From positions 3,767 to 67,766 of the IMG/VR virus record IMGVR_UViG_3300031694_000003: DNA of 64,000 nt. One strand, given 5' to 3'. Below the pieces are notes generated by a model. It had not been told where the DNA came from. It worked only from the letters and a program-made list of their open reading frames with translations, and made no database searches. The first letter of the stretch is position 1. Every line of letters begins with the position of its first letter. The stretch is from a virus (taxonomy: Duplodnaviria; Caudoviricetes). This document shows, piece by piece, positions 1 to 64,000 of the stretch. Position numbers and translations under genes: made by a program.

Positions 1-109
1 TTGGATTGCTGGCCCGTGAAGACTCAATCTTTGTAATTTTAACTTGGTGTACACCAGCTTTGATGTACTGAGTTGATGTTGCGTCTACTGTTTCTAAGTT
101 TTTAAACAT
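1..109 (-). CDS. 5' part of a gene running off the window edge (MFKNLETVDATSTQYIKAGVHQVKITKIES...), possibly an ssDNA-binding protein
   Basis: ATG at 109 behind an A-rich leader; open to the window edge; follows the AAA ATPase; G-x-H-x-V-K-I pattern resembles phage SSB/DUF669-like N-termini (inference). Confidence 0.45.
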   Translation of the reverse strand, partial: MFKNLETVDATSTQYIKAGVHQVKITKIESSRASNP

Positions 110-126
110 GTTTTTGGTTTTAATGA

Positions 127-768
127 TTAATTGTAATACTCTTCACACTTTTCTATCACCTGTGCAAGGTCATTGTCTATATATAGTTCATCGAACATTT
201 CCATTGGACTTTTCGCTGAATCTTTACCCTGAGATTGAGTTCTAAACCTATGCTTAGTGCCTCCCTCTTCATTTGAATAATGGTTATCAGTGAATAGACA
301 AAGAACAAACTCCTTCTCTACTCTCTTCTTCCATCTGTTACCGTCAACAGCTACAAATCTTTCTTGTACACCATCTTCTCCATCATAAGCTCCGTCTATA
401 GCTAAGTATATTATATACTTTTCTGTATTCTTACTCATGTTTAGGATACGGTCTATCTCCTTATTATAAAAAGACCATACGTCAAAGCCTTTAAATCTCA
501 CGTCAGCCTCTCTGTATATCATTTCGATAAGAGAAGTGAATGATTCTATTACGATAGTATCAATGTCTGGAGATTCAACTGCCTTTTTAAACGCTGTATT
601 GAATGTATTAAGGTCAGGGATAGGCATGTTCTTGAAGTTTTTAGCTCCTCTGAACGGTAATTGCTTTCTCTCTGTATTTAATACAGCTGTTCTTTCTGCG
701 TTAAGGTTACGCAAGGACGATGACTTACCTGAGCCACTCTTTCCCACTACTATAATGTTTGGTTTCAT
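127..768 (-). CDS. AAA-family P-loop ATPase (AAA_24/Sak4-like recombination ATPase)
   Basis: Walker A GKSGSGKSS at the N-terminus, Walker B-like IVIES; 213 aa; replication context. Confidence 0.8.
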   Translation of the reverse strand: MKPNIIVVGKSGSGKSSSLRNLNAERTAVLNTERKQLPFRGAKNFKNMPIPDLNTFNTAFKKAVESPDIDTIVIESFTSLIEMIYREADVRFKGFDVWSFYNKEIDRILNMSKNTEKYIIYLAIDGAYDGEDGVQERFVAVDGNRWKKRVEKEFVLCLFTDNHYSNEEGGTKHRFRTQSQGKDSAKSPMEMFDELYIDNDLAQVIEKCEEYYN

Positions 769-998
769 TTCTTTGTTGGTAGTTTAATTATCTGTTCAAC
801 TTTTAACTTGTCTGGCTTTTTGTAATGCTCTCTCTTTGAGGTTACAAACTTCATAAACCCTCTCAATAATATATTTTGTTTCTTACCTATCAGATTCTGT
901 ATTTCTGCAAAGGTTAATGAAACAACTTTCAATATCTTGTAGGCAGGGATGTTCGTTCTCTCAGAGACAGCCTTACTTATTTCTTTAAAGTTTCTCAA
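765..998 (-). CDS. HU/IHF-like DNA-binding protein
   Basis: 77 aa, basic; helix-helix then ILLRGFMKF strand pattern typical of the HU fold. Confidence 0.65.
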   Translation of the reverse strand: MRNFKEISKAVSERTNIPAYKILKVVSLTFAEIQNLIGKKQNILLRGFMKFVTSKREHYKKPDKLKVEQIIKLPTKK

Positions 999-2311
999 TG
1001 CTTTATATAGTTTTGTAAGCTTTTTCGTTGTTCAAATTTAGTGAATTTATTGTTGAAAAACAAGAATATGTTACCTATTCCTACGTTTCTACCCTTAGCA
1101 AATATGATTTCTGCAAGACCTCTAACGTCACCTCCATTCTCATCAACTTCAAACCCGTAATACTCTGGTCTATACACGAGCATGACGGTATCAGCCGCCT
1201 GTTCAATCTCACCTGACTCACGCAAATCACCTAACGATGGTCTGCAACCAGGTCTTTTCTCTACACCTCTACTCAATTGAGATAGAGCCATCACACATAT
1301 ATTAAGTTCCTTAGCTATGTTTTTTAAACCTCTAGCTATAGCTGAAACTTCTTGCTCACGACTCCTACCTTTAGTGTTATTACTAACCAACTGAAGGTAG
1401 TCTATCATCACAAGCTTCACGCCCTTACTTAATACATACCGCCTTATTCTGTTAAGTAAATACTGAAGGCTGGTGTTGCTGCACTCGTCTATATATAGGG
1501 GCATCTTTTCTAAAGCTCCTACAGTTTTATGCATAACATGCCAATCACCTTCAGCTAACTCACCAGAAGACAGTGTCTTGTTTTCTATATATGAATCAGA
1601 TGCAACCAATCTTGTTATCAATTGGTTTACAGACATTTCATACGAGAATATAACCGAAGGCACATCAGCTCTTGATGCATTGTATGCTAAGGCTAAAGCT
1701 AAACTTGTCTTACCCATAGATGACGCACCACCTACAATTATAAGGTCTTGCTCTTTCCATCCACCAGTATGCATATCTATCTCATCAAAGCCACTTGTTA
1801 TACCTGTAAGCCCTTCCTTGGTTGAATTAAGCTCAACCTCTTCAACGAAACCTTTAAGCTGCTTGACTATGTCAGGCATATCATCGGAATTGGTATCGTT
1901 TATCTTTGTTAACTCCTCTACAGCTATATCGATAGCCCCTTCTACACTTCCTTCCTTTCTAACAACTACCTGTCTTAGACGCTCTAATACTTTCTCTAAG
2001 TTTATGGTCTTGTTGTCGGACGTTAGTTCGGTTATGCAGTTAACAAAATCATAAGAATAAAAGTCATCAGAATATAAAGATGCTATATAAAACATAGCGT
2101 CCTTGTATCCCATTTCTTTTAGCTCTCTATCCAGTGACAGCATATCTATTGACTTCCCCTGCTGATAAAACCCTTCCATCGCTGAAAATATAGCCTTATT
2201 GTTAGGTGTCACGAATAAATCGTTGTTTAATGCACTGAAATGGTCATAATACAGGTCTTTTTTATTTAAAAGCTTAGACAACACTGCCTTTTCTACATCT
2301 TCTCTTATCAT
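995..2311 (-). CDS. dnaB: Replicative DNA helicase, DnaB family
   Basis: Walker A GGASSMGKT, VMIDYLQL, ALSQLSR, DLRESGEIEQAAD, IIFAKGRN motifs. Confidence 0.95.
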   Translation of the reverse strand: MIREDVEKAVLSKLLNKKDLYYDHFSALNNDLFVTPNNKAIFSAMEGFYQQGKSIDMLSLDRELKEMGYKDAMFYIASLYSDDFYSYDFVNCITELTSDNKTINLEKVLERLRQVVVRKEGSVEGAIDIAVEELTKINDTNSDDMPDIVKQLKGFVEEVELNSTKEGLTGITSGFDEIDMHTGGWKEQDLIIVGGASSMGKTSLALALAYNASRADVPSVIFSYEMSVNQLITRLVASDSYIENKTLSSGELAEGDWHVMHKTVGALEKMPLYIDECSNTSLQYLLNRIRRYVLSKGVKLVMIDYLQLVSNNTKGRSREQEVSAIARGLKNIAKELNICVMALSQLSRGVEKRPGCRPSLGDLRESGEIEQAADTVMLVYRPEYYGFEVDENGGDVRGLAEIIFAKGRNVGIGNIFLFFNNKFTKFEQRKSLQNYIKH

Positions 2312-2889
2312 TTTCTTCCTAGTATTATCATTTTCTTATCAATTACGTCAGGAACTTCATTATCCCACTCCTCATTTTTAATCCACCTCTCAAGGTGTTT
2401 AAATTGTGGATGAAATTCATCTTTATAGTCCATGTGTGTCTTATACTTTATTTGTTTTTCCAAACTACTCAGTATAGACGTGAACATTTCCTCTGTTAGA
2501 TTTATAGACAAGAATATCTCTTTACTGACCTTCTTACCTATTTTTATCGGATATAACTTCCATAGTTTTTCAAACCATGTAGCTCTAACATCTTTAAGTA
2601 TATGGAAAGCAATCTTTTTAGATACATTACCATTAAATAACTTAGAACCTTTAGCTGTTACTTTAACAACCTTAGTATTCTCGTTAAATGTTAGGTAATT
2701 CTGCTTTCTTAACTCTGTATATGAGTTAGATATATTAACATCCTTTAAACCGTACTTATCTATAAGCCCTTTATGATACATTTCATTCCTAAAATTCTTA
2801 TGAAAATGTAAAACTAGCACGTCAACAATAGTCAACGCACTAGCTTTATCAAAACTTATCTTTAAAAACTGTATAATAAGCTCATTCAT
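2308..2889 (-). CDS. Putative replication initiator / helicase loader (N-terminal HTH, C-terminal WKLYPIKIGKK domain)
   Basis: F-x-x-x-W-x-x-Y-P-x-K-x-G-K and HLERWIKNEEW patterns of phage replication proteins; immediately upstream of dnaB. Confidence 0.6.
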   Translation of the reverse strand: MNELIIQFLKISFDKASALTIVDVLVLHFHKNFRNEMYHKGLIDKYGLKDVNISNSYTELRKQNYLTFNENTKVVKVTAKGSKLFNGNVSKKIAFHILKDVRATWFEKLWKLYPIKIGKKVSKEIFLSINLTEEMFTSILSSLEKQIKYKTHMDYKDEFHPQFKHLERWIKNEEWDNEVPDVIDKKMIILGRK

Positions 2890-3800
2890 TAGTTCATACT
2901 AACTCCCGTAGCTTTCATTTCCTTAATAATCATCTGTAAAGCTTTCTTTGTATATGCTCCACTATTTCCTACCAGTAATTCATAATCAGCACTCCAAGTA
3001 GTGTGTTCATAATGCTTATGTGTAAGGTAATGAGTTAGACCATTGAACAATCCATAATAACTACGACCTTTACGTTCGTATTCATCAGTTATAGAGTCCC
3101 TTAATAGCTCTCTTTTAGCTAAAACGGACTTTACAACACGCTTTTTACCCTCAATCTTAGCTACAACGTCCATAATCTTTGCTGCAAACTCTTCTGTAGG
3201 TTGATTGTTGGACATGATAGTGAACAGATTAAACAATCCATCTGTATTACGTTGAATAAGTTCGTTTATGAAGCCACCATTTTGTTTTTCAATACTCTTA
3301 GTGTGCTTAACAACGTGGTTATTGTCCTTGTCAGCCATTAGTGTAGCGAACATATTAGAACAACTATGCATCATAGTACTTATTCCGTAGACAAGACGTT
3401 GACTACCATCATGTGATGATAATGCATATAGATATAAATCAACATCATCATCAATAGTACCTGATTTTACAGATATATTCTTGAGCAGTCTAATAAAGAA
3501 AAATACTTTCTTCCCTCCATTAAAATGTCCACATCTTGAGCGATTTAAATCATAGCTACCAGGTTCAAGCTTATCTAGTATACTATCTAATAGCACGTCA
3601 TTCTGCATTACTGTATATCTACCACGGACAGGACCTAAAGCCTCACCTGTAGTAGTGTTTACTGTACAATAGAATGGTGTATCTGAATACGTTAATGGTG
3701 TTGCTGAATTGGTTGCTACCTCTTCATGCTCGTACGCCATCTTTAATTTGTTAACGGTAAAGTCTAACTCACCATCAGCTAAAAATTTCTCTTTAATCAT
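2889..3800 (-). CDS. DUF932 family protein
   Basis: GRYTVMQN, GHFNGGKKVF, SSHDGS, CSNMF and YGLFNGLTHY motifs; 303 aa. Confidence 0.75.
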   Translation of the reverse strand: MIKEKFLADGELDFTVNKLKMAYEHEEVATNSATPLTYSDTPFYCTVNTTTGEALGPVRGRYTVMQNDVLLDSILDKLEPGSYDLNRSRCGHFNGGKKVFFFIRLLKNISVKSGTIDDDVDLYLYALSSHDGSQRLVYGISTMMHSCSNMFATLMADKDNNHVVKHTKSIEKQNGGFINELIQRNTDGLFNLFTIMSNNQPTEEFAAKIMDVVAKIEGKKRVVKSVLAKRELLRDSITDEYERKGRSYYGLFNGLTHYLTHKHYEHTTWSADYELLVGNSGAYTKKALQMIIKEMKATGVSMN

Positions 3801-3999
3801 CTCCTAGTTTTTTACGAAGTTTAATTATTTCTTGTATAAGGTCATTGTCTTCATCTGGGATATATTCCCCGCTGAAATTAATGTACTTATTTGTTACGTC
3901 TCTTGCATACTCGTGTATGAGAGCTAAATCTTCTTTAGTTTCTCTCACCATTTTCTCCAAGGCTTCTATCCTTAAAAGGTTAAAGTCTGATGTACTCAT
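3793..3999 (-). CDS. Hypothetical protein (68 aa)
   Basis: Overlaps both neighbours in an operon-like array. Confidence 0.65.
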   Translation of the reverse strand: MSTSDFNLLRIEALEKMVRETKEDLALIHEYARDVTNKYINFSGEYIPDEDNDLIQEIIKLRKKLGDD

Positions 4000-4226
4000 G
4001 ATAGGTTTAGTTTTTTAGTTACTACTATATCTAATACTCCATAGTTGGTAGATGAATTTACTATATATCCTCTACCTCTTAATGCATCCATGATTTGATG
4101 ACGATAATTCCACAGGTCTTTATCCCAGTTTCTTTCGTCACATACAGACAACTTAGTTGTACCGTCATTTTCTACATTGTTAACCATTCCATCTATAAGG
4201 TTCTGTATCTCTTGTTCTGTATTCAT
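3996..4226 (-). CDS. Hypothetical protein (76 aa)
   Basis: ATGA-coupled to the downstream ORF. Confidence 0.65.
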   Translation of the reverse strand: MNTEQEIQNLIDGMVNNVENDGTTKLSVCDERNWDKDLWNYRHQIMDALRGRGYIVNSSTNYGVLDIVVTKKLNLS

Positions 4227-4396
4227 GATGGTGAATCATTTAAATTGTTAAACTTATCCTCAAATACAAGGTCAAGCTCTAATTTTTCGCTTAATGGTAG
4301 GTGACTGTATAGCCACTCTATCTCATCTATAGGTTGGTCACATTCATCTAGTAACCACTCTGCGTATAGTTGAGAGAATTTCTTAGGCTCTGTCAT
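4223..4396 (-). CDS. Hypothetical acidic protein (57 aa, MTEPKKFSQLYAEWLLDE...), not in the ORF track
   Basis: A-rich leader TTAACTAATAAAAACAAA-ATG; its stop overlaps the next ATG. Confidence 0.65.
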   Translation of the reverse strand: MTEPKKFSQLYAEWLLDECDQPIDEIEWLYSHLPLSEKLELDLVFEDKFNNLNDSPS

Positions 4397-4502
4397 TTTG
4401 TTTTTATTTAGTTAATAATATATAAGGGCACACATGTGGTTCGCCAGTATCGGCTTGAATCACGGTCTTAAAGAGGCTTACTCAATTCCTCTACCCTATA
4501 TA

Positions 4503-5993
4503 CTAATTCATACGGCTATTCTTCAGCGGGTTGCCAAAGTAATTAGCTCTCTTCTTACAATATTCCCATAAAGGCTCATGGAATTTAGGTTTAAGGCTGG
4601 CTGTTAGAACTTCTTTCAAAGTTACAGGACCTCTCCTACTATACATGGCATTCATTATTCGTCTCTGGTTATTCTCTGCAAATCTAACTATAGACATACA
4701 TATAAGCAACCAATTGTATATCTTATCGAATTCAATTGTTGCACTATGTGGTCTAAACTCAATCGTGTCAGGACCTGAAGCCGCTGAACAATTAGTTAGA
4801 TTAATCCAAGTATATCTCTGAGAGTTGTAATGCCCACCAGGGTGAGACCTTTTCTTATTGTATGTCTGACCTATCTTATTACCTATAGTAATCTCTCCTA
4901 AGATGTCTCTATAGTTGTGAAAACTAAGACGGTCTACAGATTCAGGTATTAACTTACAGTAAGTATTACTCTTTCTTGATGATGGAAGTATAGAGTATAC
5001 ATCGTCTTCAATCTGGCTACATAGTTTAAGAATCATAATAGATAACCTTCTATTGTTAGAAGCTCCTCCTATATGAATATGTACACCACACTTCTTATCA
5101 GTTTTAGCACCTTCCTCAGCTAACGCTGCACAAAGTTTCTGTAACTGTCCAACTCCTTTATCACCTTTAAGAACACCAGTCACATATTCAGGTCCTTCTG
5201 TAGAACCATCATATACAGCCTTAACATTCAAGCCATAGTTACCTAAGTAACTCTGATTACAGGTTTCTACTTCAACGCCAAAGGTGTATTCATTACCTGA
5301 TGTCTTATAGAAAGTCGTATCACCTTTCTGCATGTAAGTGTTGTCGAAATAATTGTTATCTCTATTGTCTTCACAACACTCGCTATCGTCATGTACATAA
5401 GAATCACAACAATCTCTTAGATTAACACAGCAATTTGCCGCAGTTTGGTAGCATTCATAATACTCCTGTTGGTCTTCCGAATATACATAGTCATTGCTAT
5501 TATCAACATCTATGTATCCTTGGTCTCCACAATTCAAATTACCAAACCTACACTTCTCCTCATACTGGAAATAACATTCCTGAGAGTCTCCATCGTCCTC
5601 TCCAACCCATACAATTTGGTTATCGTCACAATTTAAGCTCTCAATCCTATATTCATGCTCTATAATACAGCAATCTCTCTCTCGTAAGTACTTATAAAAG
5701 TTCTTAAAGAACCGTATAAATGGGCTAGTCGTTCCATTATCAGCCGCTCTCTCTAAACCCATAGAACTTATAGCTCTACCTTCTGTATAGTTAAGATGTA
5801 TTTCATGCCACAAATTGTAATGACCACCCCCTGAGAGGTAGTCATTCAACTTGTTTATTAATTCAGCTTTAGGTTTAGCACAACCTAGAAAGCATTCTTC
5901 AGGTACGCTCATCGTGGATGATAGTGACCGTGAAGTTATATTAAGAACTGCTAACCTTTCGGTTACGAACTCGTCTAACGGATTGTTTGGCAT
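4503..5993 (-). CDS. Putative amidoligase (COOH-NH2 ligase type 2, glutamine-synthetase-like fold) with a Cys/acid-rich N-terminal region
   Basis: FGVEVET, YDGSTEGPEYVT, CGVHIHIG, RYTWINL and TIEFRPHSAT motifs. Confidence 0.8.
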   Translation of the reverse strand: MPNNPLDEFVTERLAVLNITSRSLSSTMSVPEECFLGCAKPKAELINKLNDYLSGGGHYNLWHEIHLNYTEGRAISSMGLERAADNGTTSPFIRFFKNFYKYLRERDCCIIEHEYRIESLNCDDNQIVWVGEDDGDSQECYFQYEEKCRFGNLNCGDQGYIDVDNSNDYVYSEDQQEYYECYQTAANCCVNLRDCCDSYVHDDSECCEDNRDNNYFDNTYMQKGDTTFYKTSGNEYTFGVEVETCNQSYLGNYGLNVKAVYDGSTEGPEYVTGVLKGDKGVGQLQKLCAALAEEGAKTDKKCGVHIHIGGASNNRRLSIMILKLCSQIEDDVYSILPSSRKSNTYCKLIPESVDRLSFHNYRDILGEITIGNKIGQTYNKKRSHPGGHYNSQRYTWINLTNCSAASGPDTIEFRPHSATIEFDKIYNWLLICMSIVRFAENNQRRIMNAMYSRRGPVTLKEVLTASLKPKFHEPLWEYCKKRANYFGNPLKNSRMN

Positions 5994-6136
5994 AATTTCC
6001 CAATATTATCAATTATAACTTTCAATTCTTTAGTGTCAACAGTGACACCCTTACGTTCTTCAAGCTTTTTAGTCGCTTGGTATAATTCTTTAACATACTC
6101 AGTATCAGCGCATAGTGTTAATAGTTTCTCTAACAT
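5975..6136 (-). CDS. Hypothetical protein (53 aa, MLEKLLTLCADTEYVKEL...), not in the ORF track
   Basis: Fills the gap between the amidotransferase and amidoligase and overlaps both. Confidence 0.55.
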   Translation of the reverse strand: MLEKLLTLCADTEYVKELYQATKKLEERKGVTVDTKELKVIIDNIGKLCQTIR

Positions 6137-7158
6137 ACCAGTATACTTTTGTTGTTAACAACTTCCACTTCTTTCTCGTTGCTCGTACCTTCGGTTTGAA
6201 GCTCTTGCTTAATTAACAGAATGAAATTACTTATAGCTAAGTCATCATCTTTCTCTAACCAACCATGATATTTCATCTCGTTGTATGCTAACTCAAACGC
6301 ATCTAACCCAGACTCTACATGATTGTACCAATCGTTGTTAAGCTCTTCAATATAAGACTCAGTCTGCGTTTCAGGTAAATCTTCTTCTGAATTCCAAGTA
6401 CTCCACCACTTCTCGTCATGAGCTGTGTTGTCGTAGTAAGAATCGACTTTATCGAACGTACCCTGAGTTATCTTATTATTTTTACCGTATTCATACCAAG
6501 GTTTAGTTTCTTTCTCAACAGCAGTTACCTTTATTTCAGTAGCTGTATCAAGCGAACCATCTTCGTTATATATGAACAAGAAGTTTGGTACTACTTCTTT
6601 AACGTCCTTCTTATTGGAAGCTAAAGCTGTAAGACCCTCTTTCTTAGACGAGAATATAATACCATCATCTGTTCTTAACTTAAACAGAGGATTGTTACGT
6701 TTGTATACATGAAGTTTACCTGTTATCATGTCAACCCATAAAGCATTGATAGTTCCATTGTGACTACCTAATGTTTTCACATCGTCAGTCTTCTCAAGGA
6801 TACTATATATAGCCTTACTATCTACGTCAGTAACTTCTAAATCATTCTCCTTTAGATTCTCTTTATGATTACCTAATACACCATTGTGTACTCCAGCATA
6901 TTTACCATAAATATAAGGATGTGAGTTATCAGCTGTAATCTCACCATGTGTACTGTACCGTGTATGACCAAGAAAGCTATTTGTTGTTGTATCGTTGATG
7001 ATACTTAACAGATTACCTGACTCGTCAAGACATTTATATACATTACCATTGATGATAGCTCCAGAGCTGTGACCACCACGACTATCGTTGTCGTTCATTA
7101 GATACATTAATTTATTAATCGGTGTATCTTTCCCGATATAAGCTACAATTCCACACAT
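6130..7158 (-). CDS. Class II (Ntn) glutamine amidotransferase with an acidic C-terminal tail
   Basis: N-terminal MCGIV (catalytic Cys), SRGGHSSG, GHTRYSTHG, NSHPY, HNGVL, DVDS motifs. Confidence 0.9.
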   Translation of the reverse strand: MCGIVAYIGKDTPINKLMYLMNDNDSRGGHSSGAIINGNVYKCLDESGNLLSIINDTTTNSFLGHTRYSTHGEITADNSHPYIYGKYAGVHNGVLGNHKENLKENDLEVTDVDSKAIYSILEKTDDVKTLGSHNGTINALWVDMITGKLHVYKRNNPLFKLRTDDGIIFSSKKEGLTALASNKKDVKEVVPNFLFIYNEDGSLDTATEIKVTAVEKETKPWYEYGKNNKITQGTFDKVDSYYDNTAHDEKWWSTWNSEEDLPETQTESYIEELNNDWYNHVESGLDAFELAYNEMKYHGWLEKDDDLAISNFILLIKQELQTEGTSNEKEVEVVNNKSILVC

Positions 7159-7163
7159 ACTTC

Positions 7164-7403
7164 CTATAATTTTAAAGTTATTGATTTGGCTAATACAATT
7201 AAAGCTTCTCTATTCTCTCTTACGAAAGCATTTAGAAACTCCTCTTCTTCAACCTCTTCTGCTATTTCTTCTGTTATCTCTCTATGAGCCGTGATATGGT
7301 CATGATAATCTGCATCTTCTATCTCATAGAAGTTTACATCAAACAATGGGGCAAGAACACTACGTTCCTGCTCCTCCATTGCTAGTTCTTTCATTCTTCC
7401 CAT
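7164..7403 (-). CDS. Hypothetical acidic protein (79 aa, MGRMKEL...)
   Basis: Operon-like packing; N-terminus shared with the neighbouring gene. Confidence 0.65.
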   Translation of the reverse strand: MGRMKELAMEEQERSVLAPLFDVNFYEIEDADYHDHITAHREITEEIAEEVEEEEFLNAFVRENREALIVLAKSITLKL

Positions 7404-7610
7404 CTACTCTTTCTTTAATTGTTTAACAATTTCATCGTAAACTTTGTTATGTACAACCTCAGCATCACACCCATCTAATTCGGGTATAGTGCTATGTATT
7501 ATCATATTCAACGTCTCGCTCCATGACTCCATGAAGTCATCTGTGATTTGCTCTACAAGTCCCGATAATTTCTGTTCATCGAGGAGTAATTCTTTCATCT
7601 TTCCCATCAT
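7404..7610 (-). CDS. Hypothetical acidic protein (68 aa, MMGKMKEL...); start revised from 7652
   Basis: ATG at 7610 overlaps the upstream TGA (ATGA coupling). Confidence 0.65.
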   Translation of the reverse strand: MMGKMKELLLDEQKLSGLVEQITDDFMESWSETLNMIIHSTIPELDGCDAEVVHNKVYDEIVKQLKKE

Positions 7611-8038
7611 GTAAAGTCTACAGTTATAAGACCTGAGTCTATGATGGTACACGTCATAGTACTCGACATATTTATGACTAATTTCTTAGCGTCAACCTGA
7701 CCTGTACGTGCTATCTTTCTGTACTCCTTCATTGGCTCGTCTAATACCTTAGACTCGATGATAGTGACAGGCTCAACCTTAGTCTTCTTGACTGATTTAA
7801 CAGTACTCTTAACTCTTTCAGGTTTAGTATTAATCTCGTAATACAACTGAGCATGAGCCTTTTTGTATTCAGGATTACCAATCCCTTTGATACTAGCACG
7901 CTTCATACGTGGCGGTAAATCATTTTCATTTTGTGGGATTATTTTCTTACCTAACCTTGTAACGTACACCTTATTCTTAATAAGGTTCGCTACGATTCTT
8001 TGACGAATCATCGTCTTTGTTATAACAGTCTTAGCCAT
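7607..8038 (-). CDS. Hypothetical basic protein (143 aa)
   Basis: TAATG coupling to the upstream ORF; Lys/Arg-rich. Confidence 0.7.
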   Translation of the reverse strand: MAKTVITKTMIRQRIVANLIKNKVYVTRLGKKIIPQNENDLPPRMKRASIKGIGNPEYKKAHAQLYYEINTKPERVKSTVKSVKKTKVEPVTIIESKVLDEPMKEYRKIARTGQVDAKKLVINMSSTMTCTIIDSGLITVDFT

Positions 8039-8217
8039 TATTTCTTCTTGTTTAATAATTTAAGAAGCTTAGCTCTTTGCTTAGCTCCGCAGGTTTTCAT
8101 CACTTGACGAATTCCTGTTTCAGTGCTGATTAACTCATTGTAATAAGCCAATCTTTCTGTTGCCTCCTCTCTGAGGACTTCTTTGCGCTCTCTTCGAGCA
8201 TTCACTAATCCAGCCAT
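8038..8217 (-). CDS. Hypothetical basic helical protein (59 aa, MAGLVNARRERKEVLREE...), not in the ORF track
   Basis: A-rich leader; TAA overlaps the ATG at 8038; lies just 3' of the tRNA-like element. Confidence 0.65.
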   Translation of the reverse strand: MAGLVNARRERKEVLREEATERLAYYNELISTETGIRQVMKTCGAKQRAKLLKLLNKKK

Positions 8218-8240
8218 AGCTTTCAGTTTAGTTTGGTTAG

Positions 8241-8304
8241 TAGAAGAGGGTGGAATCGAACCACCTGAGTCGTAAACTTTAACAACGCTCCAAGCAACTC
8301 TTCT
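8241..8304 (-). ncRNA. Minimal tRNA-like cloverleaf, non-canonical
   Basis: AGAAGAG/CTCTTCT acceptor stem, GCT-TGG-AGC mini D-arm, GTTGT-TAAAGTTT-ACGAC stem with 8-nt loop, GGTGG-TTCGATT-CCACC T-arm; no encoded CCA. Confidence 0.7.
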
Positions 8305-8492
8305 ATATTGTTAAGATGAATCAGAGATACTGACTTCTTTATAACTCTCATAGAGTATCTTAACCAATGCCGTCCTATTTTGGTTGTAGGCAACAGCTTA
8401 TCCTACGTACTTTCTTTTCTAGGCGTATCTACCTAGATTGCACGTCTGCAATTGTTTATACAGTCCTTGACTGTAATACTCTAATGGGTAGG

Positions 8493-8507
8493 GAAAGAGA
8501 GAGTTTC
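8493..8507 (-). promoter_or_regulatory. Partial copy E of the early repeat (GAAACTCTCTCTTTC)
   Basis: Identical 15-mer at 9099-9113; contains the AACTCTCTC box. Confidence 0.5.
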
Positions 8508-8512
8508 TATAC

Positions 8513-8881
8513 TCAATTCTTAAATATACCAACGGCTAAGCACCTTTGATAGCACTCCCATAATGATTCATTCCTTTTATAGAACTCTTCTGCAGTCATA
8601 CCTTTAGGAAAGTGTGTGTCTTTACCCTTGTTAACAATATCTCTATGTAGACTACCTAAATCACCAGAAGAATAATAAGGCACTTCATTGGTGAAAGTAG
8701 TCGCATCAAATACTTGCGGGTAATCTACATCGTTAGGATATTCTTCATCTTCGCTTGTATCTACAAACACACCTAAATCATATTTATGACCCTTAGAGTC
8801 TATAAACGGACCTAAGTATGTCGAATACTTAATTTGCTCCCACGCATCAGGGTGGAACAACTTTACATTTACTTGTATCAT
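8513..8881 (-). CDS. Hypothetical early protein (122 aa)
   Basis: Leader TTAACTAAAAGACGAAGAC-ATG. Confidence 0.75.
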   Translation of the reverse strand: MIQVNVKLFHPDAWEQIKYSTYLGPFIDSKGHKYDLGVFVDTSEDEEYPNDVDYPQVFDATTFTNEVPYYSSGDLGSLHRDIVNKGKDTHFPKGMTAEEFYKRNESLWECYQRCLAVGIFKN

Positions 8882-9006
8882 GTCTTCGTCTTTTAGTTAA
8901 TGTTAAACTATGTTAATACTGTGACAACTTGTGTCAAACACTTAAATATAAATAGGATATACCCATTGTCGGGCATACTTCACTTGTTTGTTAAATATAT
9001 AATCGC

Positions 9007-9014
9007 TACCTTTG
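9007..9014 (+). promoter_or_regulatory. Possible Bacteroidetes sigma70 -7 element (TACCTTTG), antisense to the early genes
   Basis: Matches TAnnTTTG; TTG/TTTG lies 16-20 nt upstream; intergenic. Confidence 0.35.
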
Positions 9015-9098
9015 GTGGGTAGGTGGTTAAATACTTAATGCAGATGCACTGAACACTTAAATAGAACACATAGTCTATAGTGTTAAAGTGATTGCAGT

Positions 9099-9138
9099 GA
9101 AAGAGAGAGTTTCCAAGACTCTAAAGACACTGTATATC
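9099..9138 (-). promoter_or_regulatory. Degenerate copy D of the early repeat (GATATACA...AAACTCTCTC)
   Basis: Retains GATATACA and AACTCTCTC; lacks AGTGATAGTGA. Confidence 0.5.
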
Positions 9139-9352
9139 AGGCACTTGAAAGCCTAAAACGCAAGAGTGTTACTCCATATCTACTACATATTCCCCTCAAA
9201 TACGTTATATAGGTGGTTCTGGAACATGTCCACACAAACATACACACAAACAAACCGAGTGTACTACTGTGTATGTACTCTGGGGTGATAGTGAGAGCAT
9301 AATAAGAAAAAAGCGAAGACATACCGTAGTACATCTCCGCAATCTAATTAGC

Positions 9353-10120
9353 CTAACCGAAGTTAAGACCGTAATCTGCTGTGCCTGCTGAATCAACAGG
9401 TGCTTTCTCCGTTGTGGACTTAGCATCATCAGATTTCTCAACGCCTGAACAAGACATAAGAGCGCCTCTTGCTGACATCTTAGCTCTAATGTTCGCACCT
9501 TTTAGTGCAAGCAAGTCGTAGTTAAGCTCAGTCTGGAACACGTCAAGCATGTCGCAGTCTTCAAGGATGTGGAATAGCTTCGTAATTATCTTACTTGGCT
9601 TGTTATCCTTCCCTGTCAATCGCTCTACAGTCCAACCTGCTCCTTCAAGAGTAGCAAATAGCTGGTGGTACTGAGGCATCACCTGCAGACCTTTCTTAGC
9701 CAACTGTGTTGCACGGTACTTAGCAAACTCTACTTGACATTGTGCAATCGAGCGTAGTCCGTAAACCACGCGTTCTTCGGTGAATAAGAAGGCCTCTGTA
9801 GCCGTTCTGTAGTCAAGAAGTTCCAATGTCAAACACAAGTTCATACCATCCTTACTACCTGCATTGGTAGCAACAACACTAATCAGTCGCATGTTATGTT
9901 CCACTCCATCATAGCCTGCACGTTTACTGACATCAGTAATCTTTAGACCCGATAGCTCGGACATATACAACGGCATAGCAGGTGTTTCCACAACGGGAAT
10001 AGCCTCTACTACAGCTGTAGCTTGGGGTTGAGCGTCAGTATTTAGCTCTGACGTAGCTGTTGGAGCACCAAACACAAAGTTTGACGCATTCTTAAAGATG
10101 CTGTTTTCAGCCATATCCAT
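9353..10120 (-). CDS. Hypothetical early protein (about 255 aa; probable start MDMAENS at 10120 or 10114 rather than TTG at 10219)
   Basis: Long ORF; the 10219 start falls inside the repeat element. Confidence 0.75.
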   Translation of the reverse strand: MDMAENSIFKNASNFVFGAPTATSELNTDAQPQATAVVEAIPVVETPAMPLYMSELSGLKITDVSKRAGYDGVEHNMRLISVVATNAGSKDGMNLCLTLELLDYRTATEAFLFTEERVVYGLRSIAQCQVEFAKYRATQLAKKGLQVMPQYHQLFATLEGAGWTVERLTGKDNKPSKIITKLFHILEDCDMLDVFQTELNYDLLALKGANIRAKMSARGALMSCSGVEKSDDAKSTTEKAPVDSAGTADYGLNFG

Positions 10121-10208
10121 AAGGGTTGTGCAAGTTTCCGACAGAGGCATAGCCTCCCTTGCGATTAATTTAAGCATCGTACCTCGGATAGTACAATGTA
10201 ATAGTAAT

Positions 10209-10290
10209 GTTGTAGACAATGAGAGAGTTATTTCCTGTATGGGATATGTATATGTATATGGTCACTATCACTAGGAGGCTCTCGCCCCCT
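10209..10290 (-). promoter_or_regulatory. Early repeat copy C
   Basis: AGGGGGC-GAGA-GCCTCCT hairpin, AGTGATAGTGA, 32 nt, AACTCTCTC, ATTGTCTACAAC. Confidence 0.8.
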
Positions 10291-10295
10291 AATAA

Positions 10296-10583
10296 CTAAA
10301 ACCTATCTCCTGGTCTAGGAGCAGTCCACTGTAATTCCTTGGTCAGCTTGGTAGCTGCGAAGTTCAGTACCATCACTCCTTGGCGTGGACTGTTGTACCA
10401 CACACAACCACAGCTTGGGACTTTACTCCCTTTAGCTCTGCAGGTTGTCTGATACTGCATTATCCTCTTCAGTAAGTCAGAGCGTTGCTCTCTTACTTTG
10501 TCGGAGAACTTCCAACCTTTAGATACGTGGCTGTTCTTTGTAGTCCCTGGGTAATTCCATGTTATGTTTATAGTCATACGCAT
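10296..10583 (-). CDS. Hypothetical basic early protein (95 aa)
   Basis: Sits between repeat copies B and C. Confidence 0.65.
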   Translation of the reverse strand: MRMTINITWNYPGTTKNSHVSKGWKFSDKVREQRSDLLKRIMQYQTTCRAKGSKVPSCGCVWYNSPRQGVMVLNFAATKLTKELQWTAPRPGDRF

Positions 10584-10629
10584 GATTCGGATAGTTTAAT
10601 GTCCTTTAGTTAGAACCGATAGGACAATT

Positions 10630-10710
10630 GTTGTAGTTAATGAGAGAGTTCTTTTATATCCTGCAGTAGCTGTGTATATCGTCACTATCACTAGAGGGCG
10701 TGAGCCCCCT
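10630..10710 (-). promoter_or_regulatory. Early repeat copy B
   Basis: AGGGGGC-TCAC-GCCCTCT hairpin, AGTGATAGTGA, 31 nt, AACTCTCTC, ATTAACTACAAC. Confidence 0.8.
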
Positions 10711-10718
10711 GTGTGATA

Positions 10719-11048
10719 CTAGAATGGTAAGTCATCGTTAATCATTTGGTAGAGAGTCTCAATCTCCACCTCTCTAGCGATGATGTTGTCGCCAAGCTGC
10801 TTCTGCTTCTGTTGAAGCTCAGCAATCTGACGAGAGACACGAGCGTGTCTAATCACATCTTGTACGTCATTGTACAATTGGATTGTCATCACCGCAGTGA
10901 TGGTTGTGAACCCTTTGTGGTTGCTAGACTCAAGTCTAAAGCAATCATTGTTGTTCAATGCAGAAGCCACACGTACTGTGAAGTCTGCAGTCTTGATGCG
11001 CAATACAATCTTGCACAATCCTAAGTCCAGGTTTTGAAATCCGTACAT
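10719..11048 (-). CDS. Early coiled-coil protein ending in DDLPF
   Basis: 109 aa; heptad stretch IAELQQKQKQL...; C-terminal DDLPF. Confidence 0.7.
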   Translation of the reverse strand: MYGFQNLDLGLCKIVLRIKTADFTVRVASALNNNDCFRLESSNHKGFTTITAVMTIQLYNDVQDVIRHARVSRQIAELQQKQKQLGDNIIAREVEIETLYQMINDDLPF

Positions 11049-11095
11049 AATCGGTCAGCCATAACACCCATAGGTGCGTGGACGCTGATTCCCAC

Positions 11096-11183
11096 TAGTT
11101 GTAGGCAAGTAGAGAGTTGTTTTCTCCGCCCGTCATTTTATGTGCATATCATCACTATCACTAAGCAAGGTCTCCCCTGCTCA
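11096..11183 (-). promoter_or_regulatory. Early repeat copy A
   Basis: TGAGCAGGG-GAGA-CCTTGCTTA hairpin, GTGATAGTGA, 33 nt, AACTCTCT, ACTTGCCTACAAC. Confidence 0.8.
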
Positions 11184-11191
11184 GCAATTCA

Positions 11192-11548
11192 TTACTCATT
11201 CATTCTGTTCTTGAACTCCTTCATCCCTCTCTTCACTGACTCTTTAGACAAGGCACTGTGAGGTAGCTGTCCTTCAGCTGACCAGTCTTCTGGGTACAAT
11301 GCACAGTGGTCAAGGTAAGCTGACTCCTTCTTGAGGAAGTACATCAGTTCATCTTGTGGAATGTCCTCCACTGCTAATGACCCACCATCGTAGACTAACG
11401 TGCCATCGATGTCAATCCATCCATTTCTTAACTTAATGTTAAGCTTGTTTGCACTGCTGTCAATCAACAAATACAATGCATACACAGCACACACTGCAAG
11501 TATTCCGAACATAACTATTGTAGGCGTATTCATAATCATTGCCGACAC
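11192..11548 (-). CDS. First early gene: N-terminally membrane-anchored hypothetical protein (118 aa)
   Basis: Hydrophobic IVMFGILAVCAVYALYLLI segment. Confidence 0.7.
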   Translation of the reverse strand: MSAMIMNTPTIVMFGILAVCAVYALYLLIDSSANKLNIKLRNGWIDIDGTLVYDGGSLAVEDIPQDELMYFLKKESAYLDHCALYPEDWSAEGQLPHSALSKESVKRGMKEFKNRMNE

Positions 11549-11569
11549 TAAGGTAGTGGCATCTCCATT

Positions 11570-11594
11570 TAGTTGAAGGCAATTAGAGTGTTTC
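11570..11594 (-). promoter_or_regulatory. Partial copy F of the early repeat, upstream of the first early gene
   Basis: tagttgaaggcaattagagtgtt matches copy A tagttgtaggcaagtagagagtt at 20 of 23 nt. Confidence 0.65.
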
Positions 11595-11686
11595 TCAAGT
11601 TAAGGGGGGGCTTCAAAAGTTTCTTAGTGGTAGGGGGCTTTTAACATATAACGTCCACACCCACAAAAACATAAAAAATTTTTAGT

Positions 11687-11694
11687 TATCTTTG
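11687..11694 (+). promoter_or_regulatory. Bacteroidetes-type -7 promoter element (TATCTTTG)
   Basis: TAnnTTTG 26 nt upstream of the first late gene. Confidence 0.6.
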
Positions 11695-11720
11695 GTTAAA
11701 TAATTTAAAAAAAATTCATA

Positions 11721-12203
11721 ATGGGTAAAAGAAAAGTAGTAAAAACGGTAGACGCTAGCGGTAATAAGAAGAAGGTTGTTACTAGAAGAAGCGGGACAGT
11801 TGTAACCAAAACTGAGAGAGATGGTGGTTCTTTAGGTGTTAGAAAGGCTAAACGTGTCACTAAAGCTGATGGTTCTTCTAAGACTAAGTCTACAATCAAA
11901 AAGTCTAATGGCTCTAAGATAAAATCAAAGACAGCTTATAGTGCTGATGGTTCTTCTATAAAGAGAAAAAGCACTTTTAAGGACGGTTATGGTACTAAGA
12001 CTAAGAACAGTTCTTCTAGTAAATCTGATGGTTCTTCAAAATCCAAGTACACGACTAATTCTAAAACTCCTGGTAAGACTTACGTACAAAAAAGTAAAAC
12101 CACTTCTGGCGGTAAAACTACAGAGAAGTATAAAAGCACTAGATTAGGTGAAAATAAAACTAAGAACAAATATTCAAAGGGTGGTTTAGTCCAACATAAT
12201 TAA
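11721..12203 (+). CDS. Very basic Lys/Ser/Thr-rich protein (160 aa), possible DNA-condensing or internal virion protein
   Basis: Repeated DGSSK-like turns; ends YSKGGLVQHN. Confidence 0.65.
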   Translation: MGKRKVVKTVDASGNKKKVVTRRSGTVVTKTERDGGSLGVRKAKRVTKADGSSKTKSTIKKSNGSKIKSKTAYSADGSSIKRKSTFKDGYGTKTKNSSSSKSDGSSKSKYTTNSKTPGKTYVQKSKTTSGGKTTEKYKSTRLGENKTKNKYSKGGLVQHN

Positions 12204-12277
12204 TGATATATTAAAAAAAATTTTATATATTTACGGCAGTTCGTTTTTGGTTAACGGATTATCTGTTCATAATAAGT

Positions 12278-12308
12278 AGGGGGTGATATTGTCACCCTTT
12301 ATTTTTTT
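12278..12308 (+). terminator. Intrinsic terminator
   Basis: GGGGTGAT-ATT-GTCACCCT stem followed by a T-run. Confidence 0.65.
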
Positions 12309-12310
12309 CT

Positions 12311-12318
12311 TATATTTG
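12311..12318 (+). promoter_or_regulatory. Bacteroidetes-type -7 element (TATATTTG)
   Basis: TAnnTTTG immediately after a terminator and before the terminase operon. Confidence 0.55.
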
Positions 12319-12322
12319 ATGT

Positions 12323-12622
12323 ATGACAGAACATATAAAAACCAAATTCGGAGTAATTAGACAAAAGAAAGACGGAACATACAATGGTTACGTTAATCAT
12401 GGAAGCAATTACTTTAAGATAGATGAAGAGGACGTGTTTATTGATTATGTTGACTTAGGTTATATAGTACAGCACAACGAGTATATAATGCAGGGAGGAA
12501 GCAGCATTAAGTACACTTACACGTGGAAAGATAAGGACGGAATGATTAACGAAGAACCAGTAGTAAGTATAGTGCCTCCCACAATGGTAATGAGGACTAA
12601 CTTAATTAAACTAGGAGCTTAA
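12323..12622 (+). CDS. Hypothetical protein (99 aa)
   Basis: TAATG coupling to the next gene. Confidence 0.7.
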   Translation: MTEHIKTKFGVIRQKKDGTYNGYVNHGSNYFKIDEEDVFIDYVDLGYIVQHNEYIMQGGSSIKYTYTWKDKDGMINEEPVVSIVPPTMVMRTNLIKLGA

Positions 12623-13155
12623 TGTATTTAGTTAATCTAGATAAGACTGGCAAGGTCATAATGGACGACAGCGTAAATGCTGTAGAAGAGTTCAGAGAAG
12701 TAATATCAACGAAAGGTTTAGGGATGAAGGGAATGTTGTATGTATCGCTATTCTGCGACTACGACAGTATATACCGTCATTTTACAGACACTGAACGAGC
12801 TCGTATGATAGGTAGTGTTATCTTTAACAACTACGACTGGAAGGGTTCAAAAAATCCGAAAATCGCTAACGCGATACTGATGTATAAGAAATTACAGTTT
12901 GACCCTCTTGACGCTCAGCTTCTCGCTTTCAATGAGAAGATAAACGAGTACACGGACCTAATGAAGAAGGTTACGATAGAGGAAGACAATGCGTTGGACT
13001 GGCAGAAGATAATGATTGGTATAGATAAGATACTATCTACAAGACAGAAGTTGTTGGATGCTATCGAGCGTAGAGGTGCTCGTACTAAGATTTCAGGGGA
13101 TGGTGAGTTAAACTATCTAGAAAAGAAACAATCAGTATTAGATAAGAATGGGTAA
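12622..13155 (+). CDS. Probable terminase small subunit
   Basis: 177 aa, helical; overlaps the start of the large terminase (inferred from position). Confidence 0.55.
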   Translation: MYLVNLDKTGKVIMDDSVNAVEEFREVISTKGLGMKGMLYVSLFCDYDSIYRHFTDTERARMIGSVIFNNYDWKGSKNPKIANAILMYKKLQFDPLDAQLLAFNEKINEYTDLMKKVTIEEDNALDWQKIMIGIDKILSTRQKLLDAIERRGARTKISGDGELNYLEKKQSVLDKNG

Positions 13156-14944
13156 CATTAAGAAATACGCTCCTATTATACATCAGGGTATTCCTGATTT
13201 CAATCCAGAAAGCGTTTCATATAGAGAATTTTGGGATGAGCAAATAGAGAGATGCAAGCACGGGTATAAGCCTCCAGGGATGGATTTCATTACTGGTAAA
13301 CATTATTATTATCTAAACTTCTATAAAATTTTAGGTAATTCTGGTGAGAAGGGTGGTCGTAAATCTCTTATCGCTCCTTGGTATAGAGACATGGATAAGG
13401 AATACTTTGACTTGTTCGATACGTGCAAGGAAGAAGAGAAAGGAATGATTGTTATTAAGGCTAGGGATAAAGGGTTCTCTTATATGAATTCTGGTATCCT
13501 AGCTCAGGAGTATACATTTTACCCACACAATGAAGTAGGTATTGCAGCTGGTTTACAAGTTACAGCCGATTCATTTTTCCAAAAAGTTAAGAAAGGTTTA
13601 TATAATCAAGAGAATATCTTTAGGCATTCTATTTTAAAAGATGCTGATGAGGTAGTTCGTTCTGGTTATAAAAGAAAAAATATCGAAGGTAAGTGGGAGA
13701 TTGGTGGTTTCCAGTCTGTTATACATTGCCGTACAATGAGTAATCCTGAAGTATTTAAAGGAGAGCGTTTATCTGTTATGGTATTTGAGGAAGCTGGGGA
13801 ATTTAAAGAGTTACTTAACGCTTATATGTCATCGAAAGCATGCTTCATGGATGGGAACGAACAATTTGGTGTTCCTATTATTGGTGGTACGGGTGGTGAT
13901 ATAGAAACCTCTTCTAAGGATTTCATGGATATGTATTATAATGCTGATGCGTTTAATCTTATCCCTATGTTTATTCCTGCTACAAAATGTTACCATGGGT
14001 TCTTTGATACTAAGACTGGAATCTCTCAGGAAGCAGAAGCAAAGGAAAAGCTTATGGCAGAGAGAGACCAACTGAAGAAGTCAGACAATCAAAAGGGTTT
14101 CAATCTTCATATACAAAACTATCCACTAACCGTAGAGGAGGCATTCTTACAGACTAAGTCTTCTATGTTTAACGTAGCTAAGATTAACGACCAAAGGAGC
14201 GCTATACTTTCCAGTAATACGCTAACTAATCAAGTACAAAAAGGTTACTTAGAATGGGAGGGTGAAGAAATGAGTGTTAGATGGATACCAGATGGTGCTG
14301 GACCTTATAGAATACTTGCTCACCCAAAGACAGAATACAAAGGCTTAGACATTGGAGGTATTGATTCTTATGACCAAGACCAGGCATCTACAGATTCTTT
14401 AGGTTCTGCTGTTATATATAGGAGATTTTACAGTACTGAGATGGCTAGTAACTACGTTGTAGCCGAGTACACAGAAAGACCAAGGACAGCAGAGGAGTTT
14501 TGGGATGGGTGTCTTAAACTGGCTGTTTACTATAACTCAGAAATGTTAATAGAATTTACCAAAATAGGTATTATTGACTACTTCAAGAGAATGGGAGGTT
14601 TAAAGTTCTTAAAAGAAAGACCTACGGCAGCTCACTCTCCAAAGACTGTAAATAGAAATAGGTACGGTATCCAGATGAACAAGCACACCAAAGCTGTGAT
14701 GGAGCAATACCTACAGAAATACGTAGAAGAAAACTGTGACGACATATATTTCATTGACTTATTAGACGAATTAGCGAACTATAGAGTACGAAATACGGAT
14801 AGGGTTATTGCGTTTGGACTGTGTCTTATACATGACATTGACATTTACGAAAAAAGTGTTAAATTTGGGGAGTCAGAACAAAAAAACTTAGGATTCGTAT
14901 ACTACCGTAGAGAAAATGGTAGGCTAGTACCGTATAAAGAATAA
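13148..14944 (+). CDS. terL: Terminase large subunit
   Basis: KARDKGFSY Walker A region, VMVFEEAGE Walker B, GGTGG, nuclease GGIDSYD and TDRVIAFGL. Confidence 0.95.
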   Translation: MGNIKKYAPIIHQGIPDFNPESVSYREFWDEQIERCKHGYKPPGMDFITGKHYYYLNFYKILGNSGEKGGRKSLIAPWYRDMDKEYFDLFDTCKEEEKGMIVIKARDKGFSYMNSGILAQEYTFYPHNEVGIAAGLQVTADSFFQKVKKGLYNQENIFRHSILKDADEVVRSGYKRKNIEGKWEIGGFQSVIHCRTMSNPEVFKGERLSVMVFEEAGEFKELLNAYMSSKACFMDGNEQFGVPIIGGTGGDIETSSKDFMDMYYNADAFNLIPMFIPATKCYHGFFDTKTGISQEAEAKEKLMAERDQLKKSDNQKGFNLHIQNYPLTVEEAFLQTKSSMFNVAKINDQRSAILSSNTLTNQVQKGYLEWEGEEMSVRWIPDGAGPYRILAHPKTEYKGLDIGGIDSYDQDQASTDSLGSAVIYRRFYSTEMASNYVVAEYTERPRTAEEFWDGCLKLAVYYNSEMLIEFTKIGIIDYFKRMGGLKFLKERPTAAHSPKTVNRNRYGIQMNKHTKAVMEQYLQKYVEENCDDIYFIDLLDELANYRVRNTDRVIAFGLCLIHDIDIYEKSVKFGESEQKNLGFVYYRRENGRLVPYKE

Positions 14945-14951
14945 AAAAACT

Positions 14952-17216
14952 ATGGGTTTAAAAAAATACTCTTTTCCAAGACAGTCTATATCCGACAGCG
15001 AAAAAGATTTAGAATGGTGTAAAGAAAACTTAAAAGCTATTACTAAGTATGTTGGTAGTAATAGTAGTGGTCCTGAATCTAAACTTTCGGGTAGAGAAAA
15101 AGATATAGCTAATTATAATCTCTATAATGGTCATTTAAATGCTGCTGATTATGAATACATAACAGACCAGTACGGAATACCTTATCCTGCGCAATTAGCA
15201 AACTTCCCTTTAATATCTACTAAGATTGACTTATTAGTTAATGAAGATGGAGAAAGACCTTTAGATAAGAAAGTTAAATCAATAAATAAAAAAGCTGCTA
15301 TAAGAAAAGAGAACTTTAAGGTCTCTATGGTGGTAAATAAACTATTGAAAGAAGTAAAGCACGAGTTCAAAGAGAAGTTTGGAGTCGAAGCTGAAACTGA
15401 AAACGATAAATTCCCTATACCAGACGACATAGATGAATATATGCGTTATGAGTATAAGGAGCTTATAGAAGAGGTTTGTCAGGACGGGTTAGATTACCTT
15501 ATTGATAGATACAGACTTAAAGATACGTTCAGAGATGGACTGAGAGACTTCTTAGTTACAGGTAAGGTATTCTACAAGGTGTATATCAAAAACGGAGACC
15601 CGTTTACAAGAAGAGTAGACCCTAGAACCCTTATCTGGGACAAGACAGTACAAAGCGATTACTTAGAGGACGCTCAATGGGCAGCCGAAGAAAGATGGCT
15701 TACTGTTAATGAAGTTATAGATGAGTATAGAGATGATTTAGAACCTAAAGATATACAGAAGTTAGAAGAGCTTGGTGCTATTAATAGTAACGAGGGATTG
15801 TCTAATTTCAATAGTGAGTTTGATTGGGTGGACTACTCAGAGAACAAAGGCGTAAGATTACGTATTGTTACTGCTGAATGGAAGTCTATTAAAGAACTTA
15901 AATACAAAGTTTCAGAAAACAAACACGACCCTAAGACTCCATTTAAAAAAATCGTAAAGACCGACTATAAATCTCGTAAAAACGAGAAAATGGAAAGTAT
16001 TTTCGTAGACGATGTATGGGAAGCTACAGAGATAGCTGGTCAAGTATGGGTTCAATGTAGAAGACGACCTAATCAGGTTCGTTCAGTGGATGATGCAGGT
16101 AGTACACCTCTTTCTTATGCTGGATGTATACATAACCACACAACTGGTAATAGTAAGTCATTAGTTGATTTATTACGCCATACACAAATGCTCTATAACA
16201 TTGTACATTACCATATAGAACTTACATTGGCTAGAGCTGGTGGTAAAGCTGTTATATATGACGTTGCACAATTACCTACTAATATTGGTATGGATATGCA
16301 GACTGTAATGTATCACTTGAAGACTGATGGGGTAATACCTATCAATAGTATGCAAGAAGGTGGAGATGCTACTAAGTTTAATCAATTCCAACAGGTAGAT
16401 TTTACTTTATCTAGCTCAGTACAGCAATTAATAAACCTTAAGCTTATGCTTGAGCAAACTGCAGGACAAATATCTGGAGTATCACCTCAAAGAGAGGGTG
16501 CTATATCTCAGTATGAGTATGTTGGTAATGTTCAGCGTTCTGTAGTACAATCTTCTTTATCTACAAAGGGTTGGTTTCACCAGCACAATGAAGTGAAGAA
16601 AATGGTATTCGAAAGACTTTGTAATCTTATGAAGATAAGTTGGTCTGAAGGAAAGAAGGCAGGTTACGTATTAGGAGATGGTGGATTTAAGTTCTTAAAT
16701 GTATTACCTGATATTGCATTAAATGACTATGGTATATTTATAGGAGATTCTGGTAAAGATGATGCTATGAGAAAAATGGTTCAAGAGATGTCTGCACAAG
16801 CACTACAGAGTGGTAATTTATCTTTATTAGATGCTATTAAAGTTCTTAAGACTGAAAGTCTATCTGAAGCTGAAGTTGTTTTAGAAAGAGGATTAGACGG
16901 AATGAAGGAAATGCAAGAACAAATGCAACAACAACAAGCACAGCAACAACAGATGATGCAAGAACAAGAAGCTCAGAAATCAAAAATTGAAGCTCAACAG
17001 AAAGAAGCAGAGTTGTTAAATAAAATACAAATCGCTCAAATAGGTGCTGACTCTAGGATTGAGGTTGCGGAAATTCAAACTGAACAAAAACAATCTTCTG
17101 ATTTACTAAAAGAAGAAAATAAAGTTCGATTAGAAGCTGCAAAAGCAGACTTACAAGACCAAATGAATGATAACGAGTCACATAGAAATATTAACCAACC
17201 AAATGCAAAGAAATAA
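14952..17216 (+). CDS. Portal protein
   Basis: 754 aa directly after TerL; Q-rich coiled-coil C-terminus; crAss-like gene order. Confidence 0.85.
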   Translation: MGLKKYSFPRQSISDSEKDLEWCKENLKAITKYVGSNSSGPESKLSGREKDIANYNLYNGHLNAADYEYITDQYGIPYPAQLANFPLISTKIDLLVNEDGERPLDKKVKSINKKAAIRKENFKVSMVVNKLLKEVKHEFKEKFGVEAETENDKFPIPDDIDEYMRYEYKELIEEVCQDGLDYLIDRYRLKDTFRDGLRDFLVTGKVFYKVYIKNGDPFTRRVDPRTLIWDKTVQSDYLEDAQWAAEERWLTVNEVIDEYRDDLEPKDIQKLEELGAINSNEGLSNFNSEFDWVDYSENKGVRLRIVTAEWKSIKELKYKVSENKHDPKTPFKKIVKTDYKSRKNEKMESIFVDDVWEATEIAGQVWVQCRRRPNQVRSVDDAGSTPLSYAGCIHNHTTGNSKSLVDLLRHTQMLYNIVHYHIELTLARAGGKAVIYDVAQLPTNIGMDMQTVMYHLKTDGVIPINSMQEGGDATKFNQFQQVDFTLSSSVQQLINLKLMLEQTAGQISGVSPQREGAISQYEYVGNVQRSVVQSSLSTKGWFHQHNEVKKMVFERLCNLMKISWSEGKKAGYVLGDGGFKFLNVLPDIALNDYGIFIGDSGKDDAMRKMVQEMSAQALQSGNLSLLDAIKVLKTESLSEAEVVLERGLDGMKEMQEQMQQQQAQQQQMMQEQEAQKSKIEAQQKEAELLNKIQIAQIGADSRIEVAEIQTEQKQSSDLLKEENKVRLEAAKADLQDQMNDNESHRNINQPNAKK

Positions 17217-17221
17217 TTTAA

Positions 17222-17229
17222 TATCTTTG
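17222..17229 (+). promoter_or_regulatory. Bacteroidetes-type -7 element (TATCTTTG)
   Basis: TAnnTTTG 20 nt upstream of the 17250 ATG. Confidence 0.55.
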
Positions 17230-17249
17230 TAGAAACTAAAAAGCAAGGC

Positions 17250-18269
17250 ATGGCAGGCGCAAACAACATTATAGAGCAATTAGAAGCTGAAAGTAAGGAC
17301 AGTAGTTTTGATGCAACAGCATTCATTTCATCTGACACAGCTAAAGAGGTAGACAAGATTGAAGAATCCCCTACCCCCTTGATAGCTAAGGAAGTAGAAG
17401 TAGAAACAGTCGAAGATACTCCTATAGATACGACAACCGATAAGGTTGTTGCAGAAGAGGATGATTCAGACTCATTCAGTTGGGGAGAAATCGAGGTCGA
17501 AGCAAAGGTAGAAGAACCTGTAGTGGAAATCGAAGAAGAGAAAACTGACGAAGATTGGGATTCTGCAGAAAAACCTAAAGAGAGTTTTGACTGGAATGAG
17601 GTCGGAGAAGAACTAGGAGTTCATGCGAAAACTAGAGAAGAGTTCGTTTCCCAAGTTAAGGATATGATGGCTAACCCTGTAAAGGACAATGACGCTATAA
17701 ATAACTTACAAGAGTTCTTAAAAAATGATGACGCAGCATTAGTTAAAGCTGATTTAGAAGCAGCTAACTATGATGAGGAGTATATTACAGATACTGTATC
17801 AAGATTACAGGATTCTGGATTATTAAAAAGAGAAGCAACCCAAATAAGACAACAGCTTCAAAAATACATTCGCTCAGAAAGAGACAAGCTTAAAAATGCT
17901 AAGGTTTCATCTGAACAAGAAGAACGAGCAGGACAAGAACAAGCTAGAAAAGACTTACAAGGCCATATTAAGGGTAAGAAAGAGTTTTTTGGTGGAAAGG
18001 TGTCCAATGCTGATAAAAAAGAATTATACGGTTATATAACAAAAGGAGATTTTTCTAAAGAGATATTCGAGACTCACGCCAATGTTGCTGAGGCTGCTTT
18101 TCTTTGGAAGAACAAGAACAAGATTTTCAAGATGATGAAAACGCGAGGCGTTGAACAAGGGAAATCTTCTATTCTTGACAATATTACAGCTCCAAGTAAA
18201 ACAACACGAAGCAGTAATTCATTCGAGACAAAGTCTGAGGGATTCGATGCTAAGGCGTTTTTAGGTTAA
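17250..18269 (+). CDS. Acidic scaffold-like head assembly protein
   Basis: Between portal and capsid genes; Glu/Asp-rich; FDATAF and FDAKAF motifs at the two ends. Confidence 0.6.
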   Translation: MAGANNIIEQLEAESKDSSFDATAFISSDTAKEVDKIEESPTPLIAKEVEVETVEDTPIDTTTDKVVAEEDDSDSFSWGEIEVEAKVEEPVVEIEEEKTDEDWDSAEKPKESFDWNEVGEELGVHAKTREEFVSQVKDMMANPVKDNDAINNLQEFLKNDDAALVKADLEAANYDEEYITDTVSRLQDSGLLKREATQIRQQLQKYIRSERDKLKNAKVSSEQEERAGQEQARKDLQGHIKGKKEFFGGKVSNADKKELYGYITKGDFSKEIFETHANVAEAAFLWKNKNKIFKMMKTRGVEQGKSSILDNITAPSKTTRSSNSFETKSEGFDAKAFLG

Positions 18270-18318
18270 AATCTATAATAGGTTAGTTAAAAAATAATTA
18301 AATTTTAAAAAAAACAAA

Positions 18319-19755
18319 ATGAAGGTTTATAATGCAAAATATGACCCAGCATATAACACAGCGGATAACTCCCTTGTAAATAATATGCTAAAGTACCCTG
18401 AGATTGCGAAGAAAATCATTGAATTGTATCCTCGCTACTCTATGACGTACTTACTAGAACGCCTAGGATTTGGTGCTTCTGAAAAAGTAATTGGTGGAAA
18501 CTCTTTCGAGTGGAAAATCATGCAACGTTACAAGTCTCCTGCGAAATTAGACGTAGGTGAAGCTGGTAACTATGCAGCTGGTTCTGATTACACAATCAAA
18601 ATTTCAAGTGAGGCTGGTGAAGACGAGTATTGTATGCTTGCTGTAAATGATGTAGTTCGCTTTAAATCAGGTGCTACTGCTTTAGTTACTTCTATAGGTA
18701 CAATCGCTACTGGTGAAGATGGATTTACTTCGGTTGTTGTAAAAGCAATTGATGCTGATGAATCTGATAAAGTTGCAGGTGATGTAGTTGCCGTAATTGG
18801 TTCTGCTTTTGGACAAGGTTCATTAGGTGATGAAGTTGGTGAAGGTTATGCTTACCCAGAAACTCACAGAAACCACTTAACTCTTTCTCGTAGAAAGTGT
18901 AAAATTAATGGTATTGACTTACACGATGTAACGTGGGTTGAACACAACGGAAGTCGTCTTTGGTACTTTACTAAAGAACAACAAATGACTGACCAATTCA
19001 TGTACGAACTTGAATTGAACAGATGGTTTGGTAAATCTTCTATGGATACTGGTATGGCTCATCCTGGTGATGCTGGTGACCCGACTAATGCTGGTCTTCC
19101 AATTATGGGTGACGGGATTTTAGCTCAGATTGCTGCTGCTAATCAATTCACGACTGCTGGTCTTGGAATTACTGAAGGCGAATTATTGAAATTTATCGGT
19201 ACTTTATCTTTAAGTTCTTTAAAAGCAACTGGTAACGAATACGTAGTATTTACAGGAATGCAAGGAATGATTCAATTCCAACAAGCTATGACTGCTCACT
19301 TGGCAACAATGGGTTCTGCTGCAAGCTTAATTGCATCTAAGTCTGGTGAAGGTGTAGCTGTAGGAACTAACTTTACTTCTTACTCTGCTTTAGGTAACAA
19401 CATCAAGTTGGTACACAACCCTTGTTTTGATGACCCGAATGTAGCTAACATGGAATCAGGTATTTCTGCTACTGGATTTAACACTTCTCAATTATCAGGT
19501 TTAATGGTAGTTATGGATATGAGTGTTCAAGACGGTGTAGCTAACGTAGAGCTTATCTCTAAAGGTGCTGAAGGATACAACAGAAACTATGTTAAGAAAT
19601 ATGTTGCTGGTATGATTAACCCGAACGACCCGTCTTCAATGATGGCTGCTAACGGTAATGATACTTTCGAATGTCATATCTTATCTGAGTCTGGAGTTAT
19701 TATTCGTAACCCACAATCTTGCGGTGTAATTATGCCTGCTGGATTAACAATCTAA
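18319..19755 (+). CDS. Major capsid protein, crAss-like
   Basis: 478 aa; position; highly biased codons (gct, ggt, act); FEWKI and ECHILSESGV motifs. Confidence 0.85.
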   Translation: MKVYNAKYDPAYNTADNSLVNNMLKYPEIAKKIIELYPRYSMTYLLERLGFGASEKVIGGNSFEWKIMQRYKSPAKLDVGEAGNYAAGSDYTIKISSEAGEDEYCMLAVNDVVRFKSGATALVTSIGTIATGEDGFTSVVVKAIDADESDKVAGDVVAVIGSAFGQGSLGDEVGEGYAYPETHRNHLTLSRRKCKINGIDLHDVTWVEHNGSRLWYFTKEQQMTDQFMYELELNRWFGKSSMDTGMAHPGDAGDPTNAGLPIMGDGILAQIAAANQFTTAGLGITEGELLKFIGTLSLSSLKATGNEYVVFTGMQGMIQFQQAMTAHLATMGSAASLIASKSGEGVAVGTNFTSYSALGNNIKLVHNPCFDDPNVANMESGISATGFNTSQLSGLMVVMDMSVQDGVANVELISKGAEGYNRNYVKKYVAGMINPNDPSSMMAANGNDTFECHILSESGVIIRNPQSCGVIMPAGLTI

Positions 19756-19789
19756 TTAATTAAATTAAAAACTTTTAAATACAAATAAA

Positions 19790-20248
19790 ATGGCTGAAGA
19801 AAAATACCTTAAGCAATACGAAAAATCCGCAACTGGTAATTATTTACTACGTTCACGCGGTATTCTAGCAAATATCATCACTCAAGGTGATGTTGATACA
19901 GTCCTAACTCAGGAAGACTCTGGTTCTGCTGTACTAGTTACTGTAACTATAGCTACAAATGTAGCAGTTACTTTACCTGCAGCTAAAGCTGGATTAGAAT
20001 TCAAATTTGTTAACTGTGTGTCTAATGCAGCAGCTGGAGATTTAGTTATCTCTGCAGCAGTAGCAGGTACTATCGTAGCGTTATCTGCTGGTGATGCAGA
20101 CGCTGATGGTGCAACAGACTTAGCAGCAGACTCTGTAACTATCGAAGCAGCATCTGTTGGTGGAGAAGTTATCGACTTTATCTGTGATGGAGTTAAATGG
20201 TTCGCATCGGTTAAGCAAAGTGCTCTCGGTTCTGTAACATTTGCATAA
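19790..20248 (+). CDS. Auxiliary capsid (decoration) protein
   Basis: Same high-expression codon bias; VTLPAAKAGLEFKF and FICDGVKWF beta pattern; co-terminated with the capsid gene. Confidence 0.6.
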   Translation: MAEEKYLKQYEKSATGNYLLRSRGILANIITQGDVDTVLTQEDSGSAVLVTVTIATNVAVTLPAAKAGLEFKFVNCVSNAAAGDLVISAAVAGTIVALSAGDADADGATDLAADSVTIEAASVGGEVIDFICDGVKWFASVKQSALGSVTFA

Positions 20249-20274
20249 TAATTAGAGATAATTATAAAAATATT

Positions 20275-20302
20275 CACCCCTTCTTCGGAGGGGGTGTTTT
20301 TT
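20275..20302 (+). terminator. Intrinsic terminator with a UUCG loop
   Basis: CACCCCTTC-TTCG-GAGGGGGTG-TTTTTT. Confidence 0.9.
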
Positions 20303-20326
20303 AACTTAACAATAAATAAAAGCAAG

Positions 20327-21004
20327 ATGGAGATTACTAAAAACCTTATTCATTACACGCACAACAAGTACAAAAAAATTACCAACTTCAATTTTGGTAG
20401 TGCGTACAAAGACAAGACAGGAAGATTACACGAATTAAAAGACATTAATGGGCTTGAGCAACAATTTGTTACAAGTAGAGCGTCTTTTATTCTTAATACT
20501 TCTTTGGAAGGGGATATTTTAACAGATAATTGGTTAAAGACTCACCCGTCTATAGAATCAGCTTGGACTCGTATTGATATACAAGAAAAAGAAAAGCAAG
20601 ATACTGCAGATACTTTAGATTCTGCTCAAGCAATTATCGAAGCTGCTAAAATGAACGTAGAAGATGTTATAACTTTTGCTAAACTAAGCAAGATGAACAT
20701 TAAATCTAATACAGACGTACTAAGAGCTAAGGTTATTAAGATTGCTCAAAACAGTCCTGAGAAGTTTATGGAAACTCATTTTGACCCAGAAAAAGATTAT
20801 AGAGTATTTATTCTAGACGCTTTAAAGTCAAAAAATCTTACTTATAAAAACAGTACTTTTATGTACGGAAAACAAGCTATTGGTACTAACGAAGAACAGG
20901 TGATTGTTTGGCTTAAAGATAACAAAGACATCTTTGCTTTAATCAAGCACGAACTTAGAGGAGAAGAACCAAAAGCTAAAGTAAAAACTAAAGTAAAAGC
21001 TTAA
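20327..21004 (+). CDS. Conserved head-tail region protein (start revised to ATG 20327)
   Basis: The 20294 start lies inside the terminator; A-rich leader precedes 20327. Confidence 0.7.
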   Translation: MEITKNLIHYTHNKYKKITNFNFGSAYKDKTGRLHELKDINGLEQQFVTSRASFILNTSLEGDILTDNWLKTHPSIESAWTRIDIQEKEKQDTADTLDSAQAIIEAAKMNVEDVITFAKLSKMNIKSNTDVLRAKVIKIAQNSPEKFMETHFDPEKDYRVFILDALKSKNLTYKNSTFMYGKQAIGTNEEQVIVWLKDNKDIFALIKHELRGEEPKAKVKTKVKA

Positions 21005-21007
21005 TAA

Positions 21008-21637
21008 ATGGCAGTAGCTATAAGTAGTGATGCGATAGGTAATATATACCCAAGGATAAGACAAATTGTAGATAGGGAAGATACAGCGTATTTCTCTGAC
21101 TCTCAATTACTTATGTTTACGGAGATGGCTACCGATGAGTTCTTGCAACAATACTATACCATCTTTGAATCTAGCCAAGATGCTAGAGACAAGCTGGAAG
21201 GATTGGTTGTAACTCAGTCCGTGTCTCTTGCTTCACCATTTTCAATAGCGTTAAGTGGTTTAAGTAGCACTTATTATAGATTACTTTCTGCTAGGTTAAC
21301 AATTACACCCAACACTTCTGTAAAGATTATACAACTTGCTGATTACTCTGCATATATAAACGACCCTTTCAATAAGGCTGATGCACATAATCCTGTTATA
21401 TATGAAGAGGGTGGTAACCTTAAAGTTTTAGGAATAATGAATACAACCTCAATAGATTTAACTTATTTATCTTACACCACAGTTTGGTCTGATTTAAGTA
21501 ATCATTCCTATGAGGAAATAGCACAGATTGCTGCAAGAAAAGTTTTACAATCCCTAGGCGACCCTAGATACCAGCTTATGCAAGCTGAGATTCTAGAAAG
21601 GCAAACAGCTCTAGGGGGCGGAAAACGTGGTAATTAG
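21008..21637 (+). CDS. Tail ring / head-tail connector protein
   Basis: 209 aa; typical size and position of crAss-like ring proteins; HSYEEIAQIAARK. Confidence 0.6.
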   Translation: MAVAISSDAIGNIYPRIRQIVDREDTAYFSDSQLLMFTEMATDEFLQQYYTIFESSQDARDKLEGLVVTQSVSLASPFSIALSGLSSTYYRLLSARLTITPNTSVKIIQLADYSAYINDPFNKADAHNPVIYEEGGNLKVLGIMNTTSIDLTYLSYTTVWSDLSNHSYEEIAQIAARKVLQSLGDPRYQLMQAEILERQTALGGGKRGN

Positions 21638-21665
21638 AAGGCGCTTTATGCTCCCTTGCTTTGAG

Positions 21666-21702
21666 AGGGCGGTTGTGGTGTTAACTACACCGCCCTTTCT
21701 TT
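21666..21702 (+). terminator. Intrinsic terminator
   Basis: AGGGCGG...CCGCCCT stem followed by TTCTTT. Confidence 0.7.
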
Positions 21703-21718
21703 ATTTAAAAAAACAAAT

Positions 21719-22369
21719 ATGGCAACATTAAACGAAATAGCGTACAACATAAAAAACATCGTAGAAGGTGGTGTAGCTTCAGATGACTCTAATTTATCTA
21801 TGAGACAGATAAAGTATATGATTCATGCAAAGAGAGCTGAAATACTTTTAAAGTACACGGATAATGGAAGGAAAACTTCTGAAGCCATGTATCAGATAGA
21901 CGTAATCACTCCAAACGTGGAAGGGACTACTTATAAGCCTTTTGTAGGCTTTAACAATAACAGAGCGATACGAAGTATCGTCTACAAGGATTCAGACTCT
22001 GTAGACGCTGATATGGAGTTATTGGCTATAGTGCAAGACCATGATAGGGTTTTCATTCAAGAGTCGAGGTTTATGCGTAATGTTACTAAGAAGCATGCGT
22101 CACTCACCCCAGATAAAGTTTTTGTATTTGAAGGGGACTCTACAGTGTCTGGAGGTGTTTTAGAATTTAAAGCTATATTCTCAGACCCAACTACTGTAAG
22201 TTCTTACGTAAGCGATGACGATACTCAGTATCCGTTCCCTACAGAGTTATTGAGTATTTTAACTCAAGACATTATAGGTAAAGAAGTAGTAATGCTTTAT
22301 AATCTTTCAGCAAACACTCCAAACAATCAAACGGATGAAAAAACCAAGTCTAAAAAAGTACAAAGATAA
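21719..22369 (+). CDS. Tail ring protein
   Basis: MATLNEIAYNI start; FSDPT and DDTQYPFP motifs; position. Confidence 0.6.
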   Translation: MATLNEIAYNIKNIVEGGVASDDSNLSMRQIKYMIHAKRAEILLKYTDNGRKTSEAMYQIDVITPNVEGTTYKPFVGFNNNRAIRSIVYKDSDSVDADMELLAIVQDHDRVFIQESRFMRNVTKKHASLTPDKVFVFEGDSTVSGGVLEFKAIFSDPTTVSSYVSDDDTQYPFPTELLSILTQDIIGKEVVMLYNLSANTPNNQTDEKTKSKKVQR

Positions 22370-22757
22370 GTATGTTAGTCTTAGGGATATATATAGAACC
22401 ATTAGGAAGGGGTTAATATTTAACAATAGGCAGATGTCTTATTCTGTTTACTTCAATATAATGGTTGCCTTTCTTCAGGAACTGATAAGGGAAGTCGCTC
22501 TAGAAAAAGAACAAGTAGAGCTACCTCACAAGATGGGTAAGATGTATATCAAGAAAGAGCTACATAAAAGACCGTTTCATGTGCAGATAGATGTAAATGA
22601 GTATGAGCGAACGGGGGAAATAATTAGATACAAAGTGCCTATACTAGACGATTATTACAATAAGTTAGTTTGGGAGAGAGCATCAAAGTATAAGCGATAT
22701 AAAATATTACCTTTAAAAAGGTTTAAGGAAATAATTAATACTGTAAAAGAATACTAG
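22335..22757 (+). CDS. IHF/HU-like basic protein within the tail module
   Basis: VELPHKMGKMYI strand pattern; an IHF-like gene sits in this position in crAss-like phages. Confidence 0.55.
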   Translation: MKKPSLKKYKDKYVSLRDIYRTIRKGLIFNNRQMSYSVYFNIMVAFLQELIREVALEKEQVELPHKMGKMYIKKELHKRPFHVQIDVNEYERTGEIIRYKVPILDDYYNKLVWERASKYKRYKILPLKRFKEIINTVKEY

Positions 22758-22758
22758 T

Positions 22759-23391
22759 ATGCAACCAAGAATTAGTGTAAAACAAGTAGTAGCGGCAGTT
22801 ATTAGAAATCTAGGTGTGCAAGATGCAGCTAGAGAATTTAGTACTTTTGTTGAATGGGCATTTGAAGCGGAAAAGAAGATAGGAACATTTAAAACGTTCG
22901 TAACTAAAGAAGCTACAATATCTATATCAAACAAGCAAGCTGCTTTACCAGAAGACTTAATAGAAGTCATAGATGTAAAAAACGCTAACGATGTATATTA
23001 CGAACCACAGACTAAGTCTTTTAAGACTTCAAACACGCAGAACTTAAGTTATAAGTATTACCTAACAAGTGGGTTTATACAATTCTCAAGCGTTGCTGAT
23101 TCATCTATACAGATTAGTTATATAGCTTTAGATACTGACTCAGATGGATACCCTACTATGGAAGCTAACCATGAAGATGCTGTATCTCATTATATAATGT
23201 ACAAATACAAGGCGAGAGATTACTACAATCAAAAACTGCCTAGATATATTTATATGGACATGAAGCAAGAATGGAGTAGATTGTGCGCTCAAGCTAGAGG
23301 TAATGATAACATGCCTAACAGGAATCAGATGAGAAATATATCCAAGATTTGGAATAGTTTAATTCCTGTAAATGCTAACCACTCTAACTAA
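22759..23391 (+). CDS. Tail tubular (ring) protein
   Basis: ALPEDLIEV, DSDGYP and WSRLCAQARG motifs; precedes the muzzle gene. Confidence 0.65.
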   Translation: MQPRISVKQVVAAVIRNLGVQDAAREFSTFVEWAFEAEKKIGTFKTFVTKEATISISNKQAALPEDLIEVIDVKNANDVYYEPQTKSFKTSNTQNLSYKYYLTSGFIQFSSVADSSIQISYIALDTDSDGYPTMEANHEDAVSHYIMYKYKARDYYNQKLPRYIYMDMKQEWSRLCAQARGNDNMPNRNQMRNISKIWNSLIPVNANHSN

Positions 23392-23399
23392 GACTAACA

Positions 23400-26300
23400 A
23401 TGGCTAAAACGGTAAGACAACAACTCTCAGATTTAGTTGCTGGTAAAAAACCTAACTTATTTTATAAGGGTTTAAATACAGACACTGACGAACACATCAT
23501 AAACAATAGCCAATATTCGTCAGCGATGAATGTTAGATTGAATGCTAAAGATGGAGATTTAGGTACTATACAGAACTTACAATCTAACCATGTGGCGGGT
23601 AATATTGGACTTGTTGGATATAAATTTTCTCATACAGAGACAGCAGATAAGCTTTGGGTTTTCGGAAGCGGAACTCCTTTAAACCAAACACTTTTCAAGA
23701 TAACATTTAAATTTGGGACTACTGGTGGATTTCACTCATTTAACGGAAGTGATGGTTACGATGTAGACACAACTTCTGGTACATTTAGTCAGGGGTCGTT
23801 TCAGTATGATACAAGTTACTATTCTAATCAAGACTTATTGCTACATTGTTTTGAGGTTATGCGTAATGATTCAGCTTTTACAGATGTAATGTCTGTTTCT
23901 TTGCATCCAGCCTCAACGAAGTATGGTCCAGTAAGCTTAATATTTATACCTGTAGACCAATCTTTAACCCCAAACTCTGTAGGTATCACTACCTACTTAT
24001 CAACCACTTTAGCTTTAGGGCTTGATGGCGGGACTGCAACCAGTATATCTACTTCAATTGACACGTGGAATGCTTACTATTATTCACAAACAGTCCCTCT
24101 ACTATTACAACCAGTTTCATTAACATCTTTCAGTTCTTATATTGCTGCGGTATGTTATATTAGCGAGTACGTTCAAGCTGTTGTTAAAATATTTGTAACA
24201 GAGACGGGTGAAATATCTTCTGTATCTCCTGTTGTTTTTGCTGACTTCTCTATATCAAACAACTATCAAGCTATTAAGGTAGAGAAAATAGAGGAGAACC
24301 AGAACTACAATAGAATATACTGGACTAATGGTATACACCCTATTAAGACTGTAAACTTAAATTCTAACAGTACTTTTTATAACAATTTCGATAGTCCTGA
24401 CGACTTTAATTTATTTTCAAACTCCCCATTAAACCCACCAGAGATAGTTTCAGTTACAGATAGTGGAGCTGTAAAGTGTGGTAGTTGGTCTTATTGCTAT
24501 AGGCTTATAACTTCAGATGGTAAATATTCTGTAGTATCTCCTATAACAAACCCGCTACCTCTACTATTGTCTTCTAAATCAAGTTCTTACGAATCTGCTA
24601 TAGGAGGGAATGTATCGGAAAACTCAGGTAAGTCAATATTTCTACGTGCTAATGATATAGATACTGTATACTCTAGAATACAATTAATAGGTATACAATA
24701 CTTAGATAATCATGGGGGTGCTGCATTCTTTTTATTAAAAGATGAAAAGATAGATTCTTCCACCGTAAATCTAACGCATACTGGAAATGAAATAACCACA
24801 CCTATAACTGCAGCAGAAATATTATCTAAAAGTAATACGTGGGATATAGCTCAAGATATAACTGTAAAGGACAATAGGTTATTAGCTGCTAACTTACAAA
24901 ACACATCATCATCATTAATAGAGGATAATAACACCTTCAGAGTAAAGTCTTGGAAGCATACGGCTGCAGCTGCAGATTTTGATACAGCGCCTGGTTCTGG
25001 GGCGTACCAATCACATACTGAATTAAACAACCCTGAGATATACGAAGAAGACCTTTATAAGTTAGTTGCGACTGATACCAATGACCACAGGTACGCTTAC
25101 GCAGGAACTGGAAATACTGAAAAAATGTTATTCGGGGCTAGTACTGAAGGATACGAAGTTTCAGATTCAAATGGAGTATATGTAACATTTAAACTTAAAA
25201 AGTTTACTTTAGACAAAGCAGACTATTGGAGCAAAATAGCTACTGACGACCCAGAGTACCCTCAGAACAGTAATGATGATGGTTATTGTGAGCCACCATT
25301 CTATGGTCCTTTATCTAAAAGCGGGGAAGATGGATATTTTGATAACTACAAGAACCCAGTATTTGCTCAAAAGCATGTAGGTTATATGCGTGATGAGATA
25401 TATCGTTTTGGTATACAGTTATTTGATAAAGAAGGAAACCAAACATACACATACCCTGTAGGTGATGTTAGATTCCCGCCAATAGAATCTGACTATAGGG
25501 TATTAGGAACTACCCCTGGTGATTACACGCCTATTGCAGGTGGTGAAGTAAACCCTCTTAAATATGTTTTATGTGATAATAATGGTGATGGGTACATACT
25601 TTACCCAGAGTTTAGGGTTAAGTTATCAAATGCCGTTGTTAAAAACATTTCTGGCTTTAATATAGTTAGGGCTGTAAGAAACGATACAGACAAAAGAGTT
25701 ATAACCACTGGTTTGTTAAATAACACTCTTAGTTATAAAAACGCTACAGGTAATGGTCATTTTAAAAACAGGCTAGGGTTAGATAAGCAGAATTTATTTA
25801 CACAAGTAACTGGTTCTGCTGCGTTCGGAGATTCGGAACAGAGCTCTTTGGTGACTTTAGATTCTCCAGATGCAATGTTTGGAGTCTTTAACTATACAAG
25901 TAATCAGTCTCATCAAATAAAGATAGCATCTAAGTTATTAAATAAGAGCTACTTAAATACAGACAAGCCTACAGGTTCTACAGACAATCACTTACACATG
26001 GATAACAGTGGTGATGAAGTTACTTGGATGAGGGATAATAATACTAATAGTATTTTTTATGCTGCTCCATTTGCTTCTGACTATACAGTACCACCTAACA
26101 ATCTTCATTTAGAGCAACTATCAATGTTTTCTAAATATTATTCAGCAGATGTTGAAGACCATGCTCTTACATTGTCAGGTAACTCATCTTACTATATAAA
26201 AAACATTCATTACGGTCAGCTTGTGGGTGCTGGAGAAATTGTACCTAGCTCACTTACCACAGAAACTAAAGATTTTGTTAATGCTGCTTGGATATATTCT

Positions 26301-28064
26301 TCTTCAGACTCTGACCAAACCCTAGATAGTCATGATTTAAATGCAATATCTTTAAGCTCTTCTCTTATATATAGAGAGAGTGGTAAGACTCAGCATGGTA
26401 ATGCGACTATTCTAATTGCTATGGATAGTAATGAGGTTTTTGATATGGACCATGCTAACCTAGACATAGCCTCTTCGGCTATACGGGTTGAGGGTGGTAG
26501 TTATGCTGCAGCCAAAGGGTACGCAAAAATAATCAACCCAATAACAGTTGCTTCTGGGCAGTACGGAGGTAGTACTGTTACTAACTTTGAAAATACAAGA
26601 TGGATAAGCACTGGAGCGTCCGTTCACGGAAGTGAGCTTAGTTCAGAAAGTGAAATGATAGTCCCTGTATTTGGTGGAGATACTTACGTTAATATGTTCT
26701 CTTTAAATAAGTTCCATAAAAACAGCTACGGAGAAAATACCACTTATAGAATAACTCAAGGAGTTGTATTCCCTGTAGAGTCAAGTATAAATATAGACCT
26801 AAGAGAGGGTGGTTATTTCGGGAAAGATAGACCCAACCTAAACAAGGAAGATGACTATACCTACAATAAGTCTTACTCTGCTTCAAATAATTTAAAAAGT
26901 TTTCCATCTAAAGATTCTGATATAGATTTAGTAACGGATTTCAAAAACATGGTAGCTGTTTCTAATGTTAAGGTAGCTGGCCAGACACAAGATGCATTCT
27001 CTAGATTTGATGCAAATGAAATATTTGAAGTTAACGCTAATTATGGCGCTATAAACAACTTAGCTCTATTTAGAAATAACGTATACGCTATACAGGAAAA
27101 TGCAACATCTATATTATCAATAAATACTAGAGCTTTAATTAATTCTAAAGATGGTTCGGCTATATCAATACAAAGTGCTTTAGGTACTGGAAGTGTTATA
27201 GAGCGTAATGACTACATAAGCACAAAGTACGGTAGTCAAAATAGAATAAACTCAACTTCTACAGACTTAGGTTTGTATTGGTATGATGGAAATAATAACA
27301 CAATTTGTGAGGTTGATGTAAAGTCACCACAGCAAGTTGCTGATATATCATCAATCAAAGGATGCTCTTCTTTGTTGAGTTCTATTGAGAATGTAAAAAT
27401 ATATGACAACCCTCTAAATGTAAGTACATCGACTGGTAGTGAGGGAGGTATAAACATTGCCTACAACCCTATATATAACGAGTTACTGTTTAGTATTAGT
27501 CATTACTCTTCTGGTATGGTTTATAAAACAATAGCCTATGATGAAGCTTTAGGAGTTTTCACTTCAGAAAGAAGCTACAGCACGTTCATTAGTACGTACC
27601 ATAAAGGTATTCTTTATACTGTAGGTACAGACAACGGAACTAACGTAACATCTAATCACGTCAATAGAAAAACAATATACTCACACGACACCCTATCAGC
27701 GACATACAACACCTTTTATGGTATAGCTGGTGATAATCCTTTTGTGGAATTCACGAACAACGAAGAGACTGTAAGTCTAAAGGTTTACGATAAATTAGTT
27801 GTGAATAATAATGGAACGTCTGATTCTCGTATTTTTAGTACATTTGCTTACAGTACGAATAACGATGCACTGTCCAGTTTAGATTTGTCGGTAACTGAGA
27901 TAGATAGAATGGGTGTTGGAAAACACATAATTCCTATACATAAAGATACGGGAAGATTTAAAGGTAACTACTTAAAGGTGAAAATGACTCAATCAGAAAA
28001 TCCAACCACTCAAGGATTTAATTTATTTTCAGTTGTTAGTCATTATAGAAAAAACATTATATAA
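23400..28064 (+). CDS. Tail stabilisation (muzzle) protein, 1554 aa
   Basis: GLNTD...YSSAMNVR start, GYMRDEIYRFGI, GGDTYV, FKGNYLKV end. Confidence 0.75.
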   Translation: MAKTVRQQLSDLVAGKKPNLFYKGLNTDTDEHIINNSQYSSAMNVRLNAKDGDLGTIQNLQSNHVAGNIGLVGYKFSHTETADKLWVFGSGTPLNQTLFKITFKFGTTGGFHSFNGSDGYDVDTTSGTFSQGSFQYDTSYYSNQDLLLHCFEVMRNDSAFTDVMSVSLHPASTKYGPVSLIFIPVDQSLTPNSVGITTYLSTTLALGLDGGTATSISTSIDTWNAYYYSQTVPLLLQPVSLTSFSSYIAAVCYISEYVQAVVKIFVTETGEISSVSPVVFADFSISNNYQAIKVEKIEENQNYNRIYWTNGIHPIKTVNLNSNSTFYNNFDSPDDFNLFSNSPLNPPEIVSVTDSGAVKCGSWSYCYRLITSDGKYSVVSPITNPLPLLLSSKSSSYESAIGGNVSENSGKSIFLRANDIDTVYSRIQLIGIQYLDNHGGAAFFLLKDEKIDSSTVNLTHTGNEITTPITAAEILSKSNTWDIAQDITVKDNRLLAANLQNTSSSLIEDNNTFRVKSWKHTAAAADFDTAPGSGAYQSHTELNNPEIYEEDLYKLVATDTNDHRYAYAGTGNTEKMLFGASTEGYEVSDSNGVYVTFKLKKFTLDKADYWSKIATDDPEYPQNSNDDGYCEPPFYGPLSKSGEDGYFDNYKNPVFAQKHVGYMRDEIYRFGIQLFDKEGNQTYTYPVGDVRFPPIESDYRVLGTTPGDYTPIAGGEVNPLKYVLCDNNGDGYILYPEFRVKLSNAVVKNISGFNIVRAVRNDTDKRVITTGLLNNTLSYKNATGNGHFKNRLGLDKQNLFTQVTGSAAFGDSEQSSLVTLDSPDAMFGVFNYTSNQSHQIKIASKLLNKSYLNTDKPTGSTDNHLHMDNSGDEVTWMRDNNTNSIFYAAPFASDYTVPPNNLHLEQLSMFSKYYSADVEDHALTLSGNSSYYIKNIHYGQLVGAGEIVPSSLTTETKDFVNAAWIYSSSDSDQTLDSHDLNAISLSSSLIYRESGKTQHGNATILIAMDSNEVFDMDHANLDIASSAIRVEGGSYAAAKGYAKIINPITVASGQYGGSTVTNFENTRWISTGASVHGSELSSESEMIVPVFGGDTYVNMFSLNKFHKNSYGENTTYRITQGVVFPVESSINIDLREGGYFGKDRPNLNKEDDYTYNKSYSASNNLKSFPSKDSDIDLVTDFKNMVAVSNVKVAGQTQDAFSRFDANEIFEVNANYGAINNLALFRNNVYAIQENATSILSINTRALINSKDGSAISIQSALGTGSVIERNDYISTKYGSQNRINSTSTDLGLYWYDGNNNTICEVDVKSPQQVADISSIKGCSSLLSSIENVKIYDNPLNVSTSTGSEGGINIAYNPIYNELLFSISHYSSGMVYKTIAYDEALGVFTSERSYSTFISTYHKGILYTVGTDNGTNVTSNHVNRKTIYSHDTLSATYNTFYGIAGDNPFVEFTNNEETVSLKVYDKLVVNNNGTSDSRIFSTFAYSTNNDALSSLDLSVTEIDRMGVGKHIIPIHKDTGRFKGNYLKVKMTQSENPTTQGFNLFSVVSHYRKNII

Positions 28065-29629
28065 TGAGAAAATTAGACATAGGAAAACAAGCTAAAGAAA
28101 GAACTAAGTACGAGATACTAGCGGAAAGAGAGGCTGATAGATTAAGTCAATACGACCCAGAAGGTACGTCTTATCATAAGGTGAAATATACTGGAGAGAC
28201 TTTTCAAAGAATGTTCCCTCAACTGTCTGAGAAATACGGGTTTACGGGAAGAGGTAAAGAGTTACTTATTCCTTACAATGCCGAGAGCCCAGGTACGCAA
28301 CTAGAACCTATAGGTCTTTCTAGTATTCCAATAGAGAATATAGCCCAAGAATTAAGAGGGGAAAGAAAGGTAGAGCACGTAAAGAAGATAGAAAAACCAA
28401 TAACTAAAGAGGTTAATAAACCTAATAGACTTCAAATAATTGCCGCAGTAAACCCTGAAAGCGTAGATGAATCTATGTATGATGGTAATAGGTTTACGAA
28501 TGTAGGCTTCATGGAGTACGACCCTGTCACAAACGAAAGAAGGTCTTTAAAACCAACCCCTGGTTCAGATACTTTTGCTAATCAATTAGGTACATGGCAA
28601 GATGACTTTAAGAGTCCTCACGCTCAGCCTGTTGTTGATTTTACGTCTTCAGACGGGCAAAGGATACATGGTGGTATTGATTCATTGATGGAGGTTTATG
28701 GAGACACACCTAGATTATCCACTATACACGAACAAAATAAAATGAAAAAAACTAACACCCCAATCTCTTATAGTAATGGAGGTGAAGTAAAGAAATACCA
28801 AACAGGTGGTGAAATAGTGAACCCATACTCTTGGAGTAATCCAGGCGAATCGTCTATGCCTAACTTGACTCAACCTAACCAAACTACTATCGACCCACTT
28901 CAGGCTGATACGGTTTTAAGTAGTGCTCCATCTCCAGCCCCACCTACTGACCCTGGTGGCGGGAATCAGATGGGTAGTTTTACTAACTACTTAGATACAG
29001 GAATGGAGGTTTATGGAAGTATAGCGTCAGGAATTCAAGGGACTAAAGATTTCTATAAAGGCTCAGACGATAGTATTGATTACGATGTAAAGCAAGCGAC
29101 TAAAGATTTTAAAGACGCTAGAGGAGCTAAGGCTGAAGGGATAGGTAACGCTGTAGGTACAGCTGTTGGTTCTGCCTTTCTTGGTCCTGTAGCAGGTAAG
29201 GCGATAGGTAAGGCTGCTGGGTTTTTAGCTGACGAAGGAAGTAAGCTTTTTGGTGTAGGTAAAAAAGCTGAAGCTCACATGGATGAAGAGTTAGGCGAAA
29301 GCATGGATTACAATCAAAATGAAGAAAGAGCTGCAGTTCAAGCTCAAAATGCAGAAAAACGACAAAGTAATGTTTCTAATTACTTAAAAGAACTCTCTAG
29401 CCCTCAAGGTTATGCAGAGCTAGGAGGTATGTTATATGGTAACTCGCACACTAATGGTGGGATTATGATAGAAGCAGAAGGTGGTGAGTTTATTACAAAG
29501 AAGTCGGCTATGTCTGATGATGCTGTAAAAACAATTACTGGAACGAATAAGCAAATAGTATCAAAAATTAATGCAAACGCAGGAGGAAAGAATCCATTTC
29601 CTGGAGGAAAAATAAACACCTATGGCTGA
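28064..29629 (+). CDS. Internal/ejection (cargo) protein 1
   Basis: Gly/Ala hydrophobic segment GIGNAVGTAVGSAFLGPVAG; YxxGG motifs; GNSHTNGG...EAEGGEF. Confidence 0.65.
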   Translation: MRKLDIGKQAKERTKYEILAEREADRLSQYDPEGTSYHKVKYTGETFQRMFPQLSEKYGFTGRGKELLIPYNAESPGTQLEPIGLSSIPIENIAQELRGERKVEHVKKIEKPITKEVNKPNRLQIIAAVNPESVDESMYDGNRFTNVGFMEYDPVTNERRSLKPTPGSDTFANQLGTWQDDFKSPHAQPVVDFTSSDGQRIHGGIDSLMEVYGDTPRLSTIHEQNKMKKTNTPISYSNGGEVKKYQTGGEIVNPYSWSNPGESSMPNLTQPNQTTIDPLQADTVLSSAPSPAPPTDPGGGNQMGSFTNYLDTGMEVYGSIASGIQGTKDFYKGSDDSIDYDVKQATKDFKDARGAKAEGIGNAVGTAVGSAFLGPVAGKAIGKAAGFLADEGSKLFGVGKKAEAHMDEELGESMDYNQNEERAAVQAQNAEKRQSNVSNYLKELSSPQGYAELGGMLYGNSHTNGGIMIEAEGGEFITKKSAMSDDAVKTITGTNKQIVSKINANAGGKNPFPGGKINTYG

Positions 29630-31922
29630 TAAGAAGAGTAATATAGCAAAGTACCAAAAACAGATAGATAATAATAAATATCTACAGTACCTTATATATG
29701 TAACATACAAAGAAGAGGCAGGTAAAACCTCTACGGGGATGCCTAACTTAGGTTCGTTCAATGAAAGCAACGACCCTAAAATTGGAGGTAACTCATCAGC
29801 TTTCGGTATGGGTCAATTCACTGCGGACACTCGTAACGACATATTAAAGAAATATGGTATCGATGCCTGGAGTGAAGACAGGAAAGAACAAGAGGCTGCC
29901 GTTATAGCCCTAACTGAACATAGGGGTTATTTAGCTCAAGTATCAAACGGTAGGTTTGAAAGTTTAGCAGAGAACGGCCCTTGGGAAGCTTTTAAATCAC
30001 CTGACTCAGAAATATTAAATTTCTTTGAGCAAGGGGATTGGAATATGGAATTAGAAGATATGAGAAATGGCGCAAGATTTGCCCCTCAAGAATCTATTGC
30101 CAACATTAACCCTGAGATATGGGCACTGAAAGAAAATATATACAAAAGTAAAGGAGTTAACCCGTTAGATAATGCATCTGAAGGTTCTGACGCATCTATA
30201 GAGTCTAAAAGAATAATTAAAGAACAAATGGAAGAGCTTGAAAAAACTCTACCAAAAGGTGTTGATAATGCAGGTGAAAGAATACAAACTAGAGCAACCG
30301 CATTAGAAGCTTTAAATAAAGAGCACGGTCTGGGTGTTTATAAAACTCCAGACTTTAAAGGTCTTACATGGAAGAAAGAAGCTTACGGAGAGACTAATGC
30401 AAAGATATTTAAGCACTTAGGCTTATCTTATGATGAGGATAAGACTTTCTTGCAGAACGCGGAAGACAACGCAGACAAAGAAGGTATAGATAGAGCTATT
30501 CAGTTTGAGGGTAAGTTTAGAGAGAAACTTTTAAGCGATATGAGCTTCAACGAATACGAAGACATATACGCAGAAGAAGATTACAATATATTTACCAACA
30601 TAATCTACCCAGATAAAACTGTAGGTCATGTATTAAGAGACCAAGAGGCTGCTGACTACAAGGCAACAGGTAAAGCGTCTTTAGATAAGATACAAGCCGT
30701 ATTAGATAATGCTGACAAGTACAACTTAAGCGCTTCAGACAGAAGGGCTTTAGTAGCTCAAAAAGAGGCTGTTTTAAAGTCGTTAAAGCAAACTAAACGA
30801 TTTGAGCTTATAAGTCCAAACCAAAAAAGAACTGAACAACTAAACCAATTCGTTGGTATTCATGGTATTACTGAGCAGGAAAAGAAACCGATGCAGTTCC
30901 ATCTTGACATCTTTAAGGAGGCTGACAAATTTACGGATAATATATCCACTCCTGAAAGAATACAAGCAGACGCTCAGGAGGAGATGGTTAACCTTGAAGA
31001 AGAGAAAGAGGAAGAGAAAGAAAAACCAAAAGCTCCTGCTTACGACCCAACAGAAGGAGGTAAGTATGTAGATGTTCCTAATGTAGCGGGAGCAGAACAT
31101 ACAGACGAAACTACTACAGAAGGCTTGTTAAATGAAGAGCAAGAGGTTACTTTAAGTGAGAGCAATCAATTAGCCCCACCTACCCCTAAAACAAGAGTTG
31201 GTAAAGTTCTAGCCACGCTACAAATCGGAGGGCAAAAAGCTTCCGACTTCCTTCAAGATAAAGGTATTAATTCTGATAGCGTTAATAACGCTTTGAGAGC
31301 TGGAGCAGGTTTACTATCTTTATACGATGCTACGAGAGAAGATAAAGTTAACAAAGCAAAAGTATCGCCTTTAATGTTAGAGGCTGTACGTAAAGCTGAT
31401 GAGATTTCTGAAAATGGTATGCCTTACGAACAACAAATGGCTGCGATTAAAGACATGAATAACGCCTACGCAGGTGCTATGAAGAATGTTATGGCTATCT
31501 CTGGTGGGCAAAGAGGTGCTGCATTAGCTAATATGGGCGGTGTAGATGCTGCTAGGGTTAATGGTCTTGTGGATTTAGCTGCTAAAAGTTCAGACATGAG
31601 AATGGAAGGTATGAAAATGTACCAAACAGCTGTAGGTGAGTATACTAAAACGAAACTTACTGCAGATATGTCTAACGAAGCATTGCAAAAGAAATTAGAT
31701 ATGTCTAGAAAAGATAGATTAGCTAAAGTTGGTTCTACTCTTTACGAGCAAGCTATGGAGTTTAATAGAAACTTCAAAGATGAAGACACAAACACAGCAT
31801 TGCTGGATGCTATAGCTGGAATTGATGACGTTACTAAAAGTGCTGAAGCTAATAAGTTAGCTCTAGAAAATTTAACGAAAATATCTGAGTCAGGGTTTGA
31901 CCAGATACAAACAGGAAAGTAG
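29622..31922 (+). CDS. Ejection protein with an N-terminal lambda-R-type lytic transglycosylase domain
   Basis: SSAFGMGQF...EQEAAVIALTEHRG...WEAF aligns by eye with lambda R STAAGRYQL...SQDAVALQQIKERG...WASL. Confidence 0.65.
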   Translation: MADKKSNIAKYQKQIDNNKYLQYLIYVTYKEEAGKTSTGMPNLGSFNESNDPKIGGNSSAFGMGQFTADTRNDILKKYGIDAWSEDRKEQEAAVIALTEHRGYLAQVSNGRFESLAENGPWEAFKSPDSEILNFFEQGDWNMELEDMRNGARFAPQESIANINPEIWALKENIYKSKGVNPLDNASEGSDASIESKRIIKEQMEELEKTLPKGVDNAGERIQTRATALEALNKEHGLGVYKTPDFKGLTWKKEAYGETNAKIFKHLGLSYDEDKTFLQNAEDNADKEGIDRAIQFEGKFREKLLSDMSFNEYEDIYAEEDYNIFTNIIYPDKTVGHVLRDQEAADYKATGKASLDKIQAVLDNADKYNLSASDRRALVAQKEAVLKSLKQTKRFELISPNQKRTEQLNQFVGIHGITEQEKKPMQFHLDIFKEADKFTDNISTPERIQADAQEEMVNLEEEKEEEKEKPKAPAYDPTEGGKYVDVPNVAGAEHTDETTTEGLLNEEQEVTLSESNQLAPPTPKTRVGKVLATLQIGGQKASDFLQDKGINSDSVNNALRAGAGLLSLYDATREDKVNKAKVSPLMLEAVRKADEISENGMPYEQQMAAIKDMNNAYAGAMKNVMAISGGQRGAALANMGGVDAARVNGLVDLAAKSSDMRMEGMKMYQTAVGEYTKTKLTADMSNEALQKKLDMSRKDRLAKVGSTLYEQAMEFNRNFKDEDTNTALLDAIAGIDDVTKSAEANKLALENLTKISESGFDQIQTGK

Positions 31923-31925
31923 ATT

Positions 31926-33746
31926 ATGGGATTAGATTTTTCAAAAATTTCCAACGCAATGACTACTTTTAGTAAGTCTCCTGCTGCGAGAAAACAGAAC
32001 AAATACGGTATACAGGAAGCTTTATTGGTAAAAGACTTGCAAGAGCAGAAAAGAGCTAACGAGCTAGCCTCCTATTCAGCTACAGCAGCTGCAATGCAAG
32101 AAACCTCTTCAATAGCCCAAAAGCTTGGCGTTAGGGAGAAGGATATTCCTTTGCTATCTCAAAAAGTTCAAGGTGTAGGTACTAGGATAAGCGATAAAAT
32201 TAAGAATGATTTTGGTGGAAACTTAGACCATTTTTACAGAAGCATAGGTCCAGAGTTTTTACACTCATTAAACTTAGAGTTGTTTAACGACCCTGAAGTT
32301 AGAGCTATATCACAAAATGTTTCTGAGTACGCTAAATTCATAGACTTACAAACAAAAGGTAAACCACTATTTAACAGGCAGGTTGAAGAAGAGGCTGCCT
32401 TTAGGGCAGGTGAAGGAGATACTTTTGATTTTGGTTTAGCTATGGTAGACTGGGAATCTCCAAGTGAGGGTTTCTTAAATGACCACATAGGAGAGGATAG
32501 AGTAGATGTTTATTTAGGTTTTGGAAATAATATGCAGATAGCATTACAAAACATAAAAAGAGAGTACAGGTTAACTCCAGAGCAATTAGAGGACGTCACT
32601 ACAGAAGACATACGAGTATATACTAATAAATACGTAGGAGCTCAAGATGGGTTTAGTAAAATTAGAGGCAACGCTTCCAATAAGTCTAAAATAGCAAACA
32701 CGTTAAATTCTGCCATGGCTAACATGGGAACTATAGACGCTAATAAAATCAACTTATTCAACAAAGACGCTGCATATCAAGGTAAATTAAAGCCTTTCTA
32801 TGAGTTAGGGTTGATAGAAGATAGAGAGTTGGATGGAGTTAACGTAAAAGGTAAGGCTATGTTTACTGAGAATTTAACTCAGCTAGTGGAAGCTTACTTT
32901 GAAACTGCTATGGATTATTCTAATGACGGATTACTATTAGGTCCTGATGGAGCTACTGTAGAGATAGGTCAATTAAGTGATGCAGATGGTGGAGGCTTAT
33001 ATGATGAGACTGGAATTAAAATGGAAGGCGCTACCTACAATGACAGCTTTAGAATACTTGGTGGTATAATGGCTTACAAGACTTTAGATAACGGGAAGTT
33101 GATAATGAAAGACGAGATGACTGAAGAGTTAGAAGGTCGAGTAAAATCTACTATCGTAGTCGCTATGCAGAACGATGGATACGCTTTAGGTGGTGACACG
33201 TTTGGTTGGGGTCAAGAAACCATATACAAGGAGATAGACTTCTCTAACCCTATTAAGGCAGAGAAACTTAACAACTTGATTAAGTTTGACGAAGAGCAGT
33301 ATAACAAGGATTTGTCTGAAACTGGAGAGGCGTTAAAAGAAAGTAAAGAAAATGTTACATTTGCTGATATTAATTACAATTCCAAACCTAAAAGGCTTAA
33401 AGAGTTTGCAGCATACCACGATGAGACTTTAAGACAATCTTTTAATAGTTTAGGTATCAATGAACCTTCTTTAAAGATGCGTTCAATTATGCTAGCTATA
33501 TCATTACAGTCAGGTAAAGGTGAAGAAGGTCAAGCTCGTTACTTAAAAGAGGTTTATAAGATGTATAACTCAACTGACAATCCTGCTGCTCATAGTGCGC
33601 TGCGGAGAGATGACGCAGAAGGGTTCTTGAAAGCTCTAATAGAAGATTTCGAGGTCAAAGGAATATCAACACCAGAAGACTTAGAGCAGTTTAAGATTGT
33701 TATACAAGAAACTGCAACATCAATCCATAATTCGATTAAAGAATAA
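31926..33746 (+). CDS. Internal/ejection protein (606 aa)
   Basis: Helical; lies between the ejection genes and the vRNAP gene. Confidence 0.6.
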   Translation: MGLDFSKISNAMTTFSKSPAARKQNKYGIQEALLVKDLQEQKRANELASYSATAAAMQETSSIAQKLGVREKDIPLLSQKVQGVGTRISDKIKNDFGGNLDHFYRSIGPEFLHSLNLELFNDPEVRAISQNVSEYAKFIDLQTKGKPLFNRQVEEEAAFRAGEGDTFDFGLAMVDWESPSEGFLNDHIGEDRVDVYLGFGNNMQIALQNIKREYRLTPEQLEDVTTEDIRVYTNKYVGAQDGFSKIRGNASNKSKIANTLNSAMANMGTIDANKINLFNKDAAYQGKLKPFYELGLIEDRELDGVNVKGKAMFTENLTQLVEAYFETAMDYSNDGLLLGPDGATVEIGQLSDADGGGLYDETGIKMEGATYNDSFRILGGIMAYKTLDNGKLIMKDEMTEELEGRVKSTIVVAMQNDGYALGGDTFGWGQETIYKEIDFSNPIKAEKLNNLIKFDEEQYNKDLSETGEALKESKENVTFADINYNSKPKRLKEFAAYHDETLRQSFNSLGINEPSLKMRSIMLAISLQSGKGEEGQARYLKEVYKMYNSTDNPAAHSALRRDDAEGFLKALIEDFEVKGISTPEDLEQFKIVIQETATSIHNSIKE

Positions 33747-33749
33747 AAA

Positions 33750-36700
33750 ATGGCAAACGAAGTAGGTACTCCAAAAGAAGATGTTAAAAAATATGATTTC
33801 AGTTTTGCTACTGAAACTCCATCTATAAGTACGGCTAACGCTACTGTTCCAAGTCAGGGCTCAGTAACCACCGACCAGGGTTTAGAAAAAACCCCCGACC
33901 AAACCTCTCAAGAATTGTTTGGAGGTGGGTTTAGTGACGAACAGAGAACTGATATAGATAAATACAACAAAGCTGTAGCTGCCGAAGAAGGTAAAGAAGC
34001 TAAAGACCATAGTATGGGTTATGGAGAGGCTACTGGTCGTTCTCTTTTGACAGGTTTGGGTGATGTATTTGATGGTTTTGGTGACGCTTTGGATTGGGTA
34101 GATGGTACTCCAGATACAAGATTAGTAGATTCTGAGGTATCAAAAGAGCTTTACGGATTAGATGTACATAAGCCTATCGCAGATTGGTTTCATCAGATGG
34201 GAGCAGACCTACAACAATACGGAGATTCAGTTCCTGGCTTAGAGAACATGGAAGATGTCACTTGGGCTAGTCTTATGGATGCTGATTTCTGGACAACTCA
34301 ATGGGCTAGAAGTATCCCTTTCTCTTTAACCTTCTTCATACCAGGTGCTGGTGGAGCGAGGGCAGCAGGAATGCTATACAAGGGTGGTAAATTACTTAAG
34401 ACAGGTTTTAGTGCAGGTAAAATGCTATCTAGAACAGGTTTAGTTACTGCAGTTAAAGGGTCTAAAATAGCCAAAAGTGCAGTACAGTTCGCTGGTGGTG
34501 CAGCTGCTGGTAACATGTCTGAAGGTGCTATCATCGCAGGACAGACTTTGAATGACGCAATAGAACAAGGAGTGCCATTACCTCAAGCTTCGATAGCTGC
34601 AGCTGATGTATTTAGAGATAACTTATGGTGGATGGCTGTAGATGGTTTACAGTTAGCTATGTTTACAGGTACGGCTAAAGCTTTAAATCCTTTCTCTAAG
34701 AGTATCAGAGCAATGAAAGCTCCTGGTATGAAAAGATTAGTTCAGCAAATGGCTAAGGTTTCTGGGTATGCTTTAACTGATGGGGTTTTCGAACAATTCC
34801 AAGAGGTGTATCAAGATTGGTCTATGAAAAAAAGGATTGCTGAGCAAAAAGGCGAAGGGTTCATGGATTACCTTGACTACTTTAACAGTCAGGAAGCTTT
34901 ACCTACAAGGGTAATTGCCTTTACTTCTTCACTTGCCATTACTGGAGCTAAGACATCTTTAGATGTTTCTGCAGAAAGGAAAAGATTGTTTACTGAAAAG
35001 TTAGCAAAAGATGGTTTAGTACAAGAACGTCTTGAGATAATGAATCAAGAGTTAGAGGATTATGACATGGAGGGTAAAAAAGGAACTCCAGGTGATAGAC
35101 TTACAGCGGTTAAAGCGAAAGAGGAATTGGCAGCAATGCAAAACAATCAGCTTTTCGCTCTTATGATACGTACTATTGCTGACGGTAAAGCAGAAAACTT
35201 TACAGAGTATATACAAAACAGAATGGATGAAGGTGCAATGCCTCAAAGACAGTTTGATATATATGCTAATACAGTAAAAGAATTACAAGCAATAAAAGCA
35301 CTTGCTCCAACTTTCCTATTAAACGGAGAAGAGGAGTCTTATTTGTTACACGCTTTATTCGAGAAAGAACAAAACACAAAGACTTACAAGGAACAACTTG
35401 AAAGACTAGAAGGAGAAAAGGTAAAGATAGAAGAGTCTGATATAAGTATTGCTTATAAGAAGAAGCAGATTGCTGGGTTGGATAATGAGCTATCTAACCT
35501 TGCTGAGACGTGGAAGAAAGTAAAGCAAGCTACCAAATTGAAGGTGGACGATATAATGAGCGACAACGCTAATCGCCGTCAAGAGGAAAGAATAAACAAG
35601 GAAGTTGTACCAGAGCTAAAAAAGATAATAGCTAAAGAAGCTAAGAACGAAACCTTAACTGCTGAGGAGACAAAGCTTGTAGAGGAGAATAAGTCTAGGT
35701 TTGAGTCTATTAAATCTAATGAAAGACTAAAGGACGCTACTAAAAAAGTAGGTAAAAATTTCACTAAGGTAACTAACCCAGTAAAAGACAATACAGATTT
35801 AATCTTTCAAAAAGAATTAAAATCTAAAGGTAAGTTCCGTAAATACCAAGAAAAAAGAGTTGATGCTAATGGTGTCGTAACCACCACTACTACTACTGAA
35901 ATAGATATTGTAAAGACGTCTAATGAGTATCAGGAAAGTAGAGAGAATAAAGAGTTACAAGTAGAAGATATAGTTACTAAGCAAAACAATGGTGACCAAA
36001 TATCTAATGAAGAGAAAGAGCTTTTAAAGACAGAGAAAGTTCTACACGAAAAGGTAAAAGCAAAAAAAGCAGAAGCCTTAGAAGCAGAGGAAGCAGCTAA
36101 ATTAAAAGCAGAAGAGAAAGAAGCTGAAGAAAAAACTGAGGAAGGGAAAGCAAAGAGCAAGGAAGAGACTGAGCGTAATGCTGCTCAAAAGATAATAGAA
36201 GATTCAAAGGCTAAATTGTTCTTTGGTTTAGCTCCTAGATTTATAGACCCTAAGACGGGTAAACTGACTGAGGCTACTCAAATTACAATGGGTCAAAGAT
36301 ACCAATGGGCTCAAGGGTTAATGAATGACAATCCAGATGTTGGTGTGTATTTTGACAGCAACTTAACTGATGAACATGGTAGAGGTGCTCAAGGAGCAGC
36401 TATAGGTTTGTCTATCTTTATCAACCCTGACTTAGCAACACAAGAGGTATTTCTTCATGAGAAATGGCATGTATTGCAGCAGTTATTTGCAGGCACTAAA
36501 GAGATTACAGCTCTATTGAAAGAAGTTGTTAGTCAGCCTATATATAAGCAAATAAAAAACCAACATCATGTTAAAATTATATACTCTAAGAATGGTTCAA
36601 ACACATCACTAGGCTCAATACTACAAGACAATCCTAGCATGTTATCGTGGACTAATTGGACTAAAGAGAACGGGTTTACTAATGCACCAAACCCTTCAGT

Positions 36701-39700
36701 TTACTCTTCTTATATGGCTTATTTAGCTCCTCTATTATCGGAGTTAGGATATACTCAACTTGCTGATAACCAGCAAAGCGACATACAAAATGAAGCTTTA
36801 GCTACGGCTGGTGGATTCCAGGAAGCTAATGATTCTACTTACTTCACTCAATCTAAGAGAGAGACTAAATTCCAGAAAGGATTAAAGTCTGCTTGGAAGA
36901 TGATAAGCACAATGCTTAACAAGGAGGCTTCTACAGAAATCATTAGAAGCAACTTCCCTTCATTGTACAACGAAGACTTCTCTATTATGTTAGAGAATGC
37001 ACGTGAAGAGTTTTCTAAACCAAACAAAGAAAGAAACTACGAAGCTTTTAAAAGAGTGGATGGAGTGTTCTATTTACAGAATGTAGATAAGTCATTCGCT
37101 AAATCTAGCTTAGAACAAGCTATGTTAGCTAACCTACCTACTATTGACTCTCAAGTTAATGCTGTATTGAATAGGTTTACAAACACAAAAGGAGGCATGC
37201 CAGAAGATATGGATATGCGTTCAATGATAAATGACTTATTTAGTAATAGAAGTACTCTTATGCCTACTCTATTAGACCATTCTAAGTATGGTTTAGATAA
37301 GAGTCAGAAAGATATTATAGATAAATACTACAACAGCAATGCGTCTGAGGTAGATAACTTGTTGGGAGGTTTCTATTTCCAACAACTACAAGAGAAGGTT
37401 TCTGAAAGACACGAATCAGGAGCTATTAATGAAGAGATGTATGAGGAGTTAGAGGCTACCACAGAGGTTGCTTTTGGTAAGATTATATCTGAAGACTTTA
37501 GTAGAAAAGTAAGTGGTAGAGTCTCAAAACTTGTTGGTCAGTTCTTAGATGAACACAATAAAGACAAGACAGGTAAAGAGATAAAAAACAAATCATTCCT
37601 ATACGAAGCACTAGAAGAGCAGTTAAGAGGTACGAAGCATGACTTTCATTTGTTTGAAGAGAATGTGGAGACTATTATAACTAACTCTAAAGTTTCTTTA
37701 ATAGAGGGTGTGGAGAAAATAACAAAAGAAGAGCTTTTAGCTGAGTTTGTTATATACGCTCAATTAGAAATGGCTCACCCTGGAGATGTTTTACACTCTA
37801 TGTGGCACTACTTCCGTTCTTTCACATTAGAACGTGCTAGTCAATGGACTGTATCTAAAGATGGTAAAGTGTCTTTGGTTGCTAGTATACCTGTTGGTAA
37901 CGCTAGAGACGTTAGAAACTACGTCAATGGAAGTATAGAGTTGTTAGCTGATGGAGAGAACTCTACAGAAAACATTTTTATAGTTGCAGTACTAGAAGGG
38001 ATAAGGGTTAAAAAAGTTTTATCAGAAGAAGGTACGGAAGCTGCTTTTAAAGAAAAGATGGCTAATCAAATAAGTAGGGAAAAGAATATATTAAATTTTG
38101 TGCAGAAGTTCTACAAAGAATGGGTAAGCAATAAAAATATATATTATGAGGATATAGCTGATATGAAAATTGAAGGTAAGAAGCTGCATAGCTTTTTTAC
38201 TGACGAGAAGATAACAGAACTACAAGTTTCTCTTTTGAATATAGATTGGAGCTATTACCATAAAGAAGGTGTAGACACAGAAAGTAGACAATATCTAGAA
38301 AGTCAGATTAATGACATAGCAAACTCTGATAAGCGTATAGTTGGAAGTGCGGTTAAATTAAATGCTAAAGGTGTAAAAGAGGCAGTTTTAAGAACATACC
38401 TTATTAATGCTTTACGGGAAGATTATAAAAGATGGATAAACCTAGAGGAAAGCGAGCAAGTAAAAACTAAAGGGAAGAACATTTTATTTCGTGAGAACAA
38501 AAAAAGTTCTATACATTCTTATAAAGACAACTTCCAGTCTGCGTTTAAGTCTCTATACACGAACCTCTATAACGCTACATACTACCATGCAGGTAGAACA
38601 GCTTTATCAGGTATAACTAAAAACGCAGCAGGAGATACTGTAGACTTATTTACTAAGTCATCTAACATTCATAACAACCTAGAGACCCTATTAAGAATCT
38701 TACCAAAGATGGATAATAAAAGGTTTGAAAAACTTTTTGGTGGAAACTTAATTGCTTTCATAATGAAGCATAATGATTATGTACCTACAATAAGTACTAG
38801 TCTAGGTGTTTATAACGAAGGGGAATCTAAAGGTAAAAAGAACTCTCAAGTTAAAGCAAGAGTTCTTACCAACATGAGAATGATGCACCTTGTAGATAGC
38901 ATCTTAAACGACTCAAGCTACTATAGTCATTTTGTCGGTCAGCTTGGAGATTCAAGTAGACAATATTATATAGACAACGCACCTGTATGGTCTGATTCAG
39001 ATTTAGAAACAGCTTTTGTTTCTATTCAGAAAATGGTTAACAAGCCTACAAACATTGTTGAGGTAGGAGAAAAATTGTTTGACCAGCTTGTAGAAGATGG
39101 GCATATAAAAAACAAAGAAGACGAAAAAATAAAGCAGGCAGTTATTAAAGCTGCTAAGATGAATTACGTAAATAAGTATAGTTTTTCTGACCTTTATTAC
39201 AACAGAACTAATGCACAAATAAAGTATGATGTATCTGGAGGTAAGGTAGAGAGATTAGTTACAGACTTATCTAAGCGTGTAAAGGGTATATCATCACCGC
39301 TTATAACTGCTCACGGGAAAAGAATAGAGCCTATAATCATAAAAGACCCTAGACCTTTAGGTATGCAGGTTGCTGATTCAGCTTCATACATAACTCCAGA
39401 GTACGCTAAGCTTTTAAAGATACAGTATGGAGAGTTTGAGGATATAGGTAAAAACCTAAAGTCATTGTACTACGGTCAGAATATGGACAACACTCAATTT
39501 GAGAACCAAATGGGAGCTGTTCGTATACCTATGTATCTTAAAACTCACACACACGTACTAACGAAAGATGCTATAAAAAAGCACCCTAACTTACAGTACA
39601 TAAAAGATGTTCTTGATTACAGAGCTAAGCTACTAAACAACAACACTATACCTATCGTTTACTTTGATAGCTCTATTAAGGGTGGTTTAGTTCAGAGTCA

Positions 39701-42700
39701 AAAGGATAAAATGTCTTACTCTATGGAGGACATTAAGAATATTTCTGATGTTATAAAAAAGAATAAACCAACAGGAAACCTTTTCAGTAAGAAACAGGAT
39801 GACTTGTATAAGTTTACAGACGAACAAGGTAACGCATCATACGGATTTGATGGAGAGAGCTTTGGTATACAAAACACATTAGATAATACAAATAAGACAT
39901 CTATACTCTCTAAGCAATACGCTTCAAATACAGGAGTACTTAATACGATTTCTAACTTCGAGCAGTTAGGAATGACTGGAGTTGCGGCTTTAGGAAGAGT
40001 AAACGAATTACTTGGTAGCATAAAGTTAGCTCAATACGAAGAGAACTTTAAGAATAAAGACTTTGAAGAAATCTATACTGAAAGAGCGAAAGACCTTTAC
40101 AGCTGGATGGATGGAAGAGCCGTTGATGAGTTAGGTTCTAGCTACATGGGTAATGTGCATTTTTACAATAACATTATAGCAAGTAACTTCAAGAAGAATG
40201 TAATGCAAACTAGGCTTCCTGGAACTCTTTCAACAGAGATGACGGATATTGGTTTTAACTATGTAATAGGTAAAGAAAATACTATTGAAGATGAGACCTT
40301 AAAGTCTTATAGAATAGAGGATGGTAAAGTACAGGTTGCTGAAATAGTAATATCAAAAACTCTTGCTACACAAAATGGTGTTAAGGTAGGGGATTTAGTA
40401 TTTGCAGCTCGTATACCGAACTCTAAAATAGGGGATGGATTAGTCTTTAGAGTTAAAGAGATACTTAGTAATCAAGAAGGTAATGCAGTAATTATACCTT
40501 CTAGACATGCAGCTCTTATTGGTTCAGATAAAGATGGTGACCAGTTACACATTGCAGTACTAAACAAGAAAGACGAGTCTAAGTTAAAGGCATCTGAAAA
40601 ACTTAAAAACGATTTACTAAGCTTCCTATTTGAATTGTATCAACAACCAGAAATGATGGAGCTTATTCTACAAGAGGTAGACTTTAGTTCAAGCATTACA
40701 GATAAGGGTTTAAATCATATTAAAAACAACAAGCTTACTGAGAGCGAGCGTAAGGAATTTGAGAGAGAGAAGGATGATTTAAGTATAATGGACGAGCAAG
40801 ATATTCAAGATAGATTCATTGGAAACAATGTTATGCTTGGGATTGTAGCTTCATTAAACAGAGCCTTCAATTATTTCGCATCTGGAATAGGAGCTCAAAG
40901 GAACAATCAACTTAAAACTCAGATTAGATACCAAGAAGGTAAGCCTTTAAACTTTACTATAATAAACTCTTTAGGTAAGGTTGAGAAGTTAGGCTATATA
41001 GAAAACATAACAGACAACGATGAGAAGTCTTGGTTAAGCTACGCTCAGTTCTTAAACTTCATTATAGATGATGGTAAGTTTGGTAATAGAGCTAAATTTA
41101 AAATGCAAGAAGAGAGTGCAAACCACTTTGCTTTCATGTTGAGAATGGGACTTTCTTTAGAGACTGTTATTGATGTTATGTATGATAAGACTTACGTAAG
41201 CTACATTAAGGCTTTAGGTTCAGGTCTTACTAAGACTGAGGCCTTGAAGAAGGTTTCACAAATGAGCAGTATAAATAGAAGTACTGAAAGTGTTACTGCA
41301 AACTACAGAATAGATTTATCTGACGTAGGTGGCTTTGGTAATAATTTGTTTGCTTTTAATTCATTGATAGTTGCTTTAGATTCTTTCGGTAAAGAGATGA
41401 GAATATTCCAAAGAATGGCTTCTCTTGATAGCAAGATACCTACAAATTACTTTGAGGCTTATGTACTTGGAGAGCAGTTTAAGGATGCTATGAAGAATCA
41501 AATCTCAATGGCTTCTATGTTTAATAGAAACAGCGATTTAACAAGCCAGTTAGAGTTGTTTAATATATACAAAGAACAGAAACTACAAGAATCAATTATA
41601 TCACAAGCAGACGCTAAGCTGATATATGACAACTTGAGTAAGACGTTAGATTTAACTAAGCCAGAGAACGTAAGGTTTGTATATGACGCATTGCAATACA
41701 ACAAGATGGCGGTGTACATGAATCCTACAGCTCTTTCTACGGGTAACAAATCGCATAAAGGTGGTACGTTTACTGATTTACTATTTAATTATAGTACTAT
41801 TTCCATAGAAGAAACTAATCAATTGGAAGCTAAGTATTCTGATAGAGAATTGTTAGAAGAGAAGCTTAAAGTTATAAACGACAACGCAGCTCAACTGATT
41901 GAAGAATATGGAAACAACGGGTTTATACAACTACTAGACTTAAAGAAGAGTAGAAAAACATTTAGACAGTACGGAAATGCTGTTAGACCTACCGTGAAGT
42001 ATTGGAATGATATAAAATTCAACAGAGAATCTTATGATGCTATTCGTTCTGAAGAGAACTTAAAACAATTAAGAGACGAGTTCAGTAAGTTGCCAGACGC
42101 ATTACAAAACTACCTTATATCTTATGAGTTCTTTAACAACAAGTTAGGGACTGACGGAGGTAGTACTATGCTTATGTTTATGCCTTCAAATGTTAGAAAC
42201 GAAGTAAAGAGAACTTCTAACTTTATAGCTAACCCTAAAAATAGAGCTAAGAATAATGTACAAAACGAGATGATTCATGCAAATGAGTTACTAGCTGGTT
42301 CTGATTACATATTCGCAGACGAGAAGATTAAAAAGGCTATAGATGTAGATTTAAATAACAGCATGTTATTCTTATTTAGAATGGCTGAGATACTTCAAGC
42401 TTTTTCTTCTAAAAAACTACTTAACGCTTTAAATTCATTTCAACAAAAGAGTTCACTTTCAGAACAAACTTATATAGAAAACAAGAAGGATGGGACTAAG
42501 GTTTACCATTCAATGCAAGCTCCTATTATTAGTAAGATGGACACAGATAAGGTTAAGCATTTATCTAAAAATGATAAAACAGGTAAGTACAAAAACAAAA
42601 CTTTATTTGAAATATCGTGGGAATACAGAACAGAAATAAATGGAGTAAAAAGCGAACCTAAACCAAGTTACATAGGGATATTTGGTGACTTAAACTTGTC

Positions 42701-45700
42701 TGAGTTAAACGCTATACTTACATACAATGGACCATTACAAGCTAATTATAAGAAATTAAAAGAAAATGGTACGTTCTATTTACATGACCAAAACGCTAGT
42801 AGTTTTATGTTTGGTCAAGATTCTAGCTACAGTCTAGATGAGTTTGCAAAAGAAAAAGGATTAATTAAATGGTCTTCTTCTGTTGCTAATCTAGAGGAAG
42901 ATAACCACGCTAAGTTCAATCAAATAAAAGCTGACTACACTGGTTATAAAAACAGTTTAGATGCAGTAAAAGAGCTTAGAAATAATCTATACAGAAATCC
43001 AAACATCTTTAGAGTTGTTAAGGACGAGGAAGGTAAAGATATTTCATTTACTAAGGAGCAAAACTTAAAGTTCGCAAAAGAATTACCTGGTCGTATAACA
43101 GAATACTACAACCAACTAACAAACGAACACCCTTTAGCTAAAGATATGTTAGCTAAGGAATTACAGTTTATGTACGGGGAAGCTATGAGCAACGAGCAAA
43201 TGGCTTACTGGGGTAAGACTGATGAAGGTGCTAGACTGTTAGGTAAGGTATCTAATGATGATAGAACTTCAGATATTACAGTAGCAGAGATGTGGTTTGG
43301 TGTAGGTGACTTTGGTCAGAACCACCCAACCTTAGCTTCTGCTAGAAGAAACTTAGAGCGTGGTAATCAATTAATGCATCGTGATTTAAAAAGAATGACC
43401 GATGAATTAAACGAATCTTACAACGACCTATACAAGAGTAAGTATGGTATAAGAACAGGAGTAGTTAAATTCTTCTCTCGTATGCCTGTCTTAAGTCTAT
43501 TGAAGTCTAGCGAAAGCGTTTCAGATAAACTGTTTGAGAACTTGTTATTTAGACAATCTAAAATCAAAAGAAGACACGAAGGCGGTAAAGAGATTATAGA
43601 TTACGAAACTACTCATGAATTAAACGAATCTATGTTCTTTGAAGATAATAGGTTAAGACCTAATCTTCATAAGCTTATAAACTTAGACGGACAAAGACTG
43701 TTTTCTGATGCAGAAATAAACTATGCAGGAGTTATCTCTAGATACACTCAATTCTATAGTGCCTTATCTAAACAAAAAGGATTATACACTCAAGACCGTA
43801 ACTTCTACGCTCCACTTGCTGATTCAAGTAAAATGGAGATTCTTAGAAAGAGAGGAATCTATGGATTGTATTACCAATTCTTTGGAGCTAGAGGAGACAT
43901 CAATAGCATTAAAGTTAAAGGCTTTAATCCTTTATCTAATAGAGAAGAAGTGAAAACCTATGGAGAGTTTCAGGCTATATATAGTGCGAGTCAAGAAGAT
44001 GTAAAGCTATTCGCTAAAGAAAACCCTGGAGAGAAAATAAATACTGCTCACTTTAAATCTATAAACTCTATAAGACAAATGGAGGCTCTTAAAACGAAAG
44101 CTTTAGGATACCTTGCTAAAGGGATAGATATAGAAGGTAAGAAGATAGTAAGAAAAGATGGTGTAAATGAGGTAGTTACGGCAGAAAGTCAAAGTTTCAA
44201 CAGGTATACATCATCTCGTTCGCACAGAGCTGCTTATCTTGCTAGTGGAAACTTACAGTACGCTATGTATAGTTATGTGAAGACTATGGTATTCCAACAT
44301 GGTACAGAGTTCTACGATGGATACAACTATAACAGGCTAGAATTCCAAGTACCAGGAAAGAACTCTACAAGCAGAAAGAAAGAAAGTAAGTTATTGATAG
44401 GTAAGAATGCTCACAGTAAGTCCACTCAGGATTTAGCAGCGAGAGCAGTTAAAGGAACTCTATCTGTAGAGATGGCTCAGAAGTACGCAGTACCTGCCTT
44501 CCAAGGATTTGATGCTTATAAGTTTCAGATAGGAGCAGCAATGACATACCTTAAAAATAGTGGTGCGTTGTCTGCAAATTCTGTTAAGTATCTACAGGAG
44601 AACATGTTAGAGTCTTTTATATTACAAAAACCTAAAAGAACAATCAGCCCATTCCCTGAAGTAGAGAAGAAAGTTATAACCTCTTTCGTTAATTTAACAA
44701 TGAGAGTTGGTTTAGGTCTTAACTTCACTGCGGCTATGTTTAACATCGCTATTGGTAAGTACAACGCTTGGCGTTCGCAGGGTACTGCAAACTTCGTTAA
44801 GGCTCACTTTAGAGCTTTAGGTTTAACAAAGATTGGTAGTGCTTTCAGTTTTAAGAACTCAAGAAAAACTCTACTTATATTACAAGAGTTTGGTATACTA
44901 ACTTATAGACCAGAAGAACAATTAGAAGGTGCTAAATATGAAACTTACTTAGATAAGATATTATTTTGGCCTATGGTAACTGCTGAACGTTTTATACAGG
45001 AGATACAGTTTGTTGGAGAAATGAGTGACGAACAATGGAACTCTTACGATATAGATGATAAGGGTAACCTTATTGTTGTAGATAAAGATAATATCCTTTC
45101 TGTAGATGATGTAGCTAGACTACAAAGACGTGTACAGAACATGCAAGGTCGTGGATATTCCGCAGTAGACCAGAGACTAATACAACAATACGTAATAGGT
45201 TCTGCAGCTCTACAATTCAAGAGATGGTTTCCAACATTCTTAGCTGATAGAATAGGTAGAGGTGGTTACATGGATTACATAGATGATTTTGGTGATATAT
45301 ATACTGGTACTTTAAAAGCCTTCGCTACTGAAGGAGATAAAGTTAAGCTAGCTAAATATATAAACCCATTAGAGTACGTGAAATTTGCATTGAATCCAAA
45401 CTTATGGAATCCTTCAATGAAGTCTAACGAAGAGTATATCAAAGACGGTCTTTCTAAATCTCAAACTGAAGCCCTACAAAGACTTCATAGAGGTATGATG
45501 GGGATTGTTATGGTAGCAGCCTTACTTTTAATGTCTGGAGAAGATGATGAAGAGTTAGATAAACTTCTTACAGATATGCTTCTTATGGTTAATATAGAAA
45601 AGGTAGGTAAGATGATTATAATGCCAGCCTTTAGTACGTTCCAAAATGTGTTTGAATTAGTTGTAGCTATCGCTGCAAGAACAGAATACAAAAGAGATAG

Positions 45701-45893
45701 TAAGTATGGTAAGCGTGGAGATAAGAAGTGGAGAAGAAACGCTGCAGCTCTAATTCCTAACATAGGAATCCCTGGAGATGATAAGGCAAACCTTAAATAT
45801 GCAATGTTTGGTTCTGAAGATTCAGGTAACGAACAGAAGCGAGAAAGGAACAGAATGAGAAGAAAGCGTAAGGAGAAATTTGGACGCAATTAA
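33750..45893 (+). CDS. Giant virion-associated RNA polymerase polyprotein (4047 aa) with a zincin-like domain
   Basis: Catalytic DxDGD motif GSDKDGDQL (40527-40541) preceded by ARIP; HEKWH (36456-36470) with downstream NEALA; crAss-like position. Confidence 0.85.
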   Translation: MANEVGTPKEDVKKYDFSFATETPSISTANATVPSQGSVTTDQGLEKTPDQTSQELFGGGFSDEQRTDIDKYNKAVAAEEGKEAKDHSMGYGEATGRSLLTGLGDVFDGFGDALDWVDGTPDTRLVDSEVSKELYGLDVHKPIADWFHQMGADLQQYGDSVPGLENMEDVTWASLMDADFWTTQWARSIPFSLTFFIPGAGGARAAGMLYKGGKLLKTGFSAGKMLSRTGLVTAVKGSKIAKSAVQFAGGAAAGNMSEGAIIAGQTLNDAIEQGVPLPQASIAAADVFRDNLWWMAVDGLQLAMFTGTAKALNPFSKSIRAMKAPGMKRLVQQMAKVSGYALTDGVFEQFQEVYQDWSMKKRIAEQKGEGFMDYLDYFNSQEALPTRVIAFTSSLAITGAKTSLDVSAERKRLFTEKLAKDGLVQERLEIMNQELEDYDMEGKKGTPGDRLTAVKAKEELAAMQNNQLFALMIRTIADGKAENFTEYIQNRMDEGAMPQRQFDIYANTVKELQAIKALAPTFLLNGEEESYLLHALFEKEQNTKTYKEQLERLEGEKVKIEESDISIAYKKKQIAGLDNELSNLAETWKKVKQATKLKVDDIMSDNANRRQEERINKEVVPELKKIIAKEAKNETLTAEETKLVEENKSRFESIKSNERLKDATKKVGKNFTKVTNPVKDNTDLIFQKELKSKGKFRKYQEKRVDANGVVTTTTTTEIDIVKTSNEYQESRENKELQVEDIVTKQNNGDQISNEEKELLKTEKVLHEKVKAKKAEALEAEEAAKLKAEEKEAEEKTEEGKAKSKEETERNAAQKIIEDSKAKLFFGLAPRFIDPKTGKLTEATQITMGQRYQWAQGLMNDNPDVGVYFDSNLTDEHGRGAQGAAIGLSIFINPDLATQEVFLHEKWHVLQQLFAGTKEITALLKEVVSQPIYKQIKNQHHVKIIYSKNGSNTSLGSILQDNPSMLSWTNWTKENGFTNAPNPSVYSSYMAYLAPLLSELGYTQLADNQQSDIQNEALATAGGFQEANDSTYFTQSKRETKFQKGLKSAWKMISTMLNKEASTEIIRSNFPSLYNEDFSIMLENAREEFSKPNKERNYEAFKRVDGVFYLQNVDKSFAKSSLEQAMLANLPTIDSQVNAVLNRFTNTKGGMPEDMDMRSMINDLFSNRSTLMPTLLDHSKYGLDKSQKDIIDKYYNSNASEVDNLLGGFYFQQLQEKVSERHESGAINEEMYEELEATTEVAFGKIISEDFSRKVSGRVSKLVGQFLDEHNKDKTGKEIKNKSFLYEALEEQLRGTKHDFHLFEENVETIITNSKVSLIEGVEKITKEELLAEFVIYAQLEMAHPGDVLHSMWHYFRSFTLERASQWTVSKDGKVSLVASIPVGNARDVRNYVNGSIELLADGENSTENIFIVAVLEGIRVKKVLSEEGTEAAFKEKMANQISREKNILNFVQKFYKEWVSNKNIYYEDIADMKIEGKKLHSFFTDEKITELQVSLLNIDWSYYHKEGVDTESRQYLESQINDIANSDKRIVGSAVKLNAKGVKEAVLRTYLINALREDYKRWINLEESEQVKTKGKNILFRENKKSSIHSYKDNFQSAFKSLYTNLYNATYYHAGRTALSGITKNAAGDTVDLFTKSSNIHNNLETLLRILPKMDNKRFEKLFGGNLIAFIMKHNDYVPTISTSLGVYNEGESKGKKNSQVKARVLTNMRMMHLVDSILNDSSYYSHFVGQLGDSSRQYYIDNAPVWSDSDLETAFVSIQKMVNKPTNIVEVGEKLFDQLVEDGHIKNKEDEKIKQAVIKAAKMNYVNKYSFSDLYYNRTNAQIKYDVSGGKVERLVTDLSKRVKGISSPLITAHGKRIEPIIIKDPRPLGMQVADSASYITPEYAKLLKIQYGEFEDIGKNLKSLYYGQNMDNTQFENQMGAVRIPMYLKTHTHVLTKDAIKKHPNLQYIKDVLDYRAKLLNNNTIPIVYFDSSIKGGLVQSQKDKMSYSMEDIKNISDVIKKNKPTGNLFSKKQDDLYKFTDEQGNASYGFDGESFGIQNTLDNTNKTSILSKQYASNTGVLNTISNFEQLGMTGVAALGRVNELLGSIKLAQYEENFKNKDFEEIYTERAKDLYSWMDGRAVDELGSSYMGNVHFYNNIIASNFKKNVMQTRLPGTLSTEMTDIGFNYVIGKENTIEDETLKSYRIEDGKVQVAEIVISKTLATQNGVKVGDLVFAARIPNSKIGDGLVFRVKEILSNQEGNAVIIPSRHAALIGSDKDGDQLHIAVLNKKDESKLKASEKLKNDLLSFLFELYQQPEMMELILQEVDFSSSITDKGLNHIKNNKLTESERKEFEREKDDLSIMDEQDIQDRFIGNNVMLGIVASLNRAFNYFASGIGAQRNNQLKTQIRYQEGKPLNFTIINSLGKVEKLGYIENITDNDEKSWLSYAQFLNFIIDDGKFGNRAKFKMQEESANHFAFMLRMGLSLETVIDVMYDKTYVSYIKALGSGLTKTEALKKVSQMSSINRSTESVTANYRIDLSDVGGFGNNLFAFNSLIVALDSFGKEMRIFQRMASLDSKIPTNYFEAYVLGEQFKDAMKNQISMASMFNRNSDLTSQLELFNIYKEQKLQESIISQADAKLIYDNLSKTLDLTKPENVRFVYDALQYNKMAVYMNPTALSTGNKSHKGGTFTDLLFNYSTISIEETNQLEAKYSDRELLEEKLKVINDNAAQLIEEYGNNGFIQLLDLKKSRKTFRQYGNAVRPTVKYWNDIKFNRESYDAIRSEENLKQLRDEFSKLPDALQNYLISYEFFNNKLGTDGGSTMLMFMPSNVRNEVKRTSNFIANPKNRAKNNVQNEMIHANELLAGSDYIFADEKIKKAIDVDLNNSMLFLFRMAEILQAFSSKKLLNALNSFQQKSSLSEQTYIENKKDGTKVYHSMQAPIISKMDTDKVKHLSKNDKTGKYKNKTLFEISWEYRTEINGVKSEPKPSYIGIFGDLNLSELNAILTYNGPLQANYKKLKENGTFYLHDQNASSFMFGQDSSYSLDEFAKEKGLIKWSSSVANLEEDNHAKFNQIKADYTGYKNSLDAVKELRNNLYRNPNIFRVVKDEEGKDISFTKEQNLKFAKELPGRITEYYNQLTNEHPLAKDMLAKELQFMYGEAMSNEQMAYWGKTDEGARLLGKVSNDDRTSDITVAEMWFGVGDFGQNHPTLASARRNLERGNQLMHRDLKRMTDELNESYNDLYKSKYGIRTGVVKFFSRMPVLSLLKSSESVSDKLFENLLFRQSKIKRRHEGGKEIIDYETTHELNESMFFEDNRLRPNLHKLINLDGQRLFSDAEINYAGVISRYTQFYSALSKQKGLYTQDRNFYAPLADSSKMEILRKRGIYGLYYQFFGARGDINSIKVKGFNPLSNREEVKTYGEFQAIYSASQEDVKLFAKENPGEKINTAHFKSINSIRQMEALKTKALGYLAKGIDIEGKKIVRKDGVNEVVTAESQSFNRYTSSRSHRAAYLASGNLQYAMYSYVKTMVFQHGTEFYDGYNYNRLEFQVPGKNSTSRKKESKLLIGKNAHSKSTQDLAARAVKGTLSVEMAQKYAVPAFQGFDAYKFQIGAAMTYLKNSGALSANSVKYLQENMLESFILQKPKRTISPFPEVEKKVITSFVNLTMRVGLGLNFTAAMFNIAIGKYNAWRSQGTANFVKAHFRALGLTKIGSAFSFKNSRKTLLILQEFGILTYRPEEQLEGAKYETYLDKILFWPMVTAERFIQEIQFVGEMSDEQWNSYDIDDKGNLIVVDKDNILSVDDVARLQRRVQNMQGRGYSAVDQRLIQQYVIGSAALQFKRWFPTFLADRIGRGGYMDYIDDFGDIYTGTLKAFATEGDKVKLAKYINPLEYVKFALNPNLWNPSMKSNEEYIKDGLSKSQTEALQRLHRGMMGIVMVAALLLMSGEDDEELDKLLTDMLLMVNIEKVGKMIIMPAFSTFQNVFELVVAIAARTEYKRDSKYGKRGDKKWRRNAAALIPNIGIPGDDKANLKYAMFGSEDSGNEQKRERNRMRRKRKEKFGRN

Positions 45894-45897
45894 ATTG

Positions 45898-45905
45898 TAT
45901 ATTTG
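45898..45905 (+). promoter_or_regulatory. Bacteroidetes-type -7 element (TATATTTG)
   Basis: TAnnTTTG 16 nt upstream of the 45922 ATG. Confidence 0.55.
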
Positions 45906-45921
45906 TGTAAAACATAACTAA

Positions 45922-46503
45922 ATGGCTTTAGAATTAAATACCGACATAGCTGTAGAGCTTAATATAACGGCCAGAAGAGGCGACACCTTCGAAATGAAGT
46001 TAGCAGTCGTTGATTCTGCGGACACTAACTTGCCTTATAATTTAGCTGGAACTCAAACTTCCGCACCCGCCGATACTACTAACGGGTATGCTACTATATA
46101 TCAAGGTAAGATAACCATAAAGAAGAATAACTCAGAATTTGAAGCTCTTAATGTTTATAGTTATTTCTGGAAAGATAAGCCAACAATCAATAAGATACCT
46201 ACACTAATAAAGACTGGTCATTGGTCTGGAGAGAATGCTACAGGAAATGGTCTATTAGCTTTAGGTAGTACTACCGCTAGTTATTCTGGTATATGGTTTA
46301 AGGATAGTACAGGCGTTGCTGGAGATACAATATCTGTCTCAATTCCAGGTGCTTATATGAACTTAGAAGCAGGGGTTTATGTGTATGATTTTCAAACTAG
46401 AAAGAAGGGTGTTTACGATAATGCTAACTCCGAACTAGGAACTGCATACACAACATGGATGTATGGTACGTTTACTATAGTAGATGAAATAACAAAGCAA
46501 TGA
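45922..46503 (+). CDS. Tail hub / BppU-like adaptor, paralogue 1
   Basis: ITARRGDTF N-terminal motif, GVYVYDFQ, WMYGTFTI. Confidence 0.6.
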   Translation: MALELNTDIAVELNITARRGDTFEMKLAVVDSADTNLPYNLAGTQTSAPADTTNGYATIYQGKITIKKNNSEFEALNVYSYFWKDKPTINKIPTLIKTGHWSGENATGNGLLALGSTTASYSGIWFKDSTGVAGDTISVSIPGAYMNLEAGVYVYDFQTRKKGVYDNANSELGTAYTTWMYGTFTIVDEITKQ

Positions 46504-47024
46504 CATTAATAATAAACCCAATAACTCAGTCTCAGACTATCTCTATAAACTCTTTTGGTATAGGATTAAACTCCTTACCAAACGGTTCTCTTGAGAGCTT
46601 AATGGAACTTAAGTACGCCTTTGAGGGGTGGCCTTCTATTCCTGCTAACGTATCTTATGGTGATGTTGTTGTTTTCAATAACATAGTACCAGCTAGTACA
46701 AACCCTTATGGGGTTGAATTAGAGAAGGCTAACACTGGAATACCAGGTCACGCCAATAAGACTATGATGGTATTCATTAGTCACGAGAGTGGAGTTCTTA
46801 CGTTGATGCATAAAGGGTATCTTGATTTTACTACTATAACAGAAAGCTCTCTTAGCTCTTACGCTCAGGGTGACGGTTTATATGTTAATGGAAATAATAT
46901 AGCTATAAGCCCACCCCAAACTACAGGTAGTTGGGTTAAGTCTATAGGGTTTTGCATGCCGAACATGGAAGGAGTTTACAGAATCTGGTTTGAATCAGAC
47001 AGTACATATTTTACAATAGGATAA
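46500..47024 (+). CDS. Putative structural beta protein (174 aa)
   Basis: GDGLYV...PPQTTGSWVKSIG pattern; tail module position. Confidence 0.5.
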   Translation: MTLIINPITQSQTISINSFGIGLNSLPNGSLESLMELKYAFEGWPSIPANVSYGDVVVFNNIVPASTNPYGVELEKANTGIPGHANKTMMVFISHESGVLTLMHKGYLDFTTITESSLSSYAQGDGLYVNGNNIAISPPQTTGSWVKSIGFCMPNMEGVYRIWFESDSTYFTIG

Positions 47025-47047
47025 ACTAATTATTAAAAATAAACACA

Positions 47048-50000
47048 ATGGCTAAATACCCAAAAATTACAGGTAATATATCTGGAGCTTCAAAATTTGA
47101 TAGATTAAAGTCCCCTCTTTATGGGCTACCTGCCCACTTAGGCGGTATAAACCAAAACTACTTAGTTAAAAAGCTAACAGATTCTGCAGGTAATGAAACT
47201 GTATTCGCTGTAGTTGTAATTGAGAGTAGTGGTGATTCAGGTTCTTTCTTGAATGTTAGTAATATCCACTTAAAGGATGAGGCTGACGCTTTAACTCAGG
47301 CAGGTACAGGGAATACCAACGCAACTCAACAAGATTTGTTTTGCCTTACCCCACTTAAAAAGACGGGTTCTGATGCTTACACGGATAACAATCCTTATAT
47401 GGCTAGTCAGTTATCTGATATGTCTGTAGAAAATCTATATAGTACATTAGCTACAGATTCAGATTATGTAGCAACAGACCTTAATACTGAGGCTGATGGA
47501 GCTGCTTCATTTATGAAATTCTCTTTAACTTCTGAGAAAGAAATTGTATGGGAAGCAGAAGGAACAGCTTTAGCTGACTGTACCGCTGTTATACCTGTTT
47601 ATACTCACGCTTATGTAGTTGCTAATCCTATACCTGCAGGTTCTTATGCTGCAATATTGGTTAAATGTAATACTTTAGGTACGTCTATATTTGACGGTTC
47701 TAAAACTAATACATTAACAATAAGCCATGATGGAGATATAACTGGTCAAGAGTCTAGCTCTGACTATACTTTAACTCTTAGTATTAATGCTGAAAATCTA
47801 TTTGAATTATCTGCAACATTTAATGGTTCTCCAGTAACTCATAATGCTACTACGGGTCTTCAAGCACAAAGAATGATGTACGTGCCTGACGACCTTTATA
47901 GTGGTTTTACATGGCCCACTAACTACCTTACTAATAGTTTTTATAATTCCCAGAATAGTAGTTCTATAGGAACTCCAAGTACGGAAACGGAAGGACCTTT
48001 ATCTCCTGCAGGTAACCCCATTAATGCTCAGCAATACTCTACTATTATTAATGGAGCAGCTGGGCATATAAGCAACACCGACATATTAGAGGCTATGTTC
48101 TCTAACGGAGTTAGTACTTTTGATAGTGCTGGTTTAATTATAAGGGATGGCTCACCCTTCCCAGAAGCCTTTATGGCATCGTCTTCACAGAAAGATGGTA
48201 TTCTACTAACTCAATCAAGTCAAGGTGCGGTAGCTCGTCAGTCTATATCTTCTGGTTCAGCTTTTACTCAAAGTATTAAGCAAGGGTTCTCTTCTAGTAT
48301 AACTAGTGAAGGTACTATGACTAAAGTTTCTGGTTCAAACACATACCAAAACTTCTCAATAGCTACAGCTACGGTGGAAGATACGACTACATACACTTTA
48401 GACCCGCAGTCTACCCCAGGTAGCGAAGAGGTTTCCATGGATGTTAAAATACCCTATGCAGTATATCCTATATTCTCGTATTCAGCAACAACAATAGGTA
48501 GAGAGGGTTCGTTAGCTAATAGCAGGGCAGAATTTCCTGCGGCTGCTATAGTAGCTGCAGCTTCTAATATGAATTTTAATATTCATTCTGGAGATGTTCA
48601 TAACTCTTTTGATGCGCTTGGAGCTACAGTAATCTCTCCTATAAATACAGCTAAAGCTTATAGTGCTGTAAAAGGTCATGCTGCGGCTGATACCAAAATG
48701 AAGCTTGTACATAACGTAAGGATAAATTGTCACAATGCAAATGACGTATTAGATAGAAATGGTTTAGCAGGTCCTGCTATATATGGTAATGACTCTAGCA
48801 CTGTTAGTACGGCTAGAGTTTCTGATGGTGAAGATGGTTTTGATACAACATCAACTGTTGTAGCTGCAGACCTTTCACCAACAAACGGTAGTATGGATTA
48901 TACTATTCTTTCAACCGTTGATTCTACTGAACCTAAAGTTGGTTTCTTAGGTAGGAATGTGGATGGCTCTTATACAGGTCATGAACCTCAAGGGTACAAC
49001 AAGGTAGATACCGTATTCTCAGCTCCAGTTACTTGCTGGAAGCCAGGCTACGCCGAAGGTGAAGCTATCGGTTTCGATAGAGTTCCTTATTTCAATGAGG
49101 TAGGTGCTACTCCTTCTAAGCTAACATTAACTACTGGATACTACAGTTCTAGACCTTTATTCCATCTTGGATATTCTGGAGGTACGGTAGGTGTTGTTAA
49201 TATAGATAGGTTTGAGTTTTTAGGACCAAACACGGTTGTGTCTGGTGCGGTAACTCCACTAACAGGATACGCTCCTACAGGTGCTAGTTTAACTAATGGA
49301 TTGTTCGATTACGGAACTGAAGAATATAGAGAAGTATCTGATGCTTTCTCTTCTACCGCTAGTGGAACTACATTCACTCACGTTTCTAATGGTGCAACTC
49401 TACCAACTTCTTATGTAGAAGACATGGAGATATTTGATGTTCCGTCATCTGTAATTACAGACACTGCACAAAGAAAGTTTGTTGGTAATGTAACTGCGGG
49501 GTCTAATTCTACTAAAACAACAATGACTATAAAGGATGTGAGTGGAACGCTTATAGCGGCAAACAACCTTTCTTCTACATTTACATTTAAAATAGGTAAA
49601 CCAACTTTCGCTGCTAACTCTAGAAACACAAGCTTCACACATGCTTTTGATGCTGTTAGAGGTACGGAAGGGGAAAGAGATAGAGTTAATTCTATTTATG
49701 GTTCTGATTTATCTTATAGAGCTCACACTACAGAGACATACATTAAGTTGAATGATGAAGTAGTTATCAACTCAGTAGGTACAGCAGCTAATGTAAATTC
49801 TTTACACGCTGGTAGTAGCTCTGCTGCTAATCAGAAATTCTCATGTAACTCTAGTAGTGTTCTTAATACTGATGGTACAAGCTCTCTTGATATAGTTAAT
49901 TACTCTCCTGAAGAGGCTGGTGTTGAAATCAATACATCTACAATGCTTAGTGCTAGATATTACGACTCTTCCACACAGTTAGATGTTTACGGTGGAACTG

Positions 50001-50662
50001 AATGTCAAATGTTCTACAAGTCATTAGTTGATACCGACTTTTTTGGTTCGGCATACTCAAAGACACTTACTTTCTATCCATTTAACGAAGGAGAGGAAGA
50101 TGTGTTTATATCTTATGCAGAATTAGTTGACCCATACTACCTACCTCAAGGAGTATTCACTAGTCAACCCGTTGGCTCATTACAAGCTACATGGACATTA
50201 ACTGCTACTTCTACTAGAGAAGGTGATAATGATAAGTCATATACTAAAGCTGCTCCACTAACGGAAACTTCTAAAACTCCAGTAGATGCAGGAAACCTTA
50301 GCAGTGAAGGTACTTTACATAAGCTTCAAAAAAGAATGGGTGCTGCTGCTACTCCTTTGAATAACTCTGGTTCAACATCTTCTAGAATAGATGTAGGCTT
50401 CTCTGTTAACACTAATAACGATGTTACTGGTAGCTACTATAAAGTATTAGAGATTAACTACTATAGAGATATAGCTGCTAATCAGAAATACTGGAATGGT
50501 TCTTCTTGGGTTATGAGAGCGTTTGGAGGTCAAAACGTTTGGAAAACTAGAAAGTTAATCAAGATTGAGGTAAATACTTCTTCTGGAATAACAGTAAGTG
50601 ATGTAGATGAGAATAGTTTAACTGAAAGCTCTACAATATTATTCGGTACTATTAACGCATAA
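47048..50662 (+). CDS. Large Ser/Thr/Gly-rich tail-associated protein (1204 aa)
   Basis: Composition and position in the tail fibre module. Confidence 0.55.
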   Translation: MAKYPKITGNISGASKFDRLKSPLYGLPAHLGGINQNYLVKKLTDSAGNETVFAVVVIESSGDSGSFLNVSNIHLKDEADALTQAGTGNTNATQQDLFCLTPLKKTGSDAYTDNNPYMASQLSDMSVENLYSTLATDSDYVATDLNTEADGAASFMKFSLTSEKEIVWEAEGTALADCTAVIPVYTHAYVVANPIPAGSYAAILVKCNTLGTSIFDGSKTNTLTISHDGDITGQESSSDYTLTLSINAENLFELSATFNGSPVTHNATTGLQAQRMMYVPDDLYSGFTWPTNYLTNSFYNSQNSSSIGTPSTETEGPLSPAGNPINAQQYSTIINGAAGHISNTDILEAMFSNGVSTFDSAGLIIRDGSPFPEAFMASSSQKDGILLTQSSQGAVARQSISSGSAFTQSIKQGFSSSITSEGTMTKVSGSNTYQNFSIATATVEDTTTYTLDPQSTPGSEEVSMDVKIPYAVYPIFSYSATTIGREGSLANSRAEFPAAAIVAAASNMNFNIHSGDVHNSFDALGATVISPINTAKAYSAVKGHAAADTKMKLVHNVRINCHNANDVLDRNGLAGPAIYGNDSSTVSTARVSDGEDGFDTTSTVVAADLSPTNGSMDYTILSTVDSTEPKVGFLGRNVDGSYTGHEPQGYNKVDTVFSAPVTCWKPGYAEGEAIGFDRVPYFNEVGATPSKLTLTTGYYSSRPLFHLGYSGGTVGVVNIDRFEFLGPNTVVSGAVTPLTGYAPTGASLTNGLFDYGTEEYREVSDAFSSTASGTTFTHVSNGATLPTSYVEDMEIFDVPSSVITDTAQRKFVGNVTAGSNSTKTTMTIKDVSGTLIAANNLSSTFTFKIGKPTFAANSRNTSFTHAFDAVRGTEGERDRVNSIYGSDLSYRAHTTETYIKLNDEVVINSVGTAANVNSLHAGSSSAANQKFSCNSSSVLNTDGTSSLDIVNYSPEEAGVEINTSTMLSARYYDSSTQLDVYGGTECQMFYKSLVDTDFFGSAYSKTLTFYPFNEGEEDVFISYAELVDPYYLPQGVFTSQPVGSLQATWTLTATSTREGDNDKSYTKAAPLTETSKTPVDAGNLSSEGTLHKLQKRMGAAATPLNNSGSTSSRIDVGFSVNTNNDVTGSYYKVLEINYYRDIAANQKYWNGSSWVMRAFGGQNVWKTRKLIKIEVNTSSGITVSDVDENSLTESSTILFGTINA

Positions 50663-50671
50663 AATAACGAC

Positions 50672-51217
50672 ATGGCTCAAACAAGTATAGAATATACTGA
50701 GTACGGTCAGCAATATATAACCCTTCCTTTGGTGATTAAAAACACCATGGGTGGGGTAATTATTGTTAGTAAGGTTTATGTACAGAACATTTTCTTGCCA
50801 GAATCGGCTGTATCACAAGATGATTTGGTTTTAACCATAAATGAAAGCAACTCTGATTACTCAGAGGTTGAACAGAACTCAACAACTGACTATAAAGTTG
50901 TACATATTAATGGGTTTAATGGCGATTCTGATAAAAACTTCAAGGTTGAACGGGTAATATCTTTAGGTATAAGCACTTCCTTTACTTTTCAGGTTGTATT
51001 TAACCCGAATATTAATAGGAATATAATAAATAGAGGTAACTTTGTAGGTAAGGTTGTGGTAGAGTATTCTATATATGGAATAACTCAACCTAATTTCGAA
51101 CTCAACTTAGAAGCATCGTGCTCAGATAAATCTATTACATTATTTAGCGGAGTACCTTATGGTAGCGTAAGTAATGTATTTGGAATAGCAGTAAATAACG
51201 TAAGAAACTTAAACTAA
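50672..51217 (+). CDS. Putative tail-associated protein (181 aa)
   Basis: Beta-rich ORF in the operon. Confidence 0.55.
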   Translation: MAQTSIEYTEYGQQYITLPLVIKNTMGGVIIVSKVYVQNIFLPESAVSQDDLVLTINESNSDYSEVEQNSTTDYKVVHINGFNGDSDKNFKVERVISLGISTSFTFQVVFNPNINRNIINRGNFVGKVVVEYSIYGITQPNFELNLEASCSDKSITLFSGVPYGSVSNVFGIAVNNVRNLN

Positions 51218-52362
51218 TGTTAGCAATAGGAGAGTCAAAATTTGGAGGAAAGGTGTTCTACTACAACCCTAATGACGACTTTTGCCTTGTTGTCTCTGAT
51301 GTTGAGGTAGTTGGCCAACCTTTTAATGCTGACAGCTCGGCAGACGTTTTAGAGACGACTTGGGAATGGCTTATATTTGGTTCGGGTTACGCTAATTCAT
51401 TAGCTATATATCCCTACCTTAGTTCTGGAGATGCACTTCATACTATAATGAATAGCTCTGAGGGTGGGTATACTGATTGGTACTTACCTGATTACTCTGA
51501 ATTGGCTCAAATATTTACACAGCATTATTATTATTTAGACGATTCTATTGATTTCAATATTAACACCACAGACGAGTACCTTACTTCAAGTCCTGACTTT
51601 TCAGAAGTTGATGCTAGGGTTTATACGTATAGCGAGGCTATTACTATTGGGGATACTCTTGGTGGGAAGAGTACAGAAACTCCATATACTCAATCAACAG
51701 GTATTCGTGCTAAGATGGTTAGAAAGCAATCACTTACGAGTGTTGCTATATATGACGTAGATGAGTCTAAGCTGTATGGTGATTCTAATCTTTCGTTTGG
51801 GTTTATAACTCAAGATAGTGTACCTATTGATGCTGTAGATTTAACCACTCAAACTATAACAATACATACAAATGAGCCTACCAGTATAATACTATCGACT
51901 TATATAAATGTTGAGAAGTTAGAGTTTGACGAACAGCCAACTCCTGTTAATATTTTTGGAAGTATTCCTTTCTTGAGGAGCGTTGTTGATGATAGTGGAA
52001 GGGTATTCCACTCAAACCCCAATCTTACATCCACCCTTTCTGCTATAGAAAATGCCACTGCTTATCAGGTAACTTTAGATAAAGCGATTCATTATGCTTT
52101 TAATCTTGTAGGAGAAAGTTTAGCTGGTGATTTTAGCTTTACCATACCTGAAGGTGCTAGCTTCCTTCCTTTTATGGCTGAAGCTCCTATGTTTATATCT
52201 TCAGGAAGAAACCCTTTATTTAAAAGGGGTGATGTAGATAAGGTAGGGAAGATAATAGACCTTCAAAGTGGAATGTCATTCCCTGGTCAACTTAAAAAAC
52301 TTGTACCTGGTAGTGGTTATATAATAAATACCACATCTTCAATAACCGTAAAATTCAAGTAG
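51217..52362 (+). CDS. DUF1566 (Lcl C-terminal-like) domain protein
   Basis: IGESKFGGKVFY and GGYTDWYLPDYSEL motifs. Confidence 0.55.
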   Translation: MLAIGESKFGGKVFYYNPNDDFCLVVSDVEVVGQPFNADSSADVLETTWEWLIFGSGYANSLAIYPYLSSGDALHTIMNSSEGGYTDWYLPDYSELAQIFTQHYYYLDDSIDFNINTTDEYLTSSPDFSEVDARVYTYSEAITIGDTLGGKSTETPYTQSTGIRAKMVRKQSLTSVAIYDVDESKLYGDSNLSFGFITQDSVPIDAVDLTTQTITIHTNEPTSIILSTYINVEKLEFDEQPTPVNIFGSIPFLRSVVDDSGRVFHSNPNLTSTLSAIENATAYQVTLDKAIHYAFNLVGESLAGDFSFTIPEGASFLPFMAEAPMFISSGRNPLFKRGDVDKVGKIIDLQSGMSFPGQLKKLVPGSGYIINTTSSITVKFK

Positions 52363-52363
52363 T

Positions 52364-53026
52364 ATGCTGAATATAAACTACCCTTTAGAGGTAACTGAAA
52401 ACGGAGGAATTCATAGAATTAGAATCACTAAAGAGTCTTTAATTCTTGCTATATCTCAAATGCCTGAGCATACGTCTATAGGTGTTATGAGGAATGCTTT
52501 GATTGACGTATTTAGAGCTGCTGACGCAGGGATAGAAGGTGAATGGAGTGGTCATATTATAGATAGGAACTACGAATTCATGCACAGCATACTCATGGGG
52601 ACTGCTTCGGAGATTGGTTATGGTTTGTACAATTCATGGAATAGAGAGGAATATCAAAATTTATACAGCTCTAAACTAGACATACTTTTAGTAACTGACG
52701 TTATATATACTGTAGTTATTAAAGATGGTTCTAATAATATCCTTGGAGGTTTTGAGCCTTTCACTGCTAAGTTGGCAATAAATAAAGATTTTTACATACT
52801 TCCTTTGATTCCAGCTAAAGGACTTGGGTATATACACTTAAGTATTACACAAAACGATGGCTCAGTGTATGGTAAATATAATATAGCAAATCAATATCTT
52901 TTCTTTACGTCTAAGCAATACTTAAACTCAGCACCTACTTATAACTTTCTTCACGGTATTACTCAAAACCCTATAGACAAAAAGATGAAAGGATTTGTAA
53001 TCTTAGATATTTTAAAAACTAACTAA
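52364..53026 (+). CDS. Hypothetical protein (220 aa)
   Basis: Tightly packed ORF. Confidence 0.6.
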   Translation: MLNINYPLEVTENGGIHRIRITKESLILAISQMPEHTSIGVMRNALIDVFRAADAGIEGEWSGHIIDRNYEFMHSILMGTASEIGYGLYNSWNREEYQNLYSSKLDILLVTDVIYTVVIKDGSNNILGGFEPFTAKLAINKDFYILPLIPAKGLGYIHLSITQNDGSVYGKYNIANQYLFFTSKQYLNSAPTYNFLHGITQNPIDKKMKGFVILDILKTN

Positions 53027-53027
53027 C

Positions 53028-54632
53028 ATGGCTAAAGAAGTAAAAATAACCATAGACACAAAGAATCCAACCATATCGGTAGGGATAAAAACTAACGTAG
53101 TTATTGGCCGTGACTCTTCTCTAGACCCTGTTATACAATTTAAATCTACAGGCTCTTCAGGAGTTAAAGGAGACGCAGGTTCAGTAGGTCCAGCGGGTGT
53201 TGACGGAATTGATGGGGTTGGATTAACTACAGCTCAAGCAAATCAAATAGGGGTTAATGGGTTAAAGATTACATACCCCGAAGATGATGCTGCTAAACTT
53301 TCTGGAATATCTATAGGTGCTGAGGTTAATGTTAGGTCTGATTGGAATTCTATTTCAGGTGACTCAGAGATACTAAACAAACCATTTGTTCCTCTTGATT
53401 TAACTGTAAGTGGTCAAGGTGTTGTTCACGCAAACAACTACACAGATACCGATACAATATACACACACCCAAGTAATCATTCTATATCTGTTATAACAGG
53501 ATTGCAATCAGCCTTAAATGGTAAGATAAACAATTCTCAAGTTCTTACAGATGTACCTAGTGGCGCATTATTTACAGACACAAACACTGTATATACCCAC
53601 CCTACAAATCATGCAATTTCTGTTACAACAGGACTTCAGGCAGCGTTGGATGGGAAAGTAGACGATAGTCAGGTTCTTACAGACGTGCCTAGTGGTGCTT
53701 TATTCACCGATACAGACACTATATACTCTCACCCAGCTAATCATGCCATTTCTGTAACTACAGGGCTACAATCAGCTCTAGACGGAAAGGTAGATGACAG
53801 TCAAGTATTAACAAACGTACCTTCGGGAGCGTTGTTTACTGATACAAACACTGTATATGACGCTACAACTATACAAGCAGAGGTTGATTTAAATACAGCT
53901 AAAACTTCTAATATAGTACAGACTACAATAACAGGTAATGCTGGTACAGCTACAGCCCTTACTTCTGGGGATAAGACTATATCTGGAACGTTAGACTTAT
54001 CGGGTTCTACTGACAAATTAGTGATTAATAATACAGAAGTTGTTAAGGTTGTGTCTAACGTAGTAACTATAGGGCAATCGAATAGAGTTTTAAAACTGGA
54101 TTCCTCAGAGACACAAATACTTTCATCTACAGGAATACAACTAGGTCATGCAACAGATACTACTATTGCTAGAGTGTCTGCTGGTGTTGTAGCTGTTGAA
54201 GGTATTAAGATTCAAATGGTTAATTCTCACACTCACTTTATACACGCTGGTACTTACTTAAATTACTCATACTCAAGGTACTTACCATTGAATGGTAGCT
54301 TGAATGAGCAGAATACATCTACATCTGCTCCTGAGTACACTTCGTTTGTATGGCCTTACGATGGTTCTGTAAGTAAAGTATGGGTTAGGACTGAAGCAGA
54401 CTCTGGTAGTACTGAGATAAAACTATACAAAGGAGCTAACGGTAGTTCTGTTAGTACAGCAATGGGAGCTATCACACATGACTGCGGAGCTAATACTTCG
54501 GTTGAGTTTAGTATGGTTTCAGTTTCAAATAACTTCAGTAAGGGTGAGGCTATGGCTATTAGGATAGCACCAACTAACGCATCACATGGAGTGAATGTCA
54601 CCATAGAATGCGTGTTTAATTTAACAACTTAA
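53028..54632 (+). CDS. Tail fibre protein with a short collagen-like segment and three 44-aa repeats
   Basis: GVKGDAGSVGPAGVDG; YTHPxNHxISVxTGLQxALxGK repeats; TTIARVSAGVVAVEG. Confidence 0.75.
   Translation: MAKEVKITIDTKNPTISVGIKTNVVIGRDSSLDPVIQFKSTGSSGVKGDAGSVGPAGVDGIDGVGLTTAQANQIGVNGLKITYPEDDAAKLSGISIGAEVNVRSDWNSISGDSEILNKPFVPLDLTVSGQGVVHANNYTDTDTIYTHPSNHSISVITGLQSALNGKINNSQVLTDVPSGALFTDTNTVYTHPTNHAISVTTGLQAALDGKVDDSQVLTDVPSGALFTDTDTIYSHPANHAISVTTGLQSALDGKVDDSQVLTNVPSGALFTDTNTVYDATTIQAEVDLNTAKTSNIVQTTITGNAGTATALTSGDKTISGTLDLSGSTDKLVINNTEVVKVVSNVVTIGQSNRVLKLDSSETQILSSTGIQLGHATDTTIARVSAGVVAVEGIKIQMVNSHTHFIHAGTYLNYSYSRYLPLNGSLNEQNTSTSAPEYTSFVWPYDGSVSKVWVRTEADSGSTEIKLYKGANGSSVSTAMGAITHDCGANTSVEFSMVSVSNNFSKGEAMAIRIAPTNASHGVNVTIECVFNLTT
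53445..53858 (+). repeat. Three tandem 132-bp coding repeats plus a partial fourth
   Basis: Units begin at 53445, 53577, 53709 and 53841. Confidence 0.9.
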
Positions 54633-54636
54633 GATT

Positions 54637-55056
54637 ATGTCATTAGGAAACCAACAGTCTGTAGATATACACGACAAGACAGGAGACGATAAAGAAGCTT
54701 TAAAGAATGAGTTTGATGCTGGGCACATGAGTAGAGTTGCTACCAGTCCAGACGAAGAGCCTATGATTGCAAGTTTGATATATCAAATAGGATTATTAAA
54801 AGAAGATATAGACGAACTACGTAGGTACTTAACTGCAGAGGTTGGTGACGGAGCTAAAGGTGATTCAGGAAATGCAGGAGCTACGGGAAGTACGGGAGCA
54901 AGAGGTGCAACAGGTTCAACGGGTTCGACGGGGGCTGCAGGCTCTGACGCAACTGTAGACTTATTTATGAGAACGTTTAATGGTAGCAAGTTACCAACAA
55001 GAGCGCCCGCAAGAGGATTACTTTGGAACGATAGAGGAACAGTTAAAATAGGATAA
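54637..55056 (+). CDS. Short collagen-like (Gly-X-Y) fibre protein
   Basis: GAKGDSGNAGATGSTGARGATGSTGSTGAAGS; ends LLWNDRGTVKIG. Confidence 0.7.
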   Translation: MSLGNQQSVDIHDKTGDDKEALKNEFDAGHMSRVATSPDEEPMIASLIYQIGLLKEDIDELRRYLTAEVGDGAKGDSGNAGATGSTGARGATGSTGSTGAAGSDATVDLFMRTFNGSKLPTRAPARGLLWNDRGTVKIG

Positions 55057-55057
55057 C

Positions 55058-55639
55058 ATGGCTAAGATAAATATAGATTTAACTACTAGGGTAGACATAA
55101 GCGCAAGGGAAGGAGACACCTTCGAGTTAGATTTAGGTGTAACTAAGGAGGATGGTTCTATTTTTAGTTTTGAAGGTAACGATGTAATCTTTACTGTATA
55201 CGGCGTAAGTAATACTCCTGTAATGCTCCTAACCTCTGGTACGATACCTTTCTATATAACAAGTTTTGGTGGTGGTGGTGATGTCTCAGAAGGTATGCTA
55301 CAAAAAGCTAGAGCTGTAAGTAAGCTAATAGAATGTGATATAAATTTATTTACCTTCGTAGATTATGCTACCTTTATAGTACCACGATACTTAAACAGCA
55401 CGCTTGCTGTAAGTGGTAGCACTGAGAATGTTCAACAAAAAGAAGGCGGTGTAAGATTAGTTGTGCAATCTCATGCATTCAACCTACCTCAAGGTTCGTA
55501 CTCTTATGAGCTTAAGGTAGCTTCTGACTTAAGAGATGTTCTTAAAGGAACTAATTATAATTCAACTAGTGTTGTGGATAGTTATTATAAAAACTCTTCC
55601 ACGTGGATGGAGGGTAAATTTACAGTAAACAAAAACTAA
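55058..55639 (+). CDS. Tail hub / BppU-like adaptor, paralogue 2
   Basis: DISAREGDTF, LPQGSYSYEL, WMEGKFTV. Confidence 0.6.
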   Translation: MAKINIDLTTRVDISAREGDTFELDLGVTKEDGSIFSFEGNDVIFTVYGVSNTPVMLLTSGTIPFYITSFGGGGDVSEGMLQKARAVSKLIECDINLFTFVDYATFIVPRYLNSTLAVSGSTENVQQKEGGVRLVVQSHAFNLPQGSYSYELKVASDLRDVLKGTNYNSTSVVDSYYKNSSTWMEGKFTVNKN

Positions 55640-55641
55640 TT

Positions 55642-56562
55642 ATGGCTACTAAAATCACAGCAGACAAGTCTAAGAGGGTTGATATAACAGCCAAGAAAGG
55701 TGATGACTTCTCTGTAAACCTTGAGATTAAAAACGAATCAGGTTCTCTTTTAGAGTTCACTAGAGATGGTTATACCTACGAGAAATACAACGACCACGTA
55801 GCTGAGGTTACCCCTATAACTTCGCAAGATAAGTGGGGGTGGTTAGGTTCGGAGGATGTTATGTTGTTTGTTGTTACGACAGAAGATGACACACCTGTAT
55901 TAGCTGCATGTAGTTCAGACTTAGACTTAGCTATGTTCAACCAAGGTTTTGACCCTACAGCAAACTTAGACGAACCTGGTACTGGATTGTATTCAAACCC
56001 AACCAATCAAAGGGATTTTGACAAGTATTATGATAGCCTTCACATGTATAAAGTTATGGGTGTAGCTAAAGCTATGTCTAAAGCATCCAATAGAAACACT
56101 GAACTAGAGAGGTCTAATTACGGTATAGAAAACTTAGTTTTCACAGAGACCTACATGAAAACCCTTGTGGATTTCAATATTTATGGTTCTCTTCAGATGA
56201 GTGCAAGTATTAATTATAGGACATGGTTACAGAATATCTTTACAAACTTTGATGTTGTACAGAACTCAAATCTCTTAGTCACTATGAATGATTCTGTTAC
56301 TGGCTATACAGAGTCTACTGGTAATGATTATATTTTCTGGGGAAGAGTAGAGGGTAATAATGCCTTTACGATTAAGTTTGACCATAGTCAATTCAACCTC
56401 CCTGTAGGTAATTACAAGTACACCTTTAAGTCTTTATCTGATTACAATTTATTCCCATCTGCCAACTCTAGCACACTTAATTATGGTGTAGATTCAGATA
56501 GCGGAAATTTATATACTAACATAACAACGTGGATACACGGTAAGCTAAGAGTAAATGAATAA
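55642..56562 (+). CDS. Tail hub / BppU-like adaptor, paralogue 3, with a long insertion
   Basis: DITAKKGDDF, LPVGNYKYTF, WIHGKLRV. Confidence 0.6.
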   Translation: MATKITADKSKRVDITAKKGDDFSVNLEIKNESGSLLEFTRDGYTYEKYNDHVAEVTPITSQDKWGWLGSEDVMLFVVTTEDDTPVLAACSSDLDLAMFNQGFDPTANLDEPGTGLYSNPTNQRDFDKYYDSLHMYKVMGVAKAMSKASNRNTELERSNYGIENLVFTETYMKTLVDFNIYGSLQMSASINYRTWLQNIFTNFDVVQNSNLLVTMNDSVTGYTESTGNDYIFWGRVEGNNAFTIKFDHSQFNLPVGNYKYTFKSLSDYNLFPSANSSTLNYGVDSDSGNLYTNITTWIHGKLRVNE

Positions 56563-56695
56563 AGAAGACGAGAAGAAGGTTAACGAGGAAGTAGCTAGAA
56601 AACAGTGGGATAGTTGGTTAACTGATTTAGAGGAGGGAGACCAACCAGAACAGTGCAAGATAGATGACCCTGACTGTGAGGCATGTGGTTCGTAA
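56555..56695 (+). CDS. 46-aa acidic peptide ending CKIDDPDCEACGS, not in the ORF track
   Basis: ATG overlaps the end of the upstream gene; translated by hand. Confidence 0.7.
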   Translation: MNKEDEKKVNEEVARKQWDSWLTDLEEGDQPEQCKIDDPDCEACGS

Positions 56696-56703
56696 AAAAG
56701 AAT

Positions 56704-56711
56704 TATATTTG
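56704..56711 (+). promoter_or_regulatory. Bacteroidetes-type -7 element (TATATTTG)
   Basis: TAnnTTTG 23 nt upstream of the 56735 ATG. Confidence 0.55.
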
Positions 56712-56734
56712 ATAACAAACTAAAACAATATACA

Positions 56735-56995
56735 ATGGCTTCAATAAACGATTTAAACACAAGACTAACGGCTTCTAACGGTACAGTTATAATAAGAAAT
56801 ACTGCCGCTGCTGCAATAGCTTCAGGCACTTATTTCGCTATGCAAGTTTTAGTTACAGGAACATACAACTTCACTATAGATGGTGTTGCGTATGCAGGCG
56901 TAAAAATAGAAGGGGGTATCGTATTGTATGGTGACATTACGAATACAGAGACTACTGATACTGCCCAGACCGCTGTAGCTCTATACAAAAACTAA
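56735..56995 (+). CDS. Small beta-rich protein (86 aa), possibly structural
   Basis: A-rich leader; TAATG coupling. Confidence 0.65.
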   Translation: MASINDLNTRLTASNGTVIIRNTAAAAIASGTYFAMQVLVTGTYNFTIDGVAYAGVKIEGGIVLYGDITNTETTDTAQTAVALYKN

Positions 56996-57207
56996 TGGAG
57001 ATATTCAAGAACGATAATAACTGGAACGAGAAGTCTATCGTAGGATTCATAGCATTTGCTGTTATGTGTCTTATTATGGTAGCCGACCTTGTTACTGGCT
57101 GGCTCGGGGCTGAACTAATAGTAAACGAGTTTGTTTACCAAGCCTTTGTATGGGTTGTATTAGGATGCTTCGGTATATCAGGTGTGGAGAAATTCGCAAA
57201 GAAATGA
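56995..57207 (+). CDS. Two-TM membrane protein, holin-like
   Basis: Two hydrophobic helices; basic C-terminus EKFAKK. Confidence 0.6.
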   Translation: MEIFKNDNNWNEKSIVGFIAFAVMCLIMVADLVTGWLGAELIVNEFVYQAFVWVVLGCFGISGVEKFAKK

Positions 57208-58220
57208 AAAACTTACTATACATATTATTACTATGCCCAGCAATTGCAAGTGCTCAAATTCTAAGGTTCGCAACTTTCTACGCAAGCTTTTCAACTGGTG
57301 CTCCTTTCGCGGAGAGCCAACAATTTCTAGTGAATGGTGTTGCTGGTTCAGGCCATCTAATGGAGATGACAGAAGTTAGTGACCCTAATTATAATATCAG
57401 TATAGGATTAAGAAAGATAGCTCGATTCGACTATCAAGTAAAACAAGGTAACTTTTACACTGGCTCAGAGAATGAGGTAAGTGATTACGCTACAATATCT
57501 AATGCTCCTGGGTTGGAGTACTTATTTGAGTACTCTTCTATACGTAGTAGAGGGATGACGTTTCGTCAACACGAATACAAACTTAGATATATATCAAACA
57601 ACTACACTACGAGAGCTTCGTATGTAGATGACGGTTTAATTAATTTACAATATACTTTGGGCGAAGTTAGGTTACGCAAGAGTTTGGGGAATGTAGACCT
57701 CACTCTGGGCGTAGCCCATCGTTCTCACCCTGTGTATGGTTATTCTCCAATAACTGAATGGTTTGATAACCCGAGTAACAAGCATTGGTGGCAATTAGCT
57801 AATGAGTTTGGTGTTACTAGTAATGATTCAGAGGAGTGGTCTTCTGATGGTGAGGTTATAGCTGAGTCTGATAGCGAGTTTTATACATATCATTTCGGTA
57901 GCTTAGTCAATAGATACAATAGAGAGCAACTCGACCTTTTAGGACTTCAACAAGAAGTGTCTGCTGTAATAGGTGCTGACTATTATATGTATGCAACTAA
58001 AACTTGGATACATGCATGGGCTTCCTTATACCCTATACACAAAGGGCTGAGTGATTATTCATATTCTTATCCTAACAAACAGACTGAATGGGATTTAGGT
58101 TTTGTAGCAGGCTCTAAAGTTAACAGACATTTTAGTATATTTGTAGAGGGCAGACATCTCAAGTATTGGGATATACTGTCATACGAAATGAAAGTTGGTT
58201 TTAATTATATAATATTTTAA
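57204..58220 (+). CDS. Predicted outer-membrane beta-barrel protein (start revised to 57204)
   Basis: Signal peptide MKNLLYILLLCPAIASA-Q; alternating amphipathic strands; terminal VGFNYIIF. Confidence 0.65.
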   Translation: MKNLLYILLLCPAIASAQILRFATFYASFSTGAPFAESQQFLVNGVAGSGHLMEMTEVSDPNYNISIGLRKIARFDYQVKQGNFYTGSENEVSDYATISNAPGLEYLFEYSSIRSRGMTFRQHEYKLRYISNNYTTRASYVDDGLINLQYTLGEVRLRKSLGNVDLTLGVAHRSHPVYGYSPITEWFDNPSNKHWWQLANEFGVTSNDSEEWSSDGEVIAESDSEFYTYHFGSLVNRYNREQLDLLGLQQEVSAVIGADYYMYATKTWIHAWASLYPIHKGLSDYSYSYPNKQTEWDLGFVAGSKVNRHFSIFVEGRHLKYWDILSYEMKVGFNYIIF

Positions 58221-58224
58221 GCTC

Positions 58225-58503
58225 ATGGCTAAAGAATTAAGCGAAGATACGTCAATACAGTTAAGTGTAAAAACATTAGGTGGTATAGCCTTCGGAATTG
58301 CAACCCTAGTTGGTATGTGGTTTATGTTACAGAATGACATAGCGGAGGCTAGAGAGCTTCCCTTACCAACAGTTCCTGCAATTACGCGTATGGAGTTTGA
58401 TATGAAGGATAAGCTCGTTAGACAGACTATAATGAATACACAGGATGATGTTTCCGAGATTAAGGAAGACATGAAGTTAATCAAAGCAAAACTTTATGAA
58501 TAA
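58225..58503 (+). CDS. Single-TM protein with a coiled-coil C-terminus (spanin- or holin-like)
   Basis: GGIAFGIATLVGMWFML TM; DVSEIKEDMKLIKAKLYE. Confidence 0.55.
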   Translation: MAKELSEDTSIQLSVKTLGGIAFGIATLVGMWFMLQNDIAEARELPLPTVPAITRMEFDMKDKLVRQTIMNTQDDVSEIKEDMKLIKAKLYE

Positions 58504-58864
58504 GCTTCTACTTTTATTCCTACTAACTACAAATATTGTAGCTCAAGAGTTCATCACTTCTAGCTCATTTGATTCTAAGACAGCTAAAGGAATAGTGGTA
58601 ATTGAGTTCTATGCAGAATGGAACGATGGTAATAAGGTGGCATTTTTACCCTCATTAAAAGATTGCGATAGTTATAAACTATCTATTGTTAAAAACTCTT
58701 CTATACAACAACGATTTAACGTTACTTCTATACCTACCTTGATTGTCTTGAACAACGGTATTGAAGAAAAGAGATTTAACCCTAACATAATGATGCAGTT
58801 AAAGACTACCCAAAAGGAAGTCCAATCATTTATAGACGAGATAATATTTAATAAATTTCAGTAA
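58496..58864 (+). CDS. Exported thioredoxin-fold protein lacking CxxC
   Basis: Signal peptide ...TNIVA-Q; VVIEFYAEW, FNVTSIPTLIV; WNDGN in place of WCxxC. Confidence 0.7.
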   Translation: MNKLLLLFLLTTNIVAQEFITSSSFDSKTAKGIVVIEFYAEWNDGNKVAFLPSLKDCDSYKLSIVKNSSIQQRFNVTSIPTLIVLNNGIEEKRFNPNIMMQLKTTQKEVQSFIDEIIFNKFQ

Positions 58865-59412
58865 TGAATAAGGAAAGACTCGAAAAGTTATGCTGGTCAA
58901 TGCTTTGTATAGCCCTATTATTTTTCATCATAATAGGCATTAGTACCGCAGCTAAAGCTCAACAACAACAAGTATTTGTGGAGTGTACAACAGGAGATTA
59001 CCCTGATGAAGTGTCTTGGCAGATACTAACTTGTAATGGTGGTATATTGTTAGAAGGGATAGCCCCGTACTTAGGTGCTGTGGTTTTACCAGAATACTAC
59101 CAGATAAACATGGTTGATTCATACGGAGACGGATGGAATGGCGCATACTTATATGTAGGACAGACTGAATATGGTTTCTTATCTGATGTAGATTGGATAG
59201 ACTCTCTTGGTACTTGGCCTCAAGAATTTAAAGAACAACTAGTAGACGTGGGGTGTTTGACTATAGGGATAGAAGAGGTAGATAATACAAACTTCATTCC
59301 AACTCATTACTACGATATTTTAGGTAGAGAGGTAGAACCTATTAGAGGTTTTTATATAGCAAGCAATGGCGTACTAACTAGAAAGGTTTACATAAATGAG
59401 ATTAAGCGATAA
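58864..59412 (+). CDS. Secreted protein with a DSYGDGWNG domain and a short T9SS-CTD-like tail
   Basis: Signal peptide ...STAAKA-Q; YPDEVSWQI...DSYGDGWNG; IGIEE...YDILGREV...GFYI...RKVYI. Confidence 0.6.
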   Translation: MNKERLEKLCWSMLCIALLFFIIIGISTAAKAQQQQVFVECTTGDYPDEVSWQILTCNGGILLEGIAPYLGAVVLPEYYQINMVDSYGDGWNGAYLYVGQTEYGFLSDVDWIDSLGTWPQEFKEQLVDVGCLTIGIEEVDNTNFIPTHYYDILGREVEPIRGFYIASNGVLTRKVYINEIKR

Positions 59413-59851
59413 TTTTGTACTGTCTGAGATTACTCGAAGCAATGCAGCTAAACGATTAGGTATAGATAATGGCCCTAGTAAAGAGCACTTACGTAATATA
59501 CAACGAATTGTTACCAATCTTATACAGCCTATGCGTGAAGCTCTTGGTCCTATTAGGATTAGCAGTGGCTATAGGAATCCAGCAGTCAACAGGGCTATCG
59601 GTGGAAGCAGCAAAAGTCAGCACTGTAAGGGTGAGGCTTTGGATTTGCAATTTTGGAACGATGGTAAAATATCGAACAAAGAAATCTACGACTGGGTATT
59701 AGAGAATGATGTAGAGTTTGACCAAATGATTAATGAATTCGACTTCGCTTGGATACATATATCATTAAAGAAAGAAGAGAATAGAAAGCAAGTGTTGGAA
59801 GCCTATAAGGATGAAGACAATGATACTAAATATAAATACGCAGACCTATAA
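59396..59851 (+). CDS. Endolysin, peptidase M15A family
   Basis: LSDNFVLSE, ISSGYRNPAVN, SQHCKGEALD and WIHIS Zn-peptidase motifs. Confidence 0.9.
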   Translation: MRLSDNFVLSEITRSNAAKRLGIDNGPSKEHLRNIQRIVTNLIQPMREALGPIRISSGYRNPAVNRAIGGSSKSQHCKGEALDLQFWNDGKISNKEIYDWVLENDVEFDQMINEFDFAWIHISLKKEENRKQVLEAYKDEDNDTKYKYADL

Positions 59852-60237
59852 TGAGCAAGATACTAGACTTTTTAGGTGGAAGCATCTTAGGTAGCGTTGG
59901 GAATATAGTAGATAACCTTACTACCTCTGATGAGGAGAGGTTAGCTGCTAAGCAAGCAATAGAAGAAGTTCTTATGAAAGCCGAAGTTCAGGCACAACAG
60001 GAAGTCACAAAGCGATGGGAAGCTGACATGAAGTCTGATAACTGGCTTAGTAAGAATATAAGACCACTGATATGCATTTTTTTAACTGCAGTATTTGTGG
60101 TCTTTTCTTTTTTTGACGGTAACGTAGGTGGTTTTTCTATATCACCAGCTTATGTGCCTATATATCAAACACTTCTTATTACTGTTTATGGCGCTTACTT
60201 TGCTGGAAGAACTATTGAGAAGGTAAAAAAGAAATAA
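59851..60237 (+). CDS. Holin, GTA-type 3TM family
   Basis: RWEADMKSDNWLSKNIRPL followed by TM helices and YFAGRTIEK. Confidence 0.8.
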   Translation: MSKILDFLGGSILGSVGNIVDNLTTSDEERLAAKQAIEEVLMKAEVQAQQEVTKRWEADMKSDNWLSKNIRPLICIFLTAVFVVFSFFDGNVGGFSISPAYVPIYQTLLITVYGAYFAGRTIEKVKKK

Positions 60238-60617
60238 TGATTGAGTATTTAATAATACATGCAACTGGTACTGAGAAAGATTATGTACCTGAGAAAAAAG
60301 AATATAATTTGTCCGTATCTTGCGATATAGTACATTTTAACGGACAACTTTCAAGATATAAAGCGGGGAAGGAGCACCCATCTACGGGTGAATCTTACAA
60401 GCATATAGCATATATAGGGGGCATATTAGATGGTAAAGCTTCTGACACCGCAACTTGGAAGCAGTACGATAGTTTAGAGCACGTTGTTATGTATCATTTA
60501 CTATACAACCAGAACTTAAAGATAGGTTCTTCTTCTCTGTTCTTTAATACTGATGCAGGTATAAAGGTTAGACGATGGCTAGAAGATATAGGTGTTAACA
60601 AGAAAAATATAATGTAA
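60237..60617 (+). CDS. Degenerate T7-lysozyme-like (Amidase_2) protein
   Basis: LIIHAT, IAYIGG, DTATWKQYDSL and VRRWL match the fold; distal Zn ligands appear missing. Confidence 0.6.
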   Translation: MIEYLIIHATGTEKDYVPEKKEYNLSVSCDIVHFNGQLSRYKAGKEHPSTGESYKHIAYIGGILDGKASDTATWKQYDSLEHVVMYHLLYNQNLKIGSSSLFFNTDAGIKVRRWLEDIGVNKKNIM

Positions 60618-60760
60618 TGACTATAGATATAGGTTTATATACGGGGATTCTTTTTGGAGTTAGGAGCTTCGAACCTTCAGAGACTCATCCTTACTGGGAG
60701 TTTCATATCTATCTACCTCTTTTTTATATAGCATACATGAATGTAGACATAAGAGAATAG
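60617..60760 (+). CDS. Small hypothetical protein (47 aa, MTIDIGLYTGILFGVR...), not in the ORF track
   Basis: TAATG coupling; fills the gap exactly. Confidence 0.6.
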   Translation: MTIDIGLYTGILFGVRSFEPSETHPYWEFHIYLPLFYIAYMNVDIRE

Positions 60761-60762
60761 TT

Positions 60763-61041
60763 ATGGCAAGAAATACATTAGCTGGTAAAGGAAAAGGGAA
60801 GAGTAAGAGTGCTAAGTACTATGCTGCAAACCCTGAAGCTCGTAAAAAAAAACAAGCATACGATAAGAAATTTCATTCTACCCCAGCAAGGAAGAAGTAT
60901 CGTTCTAAATTAAACTCAGCTAATAGAAAAGCTAAGACGTATGGTAATAAGGATGGGAAAGATATGTCTCATACAAAAAAAGGAACATTAGTCAAGGAAA
61001 AGCAATCTAAAAACAGAGCAAGAAATCGTGGGAAAAAGTAA
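60763..61041 (+). CDS. Small very basic protein (92 aa), possible HNH remnant
   Basis: GNKDGKDMSH...KNRARN; Lys/Arg-rich. Confidence 0.55.
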   Translation: MARNTLAGKGKGKSKSAKYYAANPEARKKKQAYDKKFHSTPARKKYRSKLNSANRKAKTYGNKDGKDMSHTKKGTLVKEKQSKNRARNRGKK

Positions 61042-62350
61042 GAATGATGAGCTACGTGCCTATCTATTAAAGAATCCAGAGAAATTAAATGGTGGTTATT
61101 CAGAAACCGCTGCAATGTTTAACACAACTTACGAAGCTGTAAGAGGGCAAGCCAGAAATTTAAGGGCAGCGTTCAATCAAGAGATACAAGCAGCTTCATA
61201 CTCATCGGCAGAGATGCCAAATGAGAAAGTCATCACCAATGAAAAGGAAGACTCGTTAACAATATCAGTAGAGGACAGTAATAGAGTAAAATCATTAGAT
61301 GACCTTATACAGAACTGTAGAGTTGACTTGGAGACTTGGGAGGTTGACTGGTTTGATATAGGTACATACGAAGTAACAGGATTTGATAACGACAGGAAAC
61401 CTGTCACTGTTACCATGTATAGAACTAAAGCTAAGTTTAAAAAAATAGATGTTTGGAAGAACATAGCTATATTAAGAGAAGATTTAAAACAAGACCTACT
61501 AGAGGCATTCCAAGCTTATGCATTTGAACCTACTTATACTATTGATAAGAAAGAAGGCGAAGGCTATCTGCTCGAAATTGGGGCATACGACTTGCATTTG
61601 GGTAAGTTGGGGATTGATGGTGATAACTATAGTCTTGATGTGGCTAGAGATAGGCTTTTCAGTGCTCTTAATTCCTTATTTAATAAGGCGAGAGGATTCA
61701 AAATCGAAGAAATAGTATTTGTAGTAGGTAATGATTTCCTTAATATAGATAGAGCTAACCCTTTTAACTCAACAACAGCAGGTACACCACAAAGTAACAC
61801 TGTCTCAGCATACGAGGCTTACAGATTTGGTAGAAAGATGTTGATTGAAGCTATTAATGGCTTAGCTGCCGAAGCACCCGTTCGTGTTATAGTAATTCCT
61901 GGTAATCATGACGAGGAATCTATGCTACACATGGGTGATGCTATTGAGGCTTTATACGAAAATACCCCCCATGTGACAGTAGACAATAGCCGACCACTTA
62001 TGAAATCATATAAGTACGGTGAATGTCTACTGATATTTGACCACGGACATAGAGTTAAGAACTATAAAAACCTTGCCTCTGTCATCTCCCAACGCTTTAG
62101 AGATGTTTGGAGTAGTGTGAAGCACATTGAAGTCCACAGAGGTCACCTACATAGCTTAAAGTCTAGTGTAATGGGTCAAGTTGAAGAACTAAATGGTATT
62201 GCAGTAAGGCACTTAGGTAGTATGTCTCCTACTGACCAATGGCATGATGATAGTGGCTACATTGGTTCTACTAAAAGAGCACATGCGTTTGTATGGCATA
62301 AGAGAGATGGAATGCAGTGTGAGTACTATTACAATGTTCCAACTCCGTAA
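61028..62350 (+). CDS. Calcineurin-like metallophosphoesterase with an N-terminal HTH-like region
   Basis: DLHLG, VGNDF, PGNHD, DHGH and HRGHLH motifs. Confidence 0.8.
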   Translation: MGKSKNDELRAYLLKNPEKLNGGYSETAAMFNTTYEAVRGQARNLRAAFNQEIQAASYSSAEMPNEKVITNEKEDSLTISVEDSNRVKSLDDLIQNCRVDLETWEVDWFDIGTYEVTGFDNDRKPVTVTMYRTKAKFKKIDVWKNIAILREDLKQDLLEAFQAYAFEPTYTIDKKEGEGYLLEIGAYDLHLGKLGIDGDNYSLDVARDRLFSALNSLFNKARGFKIEEIVFVVGNDFLNIDRANPFNSTTAGTPQSNTVSAYEAYRFGRKMLIEAINGLAAEAPVRVIVIPGNHDEESMLHMGDAIEALYENTPHVTVDNSRPLMKSYKYGECLLIFDHGHRVKNYKNLASVISQRFRDVWSSVKHIEVHRGHLHSLKSSVMGQVEELNGIAVRHLGSMSPTDQWHDDSGYIGSTKRAHAFVWHKRDGMQCEYYYNVPTP

Positions 62351-62488
62351 CTACCGTATATCGCGTCATATTTTTTTTTAAAATAACCTCGAAGAAGATT
62401 AGATAGATGATACCTGAAACTACTAACCCGTACTACAATGTTAGTATACTAGCTATACAAGACTTTATTTATTCTTTAAAAAAAGATA

Positions 62489-62511
62489 GACCAGCCCATG
62501 TAGAGCTGGTC
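62489..62511. terminator. Probable terminator hairpin at the convergence of the two transcription directions
   Basis: GACCAGC-CCATGTAGA-GCTGGTC between convergent genes, with an upstream A-run. Confidence 0.5.
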
Positions 62512-62577
62512 AATCAATATATACAGCAACTTGCTTTTGATTGGTATGATGACGGAGGTAGCTCGTGTAAGAATTAG

Positions 62578-62793
62578 TTATTTTCTTTTAGACGGCTTAA
62601 CCTTCTTTTTAGTGTGCTTAGGCTTGCACTCACATTGTGCTTTATCTTTAGATACCTTTGAACAACACTTAGTGGTTTGTTTTTCTTCTTTGATTTCTTC
62701 AAAGCTGCTGTAATAATTCCTATCATCGTATAGATATTTTTTAGCTATTAGCGCAACGCTTGCACCTAATATAAGGGTTAGTAGTAAAGTCAT
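62578..62793 (-). CDS. Small membrane-anchored protein (71 aa)
   Basis: N-terminal TM; CC...CEC; basic tail. Confidence 0.6.
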   Translation of the reverse strand: MTLLLTLILGASVALIAKKYLYDDRNYYSSFEEIKEEKQTTKCCSKVSKDKAQCECKPKHTKKKVKPSKRK

Positions 62794-62794
62794 A

Positions 62795-62881
62795 TTATTT
62801 TGTTCTGTTAACTGATTTGTCGTATATAATAAACAAGACGAAAGCTATCGCTAGTCCTGCAATGAACATTGTTTGTGACAT
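62795..62881 (-). CDS. 28-aa single-TM peptide (MSQTMFIAGLAIAFVLFIIYDKSVNRTK)
   Basis: TAATG coupling; fills the gap. Confidence 0.55.
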   Translation of the reverse strand: MSQTMFIAGLAIAFVLFIIYDKSVNRTK

Positions 62882-63393
62882 TATAATTCGTTTAGTGATG
62901 TTATTAAATTCTTTAACTTTCTTAGGCTATGTATCTCGTATGAATCTTCTGTATATACATGCAATGGACATTCTCCAACTTCGTTAGTTGCTATATCTAT
63001 TCCGTGTATCCTGAAGTCGTAGTACATGAACCCAGGCTCACCACATTCAGCTTCTTGATAACGCTCTATAAACCCTAAGTCTAATAATGCTTTAGGTGTT
63101 ATAGTGTCCTCTTCTCTTTCTACATGCTCATCAATAGATGTCTCGAAGTTAGCTCTCTTCTTTAATATATCAAAGAAACGTTCTGAGTTATCTATATCAA
63201 AATCACTACCTGCTTTATGTTCTCCTCTCTCACTCATAAGAATATCTATCCTATCCTCTAATGAGTCTACCCTAGAGCTATCAAGTTGTATCATTTGATA
63301 TAACGCATCTCTAGTTTCACCTCCACTCACTAGAGCTTCTGTAATTTGGTCTAATACTTTTGTAACTTTGTCGTTGAATTCTTGTTGTTCCAT
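62881..63393 (-). CDS. Hypothetical acidic protein (170 aa)
   Basis: Preceded by a degenerate copy of the 21-bp leader. Confidence 0.7.
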   Translation of the reverse strand: MEQQEFNDKVTKVLDQITEALVSGGETRDALYQMIQLDSSRVDSLEDRIDILMSERGEHKAGSDFDIDNSERFFDILKKRANFETSIDEHVEREEDTITPKALLDLGFIERYQEAECGEPGFMYYDFRIHGIDIATNEVGECPLHVYTEDSYEIHSLRKLKNLITSLNEL

Positions 63394-63400
63394 CTTGGTT

Positions 63401-63601
63401 TTATTTAGTTCTTGTTAATATATTGACAGGTTCTTTACCTCGTCCTATTAACAGCTTGTCTACTGCGATAGCTGCCTCTCTTTCTGTATCAAACTTACTC
63501 CTACTAACTCCATGTATATTTATGTACCAGCGCTGTATGTTATTAGTTCGAACACTAGCTACATGTCTATACATACTCTTAGCATAGTTCATTTTATTCA
63601 T
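63401..63601 (-). CDS. Stand-alone AP2-like DNA-binding domain protein (66 aa)
   Basis: RWYINI...FDTEREAAIAVD pattern. Confidence 0.6.
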   Translation of the reverse strand: MNKMNYAKSMYRHVASVRTNNIQRWYINIHGVSRSKFDTEREAAIAVDKLLIGRGKEPVNILTRTK

Positions 63602-63602
63602 C

Positions 63603-63767
63603 TTAGTCTTGTTTTAGTTCGTTAGGGATTTCCATCCATCTAATTATTTCTCCTTTTAATGTAGTTTCCCACATATCTAACCATTCTGTACTTGCGTAAT
63701 AGCACAACTTGATGTAGCCGTTACTCATTCTACACACATAACTTCCTTCTTTTTTTGGTTGTTCCAT
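63603..63767 (-). CDS. 54-aa protein (MEQPKKEGSYVCRMSNGY...WMEIP), DUF551-like
   Basis: P-x-x-x-G-x-Y-x-C and W-M-E-I-P patterns; bounded by 21-bp repeats. Confidence 0.6.
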   Translation of the reverse strand: MEQPKKEGSYVCRMSNGYIKLCYYASTEWLDMWETTLKGEIIRWMEIPNELKQD

Positions 63768-63779
63768 CTTAGTCTTGTT

Positions 63780-63872
63780 TTAGTTGTTTAAAAATAGTAT
63801 CGCCAAATAAAACACCCAAGTTGCCAATATTGAAGCTACGCACCATTCAAACAAGTTATTTTTCTTCTTCAT
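63780..63872 (-). CDS. 30-aa single-TM peptide (MKKKNNLFEWCVASILATWVFYLAILFLNN)
   Basis: Start and stop both supplied by 21-bp repeats. Confidence 0.55.
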   Translation of the reverse strand: MKKKNNLFEWCVASILATWVFYLAILFLNN

Positions 63873-64000
63873 CTTAGTCTTGTTTTAGTTAGTCCATAGT
63901 TGGGAAGGAATCCCGCCCTCCCCAACGCTGACTTTCAAATCCATTTCAAGATTTCTTTAGTAACACTCACGCAGTCACCTCTCGTAATAGTCAAGGATGA

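What the first reader, a model, noticed from the sequence alone, without database searches (positions are those of the whole stretch)
10209..11594. Repeated hairpin + AGTGATAGTGA + fixed spacer + AACTCTC/CTACAAC element upstream of the first early genes: candidate promoter for the virion RNA polymerase
Seen: three full copies on the minus strand (11096-11183, 10630-10710, 10209-10290). Each has a 7-9 bp hairpin with a 4-nt loop (GAGA, TCAC, GAGA) whose stem sequence varies while pairing is kept, then AGTGATAGTGA, a short (C/G)ATAT(A/G)CA, a non-conserved spacer giving 33/31/32 nt to AACTCTC, and CTACAAC. The downstream half alone recurs before the first early gene (11570-11594, 20/23 identical to copy A) and at 9099-9138 and 8493-8507. 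These sites show no Bacteroidetes TAnnTTTG, whereas that element precedes five late gene blocks. Known: crAss-like phages such as phi14:2 inject an RNAP that transcribes early genes, and N4 vRNAP uses DNA-hairpin promoters; I am not aware of a defined promoter for crAss-like vRNAPs. Inference: this is the early promoter architecture for the 4047-aa polymerase in this window, or a combined terminator and re-initiation unit.
Basis: partly seen in the sequence, partly recalled or inferred. Interest (0 to 1): 0.85.

Follow-up and report, generated by a model that had tools for sequence, protein, structure and literature searches.

The report
Early-gene junction: RNA hairpin plus promoter-like box
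In an uncultured marine crAss-like phage, each junction between the first small genes carries an RNA-type hairpin that closes one gene. This is followed by a separate 21-base box that probably starts the next gene, and the box is a testable candidate for the still-undefined start signal of the RNA polymerase these phages inject.

Summary
Three full units lie on the minus strand, and the downstream box occurs six times, always on that strand and between genes, within the first 3.1 kb of the leftward gene block.

The N4-like "hairpin promoter" reading is not supported. The unit is two separable modules.

1. **Hairpin module.** A 13-16 bp stem, capped by GAGA or GAAA in 8 of the 9 units compared, pairs the stop-codon region of the upstream gene with the invariant TAGTGATAGTGA. 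22% of its pairs are G·U. It is stable only as sense-strand RNA (-19 to -24 kcal/mol) and weak as template-strand DNA. It is absent from three of the six boxes, and its distance to the box varies among relatives (19-49 nt). I read it as an RNA 3'-end element (terminator, attenuator or stabiliser).

2. **CT-box module.** AACTCTCTnnTTnnCnnCAAC precedes four genes and two non-coding regions, has lineage-specific variants in relatives, and is the likelier early promoter. No transcript data could be obtained.

The 4047-aa protein does fold like the phi14:2 virion RNA polymerase.

One point is unexplained: the reverse complement of the 11-mer, TCACTATCA, is a family-wide sense-strand intergenic motif.

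This scan has noted similar candidate promoters in at least 88 other crAss-like genomes.

The parts
11572..11592 (-). CT-box F (AACACTCTAATTGCCTTCAAC), first copy. It lies in the divergent intergenic region, 53 nt upstream of the ATG of early gene 1. It has no hairpin and no 11-mer.
   Evidence: Weight-matrix score 25.5 bits. Distance to ATG. Sequence.
11192..11539 (-). Early gene 1 (115 aa from the ATG; 118 aa from a GTG at 11548). No family match; private to this genome.
11157..11188 (-). Unit A hairpin: 14-bp stem, GAGA loop. The 3' arm runs into AGTGATAGTGA (11162-11152) and the 5' arm starts just after the stop codon of gene 1.
   Evidence: RNA fold -20.0 kcal/mol for the sense strand against -6.4 for the antisense strand, z = -6.1. 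10 Watson-Crick and 4 G·U pairs.
11098..11118 (-). CT-box A (AACTCTCTACTTGCCTACAAC), 33 nt after the 11-mer and 70 nt before the ATG of gene 2.
   Evidence: 28.1 bits; distances.
10719..11048 (-). Early gene 2 (109 aa). Weak match to PHROG 8657 of unknown function.
10683..10721 (-). Unit B hairpin: 7-bp upper stem with a TCAC loop, extended by TATCAC pairing with GTGATA. The 11-mer is at 10692-10682.
   Evidence: RNA fold -19.8 kcal/mol.
10630..10650 (-). CT-box B (AACTCTCTCATTAACTACAAC), 31 nt after the 11-mer and 67 nt before the ATG of gene 3.
   Evidence: 31.3 bits.
10296..10583 (-). Early gene 3 (95 aa). Homologues sit in L009 (55% identity) and L097 (57%) in the same kind of cassette.
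10267..10296 (-). Unit C hairpin: 13-bp stem, GAGA loop. The 11-mer is at 10272-10262.
   Evidence: RNA fold -23.6 kcal/mol for the sense strand against -11.1 for the antisense strand.
10209..10229 (-). CT-box C (AACTCTCTCATTGTCTACAAC), 32 nt after the 11-mer and 52 nt before the ATG of gene 4.
   Evidence: 30.7 bits.
9353..10177 (-). Early gene 4 (274 aa). It is the only early protein shared across the wider family (L016, L097, L020).
   Evidence: No Pfam or PHROG match. Weak DUF669/SSB-like lead only.
9313..9340 (-). Canonical intrinsic terminator (12-bp stem followed by TTTTTT) that ends the early gene block.
   Evidence: It is the first, and by stem length and T run the clearest, of five minus-strand sites that the hairpin-plus-T-run scan reports in 8000-12400, and the only one placed at the end of the early gene block.
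9286..9294 (-). TCACTATCA in sense orientation (the reverse complement of the 11-mer core), just after the terminator. It is the local copy of a family-wide motif.
9091..9111 (-). CT-box D (AACTCTCTCTTTCACTGCAAT), preceded by GATATACA but with no hairpin. It heads a conserved non-coding stretch.
   Evidence: 30.4 bits. The region downstream is conserved in L016 and L029.
8485..8505 (-). CT-box E (AACTCTCTCTTTCCCTACCCA), directly after the stop of the 122-aa gene and about 180 nt upstream of a tRNA-like RNA noted by this scan.
   Evidence: 23.2 bits. Scan note e1-5989201.
33750..45893 (+). 4047-aa virion-type protein with a gp66-like two-barrel RNA polymerase module. GSDKDGDQLH lies at residues 2258-2267.
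   Evidence: AlphaFold model of residues 1950-2650 (pLDDT 70.5). Best PDB match 6vr4_A, E = 3.6e-9, probability 1.0. The motif is invariant in 10 homologues.

Best explanation
Each of the three units is the junction between two consecutive early mini-cistrons. It consists of two independent modules.

**Module 1: hairpin.** This is an RNA hairpin formed in the sense transcript. The stop-codon region of the upstream gene pairs with the invariant TAGTGATAGTGA, giving a 13-16 bp stem that is usually GNRA-capped. I infer that it marks the 3' end of the upstream message, either by stopping or attenuating the polymerase or by protecting the 3' end after processing.

**Module 2: CT-box.** AACTCTCTnnTTnnCnnCAAC lies 31-33 nt further on. 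I infer that it is the phage-specific early promoter, or at least the start-of-unit signal, for the next gene.

The box also stands alone in front of the first early gene and in front of two non-coding RNA regions. No host-type -7 box exists on this strand, and the phage carries a gp66-like virion polymerase. So the injected polymerase is the likeliest reader of the box.

Shown: the anatomy, the strand specificity, the modularity, and the confinement of the boxes to the head of the leftward block. Inferred: termination, initiation, and which polymerase acts.
For: **CT-box**
- There are six boxes in the 67.8-kb genome. All are on the minus strand, intergenic, and within 8485-11592. No other hit exceeds 13.6 bits.
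- The first box sits in the divergent intergenic region, where a promoter is required. Boxes D and E precede conserved non-coding DNA rather than ORFs.
- Relatives keep a pyrimidine-rich box at the same places with lineage-specific sequence: L009 and L097 AACnCTCTCnTTnnCAGCAA; L016 GAGTCTTTT; L020 TTTTCTTCTTC; L045 CCTGYTATTCTTCTCTTT in 7 copies.
- TAnnTTTG is found only before plus-strand blocks.

**Hairpin**
- RNA folds are -19 to -24 kcal/mol for the sense strand against -6 to -17 for the antisense strand.
- 28 of 128 predicted pairs are G·U. With DNA parameters the template strand gives only -2.2 to -7.1 kcal/mol.
- In the outer helix, 96% of 81 cells are paired. Seven of nine pairs change on one side only (AU to GU, UG to CG), while slid registers give 19-67%.
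- Eight of nine loops are GAGA or GAAA.

**Modularity**
- The hairpin-to-box distance is 33/31/32 nt here, 25 and 19 in L009, and 31 in L097. It is 27 and 49 in L016.
- Three of the six boxes lack a hairpin.
- In L045 a different hairpin abuts the box.

**Cassettes**
- Genes between junctions are shuffled among relatives.
- L097 carries gene 3 directly behind the first box.

**Polymerase**
- Fold match to the phi14:2 virion RNAP.
Against: - There is no transcript 5' or 3' end data. The two tools that could have given metatranscriptome evidence were unavailable.
- The hairpins lack the U-tract that two-barrel polymerases normally need for intrinsic termination. The block's own last terminator has one.
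- A pyrimidine run is an unusual core for a promoter. In some relatives (L045, L089) it directly follows a hairpin and could be read as a terminator tail.
- The invariance of the 11-mer is not explained by pairing alone. Its reverse complement is a family-wide sense-strand motif.
- phi14:2, the only studied gp66 system, shows no common early motif.
Confidence: 0.48

Rival explanations
1. The whole unit is one promoter for the virion polymerase, working like the N4 early promoters. A DNA hairpin is extruded and recognised together with AGTGATAGTGA, and the CT-box lies at or near the start site.
For: - There are three copies with the same order of parts and near-constant spacing within this genome.
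- Stem sequence varies while pairing is kept.
- The phage has an injected-type polymerase.
- phi14:2 gp66 prefers single-stranded templates in vitro.
Against: - Three of six boxes, including the one before the first early gene, have no hairpin or 11-mer.
- Spacing ranges from 19 to 49 nt in relatives.
- The template strand would carry A·C mismatches, and DNA-parameter folds give -2.2 to -7.1 kcal/mol.
- N4 hairpins have 5-7 bp stems with 3-nt loops centred at -11 on the template strand, and are read by a T7-like enzyme (PMC4496689). Here stems are 13-16 bp with 4-nt loops, about 50 nt from the box, and the enzyme is two-barrel.
- Relatives at 83% terminase identity (L020, L096) have the box but no hairpin unit.
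Confidence: 0.1
2. The 11-mer acts as double-stranded DNA. It is an inverted copy of the family-wide TCACTATCA box, which is either a second promoter class or the site of a DNA-binding factor. In this clade it would then fire, or bind, antisense to each early gene, and the hairpin would be secondary.
For: - CACTATCA occurs 69 times in sense orientation on the early strand of 84 related loci, against about 12.6 expected. It is mostly intergenic, often right after a terminator hairpin, and often extended to TTCACTATCAYYATGCGCGGTAG.
- In this genome all seven TCACTATCA copies lie in the leftward block, against a shuffle mean of 0.8.
- Sense copies lie 50-175 nt upstream of CT-boxes in L045, L052 and the window.
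- The 3' arm of the hairpin is invariant while the 5' arm adapts to it.
Against: - Inverted copies occur only inside the hairpin units of this narrow clade, plus one similar hairpin in L089.
- The flanks of inverted and sense copies share nothing beyond the core.
- A pure DNA-site model does not explain why the upstream flank is kept complementary through G·U pairs.
- No plus-strand gene lies downstream of the inverted copies other than the late block.
Confidence: 0.2
3. The early block is one polycistronic transcript from a single promoter in the divergent region. The hairpins are processing or stability sites, as with the RNase III sites between T7 early genes. The CT-box is a 5'-leader element (translation or stability signal), or merely the homology that lets gene cassettes recombine.
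For: - The hairpins lie between cistrons, and the stop codon is embedded in the stem.
- Cassette gain and loss has break-points inside the box, as seen by comparing L097 with L009.
- Box-to-ATG distances of 36-70 nt before protein genes are compatible with a leader element.
- Bacteroidota translation does not rely on Shine-Dalgarno pairing (my own knowledge).
Against: - Boxes D and E are 154 to more than 200 nt from any ORF of 40 aa or more, and head conserved non-coding regions.
- The box drifts between phage lineages, as expected for a phage-encoded reader rather than host ribosomes.
- Stems of 13-16 bp are short for RNase III.
Confidence: 0.2

Closest known systems
Early promoters P1-P3 of coliphage N4, read by the injected virion RNA polymerase (review PMC4496689)
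   Same: An injected giant virion polymerase is presumed to read a few repeated signals at the head of the early region. Inverted repeats with a variable stem and conserved flanking bases are present.
   Different: - N4 hairpins are 5-7 bp stems with 3-nt loops, form on the template DNA strand, are centred at -11 and are obligatory for every promoter. The enzyme is T7-like.
- Here the hairpin is 13-16 bp with a 4-nt loop and is stable only on the sense strand.
- It is absent from half of the boxes and lies at a variable distance from them.
- The enzyme is a two-barrel gp66 type.
Early transcription of crAss-like phage phi14:2 by gp66 (bioRxiv 10.1101/2020.03.07.982082; PDB 6VR4)
   Same: - The polymerase fold is the same.
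- The layout is similar: a few small early genes, followed by long, presumably transcribed non-coding intergenic regions, and then replication genes.
   Different: For phi14:2 no common motif was found upstream of early transcripts, and I found no comparable repeat in its early region. This marine clade has an obvious 21-nt box.
T7-group phage promoters and the T7 early region (my own knowledge)
   Same: A box of about 20 bp recurs in one orientation before successive units. The hairpins lie between cistrons, as the RNase III sites R0.3-R1.3 do, leaving a 3' hairpin on each message.
   Different: - There is no sequence relation in the box, and the polymerase class is different.
- T7 early genes are read by host RNAP.
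- T7 RNase III stems are longer and carry internal loops.
Rho-independent terminators
   Same: A GC-rich stem-loop lies directly after a stop codon.
   Different: No T/U run follows hairpins A-C. The terminator scan does not call them, whereas it calls the one at 9340-9313.

Membership tests
N4-type hairpin promoter of a virion RNA polymerase | Read by a T7-like single-subunit virion RNAP | tested here: not met
   The polymerase module matches the two-barrel phi14:2 gp66 (6vr4_A, E = 3.6e-9), followed by P23-45 gp96 and QDE-1. No T7-like hit was found.
N4-type hairpin promoter of a virion RNA polymerase | Small hairpin (5-7 bp stem, 3-nt loop) that forms on the template DNA strand | tested here: not met
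   Stems are 13-16 bp with 4-nt loops, and 22% of pairs are G·U. Template-strand DNA folds give -2.2 to -7.1 kcal/mol, and in 5 of 8 units the main helix is lost. Definition from PMC4496689.
N4-type hairpin promoter of a virion RNA polymerase | The hairpin is part of every early promoter, at a fixed distance from the start site | tested here: not met
   Three of six boxes lack the hairpin. The distance to the box is 19-49 nt among relatives. Start sites themselves are unknown.
Phage-specific RNAP promoter (conserved box of about 20 bp) | Conserved box repeated in one orientation in intergenic DNA ahead of transcription units, and confined to one temporal class of genes | tested here: met
   Six boxes of 23-31 bits, all on the minus strand, all intergenic, all in 8485-11592. 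Variants occur at the same places in relatives.
Phage-specific RNAP promoter (conserved box of about 20 bp) | Primary transcripts start at a fixed position in the box and depend on the phage polymerase | not testable with these tools
There is no cultured relative: the best major-capsid match among phage records is 23% identity.
Intrinsic (rho-independent) terminator | GC-rich stem-loop immediately followed by a T/U run | tested here: not met
   The stem-loop is present, but the tails read GTGATGATAT and the like. The scan calls only 9340-9313 in the early block.
RNase III-type intercistronic processing hairpin (T7 early region) | Intercistronic double-stranded RNA stem of about two helical turns that is cleaved to leave a 3' hairpin | tested here: inconclusive
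   The intercistronic position and RNA-type stem are met. The stem is only 13-16 bp, and cleavage cannot be tested.
Lambda nut-like antitermination site (boxB hairpin plus linear box) | Hairpin with a conserved GNRA-like loop recognised by a phage protein, next to a conserved linear box in the RNA | tested here: inconclusive
   Eight of nine loops are GAGA or GAAA, but unit B has TCAC. No N-like protein was identified.

The most novel reading that the evidence does not exclude
The phage family uses two private signal classes. The CT-box is the long-sought promoter of the injected crAss-type polymerase. The TCACTATCA box is a second-phase promoter.

In this clade the second box is built, inverted, into the 3' hairpin of every early gene. 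Second-phase transcription would then run antisense across each early gene and switch it off. The G·U-rich stems would make the hairpins stop sense transcripts but not antisense ones.
Probability: 0.1. Interest if true: 0.85.

Novelty: new variant of a known kind. Interest (0 to 1): 0.58.

Why it matters
The promoter read by the injected two-barrel RNA polymerase of crAss-like phages has not been defined. The only experimental study found no common motif.

This marine clade offers a sharply delimited 21-base box. It has six copies on one strand, confined to one 3-kb region, with lineage-specific variants in relatives. A strand-specific hairpin can be separated from it. That gives concrete templates for in vitro transcription and for end-mapping.

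The analysis also warns against carrying the N4 hairpin-promoter model over to these phages by analogy.

The shuffled promoter-gene-hairpin cassettes show how these phages trade early, presumably host-takeover, genes.

Tried and rejected
- **DNA searches.** A blastn search of the 3.9-kb region against 50,697 phage records gave no match. Searching IMG/VR with the composite pattern gave 14 loci, of which only L009 was a true relative; the rest were chance or coding.
- **Protein searches.** Searching with the 274-aa early protein found no close relative. The single metagenome scan, using the 95-aa early protein, gave one locus, L097.
- **RNA families.** Rfam had no credible family in 8000-11800.
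- **Polymerase.** It had no Pfam, PHROG, PDB-sequence or tblastn match. Only the fold search identified it.
- **phi14:2.** Its early region shows no comparable repeat.
- **Alignment.** MAFFT could not keep the upper stems in register. The formal pair count therefore covers only the nine outer pairs, and the shuffle control there is uninformative because the 3' arm is invariant.
- **Rejected readings.** I considered the CT-box as the U-tail of a terminator and rejected it for this clade, because the box lies 19-33 nt from the hairpin. I considered the conserved A/T block of the divergent region as part of the early promoter and rejected it, because it is the upstream part of the plus-strand TATCTTTG host-type promoter.
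Full report
**What the window is.** The window is 64 kb of a 67.8-kb contig. Several results identify it as a crAss-like phage:
- One protein matches the Pfam crassvirus muzzle protein (E = 2.6e-120) and another matches a P22-type portal.
- The major head protein is distantly related to that of Flavobacterium crAss-like phages.
- The 4047-aa protein (33750-45893) has no sequence-level match to any family or solved structure.
- Residues 1950-2650 of that protein, modelled with nine homologues (pLDDT 70.5), match the phi14:2 virion RNA polymerase 6VR4 best (E = 3.6e-9, probability 1.0). P23-45 gp96 and QDE-1 follow.
- GSDKDGDxLH is invariant in the family.

So the phage does carry a gp66-type injected polymerase.

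Genes on the minus strand run leftwards from 11548. Plus-strand genes start at 11721.

**The observation.**
- A 21-nt weight matrix built from the copies here and in two relatives finds exactly six boxes in the whole genome. They start at 11592, 11118, 10650, 10229, 9111 and 8505.
- All six are on the minus strand and intergenic, and they score 23-31 bits against 13.6 for the next best hit.
- The exact 11-mer AGTGATAGTGA occurs three times, only in the three full units.
- Host-type TAnnTTTG boxes occur in intergenic DNA only on the plus strand, before five gene blocks.

**The hairpin is longer than described and strand-specific.** Folding each unit shows that the stop-codon region of the upstream gene pairs with TAGTGATAG, giving 13-16 bp stems.
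- Sense-strand RNA energies are -19 to -24 kcal/mol (z = -4.4 to -7.3). The antisense strand gives -6 to -17.
- Of 128 predicted pairs, 28 are G·U. With DNA parameters the template strand gives only -2.2 to -7.1 kcal/mol.
- In nine units from four genomes, the nine outer pairs are formed in 96% of cells. Seven of these pairs change on one side only (A-U to G·U, U·G to C-G), and slid registers give 19-67%.
- A telling pair is L009 unit 3 against L097. The flanking proteins are 96% identical, but the 5' arm reads GTCG in one and ATTA in the other, and both pair with the invariant TGAT.
- Eight of nine loops are GAGA or GAAA.

This pattern is that of an RNA helix in the early transcript. It is not that of an N4-type hairpin, which forms on the template DNA strand, has a 5-7 bp stem and a 3-nt loop centred at -11, and is obligatory for each promoter (PMC4496689).

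**The unit is modular.** A terminase search found 283 relatives in IMG/VR.
- The full hairpin-plus-11-mer module occurs only in the closest clade: this window, L009, L016/L017 and the Tara scaffold L097. One similar hairpin occurs in distant L089.
- The distance from the 11-mer to the box is 33/31/32 nt here, 25 and 19 in L009, and 31 in L097. It is 27 and 49 in L016.
- In every genome the first box, in the divergent intergenic region, has no hairpin.
- L020 and L096 (83% terminase identity) have a single early gene, no junction and no hairpin, but they do have a box.
- In L045 the box is CCTGYTATTCTTCTCTTT, in seven copies. At gene junctions the upstream flank pairs with CCTGCT, so a different hairpin abuts the box.

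The common rule is that a hairpin appears only where a gene ends just upstream. Its 3' arm is a conserved motif, and the 5' arm is recruited to pair with it.

**The CT-box as promoter candidate.** The box heads four protein genes, at 52-70 nt from the ATG here and 36-59 nt in L009 and L097. It also heads two non-coding regions:
- Box D precedes a stretch conserved in L016 and L029.
- Box E precedes the tRNA-like RNA noted earlier by this scan.

Its sequence drifts between lineages: AACTCTCTC, GAGTCTTTT, TTTTCTTCTTC, TTCTTCTCTTT, TTAATCCTTCC. Its position is kept. This is what one expects of a signal read by a phage-encoded protein.

Genes between junctions are shuffled. Only the 274-aa gene 4 is shared widely, gene 3 is shared with L009 and L097, and genes 1 and 2 are private. 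L097 looks like L009 with its first two cassettes removed by a crossover inside the box.

The block ends with a canonical terminator at 9340-9313.

**What remains unexplained.** The reverse complement of the 11-mer core, TCACTATCA, is a family-wide motif.
- On the early strand of 84 related loci it occurs 69 times in sense orientation, against about 12.6 expected. It is mostly intergenic, often just after a terminator hairpin, and often extended to TTCACTATCAYYATGCGCGGTAG.
- Here it follows the early terminator at 9294-9286. Three more copies lie inside leftward genes. All seven copies in the genome are in the leftward block.
- Sense copies tend to lie 50-175 nt upstream of a CT-box.

The invariance of the 11-mer may therefore reflect a DNA-level function on top of pairing. 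I keep this as a rival and as the novel case.

**Literature.** The phi14:2 study states that early transcripts made by gp66 had no detectable common upstream motif. I found no later paper that defines a crAss-type virion polymerase promoter. P23-45, another phage with a two-barrel virion polymerase, uses an AT-rich motif. phi14:2 itself has no comparable repeat in its early region.

**Verdict.**
- The N4-like composite promoter reading is unlikely (about 0.1).
- All functional steps are inferred, because no transcript data could be reached.
- This scan holds about a hundred similar notes on other crAss-like genomes. None is on DNA related to this window.

Noticed in passing
window 9286-9294 (-), also 7759-7767, 5919-5927, 3215-3223 (-); L052, L059, L063, L064, L075 and others: TCACTATCA, often extended to TTCACTATCAYYATGCGCGGTAG, is a family-wide sense-strand motif of the leftward block. 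There are 69 sense copies against 10 antisense in 84 loci. It usually lies in intergenic DNA just after a hairpin. It is possibly a second promoter class or a factor site.
   Followed up: partly
window about 8890-9090 (-); L016, L029, L045, L052: This is conserved non-coding DNA after box D. It contains two copies of CTATTTA(TAT)TTAAGTGTT, each followed by a small hairpin, and an invariant AACCACYTACCCACCAAAGGTA. It has no Rfam match and is probably a structured early RNA, as with the highly transcribed intergenic regions of phi14:2.
   Followed up: partly
window 11595-11680 (-) and 9215-9260 (-): A GT-rich block (GTGGGTGTGGACGT / GTGTGTGGACATGT) lies 70-130 nt upstream of box F and box D. Between it and box F, relatives keep GCCCCC, AAACTTTTG and CCCCCC blocks. 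Their function is unknown.
   Followed up: no
window 11687-11694 (+): The conserved A/T block of the divergent region (AAAAACATAAAAAATTTTT on the plus strand) lies just upstream of the host-type box TATCTTTG, 34 nt before the first plus-strand gene. So it belongs to the rightward promoter, not to the early one.
   Followed up: partly
window 9353-10177 (-): This is the only early protein conserved across the family (274 aa). It has no family match. The ESM Atlas gives a weak structural lead to DUF669/phage SSB-like proteins (TM 0.34), which is of interest because N4 virion transcription needs an SSB. It is a lead only.
   Followed up: partly
L097:1-60 compared with L009:340-400 and 1100-1140: L097 joins the upstream flank of L009's first box to the leader of L009's third gene. 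This looks like a cassette deletion or insertion by recombination inside the CT-box.
   Followed up: partly
L089:1-3000 (early strand): A distant relative (65% terminase identity) carries eight copies of TTTTTTACTATTAATAATA at the heads of its small early genes, several directly after hairpin-plus-CTCTCTTTTTT terminators.
   Followed up: no
window 4503-7158 (-): A glutamine amidotransferase and an amidoligase lie in the leftward block (PHROG matches). The scan has already noted this pair.
   Followed up: no
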